The notes beneath the pieces were generated by a model. That model was not told the DNA's origin. It worked only from the letters and a program-made list of their open reading frames with translations, and made no database searches. From Eledone cirrhosa (Eukaryota): a DNA stretch of 64,000 bases. Of this stretch, positions 1 to 64,000 are shown one piece after another; position 1 is the first letter of the stretch, and the number at the start of each line of letters is the position of its first letter. Location of the stretch: positions 23,126,001 to 23,190,000 of the forward strand of contig OZ024748.1 of NCBI GenBank assembly GCA_964016885.1, in the 5' to 3' direction. The position numbers and the translations under genes were made by a program.

Positions 1-14160: not shown

Positions 14161-15008
14161 AATCTCTGTTATTAACAGAAATTTCTTAAGTTTCATGTTA
14201 CTGATTTATATATAAAAATTATGGACCAATTTAATTTTTCAGTGTGTTTTGTAGAAATTCTGTTTTGGATAGAGTTGGAGGTGCTGTTTATGAACATATA
14301 TTGTTAATTCTAATGGAGTTAAGTTACTGTTCATATATGAAATACTAAATAGAAATAATTATTTGGCGAGGGAAAAATATATATCAGTCAATGGGAAATA
14401 TAATTTGTAATTCTTTGGCAAGTAACGGAAACAACATCAGACATGTTTCTGTTTTATAATAAATTCAATATTTTTCTCGCATCACAACTTTAGCAAGTAC
14501 AATGAAGGATATGCTTCGCTTATAGAAACCTAATACGATCGAAATATGTTCGTATATCGCCCATAGTTGCCGAAGTAAATGAAATTAATATCTATCCCTA
14601 TCTATTATCAATATCATTGTTATTTATTTTATTTATTTTATTATTATTATTGGTTGTCGGACTGAGAAGACGTGTTTTAGTGAGCTCCGCAAGGTAGTAG
14701 ATTGTCACGACTTTTCATTCAAATTGTTGTATAGTTTTTTTAAAAAGAGTCGTAAGACTTCTGTCTGTGCCCTGTGAAGGGGAAACTTTATAATATTTGG
14801 GTGTTTTGACCCAAATATTTGACCTTTTTTTGCCTTTTTAAGTGTGCCGTCTGAGGGTGGCGACTTGAAAGTTAAGAGGAAGAACACATGCACAATTAGG
14901 GACAAACAAAAATCAATTACAATTACAAGAACAACATGCAAAAAGAGGAAATTAGCAACACCACCACAAACAACAAGAACAACAACAGCAACTTCAACAC
15001 CAACGTAG

Positions 15009-18000
15009 TTAAAAACAACACCATCTGCACCAAGAACAACACCAACAACGACTGCAACAGTGACAACAACAACATCAACTGCACCAAGAACAACACCAAC
15101 AACAACTGCAACAGTGACAACAACAACACCAACTACACCAAGAACAACACCAACAACAACTGCAACAGTGACAACACCAACACCAACTACACCAAGAACA
15201 ACACCAACAACAACTGCAACAGTGACAACAACAACACCAACTACACCAAGAACAACACCAACAACAACTGCAACAGTGACAACAACAACATCAACTGTAC
15301 CAAGAACAACACCAACAACAACTGCAACAGTGACAACAACAACACCAACTACACCAAGAACAACACCAACAACAACTGCAACAGTGACAACAACAACACC
15401 AACTACACCAAGAACAACACCAACAACAACTGCAACAGTGACAACAACAACACCAACTACACCAAGAACAACACCAACAACAACTGCAACAGTGACAACA
15501 CCAACACCAACTACACCAAGAACAACACCAACAACAACTGCACCAAGAACAACACCAACAACAACTGCAACAATGACGACACCAACACCAACTACACCAA
15601 GAACAACACCAACAACAACTGCAACAGTGACAACACCAACACCAACTACACCAAGAACAACACCAACAACAACTGCAACAATGACAACACCAACACCAAC
15701 TACACCAAGAACAACACCAACAACAACTGCAACAGTGACAACAACAACACCAACTACACCAAGAACAACACCAACAACAACTGCAACAATGACAACACCA
15801 ACACCAACTACACCAAGAACAACACCAACAACAACTGCAACAGTGACAACAACAACATCAACTGTACCAAGAACAACACCAACAACAACTGCAACAGTGA
15901 CAACACCAACACCAACTACACCAAGAACAACACCAACAACAACTGCAACAGTGACAACACCAACACCAACTACACCAAGAACAACACCAACAACAACTGC
16001 AACAGTGACAACAACAACATCAACTACACCAAGAACAACACCAACAACAACTGCAACAGTGACAACACCAACACCAACTACACCAAGAACAACACCAACA
16101 ACAACTGCAACAGTGACAACACCAACACCAACTACACCAAGAACAACACCAACAACAACTGCAACAGTGACAACAACAACATCAACTACACCAAGAACAA
16201 CACCAACAACAACTGCAACAGTGACAACACCAACACCAACTACACCAAGAACAACACCAACAACAACTGCAACAGTGACAACACCAACACCAACTACACC
16301 AAGAACAACACCAACAACAACTGCAACAGTGACAACAACAACATCAACTACACCAAGAACAACACCAACAACAACTGCAACAGTGACAACACCAACACCA
16401 ACTACACCAAGAACAACACCAACAACAACTGCAACAGTGACAACAACAACATCAACTGTACCAAGAACAACACCAACAACAACTGCAACAGTGACAACAC
16501 CAACACCAACTACACCAAGAACAACACCAACAACAACTGCAACAGTGACAACAACAACATCAACTACACCAAGAACAACACCAACAACAACTGCAAAAGT
16601 GACAACACCAACACCAACTACACCAAGAACAACACCAACAACAACTGCAACAGTGGCAACAACAACACCAACTACACCAAGAACAACACCAACAACAACT
16701 GCAACAGTGACAACAACAACATCAACTACACCAAGAACAACACCAACAACAACTGCACCAAGAACAACACCAACACCAACTACACCAAGAACAACACCAA
16801 CAACAACTGCAACAGTGACAACAACAACACCAACTACACCAAGAACAACACCAACAACAACTGCAACAGTGACAACAACAACACCAACTACACCAAGAAC
16901 AACACCAACAACAACTGCAACAGTGACAACAACAACACCAACTACACCAAGAACAACACCAACAACAACTGCAACAGTGGCAACAACAACACCAACTACA
17001 CCAAGAACAACACCAACAACAACTGCAACAGTGACAACAACAACACCAACTACACCAAGAACAACACCAACAACAACTGCAACAGTGACAACAACAACAC
17101 CAACTACACCAAGAACAACACCAACAACAACTGCAACAGTGACAACAACAACACCAACTACACCAAGAACAACACCAACAACAACTGCAACAGTGACAAC
17201 AACAACACCAACTGCACCAAGAACAACACCAACAACAACTGCAACAGTGACAACAACAACATCAACTGTACCAAGAACAACACCAACAACAACTGCAACA
17301 GTGACAACAACAACACCAACTACACCAAGAACAACACCAACAACGACTGCAACAGTGACAACACCAACACCAACTGCACCAAGAACAACACCAACAACAA
17401 CTGCAACAGTGACAACAACAACATCAACTGTACCAAGAACAACACCAACAACAACTGCAACAGTGACAACAACAACACCAACTACACCAAGAACAACACC
17501 AACAACAACTGCAACAGTGACAACAACAACACCAACTGCACCAAGAACAACACCAACAACAACTGCAACAGTGACAACAACAACATCAACTGTACCAAGA
17601 ACAACACCAACAACAACTGCAACAGTGACAACAACAACACCAACTACACCAAGAACAACACCAACAACAACTGCAACAGTGACAACAACAACACCAACTG
17701 CACCAAGAACAACACCAACAACAACTGCAACAGTGACAACAACAACACCAACTGTACCAAGAACAACACCAACAACAACTGCAACAGTGACAACAACAAC
17801 ACCAACTACACCAAGAACAACACCAACAACAACTGCAACAGTGACAACAACAACATCAACTGTACCAAGAACAACACCAACAACAACTGCAACAGTGACA
17901 ACAACAACACCAACTACACCAAGAACAACACCAACAACAACTGCAACAGTGACAACAACAACACCAACTGCACCAAGAACAACACCAACAACAACTGCAA

Positions 18001-21000
18001 CAGTGACAACAATAACACCAACTACACCAAGAACAACGCCAACAACAACTGCAACAATGACAACAACAACATCAACTACACCAAGAACAACACCAACAAC
18101 AACTGTAACAGTGACAACACCAACAACAACTGCAACAAGAACAACACCAACAACAACTGCAACAGTGACGACACCAACACCAACTACACCAAGAACAACA
18201 CCAACAACAACTGCAACAGTGACAACAACAACACCAACTACACCAAGAACAACACCAACAACAACTGCAACAGTGGCAACAACAACACCAACTACACCAA
18301 GAACAACACCAACAACAACTGTAACAGTGGCAACAACAACACCAACTACACCAAGAACAACACCAACAACAACTGCAACAGTGACAACAACAACACCAAC
18401 TACACCAAGAACAACACCAACAACAACTGCAACAGTGACAACAACAACACCAACTGCACCAAGAACAACACCAACAACAACTGCAACAGTGACAACAATA
18501 ACACCAACTACACCAAGAACAACACCAACAACAACTGCAACAGTGACAACAATAACACCAACTACACCAAGAACAACACCAACAACAACTGCAACAGTGA
18601 CAACAACAACACCAACTACACCAAGAACAACACCAACAACAACTGCAACAGTGACAACAACAACACCAACTGCACCAAGAACAACACCAACAACAACTGC
18701 AACAGTGACAACAACAACACCAACTACACCAAGAACAACACCAACAACAACTGCAACAGTGACAACAACAACACCAACTACACCAAGAACAACAACAACA
18801 CCAACTACACCAAGAACAACACCAACACCAACTGCACCAAGAACAACACCAACAACGACTGCAACAATGACAACAACAACACCAACTACACCAAGAACAA
18901 CACCAACAACAACTGCAACAGTGACAACAACAACACCAACTACACCAAGAACAACACCAACAACAACTGCAACAGTGACAACAATAACACCAACTACACC
19001 AAGAACAACACCAACAACAACTGTAACAGTGACAACAATAACACCAACTACACCAAGAACAACACCAACAACAACTGCAACAGTGACAACACCAACACCA
19101 ACTACACCAAGAACAACACCAACAACAACTGCAACAGTGACAACAACAACACCAACTACACCAAGAACAACACCAACAACAACTGCAACAGTGACAACAA
19201 CAACACCAACTACACCAAGAACAACACCAACACCAACTACACCAAGAACAACACCAACACCAACTGCACCAAGAACAACACCAACAACGACTGCAACAGT
19301 GACAACACCAACAACAACTGCAACAAGAACAACACCAACAACAACTGCAACAGTGACAACAACAACACCAACTACACCAAGAACAACACCAACACCAACT
19401 ACACCAAGAACAACACCAACACCAACTGCACCAAGAACAACACCAACAACGACTGCAACAATGACAACAACAACACCAACTACACCAAGAACAACACCAA
19501 CAACAACTGCAACAGTGACAACAATAACACCAACTACACCAAGAACAACACCAACAACAACTGTAACAGTGACAACAATAACACCAACTACACCAAGAAC
19601 AACACCAACAACAACTGCAACAGTGACAACACCAACACCAACTACACCAAGAACAACACCAACAACAACTGCAACAGTGACAACAACAACACCAACTACA
19701 CCAAGAACAACACCAACAACAACTGCAACAGTGACAACAACAACACCAACTACACCAAGAACAACACCAACACCAACTACACCAAGAACAACACCAACAC
19801 CAACTGCACCAAGAACAACACCAACAACGACTGCAACAGTGACAACACCAACAACAACTGCAACAAGAACAACACCAACAACAACTGCAACAGTGACGAC
19901 ACCAACACCAACTACACCAAGAACAACACCAACAACAACTGCAACAGTGACAACAACAACACCAACTACACCAAGAACAACACCAACACCAACTACACCA
20001 AGAACAACACCAACACCAACTGCACCAAGAACAACACCAACAACAACTGCAACAGTGACAACAACAACACCAACTACACCAAGAACAACACCAACACCAA
20101 CTGCACCAAGAACAACAACAACACCAACTGCACCAAGAACAACACCAACAACGACTGCAACAATGACAACAACAACACCAACTACACCAAGAACAACACC
20201 AACAACAACTGCAACAGTGACAACAATAACACCAACTACACCAAGAACAACACCAACAACAACTGCACCAAGAACAACACCAACAACGACTGCAACAATG
20301 ACAACAACAACACCAACTACACCAAGAACAACACCAACATCAACTGTACCAAGAACAACACCAACAACAACTGCAACAGTGACAACACCAACACCAACTG
20401 CACCAAGAACAACACCAACAACAACTGCAACAGTGACAACACCAACACCAACTACACCAAGAACAACACCAACAACAACTGCAACAGTGACAACAACAAC
20501 ACCAACTACACCAAGAACAACACCAACAACAACTGCAACAGTGACAACAACAACACCAACTACACCAAGAACAACACCAACAACAACTGCAACAGTGACA
20601 ACAACAACACCAACTACACCAAGAACAACACCAACAACAACTGTAACAGTGACAACAACAACACCAACTACACCAAGAACAACACCAACAACAACTGCAA
20701 CAATGACAACAACAACACCAACTACACCAAGAACAACACCAACAACAACTGCAACAGTGACAACAACAACACCAACTACACCAAGAACAACACCAACAAC
20801 AACTGCAACAATGACAACAACAACACCAACTACACCAAGAACAACACCAACAACAACTGCAACAGTGACAACAACAACACCAACTACACCAAGAACAACA
20901 CCAACAACAACTGCAACAATGACAACAACAACACCAACTACACCAAGAACAACACCAACAACAACTGCAACAGTGACAACAACAACACCAACTACACCAA

Positions 21001-24000
21001 GAACAACACCAACAACAACTGCAACAATGACAACAACAACACCAACTACACCAAGAACAACACCAACAACAACTGCAACAGTGACAACAACAACACCAAC
21101 TACACCAAGAACAACACCAACAACAACTGCAACAATGACAACAACAACACCAACTACACCAAGAACAACACCAACAACAACTGCAACAGTGGCAACAACA
21201 ACACCAACTACACCAAGAACAACACCAACAACAACTGCAACAATGACAACAACAACACCAACTACACCAAGAACAACACCAACAACAACTGCAACAGTGA
21301 CAACAACAACACCAACTACACCAAGAACAACACCAACAACGACTGCAACAATGACAACAACAACACCAACTACACCAAGAACAACACCAACAACAACTGC
21401 AACAATGACAACAACAACACCAACTACACCAAGAACAACACCAACAACAACTGCACCAAGAACAACACCAACAACGACTGCAACAATGACAACAACAACA
21501 CCAACTACACCAAGAACAACACCAACAACAACTGCAACAGTGACAACAACAACACCAACTACACCAAGAACAACACCAACAACGACTGCAACAGTGACAA
21601 CAACAACACCAACTACACCAAGAACAACACCAACAACAACTGCAACAATGACAACAACAACACCAACTACACCAAGAACAACACCAACAACAACTGCAAC
21701 AGTGACAACAACAACACCAACTACACCAAGAACAACGCCAACAACAACTGCAACAGTGACAACAACAACACCAACTACACCAAGAACAACAACAACAACA
21801 ACTGCAACAGTGGCAACAACAACACCAACTACACCAAGAACAACACCAACAACAACTGCAACAGTGACAACAATAACACCAACTACACCAAGAACAACAC
21901 CAACAACAACTGCAACAGTGACAACAACAACACCAACTGCACCAAGAACAACACCAACAACAACTGCAACAGTGACAACAACAACATCAACTGCACCAAG
22001 AACAACACCAACAACAACTGCAACAGTGACAACAACAACACCAACTACACCAAGAACAACACCAACAACAACTGCACCAAGAACAACACCAACAACAACT
22101 GCAACAGTGACAACAACAACATCAACTGCACCAAGAACAACACCAACAACAACTGCAACAGTGACAACAACAACACCAACTGCACCAAGAACAACACCAA
22201 CAACAACTGCAACAGTGACAACAACAACACCAACTGCACCAAGAACAACACCAACAACAACTGCAACAGTGACAACAACAACACCAACTACACCAAGAAC
22301 AACACCAACAACAACTGCAACAGTGACAACAACAACATCAACTGCACCAAGAACAACACCAACAACAACTGCAACAGTGACAACAACAACACCAACTGCA
22401 CCAAGAACAACACCAACAACAACTGCAACAGTGACAACAACAACACCAACTACACCAAGAACAACACCAACAACAACTGCAACAGTGACAACAACAACAT
22501 CAACTACACCAAGAACAACACCAACAACAACTGCAACAGTGACAACAACAACACCAACTGCACCAAGAACAACACCAACAACAACTGCAACAGTGACAAC
22601 AACAACACCATCTGCACCAAGAACAACACCAACAACAACTGCAACAGTGACAACACCAACAACAACTGCAACAAGAACAACACCAACAACAACTGCAACA
22701 GTGACAACAACAACACCAACTACACCAAGAACAACACCAACAACGACTGCAACAATGACAACACCAACACCAACTACACCAAGAACAACACCAACAACAA
22801 CTGCAACAGTGACAACAACAACACCAACTGCACCAAGAACAACACCAACAACAACTGCAACAGTGACAACAACAACACCAACTACACCAAGAACAACACC
22901 AACAACAACTGCAACAGTGGCAACAACAACACCAACTGCACCAAGAACAACACCAACAACAACTGCAACAGTGACAACAACAACACCAACTGCACCAAGA
23001 ACAACACCAACAACAACTGTAACAGTGACAACAACAACACCAACTGCACCAAGAACAACACCAACAACAACTGCAACAGTGACAACAACAACACCAACTG
23101 CACCAAGAACAACACCAACAACAACTGCAACAGTGACAACAACAACACCAACTACAACAAGAACAACACCAACAACAACTGCAACAGTGACAACAACAAC
23201 ACCAACTGCACCAAGAACAACACCAACAACAACTGCAACAGTGACAACAACAACACCAACTACACCAAGAACAACACCAACAACAACTGCAACAGTGACA
23301 ACAACAACAACAACTGCAACAAGAACAACACCAACAACAACTGTAACAGTGACAACAACAACACCAACTGCACCAAGAACAACACCAACAACAACTGCAA
23401 CAGTGACAACACCAACACCAACTGCACCAAGAACAACACCAACAACAACTGCAACAGTGACAACACCAACACCAACTGCACCAAGAACAACACCAACAAC
23501 AACTGCAACAGTGACAACACCAACACCAACTACACCAAGAACAACACCAACAACAACTGCAACAGTGACAACAACAACACCAACTGCACCAAGAACAACA
23601 CCAACAACAACTGCAACAGTGACAACACCAACACCAACTGCACCAAGAACAACACCAACAACAACTGCAACAGTGACAACAACAACACCAACTGCACCAA
23701 GAACAACACCAACAACAACTGCAACAGTGACAACACCAACACCAACTGCACCAAGAACAACACCAACAACAACTGCAACAGTGACAACACCAACACCAAC
23801 TGTACCAAGAACAACACCAACAACAACTGCAACAGTGACAACAACAACACCAACTACACCAAGAACAACACCAACAACAACTGCAACAGTGACAACAACA
23901 ACACCAACTGCACCAAGAACAACACCAACAACAACTGCAACAGTGACAACAACAACACCAACTGCACCAAGAACAACACCAACAACAACTGTAACAGTGA

Positions 24001-27000
24001 CAACAACAACACCAACTGCACCAAGAACAACACCAACAACAACTGCAACAGTGACAACAACAACACCAACTGCACCAAGAACAACACCAACAACAACTGC
24101 AACAGTGACAACAACAACACCAACTACAACAAGAACAACACCAACAACAACTGCAACAGTGACAACAACAACACCAACTGCACCAAGAACAACACCAACA
24201 ACAACTGTAACAGTGACAACAACAACACCAACTGCACCAAGAACAACACCAACAACAACTGCAACAGTGACAACAACAACACCAACTACAACAAGAACAA
24301 CACCAACAACAACTGCAACAGTGACAACAACAACACCAACTGCACCAAGAACAACACCAACAACAACTGCAACAGTGACAACAACAACACCAACTACAAC
24401 AAGAACAACACCAACAACAACTGTAACAGTGACAACAACAACACCAACTGCACCAAGAACAACACCAACAACAACTGCAACAGTGACAACAACAACACCA
24501 ACTGCACCAAGAACAACACCAACAACAACTGCAACAGTGACAACAACAACACCAACTGCACCAAGAATAACACCAACAACAACTGCAACAGTGACAACAC
24601 CAACACCAACTACAACAAGAACAACACCAACAACAACTGCAACAGTGACAACAACAACACCAACTGCACCAAGAACAACACCAACAACAACTGTAACAGT
24701 GACAACAACAACATCAACTGCACCAAGAACAACACCAACAACAACTGCAACAGTGACAACAACAACACCAACTACAACAAGAACAACACCAACAACAACT
24801 GTAACAGTGACAACAACAACACCAACTGCACCAAGAACAACACCAACAACAACTGCAACAGTGACAACAACAACACCAACTGCACCAAGAACAACACCAA
24901 CAACAACTGCAACAGTGACAACAACAACACCAACTACAACAAGAACAACACCAACAACAACTGCAACAGTGACAACAACAACACCAACTGCACCAAGAAC
25001 AACACCAACAACAACTGCAACAGTGACAACAACAACACCAACTGCACCAAGAACAACACCAACAACAACTGCAACAGTGACAACAACAACACCAACTGCA
25101 CCAAGAACAACACCAACAACAACTGCAACAGTGACAACAACAACACCAACTACACCAAGAACAACACCAACAACAACTGTAACAGTGACAACAACAACAC
25201 CAACTGCACCAAGAACAACACCAACAACAACTGCAACAGTGACAACAACAACACCAACTGCACCAAGAACAACACCAACAACAACTGCAACAGTGACAAC
25301 AACAACACCAACTGCACCAAGAACAACACCAACAACAACTGCAACAGTGACAACAACAACACCAACTACACCAAGAACAACACCAACAACAACTGCAACA
25401 GTGACAACAACAACACCAACTGCACCAAGAACAACACCAACAACAACTGCAACAGTGACAACAACAACACCAACTGCACCAAGAACAACACCAACAACAA
25501 CTGTAACAGTGACAACAACAACATCAACTACACCAAGAACAACACCAACAACAACTGCAACAGTGACAACAACAACACCAACTACACCAAGAACAACACC
25601 AACAACAACTGCAACAGTGACAACAACAACACCAACTGCACCAAGAACAACACCAACAACAACTGCAACAGTGACAACAACAACACCAACTGCACCAAGA
25701 ACAACACCAACAACAACTGCAACAGTGACAACAACAACACCAACTGCACCAAGAACAACACCAACAACAACTGCAACAGTGACAACAACAACACCAACTG
25801 CACCAAGAACAACACCAACAACAACTGCAACAGTGACAACACCAACACCAACTACACCAAGAACAACACCAACAACAACTGCAACAAGAACAACACCAAC
25901 AACAACTGTAACAGTGACAACAACAACACCAACTGCACCAAGAACAACACCAACAACAACTGCAACAGTGACAACAACAACACCAACTACACCAAGAACA
26001 ACACCAACAACAACTGCAACAGTGACAACACCAACACCAACTGCACCAAGAACAACACCAACAACAACTGCAACAGTGACAACACCAACACCAACTACAC
26101 CAAGAACAACAACAACAACAGCTGCAACAGTGACAACACCAACACCAACTACAACAAGAACAACACCAACAACAACTGCAACAGTGACAACAACAACACC
26201 AACTACAACAAGAACAACACCAACAACAACTGCAACAGTGACAACAACAACACCAACTACACCAAGAACAACACCAACAACAACTGCAACAGTGACAACA
26301 ACAACACCAACTGCACCAAGAACAACACCAAGAACAACTGCAACAGTGACAACACCAACACCAACTGCACCAAGAACAACACCAACAACAACTGCAACAG
26401 TGACAACAACAACACCAACTACACCAAGAACAACACCAAGAACAACTGCAACAGTGACAACACCAACACCAACTGCACCAAGAACAACACCAACAACAAC
26501 TGCAACAGTGACAACACCAACACCAACTGCACCAAGAACAACACCAAGAACAACTGCAACAGTGACAACACCAACACCAACTGCACCAAGAACAACACCA
26601 ACAACAACTGCAACAGTGACAACAACAACACCAACTGCACCAAGAACAACACCAAGAACAACTGCAACAGTGACAACACCAACACCAACTGCACCAAGAA
26701 CAACACCAACAACAACTGCAACAGTGACAACAACAACACCAACTACACCAAGAACAACACCAACAACAACTGCAACAGTGACAACAACAACACCAACTGC
26801 ACCAAGAACAACACCAAGAACAACTGCAACAGTGACAACACCAACACCAACTGCACCAAGAACAACACCAACAACAACTGCAACAGTGACAACAACAACA
26901 TCAACTGCACCAAGAACAACACCAACAACAACTGCAACAGTGACAACACCAACACCAACTACACCAAGAACAACACCAACAACAACTGCAACAGTGACAA

Positions 27001-30000
27001 CAACAACACCAACTACACCAAGAACAACACCAACAACAACTGCAACAGTGACAACACCAACACCAACTACACCAAGAACAACACCAACAACAACTGCAAC
27101 AGTGACAACACCAACACCAACTGCACCAAGAACAACACCAACAACGACTGCAACAATGACAACAACAACACCAACTACACCAAGAACAACACCAACAACA
27201 ACTGCAACAGTGACAACACCAACACCAACTACACCAAGAACAACACCAACAACAACTGCAACAGTGACAACAACAACACCAACTACACCAAGAACAACAC
27301 CAACAACAACTGCAACAGTGACAACAACAACACCAACTACACCAAGAACAACACCAACAACAACTGCAACAGTGACAACAACAACACCAACTACACCAAG
27401 AACAACACCAACAACAACTGCAACAGTGACAACAACAACATCAACTACACCAAGAACAACACCAACAACAACTGCAACAGTGACAACACCAACACCAACT
27501 ACACCAAGAACAACACCAACAACAACTGCAACAGTGACAACAACAACACCAACTACACCAAGAACAACACCAACAACAACTGCAACAGTGACAACAACAA
27601 CACCAACTACACCAAGAACAACACCAACAACAACTGCAACAGTGACAACAACAACACCAACTACACCAAGAACAACACCAACAACAACTGCAACAGTGAC
27701 AACAACAACATCAACTACACCAAGAACAACACCAACAACAACTGCAACAGTGACAACAACAACACCAACTACACCAAGAACAACACCAACAACAACTGCA
27801 ACAGTGACAACACCAACACCAACTACACCAAGAACAACACCAACAACAACTGCAACAGTGACAACAACAACACCAACTACACCAAGAACAACACCAACAA
27901 CAACTGCAACAGTGACAACAACAACACCAACTACACCAAGAACAACACCAACAACAACTGCAACAGTGACAACAACAACATCAACTACACCAAGAACAAC
28001 ACCAACAACAACTGCAACAGTGACAACAACAACACCAACTACACCAAGAACAACACCAACAACAACTGCAACAGTGACAACACCAACACCAACTACACCA
28101 AGAACAACACCAACAACAACTGCAACAGTGACAACAACAACACCAACTACACCAAGAACAACACCAACAACAACTGCAACAGTGACAACAACAACACCAA
28201 CTACACCAAGAACAACACCAACAACAGCTGCAACAGTGACAACACCAAGAACAACACCAACAACAACTGCAACAGTGACAACAACAACACCAACTACACC
28301 AAGAACAACACCAACAACAACTGCAACAGTGGCAACAACAACACCAACTGCACCAAGAACAACACCAACAACAACTGCAACAGTGACAACAACAACACCA
28401 ACTACACCAAGAACAACACCAACAACAACTGCAACAGTGGCAACAACAACACCAACTGCACCAAGAACAACACCAACAACAACTGCAACAGTGACAACAA
28501 CAACACCAACTACACCAAGAACAACACCAACAACAACTGCAACAGTGGCAACAACAACACCAACTGCACCAAGAACAACACCAACAACAACTGCAACAGT
28601 GACAACACCAACACCAACTACACCAAGAACAACACCAACAACAACTGCAACAGTGACAACACCAACACCAACTACACCAAGAACAACACCAACAACAACT
28701 GCAACAGTGACAACAACAACATCAACTACACCAAGAACAACACCAACAACAACTGCAACAGTGACAACACCAACACCAACTACACCAAGAACAACACCAA
28801 CAACAACTGCAACAGTGACAACAACAACACCAACTACACCAAGAACAACACCAACAACAGCTGCAACAGTGACAACACCAAGAACAACACCAACAACAAC
28901 TGCAACAGTGACAACAACAACACCAACTACACCAAGAACAACACCAACAACAACTGCAACAGTGGCAACAACAACACCAACTGCACCAAGAACAACACCA
29001 ACAACAACTGCAACAGTGACAACACCAACACCAACTGCACCAAGAACAACACCAACAACAACTGCAACAGTGACAACACCAACACCAACTGCACCAAGAA
29101 CAACACCAACAACAACTGCAACAGTGACAACAACAACACCAACTACACCAAGAACAACACCAACAACAACTGCAACAGTGACAACAACAACACCAACTGC
29201 ACCAAGAACAACACCAACAACAACTGCAACAGTGACAACACCAACACCAACTGCACCAAGAACAACACCAACAACAACTGCAACAGTGACAACAACAACA
29301 CCAACTACACCAAGAACAACACCAACAACAACTGCAACAGTGACAACAACAACACCAACTACACCAAGAACAACACCAACAACAACTGCAACAGTGACAA
29401 CAACAACACCAACTGCACCAAGAACAACACCAACAACAACTGCAACAGTGACAACACCAACACCAACTGCACCAAGAACAACACCAACAACAACTGCAAC
29501 AGTGACAACAACAACACCAACTACACCAAGAACAACACCAACAACAACTGCAACAGTGACAACAACAACACCAACTACACCAAGAACAACACCAACAACA
29601 ACTGCAACAGTGACAACAACAACACCAACTGCACCAAGAACAACACCAACAACAACTGCAACAGTGACAACACCAACACCAACTGCACCAAGAACAACAC
29701 CAACAACAACTGCAACAGTGACAACAACAACACCAACTGCACCAAGAACAACACCAACAACAACTGCAACAGTGACAACACCAACACCAACTGCACCAAG
29801 AACAACACCAACAACAACTGCAACAGTGACAACAACAACACCAACTACACCAAGAACAACACCAACAACAACTGCAACAGTGACAACAACAACACCAACT
29901 GCACCAAGAACAACACCAACAACAACTGCAACAGTGACAACACCAACACCAACTGCACCAAGAACAACACCAACAACAACTGCAACAGTGACAACAACAA

Positions 30001-31274
30001 CACCAACTGCACCAAGAACAACACCAACAACAACTGCAACAGTGACAACACCAACACCAACTGCACCAAGAACAACACCAACAACAACTGCAACAGTGAC
30101 AACAACAACACCAACTACACCAAGAACAACACCAACAACAACTGCAACAGTGACAACAACAACACCAACTACACCAAGAACAACACCAACAACAACTGCA
30201 ACAGTGACAACAACAACACCAACTGCACCAAGAACAACACCAACAACAACTGCAACAGTGACAACACCAACACCAACTACACCAAGAACAACACCAACAA
30301 CAACTGCAACAAGAACAACACCAACAACAACTGTAACAGTGACAACAACAACACCAACTACACCAAGAACAACACCAACAACAACTGCAACAGTGACAAC
30401 AACAACACCAACTACACCAAGAACAACACCAACAACAACTGCAACAGTGACAACAACAACACCAACTACACCAAGAACAACACCAACAACAACTGCAACA
30501 GTGACAACAACAACACCAACTACACCAAGAACAACACCAACAACAACTGCAACAGTGACAACAACAACACCAACTACACCAAGAACAACACCAACAACAA
30601 CTGCAACAGTGACAACAACAACACCAACTACACCAAGAACAACACCAACAACAACTGCAACAGTGACAACAACAACACCAACTACACCAAGAACAACACC
30701 AACAACAACTGCAACAGTGACAACAACAACACCAACTACACCAAGAACAACACCAACAACAACTGCAACAGTGACAACAACAACACCAACTACACCAAGA
30801 ACAACACCAACAACAACTGCAACAGTGACAACAACAACACCAACTACACCAAGAACAACACCAACAACAACTGCAACAGTGACAACACCAACACCAACTA
30901 CACCAAGAACAACACCAACAACAACTGCAACAGTGACAACAACAACACCAACTGCACCAAGAACAACACCAACAACGACTGCAACAATGACAACAACAAC
31001 ACCAACTACACCAAGAACAACACCAACAACAACTGCAACAGTGACAACAACAACACCAACTACACCAAGAACAACACCAACAACAACTGCAACAGTGACA
31101 ACACCAACACCAACTACACCAAGAACAACACCAACAACAATAGCAACAGTGACAACAACAACACCAACTACACCAAGAACAACACCAACAACAATAGCAA
31201 CTGTGAAAACAGCAACAACAACTGCACATTCGCAGCTGCGGCTGCAAAAACAGGAACATTTTACCAACTGGTAA
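15009..31274 (+). CDS. Giant mucin-like Pro/Thr (PTS) repeat domain, ~5,400 aa, 18-aa unit [18 protein letters not shown] (exon or pseudo-exon)
   Basis: Frame open for >16 kb. Variants are mostly first-position exchanges among NCA codons (T/P/A/S), and all indels are multiples of 3, typical of O-glycosylated mucin domains. No signal peptide or flanking mucin domains found; in-frame TAG at 15006-15008. Confidence 0.6.
15020..31225 (+). repeat. 54-bp tandem array (~300 units)
   Basis: Consensus ACAACAACTGCAACAGTGACAACAACAACACCAACTACACCAAGAACAACACCA; 47 of 54 bases are A or C on the + strand. Confidence 0.98.
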
Positions 31275-31350
31275 TGCACTGGGGTCGATTTAATCGGCTT
31301 TCCTCTCCCCCCAAATTGCTGGCCTTTTGCCTATAGTAGAAACAATTATT
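31271..31350 (+). mobile_element. SINE 3' fragment immediately after the mucin-like array
   Basis: GTAATGCACTGGGGTCGATTTAATCG...AAATTGCTGGCCTTTTGCCTATAGTAGAAAC matches the SINE tail at 55214-55290. Confidence 0.8.
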
Positions 31351-31449
31351 ATTATTATTAGCATTCTAGCACGATTATTTCTAGTTGATTCTCTGCATCA
31401 AATAATTTAGCAGGGCTTAACTATTATGCGGATGACGTCCCTGAACGAT

Positions 31450-32005
31450 TATTTTCGCTCTGTTGTTGTCAGAGACATTGTAAATGTCACCACCAAATTA
31501 TAGTTGACATGAACATTGGTTGTGAAACAGAGATCTCCAGTATTTGTTGCTCCTGGTTGAACAAATTAGTCAGTGCAGCCATGCAACGTTCTCTGCTTGA
31601 ATGCCGGAAGAACGCCATCTTCTGGCCATTTCGGTTTAGAAACATTGAAGTTAGCCAAAAGGAATACATTAGCCTGCTTATTGAATTCTGTTAATAACTG
31701 TTCTATCTTACCGAGACCCTCCTCCGGTGTTTGTGCTACGGGCAAAGTTTTACACACATCATTACGGTGAGTTCCCTTATGAGAGAACCAATGAGGCGAA
31801 TTCCTCACGACTTGTGTATTTCCTGGCACTGCAGACAATACAATAACCTGCATGTTATATTTCTGCATCTAATGTGTTTACTATGGAATGCTGTCGGTTC
31901 TATTACAGCTATGTTGTATTGCTTCAATGAATACTTGCGGCATTTACATCTGCTACTAGCTTGTAACAAACTTACAACATTTAAAGTAGAATTGTTGGAA
32001 TGGAG
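31450..32005 (-). mobile_element. Decayed CR1-type APE endonuclease remnant
   Basis: Broken peptides DAEI*HAGYCIVCSARKYTSREEFA and NVFLLANFNVSKPKW resemble APE motifs DAEI..GY....DR...GGVA and GDFN...W. Confidence 0.5.
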
Positions 32006-32140
32006 TGAACATTCTAGATTTATTAACTGTGGCTACTTTGCATGTTGGCGGGAGTATCTCTCTCTATATATGTATGCATGTACGTATGTATGTATGTATG
32101 TATGTATGTATGTATGTATGTATGTATGTATGTATGTATG

Positions 32141-32967
32141 TTCTTCTGCTTTTATAATTTCACAAAGTTTTCCCAATAGAGAGAGAGTCGGTTTCTAACA
32201 TAGACACAAGACTCTCTCATTGGAATTTACACAACATCAACTAGGTAGATTATGTATGCGTGCATGCATGTGTAGATATGGATGTTATTGTATGTGTGGA
32301 TGTGTATGTTTTGAGTTGTATGTGTGCATGTGTATATGCTTTGTATCTGTACATGTGTATATGCAGTTATTAGATGCAACATTTTTGGAATGTTTTACAT
32401 ATTTTTACTGTTCCATTAATGGATTGTACTTGTAATTTCCTAACTAGTTGTGTTCTTTCTGTTCCTGTGAAGCCTAGCTTCTCAAGATTTGTATTGAGGC
32501 AGTTACTAACATATCCCAGTGCCCCAATAATCACAGGCATAAATCTGAAGGTGTAATCAGGGTGGAGTATCTGCAGATTTCTCATCAGTTCTGCATAAAT
32601 ATTCTCCTTTTCACTAATCTTTGATATTATATTGGCATCTGCTGGGCAGCTAACTTCCACTACTGTGCATGTTTTCTTCTCCCTGTCTCATATCATAATA
32701 TCTGGTCTGTTATGCCTGCATTTTATTGGGGTTTTTACTGGAATATTCCACCAGTACTCTTTCATATTATGTACATGGATGTCTTCCACATTGTTGTAGC
32801 TTTTAATGTGTTTACTATCGGGGCTATCTTTTTTACGAACTGCATTGTACAGTGTTTTGGCCACTACATCATGCATCATAGGTAGATAGTACCGCGATGA
32901 CATTTTTGGGCAGCTGCTGATGACATGGGTGATATCCTCGATGTTAGTTCTGCAGAGTCTGCACTTG
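32141..32967 (-). mobile_element. 5'-truncated R4/Dong-like RLE LINE (family B)
   Basis: CCHC knuckle [19 protein letters not shown], (R/M)HD motif, HNRPDIMI*D...VEVSCP...KENIY (stop at 32688-32690), ORF end at 32370 and a ~230-nt 3' UTR. (TATG)n on both flanks. Confidence 0.88.
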
Positions 32968-33116
32968 TATGTATGTATGTATGTATGTATGTATGTATGT
33001 ATGTATGTATGTATGTATGTATGTATGTATGTATGTACGTACGTATGTATGTATGTATGTAGATATGTATGTATGTATGTACGTATGTATGTATGTACGT
33101 ATGTATGTATGTTTTT

Positions 33117-33286
33117 TACCATGGGCCCAGCACTATGTGTCAGTAATTGTCACAAGTGTAGTGTTTGTACCAGAGTTTTCAAGTCGCTGGCTGGACTAAA
33201 GTCACATTCGTTCAGCGCATCGGTAGGGGTTCTCCTACATGGATATAAAGTAGTGGCCGTACTCGAAAACGAGTTGGCAGCCACTA
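33117..33286 (+). mobile_element. RTE-derived non-autonomous element (family A), 3' fragment
   Basis: HKCSVCTRVFKSLAGLKSH zinc-finger remnant, 3' hairpin and (TATG)n tail. Confidence 0.8.
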
Positions 33287-33373
33287 TGTATGTATGTATG
33301 TATGTATGTATGTATGTATGTATGTATGTATGTATGTATGTATGTATGTATGTGTGTGTGTATGCATGCATGC

Positions 33374-33406
<33 letters not shown>

Positions 33407-33614
33407 TGTATGTATGTATGTATGTATGTATGTATGTACGTGTGTGTGTGTATATGTATGTAGGTGTGTATGCGTGTATGTGTATGTATGTAGGTATGTA
33501 TGTATGTATGTATGTATGGTGGTATGCATGTATGTATATGTGTGTATGTGTGTGTGTATGTGTGTGTGTATGTGTGTGTGTGTATGTATATATGTATTGT
33601 GTGTGCTTCTTATG

Positions 33615-33855
33615 AGATTGATCAAAGTACTATAAGTTGGTGGAGGACTTCCACAGGATTGGGTAGAGGAGAGGGTGCATGCCCATGGAGGCTGGCAGCC
33701 GATGGTTCACAGCGCGTTCACTTAGCAAAACTTACGGAACTCTAGGTATTACGGGAGCAAACAGAGGCAGAGTCATAAAAAAACAAAGTGGCTGCAAAGA
33801 AGTGACCAATAGGGTCAGTTGTATATATGCAACTTGGCCAAATACTGATCAATCT
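33615..33855 (+). mobile_element. 3' end of a HERO-like RLE LINE (decayed)
   Basis: Translation SKYYKLVEDFHRIG*RRGCMPMEAGSRWFTARSLSKTYGTLGITGANRGRVIK fits the recalled HERO-clade C-terminus KY..LV.....GW...C.P.EVG.RGF...SL......LGI.G. Confidence 0.65.
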
Positions 33856-36506
33856 TAGTTGGGTCACCTGGATGACGGTGACTATGTTGTAAGACCCCAC
33901 CAAATACCAAGTAATTTCAGGACACAACACAAAGGATGTGTCCTGTAGTTGGGTCACCTGGATGACGGCGACTATGTTGTAAGACCCCTCCAAATACCAA
34001 GTAATTCCAGGACACAGCACAAAGGATGTGTCCTGTAGTTGGGTCACCTGGATGAGGGTGACTATGTTGTAAGACCCCACCAAATACCAAGTAATTCCAG
34101 GACACAGCACAAAGGATGTGTCCTGTAGTTGGGTCACCTGGATGAGGGTGACTATGTTGTAAGACCCCACCAAATACCAAGTAATTCCAGGACACAACAC
34201 GAAGGATGTGTTCTGTAGTTGGGTCACCTGGATGAGGGTGACTATGTTGTAAGACCCCACCAAATACCAAGTAATTCCAGGACACAACACAAAGGATGTG
34301 TTCTGTAGTTGGGTCACCTGGATGAGGGTGACTATGTTGTAAGACCCCACCAAATACCAAGTAATTCCAGGACACAACACAAAGGATGTGTCCTGTAGTT
34401 GGGTCACCTGGATGACGGCGACTATGTTGTAAGACCCCACCAAATACCAAGTAATTCCAGGACACAACACAAAGGATGTGTCCTGTAGTTGGGTCACCTG
34501 GATGACGGTGACTATGTTGTAAGACCCCACCAAATACCAAGTAATTCCAGGGCACAACACGAAGGATGTGTCCTGTAGTTGGGTCACCTGGATGACGGTG
34601 ACTATGTTGTCAGACCCCACCAAATACCAAGTAATTCCAGGACACAACACAAAGGATGTGTCCTGTAGTTGGGTCACCTGGATGACGGTGACTATGTTGT
34701 AAGACCCCACCAAATACCAAGTAATTCCAGGACACAACACGAAGGATGTGTTCTGTAGTTGGGTCACCTGGATGAGGGTGACTATGTTGTAAGACCCCAC
34801 CAAATACCAAGTAATTCCAGGACACAACACAAAGGATGTGTTCTGTAGTTGGGTCACCTGGATGAGGGTGACTATGTTGTAAGACCCCACCAAATACCAA
34901 GTAATTCCAGGACACAACACAAAGGATGTGTTCTGTAGTTGGGTCACCTGGATGAGGGTGACTATGTTGTAAGACCCCAGCAAATACCAAGTAATTCCAG
35001 GACACAACGCAAAGGATGTGTCCTGTAGTTGGGTCACCTGGATGAGGGTGACTATGTTGTAAGACCCCACCAAATACCAAGTAATTCCAGGACACAACAC
35101 AAAGGATGTGTCCTGTAGTTGGGTCACCTGGATGACGGCGACTATGTTGTAAGACCCCACCAAATACCAAGTAATTCCAGGACACAACACAAAGGATGTG
35201 TCCTGTAGTTGGGTCACCTGGATGACGGTGACTATGTTGTAAGACCCCACCAAATACCAAGTAATTCCAGGGCACAACACGAAGGATGTGTCCTGTAGTT
35301 GGGTCACCTGGATGACGGTGACTATGTTGTCAGACCCCACCAAATACCAAGTAATTCCAGGACACAACACAAAGGATGTGTCCTGTAGTTGGGTCACCTG
35401 GATGACGGTGACTATGTTGTAAGACCCCACCAAATACCAAGTAATTCCAGGACACAACACGAAGGATGTGTTCTGTAGTTGGGTCACCTGGATGAGGGTG
35501 ACTATGTTGTAAGACCCCACCAAATACCAAGTAATTCCAGGACACAACACAAAGGATGTGTTCTGTAGTTGGGTCACCTGGATGAGGGTGACTATGTTGT
35601 AAGACCCCACCAAATACCAAGTAATTCCAGGACACAACACAAAGGATGTGTTCTGTAGTTGGGTCACCTGGATGAGGGTGACTATGTTGTAAGACCCCAG
35701 CAAATACCAAGTAATTCCAGGACACAACACAAAGGATGTGTCCTGTAGTTGGGTCACCTGGATGAGGGTGACTATGTTGTAAGACCCCACCAAATACCAA
35801 GTAATTCCAGGACACAACACAAAGGATGTGTTCTGTAGTTGGGTCACCTGGATGAGGGTGACTATGTTGTAAGACCCTTCCAAATACCAAGTAATTCCAG
35901 GACACAACACAAAGGATGTGTTCTGTAGTTGGGTCACCTGGATGAGGGTGACTATGTTGTAAGACCCTTCCAAATACCAAGTAATTCCAGGACACAACAC
36001 AAAGGATGTGTTCTGTAGTTGGGTCACCTGGATGAGGGTGACTATGTTGTAAGACCCCACCAAATACCAAGTAATTCCAGGACACAACACAAAGGATGTG
36101 TCCTGTAGTTGGGTCACCTGGATGAGGGTGACTATGTTGTAAGACCCCACCAAATACCAAGTAATTCCAGGACACAACACAAAGGATGTGTTCTGTAGTT
36201 GGGTCACCTGGATGAGGGTGACTATGTTGTAAGACCCTTCCAAATACCAAGTAATTCCAGGACACAACACAAAGGATGTGTCCTGTAGTTGGGTCACCTG
36301 GATGAGGGTGACTATGTTGTAAGACCCCACCAAATACCAAGTAATTCCAGGACACAACACAAAGGATGTGTTCTGTAGTTGGGTCACCTGGATGAGGGTG
36401 ACTATGTTGTAAGACCCTTCCAAATACCAAGTAATTCCAGGACACAACACAAAGGATGTGTCCTGTAGTTGGGTCACCTGGATGACGGTGACTATGTTGT
36501 AAGACC
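33856..36506 (+). repeat. 90-bp minisatellite, ~29.5 copies
   Basis: Unit TAGTTGGGTCACCTGGATGAGGGTGACTATGTTGTAAGACCCCACCAAATACCAAGTAATTCCAGGACACAACACAAAGGATGTGTCCTG; no indels seen; contains a 720-bp higher-order duplication. Confidence 0.98.
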
Positions 36507-36870
36507 AGAAACACCCAGTGATTCCAGCTTACAACACTGATGATGTGTTCAATGTTTTACCTCCGCTGATATATGAAGAGCAGTAACTGGATAATATTTG
36601 ATTGATAGACAGGCACAACGTCACCGTGATTCTCAACCGAAAATATGTAGTATAGTTCCAGTATTTTACCTAGAGAATCTCAATATAATGTCGCAATATT
36701 AAATATCGTACCATAAAGGTTAAACGGATTTTTGCCTTTTTTTTTTTTATCAGCGCCATAACAGAGGGAGAATTGTGCATCTGTTCCTTATACTGCATGT
36801 GTGTTTCCCTCTAATGATTGAACTAATTCTTAGAGTCAAATTATTCCATATAGAATAAAAAGATACCTAC

Positions 36871-36905
<35 letters not shown>

Positions 36906-36917
36906 GTTCTCCCCCCC

Positions 36918-36999
<82 letters not shown>

Positions 37000-37233
37000 T
37001 ATATATTTTAAATATCACTTACTTAACGTGTTTAAAACCTTACAGAAAAGTGCTCGAAAATGTGAATTTATCATTAAAACGCAAATAGGAACTATCATAA
37101 CCATAATAAATATTTCTCAAGTACAGTGAGAGTATATTTTCGTGCAAAGTCTAACAAATTGCTCCAGAAATCTTATGCATAATCAGGATACCTGAAATTT
37201 AATGCTATAATATAATGTAAAAAAAAATGAAAG

Positions 37234-37326
<93 letters not shown>

Positions 37327-38384
37327 TAAAATAAAAATTTGTATGTATATGTTTATATATTCATATAAATGTGTGCGAGTGACTGTTTTGGGGTGTATAT
37401 TCGTATATTCGTATATTCGTATATTCGTATATATTCTTTTTTTTTCCCCGGACAAGAATCCATGTTTTTTACAGACATTTGTACAAAAAGAAATACACAC
37501 ACGCGTGTGTGTGTGAGTTTGTATATATATATATATGTATGTATGTATATGTATATATATGTATGTATATATATGTGTGTGTCTGTGTGTCTGTGTGTTA
37601 GTCGTTAGCGTTCACCGGAACTGGATTATAAGATAATCAACCGGAATGCTGCCATTTCAAATGAGCTTTTCACGTATAAAATTGTACGTGATATTTTTTT
37701 TTACATTATATCTTATGGTATTTTATTTGATGTAACTTGATAATATATTCAGGTTTATTAAGTTCTTTGGTAGACTTTGCACAAAAGTTTACTCCCGTTG
37801 TGTATTAGAAATATTTATTATTATTATGATAGCTTTCTAATATTAACCTCGGGTTGTTGAGCACGTTGCTGTATTGTTTTACACAAAAAGACCTTACTTG
37901 AAATCAAGAAATTTCGGCAGTATATTCAGAGCTGTTGTTCCAATTTATGAAATTTAGGGTTAGGGATGAATGAGATGTGAATCTCTGAGATCGAGGAATA
38001 TTCGACCTCAGGAGAAGGGAAACTGGCATACAGGCTTGTGCCTCGGAGGGGAAGTTTCTAGGCAAAATCCATGGTAATTCATGACCGAAAGGTGTCTTTG
38101 CCTTTAGCTAGTATTATACTGAAATTGATTCCATCAGCTGTATTCTCTTTGTCACGAGAAATCGAATATGTAGCGACATTAAATACCATATGTTATTGAA
38201 CTTCGATTAGAGTTGATTTGTTAATTAACAGCTTTCTGCCTATCGATATAGTAAATACAAATCACCTAATTATTGTATTGTTATAAAGCTGTTGTGAAAT
38301 ATAGTAGATATGATTAACCGAATTCTTGTTAAACAATTGATTATTACATATAGAGATATAATTAACCAATTTTTATTTTAGATA

Positions 38385-38694
38385 TAAGAAAAACCAACAA
38401 AGAAAAAGAACACGGGAGAACCATACAATGCAATGATACTGTGTTAGGTTAACGCTTGATATGATTGAAAAAGAGTCTTAACGTTTCGGGCATCAGTCCT
38501 TCATCGGAAGATAGAATGAAAGAGAGAAAAGTGGATGTTTGAAGGGAGAGAGAAGCAGAAAAAGGAAGATAGACGAAAATAAAAAAGGAAACAAAGAAAA
38601 CGATGGATGGGGAAGTAAGCATGTGTTGTTTATTTAGGATTTGAGTAAGAAAGGAAGGAAGCAGTATAGAAACTAGTAGATAAATCAATGAAAA

Positions 38695-38700
<6 letters not shown>
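38385..38700 (-). mobile_element. Penelope-like remnant with a degenerate hammerhead
   Basis: Minus strand CCGATGAAGG-ACTGATG-CCC-GAAACGTTAAG at ~38477-38508; adjacent to (TA)n; related to 1592-1872. Confidence 0.5.
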
Positions 38701-38726
<26 letters not shown>

Positions 38727-39799
38727 GAGGACAAATTATAGAGACGACTATCAGAGATAATATGAGAAATTTGAACAAAAAGAAAAAAATATTTAAATAT
38801 GTGAAGTAGTAAAATCGGACAAAATATAATTGTTAAGATCTGCTAAAATTCATGTACATCAGCCACAATGCAAAGACATTTCAAAATTACAGCCGCACGA
38901 CATGATACTGCGGAAGTCTAACAATATAGGTTTGTCAGAACTGACCCGAATTCATATTCATGTCTGCCAAAGGCGCAATTTTATTGCTCTTGAATGTTGA
39001 ATGTATAACATAACACATTTTCACACAAAACTACAAACCAAAGATGTCAACTAAAGGTACAATACAATACTGTTACTTTCTCCGTATCTTAACTTATAAG
39101 GTACAATACACTAATACTCAACATACTTGACCTACGTCATGAGATGTTCAACGATCGGCAGCCATCTTGTGATTTCGTCTAAAATAATTGAGATTGTCGG
39201 ATATTGGAAAAGAAAATTATAATTGGATTAATTTAAGCTGTCAATTTCTTAAAAATAGAATGAAACCCAATCATCATTTACCAAACTTTTGACGCTTATT
39301 GTCAGGAATTTGTTTCTTTTTTTTTAAATCTCAAATATATCTTCGAAGCAACACTGTGAATAACAATAAGAAATTGTTAACAGGTTATTAATCCGCACCC
39401 CATTTTTGAAGGCTACAATAATAATTTGAAATATAAAAAATATAGAAATGCTAACGTTCAATCTGAGTAGGAAGATTTTATGTTTCTGCTTTGTAAAGAA
39501 AGGAATATTCAATGAGAAGATCACATTATTTCCAGTTGTGCAAGGGTTATCAATTAAAATGGCGTCTTAACAAATGTCATGAGCTCTCAGAATGACGTTT
39601 ATAGAGACAGGAAATGTCACACATTAATGCGGTTGGATTTTTCTTATATTTCAATATGATATTTGTGTATGCATGCATGTATATGGTTGTGTATGTATGT
39701 ATGTATGTATGTATGTATGTATGTATGTATGTATGTATGTATGTATGTATGTATGTATGTATGTATGTATGTATGTGTATATGTGTGTGTGTGTGTGTT

Positions 39800-39830
<31 letters not shown>

Positions 39831-40148
39831 AAGGACTAGTGGTTTTTGCAACAGTAACAATGGAACTGAACAGATTCTATGCTAATATTGTATAATTTTC
39901 TCTTCTTCCCACGCGTTCTCTTTAACTCCCCCTCTTTCCTTACATATATATATATATGTGTATGTGTGTGTTCCTGTCTCTGCGTGTGTATGCATGTGTA
40001 TGTATATATATATGTATATATATATATATATGTATTCCTGTATGTATATACACACACACCCACACACACACAAACACACATATATACATACACACATGCA
40101 TACGCATACCCACAGGACATGCATACACACACATACAAGAAGAGATGG

Positions 40149-40198
<50 letters not shown>

Positions 40199-40504
40199 CT
40201 CTTCTTCTCTCAATATGCCTCCTCTTGAGCCCGATGGCCTTACCTGGCCCTACGTCATACTATAGGTCAATCTGTCGTATCCTATAGTATTGACAATCAT
40301 GCTTGGTTGGGCACAACATTTGTTACACATTTATATGAGGAAGATGAGTATTGACGTACGTGTACGTCAATACTCATCTTTCTCCATTTCTCCGAGGGTT
40401 CTTAACCCCACTATCAGGCTAAATAATTTCTTTAATTTCTTTAGTCAAAATACGGCGATAGCTTACATTTCTAATAGTAATATATATATATATATGAACA
40501 AAAA

Positions 40505-40805
40505 AAAATGGCGTAGACATACAACACAACAGGAGGAACAATGAATATAACACCACTGACGATGTTGCAGATGTGCAACGAAAGATTTATGTAAATTATG
40601 TAAACTATATATATGTGTTTGTGTCTATATTGTATCTGTATTATTTTAGACCGCCGGTCAGTCAATGGCAACATTGAGGACCGAGTAAGTTAGATCGCAG
40701 ATATATATATATAAAAGACAGCGAGAAGCGAAAACCAACCAAACAGTGAGTGTGTTCTGTTATTAATTCTGGCAATATTACGCAAATATGACCCTCCCCA
40801 AATAT

Positions 40806-40812
<7 letters not shown>
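40505..40812 (+). mobile_element. Solo copy of the element that forms the 58.4-59.2-kb palindrome
   Basis: Near-identical to 58935-59229, flanked by (TA)n, and contains CTGACGA-T-GTTGCA-GATG-TGCAAC-GAAA. Confidence 0.8.
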
Positions 40813-40841
<29 letters not shown>

Positions 40842-40906
40842 GTAGGTCCCGGGTTGAGTCGGGGATAGCCACAGTAAGTAAGGTACTCAATACATGGCAG
40901 AGTAAA

Positions 40907-41043
40907 TTTTTTTTATTTTATAGAAGGAGCTTCTACAGGACTAGTACTGTTTCATTCAGATGAAATCTTCAGGCGCTTCCTGAAGATTTCATCTGAATGA
41001 AACAGTACTAGTCCTGTAGAAGCTCCTTCTATAAAATAAAAAA

Positions 41044-41044
<1 letters not shown>
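40907..41044. repeat. Perfect inverted repeat (~67-bp arms, loop CGCTT) with a hammerhead-like core in each arm
   Basis: CTGAAGA-TTTCA-TC-TGAAT-GAAA-C-AGTACTA-GTC on both strands; abuts (TA)n. Confidence 0.85.
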
Positions 41045-41131
<87 letters not shown>

Positions 41132-41189
41132 GATAATAGGAAAAGAGTATTTATATATATATATATATAAATACTCTTTCCCTATTACC

Positions 41190-41494
<305 letters not shown>

Positions 41495-41623
41495 AAAATT
41501 CTATTTAAAATTGTTGGGATACAACAAGTAAATATTTTTATAACTGATATAAAGCACTCGACAAGTATTTGGAGTAGATATACGATATTAATAAATGGAA
41601 ACTATATTTATAAAACCATATTT

Positions 41624-41686
41624 ATTTCATTATACATATTTCAGGGATACCAAATTAAATTATGGTATGCCTTCATCAGACAAAAT
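41624..41686 (-). ncRNA. Type I minimal hammerhead ribozyme candidate
   Basis: ATTTTGT-CTGATGA-AGGCATACCA-loop-TGGTATCCCT-GAAA-TATGT-ATA-ATGAAAT: intact core with pairable stems I, II and a short stem III. Confidence 0.65.
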
Positions 41687-42143
41687 ACAATATATAACAG
41701 TTTTACAAATAAGCTTTGACGTACCCTTTTAAAATGCAACCATTATTTTTGGAAGCCATCTGGATAGTGAGTTGTTTATATTATTTTAATAAGTCATAGT
41801 GTTAAGGACAATTAGAAAAATATCTGTTGTAATTAGAATTCAAAAGTTTAGACTTGTAACGTATTGTCTGGCGATGAATCTCCCTGACAACTACATAAAT
41901 GTTTGTGGAATGCTCAGCCACTTTCACGTTACTTTCACAAGCAGCTGGAACCCTCGTTCTCACAGATGGAGATCTAACGTGCACGCGTATTCGTGTGTCT
42001 GTGTATGCATGTGAGTCTATCAGATAGTGTCTGATTCTGCGCAGTCGTATCGAACTGCATCTATATCACATTGTCATTGTTCGGTCTGTATGAATTGCAT
42101 CTGCGCAGTTGTGTGTGAGTAAATAATCAAAGTATGTGTGTGC

Positions 42144-42181
<38 letters not shown>

Positions 42182-42277
42182 GCATGTGTATATGAAGTCG
42201 GTATTTTAAATTTTAATTAAACATTAACGTTTACTTCTGTTAAATTTATTACATTTTAATACGATGTAGATAAATGA

Positions 42278-42319
<42 letters not shown>

Positions 42320-42340
42320 ACACAGACACACACACACACG

Positions 42341-42392
<52 letters not shown>

Positions 42393-42476
42393 TATATATA
42401 TATACACACACACACACACTTATATACATATATATACATATATATTTTAAATTTTACTACGATGTACATAGATGGG

Positions 42477-42597
<121 letters not shown>

Positions 42598-42808
42598 ATA
42601 TATATATAGAGAGAGAGATTACCATTTTAACAACAGCTAACTCTACATCTTGATAAGCTACGTGGAGGACGAATGTGCCACATTCAAACAATAAACAGTC
42701 TTTTATTATCATATTTATATTTTTATCCAAGTGATAAAGACTGTTTTATTACTTCTTCTGACAATTATACGTCATTACGTCATTAATATATATGTATATA
42801 TATATATA

Positions 42809-42911
<103 letters not shown>

Positions 42912-43104
42912 TATAATAAATACCTATGCTACCAGGCAGAGTATATTAGAAGAATTAAGGTAAATTTAATTACAGTTTTGATTAAAAAAAAATGTAATTA
43001 TATCTACATTAAATTTACTTTAAAATTTCATTCATACATACATACATACATTCATTCATATATACTCACTCACTCTTACACACATATATATATATACATA
43101 CATG

Positions 43105-43149
<45 letters not shown>

Positions 43150-44186
43150 GCGTGTATATATATATATGCTGAGAAAGTGAGAGAGAGGGGGTGTGGGCGA
43201 GGGAGACCTACACACATATGCACCAACACGTATACATGTGTGGTACACACAAAGACTCAGATAACATTGTTCTTTAATATCCAAATGAAGTGTTTCCAAT
43301 CCATTTGAATGCCACATTATAAATTCTTGTATGACGAAATTCTGCAATACGTTCTATGGTTTCCAGTTTTAGTTAATGGAAAATAATGCAGAAAGACAAA
43401 CGGTTGCGGTGAGGTAGGAGTGGACAGTTCTTCCCAAACAGACAACTATTTAGAGACAGAAGGCTGGCTCATTTTATTGCTTCTCTGTCGATTAGAAGAA
43501 CCATTAGCGCGTCGGACAAAATGTTTTCTAGCATTTAAGTTACGACTCTTTATTTTCTAAGTTCAAATCACGCTGTGGTCAACTTTCAATCTTCCTAGGT
43601 TGGTTGATACAATCGATATTTTTTCCCTTTCCCTCAGATGCCTTGTACTAAAGTTAGAAAGAATTGTTTTGTTTTGTTTTGCTGTTGTTGCAGCTGCAAC
43701 ATGGTTGGCTGTTTAAGTATTTTAAATATCTTCACAATGATTAGGTATAGGATTCAAACCCATTACCTCCCATCTTGGACAAGTGTCATTTACCATAGTT
43801 TTGGGTCGACCCCTTGCGAGTGGAACTGTTTGGAATCTCGTCGGAGGGGATGTACCAATAATGCAAAGGGCCAGCCTTGTAACTTACATAATTATGATGA
43901 ATATCTCTGAAAATTACGTTAGTGATAAACATGTGTCTGTGGAATGCTCAGCCACTTACATGGTAATTTCTTGAGCAGGCTGTTCCGTTGATTGAACAAC
44001 TGGAACACTCATCGTCGACACTGTAGGAGGTCCATTCCATTCTAACATTAATGAAACTTAATGCCGAAAGAATGGCGGTGGTGATGATGGTGTGCGTGTG
44101 TGTGTGTGTGTGGGGGGGGGGGGGGGTAAGGGGACAGTTCTACAACAAAAAGACAACTAGGAGTCGGGGTCCATTTTATTGTCATT

Positions 44187-57279: not shown

Positions 57280-58142
57280 AATTTATTAATGCATGGACAG
57301 TTATATGACCTCCTTTTCAGCCGAGAGACATACCAATACATATTCAAACATTGATACATATTCAAAGATTGTGGGTCAACATTCATTACAGAATTTAGAG
57401 TGGCAGTACACACTTCGAGATTACATTTATATTAATAGGTACAATCAAAAATCAAAAATATAGGTTAAAATACAACATGAATCAATTACATTTTATTATA
57501 CATATTTCGGATGTACAACAGTACGTCCTCATCAGACAAAATATATAATTGACAAAATATAATTGAGTATATATACTTCGATGTATGTATGTGGGGGCGT
57601 GTGTGTCTGTGCATGTAGGCGTACGTGTGTGTATGCATAGATGGGTATGTGTCTGCATGTGTGTGCGTTGTTATGTGTGTATTTTAGTATGTGTGGGTGC
57701 TTACTCTGAAGTCTGAGCAGACGTGTGAAGTACTGAACCCAGCATGACTCCATTGAAATGTGTCGGGCGGAAAAACGGTTGGTGAACCGTGTGGCAGCAG
57801 ATACTGGTCAGAACTTGTGATGACGTGGAGTAAAAACAGCCAATGGCATGACAAGAGTGGAAATAGGGTTTTTTTGAGGGTGATATCACCCCAGTGATAA
57901 AATTTTCTCCGGACGTAACACCCGTGTCTGAAAGAACCCGCAGAAGTAGAATCAGCCAGATCCATACAAGGACCATGACTCGAGCTACATGCCGGCGAAA
58001 CATTTGTAACACGAAATAAACTAAGTCCAGATGCATCACTGATTTTTCGTTTTCTTTATAATATCTACACTCTACTCTGATGAATATCGAGTGCTAATTT
58101 TGGCATACCGCCTATAGAAGCACCATAGCTACCTCTATACAC

Positions 58143-58200
<58 letters not shown>

Positions 58201-58299
58201 AGAGTAGTTAAGATTAATTCACCATAATTGTTTATTGCTAGGACCTGCTTATCCTCAAGAAGTTACAACGTAACAACTAAGAAAACAACACTCTTTTGC

Positions 58300-58344
<45 letters not shown>

Positions 58345-58399
58345 CGGCAATGAATTAGTTTTGCGAGGTTTTTTATATGAAATCGTGTGTCGAAACAAA

Positions 58400-59221
58400 T
58401 ATTGTTATACTTGGGGAGGGTCATATTTGTGTAATATTGCCAGAATTAATAACAGAACACACTCACTGTTTGGTTGGTTTTCGCTTCTCGCTTCTGTGTC
58501 TTTTATATCGGTAATCTAACTTACTCGGTCCTCAATGTTGCCATTGACTGACCGACGGTCAAAAATAATACAGATACAATATAGACACAAACACATATAT
58601 ATAGTTTATCATAAATCTTTCGTTGCACATCTGCAACATCGTCAGTGGTGTTATATTTTCCTCCTGTTGTATTGTATGTCTACGCCATTTTTATTCAGTC
58701 TGTCTATATATTTATTTATTTATTTGCTTGTTTGTTTATTTTATTTGTCTTCTTTGCGCATGCGTTTGCGTGTGTGTATAGTGTTTTGTTTGCTGTGTGA
58801 TGGATGACTAGTGTGTGTTTATGTGCTTGTTGTTATTGTGCTTGTGTATGTATTTATTTATTTATTTATTTATTTATATTATTTTAAAACAAACAAACAA
58901 ACAAATAAATAAATAAATATATAGACAGACTGAATAAAAATGGCGTAGACATACAATACAACAGGAGGAAAATATAACACCACTGACGATGTTGCAGATG
59001 TGCAACGAAAGATTTATGATAAACTATATATATGTGTTTGTGTCTATATTGTATCTGTATTATTTTTGACCGTCGGTCAGTCAATGGCAACATTGAGGAC
59101 CGAGTAAGTTAGATTACCGATATAAAAGACACAGAAGCGAGAAGCGAAAACCAACCAAACAGTGAGTGTGTTCTGTTATTAATTCTGGCAATATTACACA
59201 AATATGACCCTCCCCAAGTAT

Positions 59222-59229
<8 letters not shown>
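58400..59229. mobile_element. Large inverted repeat (~340-bp arms, ~150-bp spacer), Penelope-like inverted pLTR structure
   Basis: 58400-58737 is the reverse complement of 58891-59229; each arm has a hammerhead-like core; (TA)n outside. Confidence 0.8.
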
Positions 59230-59292
<63 letters not shown>

Positions 59293-59316
59293 TATACATA
59301 TATATCTATCTATCTA

Positions 59317-59428
<112 letters not shown>

Positions 59429-60034
59429 GGACGAGGGAGTGATAAGTACGCAGTCACGTCAAATGTCTGGGGATAGTATAAACTTCTCGTTGTTTGTAAC
59501 ATTTGTAGCGGAATATAGCTGTTATAATACATGAAACAGTAATTATCTATGAAGACACCATTTTCGTTATTATGCGAATAAAACAAGAATATTGCTAATG
59601 TCGTTATTAGCCGTGGTATTCACAACATACAAACACCACCAACTTTTCAATATTTTCACTCACTGTTATTTGGTACCTAACCTTTATATATTTCTAAATT
59701 CTAAACCCGGTGAATCTTTTCACTTAGTCACTCGACTTGCTAGGAATAGCAACCAAATTTGCCTCAAATCACAACCTACTATCTTAAATAGCGGAACGAT
59801 ATATTAGATATTGTTGTAGATAGTGTTGTCTTAGTCGTCTTTACAAAACTTTGGAATTATTTTGATCATATATCTTCTCGATCAGGGTTTGTATGGTCCC
59901 GTAACTACCGATATTTACAAGGGTATTTTAAGCCTGGCGGAGCCCATCCCTCTCCAGGCCTGTGTACAGCAGATTTCTTCCAGAGAAAGATAGAAAGTGA
60001 GAGGAAATGAGAAAGGTTTACAGAGGAAGAATCA

Positions 60035-60190
60035 ACCCCAGTACTGGACTGGTACTTTTTTTTATTGACCTCGAAAAGTTGAAAGGCAAAGTTGACCTCG
60101 GTGGGATTTGAACTCAGAGAGCAGAAAGCCGGAACGAATACCATAAAGCATTCTATCCGACGTTCTAACGACACTGTCAATTCGCCGCCT
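60035..60190 (-). mobile_element. tRNA-derived SINE (older subfamily)
   Basis: GAAAGGCAAAGTTGACCTCGGTGGGATTTGAACTC is the reverse complement of the core and B-box. Confidence 0.75.
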
Positions 60191-60964
60191 TCGATCAGGG
60201 TTTACCTATGGCTAAATGACAACAGCAGTAATATAAATATGACTAAATAGTCTCACATATTGGTTTCAATTACGATGTCTATTGTATTAATGTCATCGGA
60301 AGCAGCAGTCCTTCCACACATTATAAATTACAAATATTGTCTCTCTTTCGCAGCAATGATACGGGCTTGATGAAGTAGTCTCCAGAAGCTATCGTCATTT
60401 CCAGTATTCCAGGTTTCAGCCCCGAGAAAAATGACTGAATCTCGTTAGAACTTTCCAAATAATAGTACAATGGTGACCTTAGAAACCTTCAATTTGGTTG
60501 AAGTCTGAAAATATGGAAGATATTCTGCATTCCAATCACTCTATTTAGGGGTCATGCTGCTTTCTTAATTAATTCTGCTACGACCAAGATAGAATGGCAG
60601 ATTCAGGGAATTATTGCATGGCTTCAGTTGATTAAAGTTTGGGGCTTCAAGACGTAACATTCATGTGCATGAGATTCTGAGGGAGGTTTGCTCGTTATTT
60701 CTAACTACTCACAGAAGCACGTAAATGTTCATTCGTTCCCTGGTAACTCATGTTTCTATGCAGTTTATAGATTCCAAAGACTTAACCTTCAAAATACGAT
60801 GTGATATATTAGATAACGAGTCCAACATATATTTCCTGGTGGAATTTGTCACGCATGTATGCACACACAAGAGTGTTGGTGCTTGTGTTTTGGGGGTGTA
60901 TAATTGTGTGTGAGTAAGTTTGTGCACAATTAAGTCAACCTCAATTTACACAGACACGCAAAAT

Positions 60965-61121
<157 letters not shown>

Positions 61122-61301
61122 TGTGTCCTCAAAAATGTATACACATATTTATTAGAATGCTGTTGAAGTGTGTATACACACACACAAACACACTCACACA
61201 CATACACATATATAAGTATATTTGAAGGACTTATTTACTAGAAACTACTTTAAAAGAAGTGGCAATGGTATTAAAATCTGAGAATAAATATTTGTCACAC
61301 G

Positions 61302-61335
<34 letters not shown>

Positions 61336-61990
61336 CATATTATACAAACATACATACATACAAACATACATATATACTTACATACATACATACACATACA
61401 TACATGCATACACATAAATACATACATACACATACATACATTCATGTAAACATACATACATACATACATTCATACATACATACTTTCATACAAAGAGACA
61501 CATACATACATATATACATACATAATACATAAATAGATACACACCATACATACATGCATATATATATATATATGTTGTACACACATACCTACATACACAT
61601 TATACAAACATACATACATACATAAATGCACACCATGCATACAAACATACATATATATACAAACATACATACATATATATACATATATATATATACATAC
61701 ATACATATATATACATACATATACATATACATACATACATATATGTTATCGAGTATGGCTATTGCACGATATACCATTATTAATAATTATCAATTAATTC
61801 TATCGAGCAATGCCTGTGCCTGAAGGTATTTTTTAAAGTGAGGAAAGACTGTGCACTGAGCCAATCCCCCTCTCTGAGCGACAGTAGCTATAACCCGAAC
61901 AGAAGAAAAGATCAAGATCATCGGTAACTACATACATACATATATACGTACATACATATACATACATACATATACATACAAACATATATA

Positions 61991-62600
61991 GTAGTGGCTG
62001 CCAACTCGTCCTCAAGTACGGCCACTACTTTATATCCATGTAGGAGAACCCCTACCGATGCGCTGAATGTGTGTGACTTTTTAGTCCAGCCAGCGACTTG
62101 AAAACTCTGGTACAAACACTACACTTGTGACAATTATTGACACATAGTGCTGGGCCCATGGTACCATGTGACGACAAGTGCAGAGAGATCTCCAGATATA
62201 AAGCAATGCCTGTGCCGTGAAGCTTTTATAGTGAGCAAAGGCACTGCACAAAGCCAGTCCCACTCTCTTAACCGAGATGATATTTACCAAAAAGAAGAAC
62301 CAATCAACATCATTGGATACCATCAGGGTTGCAGGTGTTATATCAGAGTTTTCCTTCTCCTAGAATTCTGCCTTGACAAAGGCTAAGGGGTCATCTCTCC
62401 CGGTGATTTTGGATGGCCATTGACTCTTAAGAGCTCCTTTGCTCTTTGACAGGTTTTGTTTTTAGTCCTGCAGGATGTCCAAAGTCACCCTCCTCACCAA
62501 GAAACATTGGTGGGGTTGCCAGTTTAGTCGCCAACGACCCGACCATGAGGCAGGTTGTAATGGGATACCTGTTACCAGTAGCACCAACTGGTGACCTGAC
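61991..62600 (-). mobile_element. Apparently full-length (~610 bp) RTE-derived non-autonomous element (family A)
   Basis: 5' end coincides with that of the copy ending at position 92; contains the 5'-UTR-like part, zinc-finger remnant and 3' hairpin. Confidence 0.8.
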
Positions 62601-62664
62601 ATATATATACATATATATATACATATATGACCATACATACATATACATATACATACATACATAT

Positions 62665-62867
62665 ATGATGGCTGCCCCCTCGTTATCGAGTATGGCCATT
62701 GCACGATAGACCATTATTAATAATTATCAATTAATTCTATCGAGCAATGCCTGTGCCTGAAAGTATTTTTTAAAGTGAGGAAAGACTGTGCACTGAGCCA
62801 ATCCCCCTCTCTGAGCGACAGTAGCTATAACCCGAACAGAAGAAAAGATCAAGATCATCGGTAACTA
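62665..62867 (-). mobile_element. Related RTE-derived element (family B), truncated
   Basis: Alignable by eye to the family A middle part (GATCTTTTCTTC...GGCACAGGCATTGCT) but lacks the zinc-finger segment; variant 3' hairpin; duplicate at 61745-61930. Confidence 0.7.
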
Positions 62868-62927
62868 CATACATACATATATACGTACATACATATACAT
62901 ACATACATATACATACAAACATATATA

Positions 62928-63357
62928 GTAGTGGCTGCCAACTCGTCCTCAAGTACGGCCACTACTTTACATCCATGTAGGAGAACCCCTACCGATGCGC
63001 TGAACAAGTGTGACTTTTTAGTCCAGCCAGCGACTTGAAAACTCTGGTACAAACACTACACTTGTGACAATTATTGACACATAGTGCTGGGCCCATGGTA
63101 CCATGTGATGACAAGTCCAGAGAGATCTCCAGATATAAAGCAATGCCTGTGCCGTGAAGCTTTTATAGTGAGCAAAGGCACTCCACAAAGCCAGTCCCAC
63201 TCTCTTAACCGAGATGATATTTACCAAAAAGAAGAACAAGTCAACATCATTGGATACCATCAGAGTTGCAGGTGTTATATCAGAGTTTTCCTTCTCCTAG
63301 AATTCTGCCTTGACAAAGGCTAAGGGGTCATCTCTCCCGGTGATTTTGGATGGCCAT
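62928..63357 (-). mobile_element. RTE-derived non-autonomous element (family A), truncated
   Basis: Duplicate of 61991-62420 at an offset of 937 bp. Confidence 0.8.
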
Positions 63358-63472
63358 ACATACATACATACATACATACATACATTCATACATGATGGCT
63401 GCCCCCTCGTTATCGAGTATGGCCATTGCACAAGAAAAAAAAAATACATACAAACATACATACATACATACA

Positions 63473-63506
<34 letters not shown>

Positions 63507-63516
63507 CATACACAAA

Positions 63517-63870
63517 TGTTGTCTGTGCCAAGTGGTGATTGAGCCAGCGAGATACGGCAACACTATTTTGATCTTAGTATTAAACAACCAGTTAAGATCA
63601 CTGACTCCAATATGATAGTGGAAAACATGATCAACCAATAGCAGCTACTCAACAGCCTGAGGTTGTAACACCCCAAAATTAAGCCTAACAAACTCACTCC
63701 AGCCCACCCACTCGACAATATGGACCCACACAAAGCAAACTGGGATATAATTACGCGTGACCTATCACTTATTGATGGTCTTTTACACTCACTTCCCCTC
63801 ACATCAAAGCACCTTGCTAGTTATTTGAAGATGCTGTTACTAACATATGCTCAAACCACACCCAAACAAA
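63517..63870 (+). mobile_element. Decayed CR1-type LINE remnant (end of the APE domain)
   Basis: Peptides LCQVVIEPARYGNTILILVLNN and HKANWDIITRDLSLID resemble Q.V..PTR.GN.LDLV and KANW....L..IDW. Confidence 0.5.
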
Positions 63871-63897
63871 AATATATTCAGGCCTCCCAAGAGAGAG

Positions 63898-63952
<55 letters not shown>

Positions 63953-64000
63953 GGGAGAAGGGGCGAGAGAGGGAGAGAAGGAGCAGAGAGAAAGAGAAGT

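Follow-up and report, generated by a model that had tools for sequence, protein, structure and literature searches.

A predicted split-core hammerhead fold in the 3′ UTRs of HERO-type retrotransposons

A 90-bp tandem array in the stretch of DNA analysed here (64,000 nucleotides in full, hereafter the window) ends in a unit that holds all strands of a hammerhead ribozyme in a non-cyclic order, which raises the question of whether these strands belong to a real RNA fold. Every letter that a preliminary description had placed in this unit was found at its position: GGTG (36487-36490), ACTA (36491-36494), TGTTGTAAG (36495-36503), GAAA (36508-36511), CACC (36512-36515), CTTACAACA (36528-36536) and CTGATGA (36537-36543). 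GGTG pairs with the CACC directly after GAAA as stem III, as proposed, and pairing of CTGGA with TCCAG is possible in this copy. The proposed 9-bp stem I stands for the window copy but not for its family (family 1), of which other copies give 7 bp; it was rejected as a family feature because it arises from changes private to the window copy.

Taken by itself, the window copy fails as a hammerhead. Its cleavage strand, already described as imperfect, carries a 2-nt insertion before the NUH triplet and one stem mismatch, and the insertion puts NUH out of register with stem III. The G10.1-C11.1 pair is lost to a G.A at 10.1-11.1 (position 11.1 is A, compared with C in 25/30 relatives), and the outer helices P0 and P1 are missing. 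No Rfam hammerhead match at E<=10 was obtained in window positions 30000-42000, and a descriptor of the fold set out below gave 0 matches over the whole window. The window copy alone would therefore be insufficient to argue for more than chance; it is taken as more than chance because its homologues show the fold.

The suggestion that the unit belongs to a HERO-type LINE's 3′ UTR was borne out, as the decayed end of a restriction-like endonuclease (RLE) ORF precedes the array on the same strand. This fragment, which has one internal stop, is 42% identical over 64 aa (E 7e-16) to a young family of the same genome (family 3), with which it falls in a starred 19-row clade. The combination of an RT with an RLE-type C-terminus was recognised from RVT_1 in family 2 and from the full ORF layout in family 3, whereas the window retains the RLE end only. 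The label HERO is based on this layout, on the close resemblance by eye of the family-3 RT to HEROTn (in the accessible supplement of PMC7650587) and on a short endonuclease-domain tree without named references. According to the available text of PMC4640811, a single ORF with RT, zinc knuckle and RLE, together with frequent microsatellite flanks, is shared with the HERO clade. A herring protein (P0018) and metagenome locus L194 match the family-3 endonuclease end at L146:2988-3440 with 88% identity, making this element a candidate for horizontal transfer if its host is not a fish.

Two further features of the window were recorded. The minus strand at 32370-33150 carries the zinc knuckle and endonuclease end of another RLE-type LINE, unrelated to the first; this fragment is interrupted by a (TATG)n tract, and its branch, a long one, lies outside the HERO set. 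Positions 14969-31226 hold about 300 copies of a 54-bp unit, in which more than 5400 codons stay open in two plus-strand frames and one minus-strand frame; the plus frames are Thr/Pro-rich or Asn/Thr/Cys-rich, and the array could be a mucin-like exon or a plain satellite.

A pattern in the strand order of the preliminary description, with an intact GUC, gave 5 matches in the genome (control, 0), all of them behind a different HERO-like ORF. Families 2 and 3 were reached by a protein search of the genome (151 matches), and families 1, 2 and 3 share one fold plan in different letters. The plan begins with a P0 arm, the P1 hairpin, a stem II arm, a helix B arm and a stem III arm with NUH. It continues with a stem I arm, a short linker and a stem II arm running into GAAA and the other stem III arm, and closes with a helix B arm, a stem I arm followed by CUGANGA, and the second P0 arm. 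A9, P0, P1 and G10.1 are contiguous, usually without a spare base. Natural copies that keep the plan intact include L146:3448-3572, L198:445-569 and L235:2336-2460. A strict descriptor was passed by 11/29 family-3 copies and by 0/30 of the old family-2 copies; in family 1, a passing unit was found at 1/33 loci.

Metagenomes were scanned with an endonuclease alignment, the best 80 of 254 relatives being picked by protein alone, and the fold was counted over the 66 loci whose sequence extends 200 nt or more beyond the ORF. Within 400 nt, 40/66 loci show an exact core in S-G-C order together with stems I and III. An upstream stem II arm, P1 and P0 were also present in 32 of those 40, with no gap in 26 of the 32. 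In controls, upstream-only shuffles passed in 101/960 cases and whole shuffles in 0/660. By eye, most failing loci are single-mismatch copies and eight lack the motif; four of these eight have the full fold 496-1671 nt further downstream, three end within 500 nt, and one (L238) has no fold over 2500 nt. This brings the full fold to 36/66 protein-selected loci from the best 80 of 254 relatives. Five loci (L239, L250, L258, L273 and L261) have a hairpin-rich 3′ UTR of 500-1670 nt before the fold. No Rfam hammerhead match was obtained in 15 related loci, 11 of them fold-bearing; the split of the CUGAnGA block accounts for descriptor and Rfam searches missing the fold. No HERO relative was found among viral contigs.

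To compare relatives, family 3 and 29 metagenome loci, the latter selected for the presence of the core, were aligned as 30 elements with MAFFT without reference to structure, at a median identity of 53%. The six helices are paired in 93.7% of cells, and 33/39 pairs show changes on both sides; 0/500 shuffles do as well, and slid partners give 33.5-42.4%. P0 (helix 1) is 92.5% paired with 9/9 pairs covarying, stem II (helix 3) 96.0% with 3/5 pairs changed on both sides, helix B (helix 4) 89.8% with 4/5 covarying, stem I (helix 6) 93.4% with 6/6 pairs changed on both sides, and stem III 97.2% with 3/6. A classic type-SGC stem II, built from the arm after CUGANGA, was rejected, as it is paired in 40.7% of cells and 486/500 shuffles are as high. 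The comparison that the preliminary description had called for thus came out in its favour, CUGANGA, GAAA and NUH being conserved and the stems covarying, and its proposal of a pseudoknotted hammerhead-type fold holds for the relatives, where the core is kept. With nested folding, no helices beyond P0, P1, B and III are recovered, which is what a pseudoknotted fold would lead one to expect; z was -4.1 to -5.4 in three intact relatives and -1.7 and -1.8 in the first and last units of the window.

Because the rows were chosen for having the core, its invariance in the alignment is partly due to selection: CUGANGA and RAAA were partly used to pick the 30 rows, and N7, H17, U16.1, G16.2 and G10.1 were not. 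Among the 30 elements N7 is free (U19/A5/C5/G1), H17 is never G (C14/U9/A7/G0), U16.1 is present in 29, G10.1 in 28 and C11.1 in 25. Judged by these letters, the positions unused for selection appear to behave as in a working hammerhead. Intact relatives carry CUGANGA, GAAA and NUH with N7 free and H17 other than G, and their covarying stems I, II and III sit in the correct register around the core. The direct A9-G10.1 link, with 0-2 extra bases, is absent, and P0 and P1 intervene. Taken together, the data indicate that the fold is a conserved six-helix RNA predicted for the 3′ UTRs of HERO-type retrotransposons, and intact relatives are predicted to self-cleave after NUH, which is held to be probable.

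Mapped onto this plan (Table 1), the final unit of the window array emerges as a decayed, fossil version of the six-helix fold and is very likely inactive. The stem II that had been called weak was misassigned, as its true 5′ arm is GGGTC (36471-36475), upstream of the cleavage strand. Ahead of the first unit the palindromic P1 loop TGATCA survives at 33846-33851, and only there does the P0 3′ arm of the last unit have a partner, itself decayed.

Table 1. Parts of the decayed HERO-type element and of its last fold copy in the window.
Feature	Position	Strand	Support
HERO-type restriction-like endonuclease ORF, decayed C-terminal end (family 1)	33622..33855	+	Protein comparison
Relic P0 5′ arm and P1 hairpin, ahead of first unit	33833..33860	+	Better preserved at further loci of family 1
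Tandem array, 90-bp period, 30 units, decayed fold copies without P0/P1	33856..36506	+	
5′ arm of stem II, upstream of cleavage strand; G10.1 is its first G	36471..36475	+	Helix 3 covariation
Helix B 5′ arm (equivalent of the type SGC stem I-II interaction helix)	36477..36481	+	Helix 4 covariation
Kink-turn-like internal loop joining helix B and stem III, short strand	36482..36485	+	G 25/30, A 30/30
Stem III 3′ arm and cleavage strand, 2-nt insertion (GGTG-AC-TA)	36486..36494	+	
Stem I arm after predicted cut	36495..36501	+	Helix 6, 6/6 pairs covary
Stem II 3′ arm (36503-36507), GAAA (36508-36511), stem III 5′ arm (36512-36516)	36503..36516	+	
Long strand of kink-turn-like loop (3-nt bulge and GA) and helix B 3′ arm	36517..36528	+	G 29/30, A 30/30
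Stem I arm (36530-36536) and CUGAUGA (36537-36543)	36530..36543	+	
P0 3′ arm, directly after A9	36544..36552	+	Helix 1, 9/9 pairs covary
Short tail, element end	36553..36581	+	Matches of other copies stop there

Family 1, of which 33 separate loci were read among several hundred DNA matches, holds from 1 to 66 units per locus. The 2-nt insertion precedes the cleavage triplet in 283/302 units, a ratio biased by a search query that itself carried the insertion; 12 units have an intact GUA and 7 are unclassified. Two-unit copies at L085 and L095 have an intact GUA in unit 1 and the insertion in unit 2, and the insertion may have arisen in such a redundant second unit. Loss of the core from the array units was confirmed, with GAAA and CUGAnGA both kept in 1/30 units, the last. 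Within the window array, likeness is 96.9% for inner units and 82% for the last one; units from six other long arrays reach 73-81% likeness to it, and it shows an 8-unit higher-order repeat. The likeness of the inner units and the higher-order repeat indicate that this array grew as a minisatellite, expanding at the DNA level after insertion and decay. A retrozyme-like, rolling-circle array copied from a ribozyme-cut minicircle is ruled out by the locus-specific decay and the 8-unit repeat. A coding role was set aside, the 928-codon open frame on the minus strand being attributed to the lack of stops in the 90-bp unit. Other HERO families (L339, L307) also have tandem arrays over parts of the fold, a region that seems prone to duplication.

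The fold has neither the circularly permuted order of types I-III nor a match to their Rfam models. Its block order is already published as type SGC (PMC10085705, Eckert 2023), and what is new is that the CUGANGA block is split by two helices, with stem II placed upstream. In the accessible text of that paper, type-SGC hammerheads, comprising HRIMA-1 and its variants, cleave in vitro at 0.007-0.19 per minute and come from metatranscriptomes, none being found in genomes of known organisms; type CSG is described there as a further non-circularly permuted hammerhead. Type SGC and the HERO fold both run from cleavage strand to GAAA block to CUGAnGA with a complete core, both have a short linker from stem I to stem II, and in both an extra helix ties the other sides of stems I and II. 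As far as can be judged from the paper's text, the SGC extra helix is joined to the far end of stem III, like helix B. By contrast, Block C of type SGC (stem I arm, CUGAnGA and stem II arm) is one piece, assumed never to be interrupted and with A9-G10.1 insertions not above one or two bases, whereas in HERO elements it is split, the stem II arm lying upstream and P0 and P1 between A9 and G10.1. Helix B also differs from its SGC counterpart in being joined to stem III on both strands via a kink-turn-like loop. Cleavage was shown for type SGC, in metatranscriptomic RNAs, and is predicted for the HERO fold, which belongs to a clade of animal retrotransposons. The literature searched yielded no natural hammerhead in which helices separate A9 from G10.1, nor, in a body of literature short of most subscription papers, any published description of this split wiring or mention of a HERO ribozyme, kissing loop or circular template. 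The split-core fold of HERO elements appears well supported and is apparently undescribed.

Two loops of the fold carry further conserved letters. The consensus kink-turn separates two helices by a 3-nt bulge and then tandem G.A pairs. Where stem III meets helix B, a kink-turn-like loop shows a 3-nt bulge and then tandem G.A letters, conserved in 25-30 of the 30 elements; family 2, with a plain 3-nt bulge, and several distant elements depart from these letters. In 28/30 aligned elements the six nucleotides of the P1 loop form a perfect palindrome (TGATCA 23, TGGCCA 4, TCATGA 1), and in L226 the loop reads AGTACT. Among 27 distinct folds the loop is palindromic in 15, against 3.0 expected, the hexamer palindrome being missing in family 2 and some distant elements. 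These palindromes suggest a kissing-loop dimer, which is possible through a hairpin loop and would be unlike a multimer of array units. That kissing P1 loops would bring two ribozymes together we hold to be somewhat short of an even proposition.

How the element is copied was approached through its tandem copies and ends. The family-3 unit is 3.6 kb, and at L146 a 611-nt partial copy is joined without spacer to a full copy. Of ten family-3 copies with a 5′ UTR, 4 continue upstream unbroken across the tail and the core, their first bases lying 25, 42, 521 and 809 nt ahead of the predicted cut; among the others one starts 4 nt past the tail end, one is inverted and 4 are truncated inside. The tandem junctions are letter-identical and free of target sequence in 4/4 cases. 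At the 3′ end (30 loci examined among 38 matches), 21/25 single copies share an end point to within 2 nt, at about 90 nt beyond the cut, while of the other loci 4 read on into the next unit and 1 was not resolved. Past the tail end of single copies, a test too weak to bear weight, the match extended 0 nt in 18/30 cases, 1-3 nt in 7 and 12 nt in 3, with 2 not located. Where at least 300 nt follow the core in a metagenome contig, 10/46 contigs run into a HERO ORF start that lies on the same strand. A hairpin-like 5′ UTR motif, CAGTGAC..GGAAAG, was seen 51-88 nt past the core in 10/52 contigs (L211, L212, L216, L218, L223, L226, L227, L232, L234 and L235) and near position 3610 of L146; a control gave 1 match in 122 kb.

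The tandem and contig data indicate a template that passes without interruption over the tail-to-5′ UTR junction and the cut site, a continuity equally explained by a circle, by uncut read-through RNA or by template jumps. A pile-up of 5′ ends at the cut was not seen in family 3, where 1/29 copies starts there (0-4 nt ambiguity) and a further apparent case is an internal deletion, and no clear one was seen among 30 family-2 copies. Variants shared between the two copies of one tandem numbered a suggestive 6 in 609 nt (rank 2/526 pairs, at one locus) and, at another tandem locus, 0 in 106 nt.

We lean towards a reading in which the HERO fold self-cleaves and head-to-tail transcripts yield a unit RNA that becomes a circular copying template. 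P0 and P1 would stack and hold A9 beside G10.1 in a five-way core junction. A viroid hammerhead tolerates an extra base at the A9-G10.1 link. The kink-turn-like loop would bend helix B back, tying the far ends of stems I and II and replacing the contact between loops I and II. Since known A9-G10.1 insertions do not exceed one or two bases in the accessible text of PMC10085705, the split could slow or stop catalysis. If cleavage occurs after NUH, head-to-tail transcripts would be cut to unit-length RNA, whose ends may re-pair and be ligated, perhaps aided by kissing of the palindromic P1 loops. Such re-pairing and ligation are plausible because the unit ends would be complementary halves of one ribozyme, held together after the cut by P0, II, B and III. 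Reverse transcriptase would then prime inside the circle and may run more than one turn, steps that, with the re-joining itself, we give an even chance. The reading in full, in which a hammerhead opened at A9/G10.1 into a five-way junction, with kink-turn and kissing loop, acts in pairs that cut and swap halves so that the clade is copied from RNA circles, is offered tentatively, at rather less than even odds.

An unlikely but serious alternative is that the same fold self-cleaves without any circle, tandem copies giving uncut read-through RNA that is internally primed as in Penelope elements, while the cut trims co-transcripts, sets the 5′ end or starts translation of a downstream ORF. All tandem and 3′-end data would fit it equally. 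In the portions of PMC11167929 available, the Penelope element PAc is primed internally, uncut RNA is its main template, no reads end at the cut, and hammerhead mutants still insert in vitro. Penelope-like elements also share with HERO elements partial-tandem copies with a hammerhead in the repeated end, a fixed internal priming point and AT-rich flanks (accessible text of PMC4209133 and PMC11167929). They differ from HERO, an RLE-type LINE, in having GIY-YIG, a telomerase-like RT and type I or minimal hammerheads in pseudo-LTRs. In head-to-tail copies the cut sits a few hundred bases before the next ORF, and self-cleavage can promote cap-independent translation (PMC13725137, text available in part). 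Against this alternative, it needs a standing tandem source in each lineage, whereas a circle would directly explain the identical, target-free family-3 junctions.

It is improbable that the fold, though derived from a hammerhead, is without catalysis and acts as a scaffold to which the HERO protein binds when choosing template and priming site. The fold does lie about 90 nt before a fixed 3′ end, genomic copies always contain the uncut site, and family 1 spread widely despite the 2-nt insertion. What is conserved at 53% median identity is nevertheless a catalytic signature (N7 free, H17 never G, U16.1, G10.1-C11.1), and a binding scaffold need not avoid G17.

Assembly of the hammerhead in trans or across neighbouring array units, the alternative raised in the preliminary description, is very improbable. 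Many family-1 loci hold 2-66 units, the P1 loops are self-complementary, and minimal Penelope hammerheads may act as dimers (PMC4209133, accessible part). Multimers of array units are not needed, however: most relatives are single-unit and all six helices close in cis, pairing between the arm that follows CUGANGA and the one that precedes GAAA stays below its shuffles, and the arrays are locus-specific, lack P0/P1 and are younger than the decay. Chance motifs in a satellite, finally, have a negligible probability: the window copy alone passes no test, and a loose pattern gives 11 matches in viral contigs that lack stem I by eye and were taken as chance, but for the family this explanation is refuted by covariation, shuffle controls and the catalytic signature.

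Like R2, HERO is an RLE-type LINE with a self-cleaving RNA, predicted in HERO, that processes the transcript; R2 and other LINEs have a 5′ HDV-like ribozyme, whereas HERO has a hammerhead core behind the ORF (PMC13725137 and PMC7650587, as far as their accessible text goes). The HERO fold breaks an assumption on which hammerhead permutations have been enumerated, that the CUGAnGA block is unbreakable, and it places a non-circular hammerhead in animal genomes, where PMC10085705, in its accessible text, found none. It also suggests a Penelope-like or circular RNA life cycle for a clade of RLE-type LINEs, kin of the R2 elements that are now used for gene insertion.
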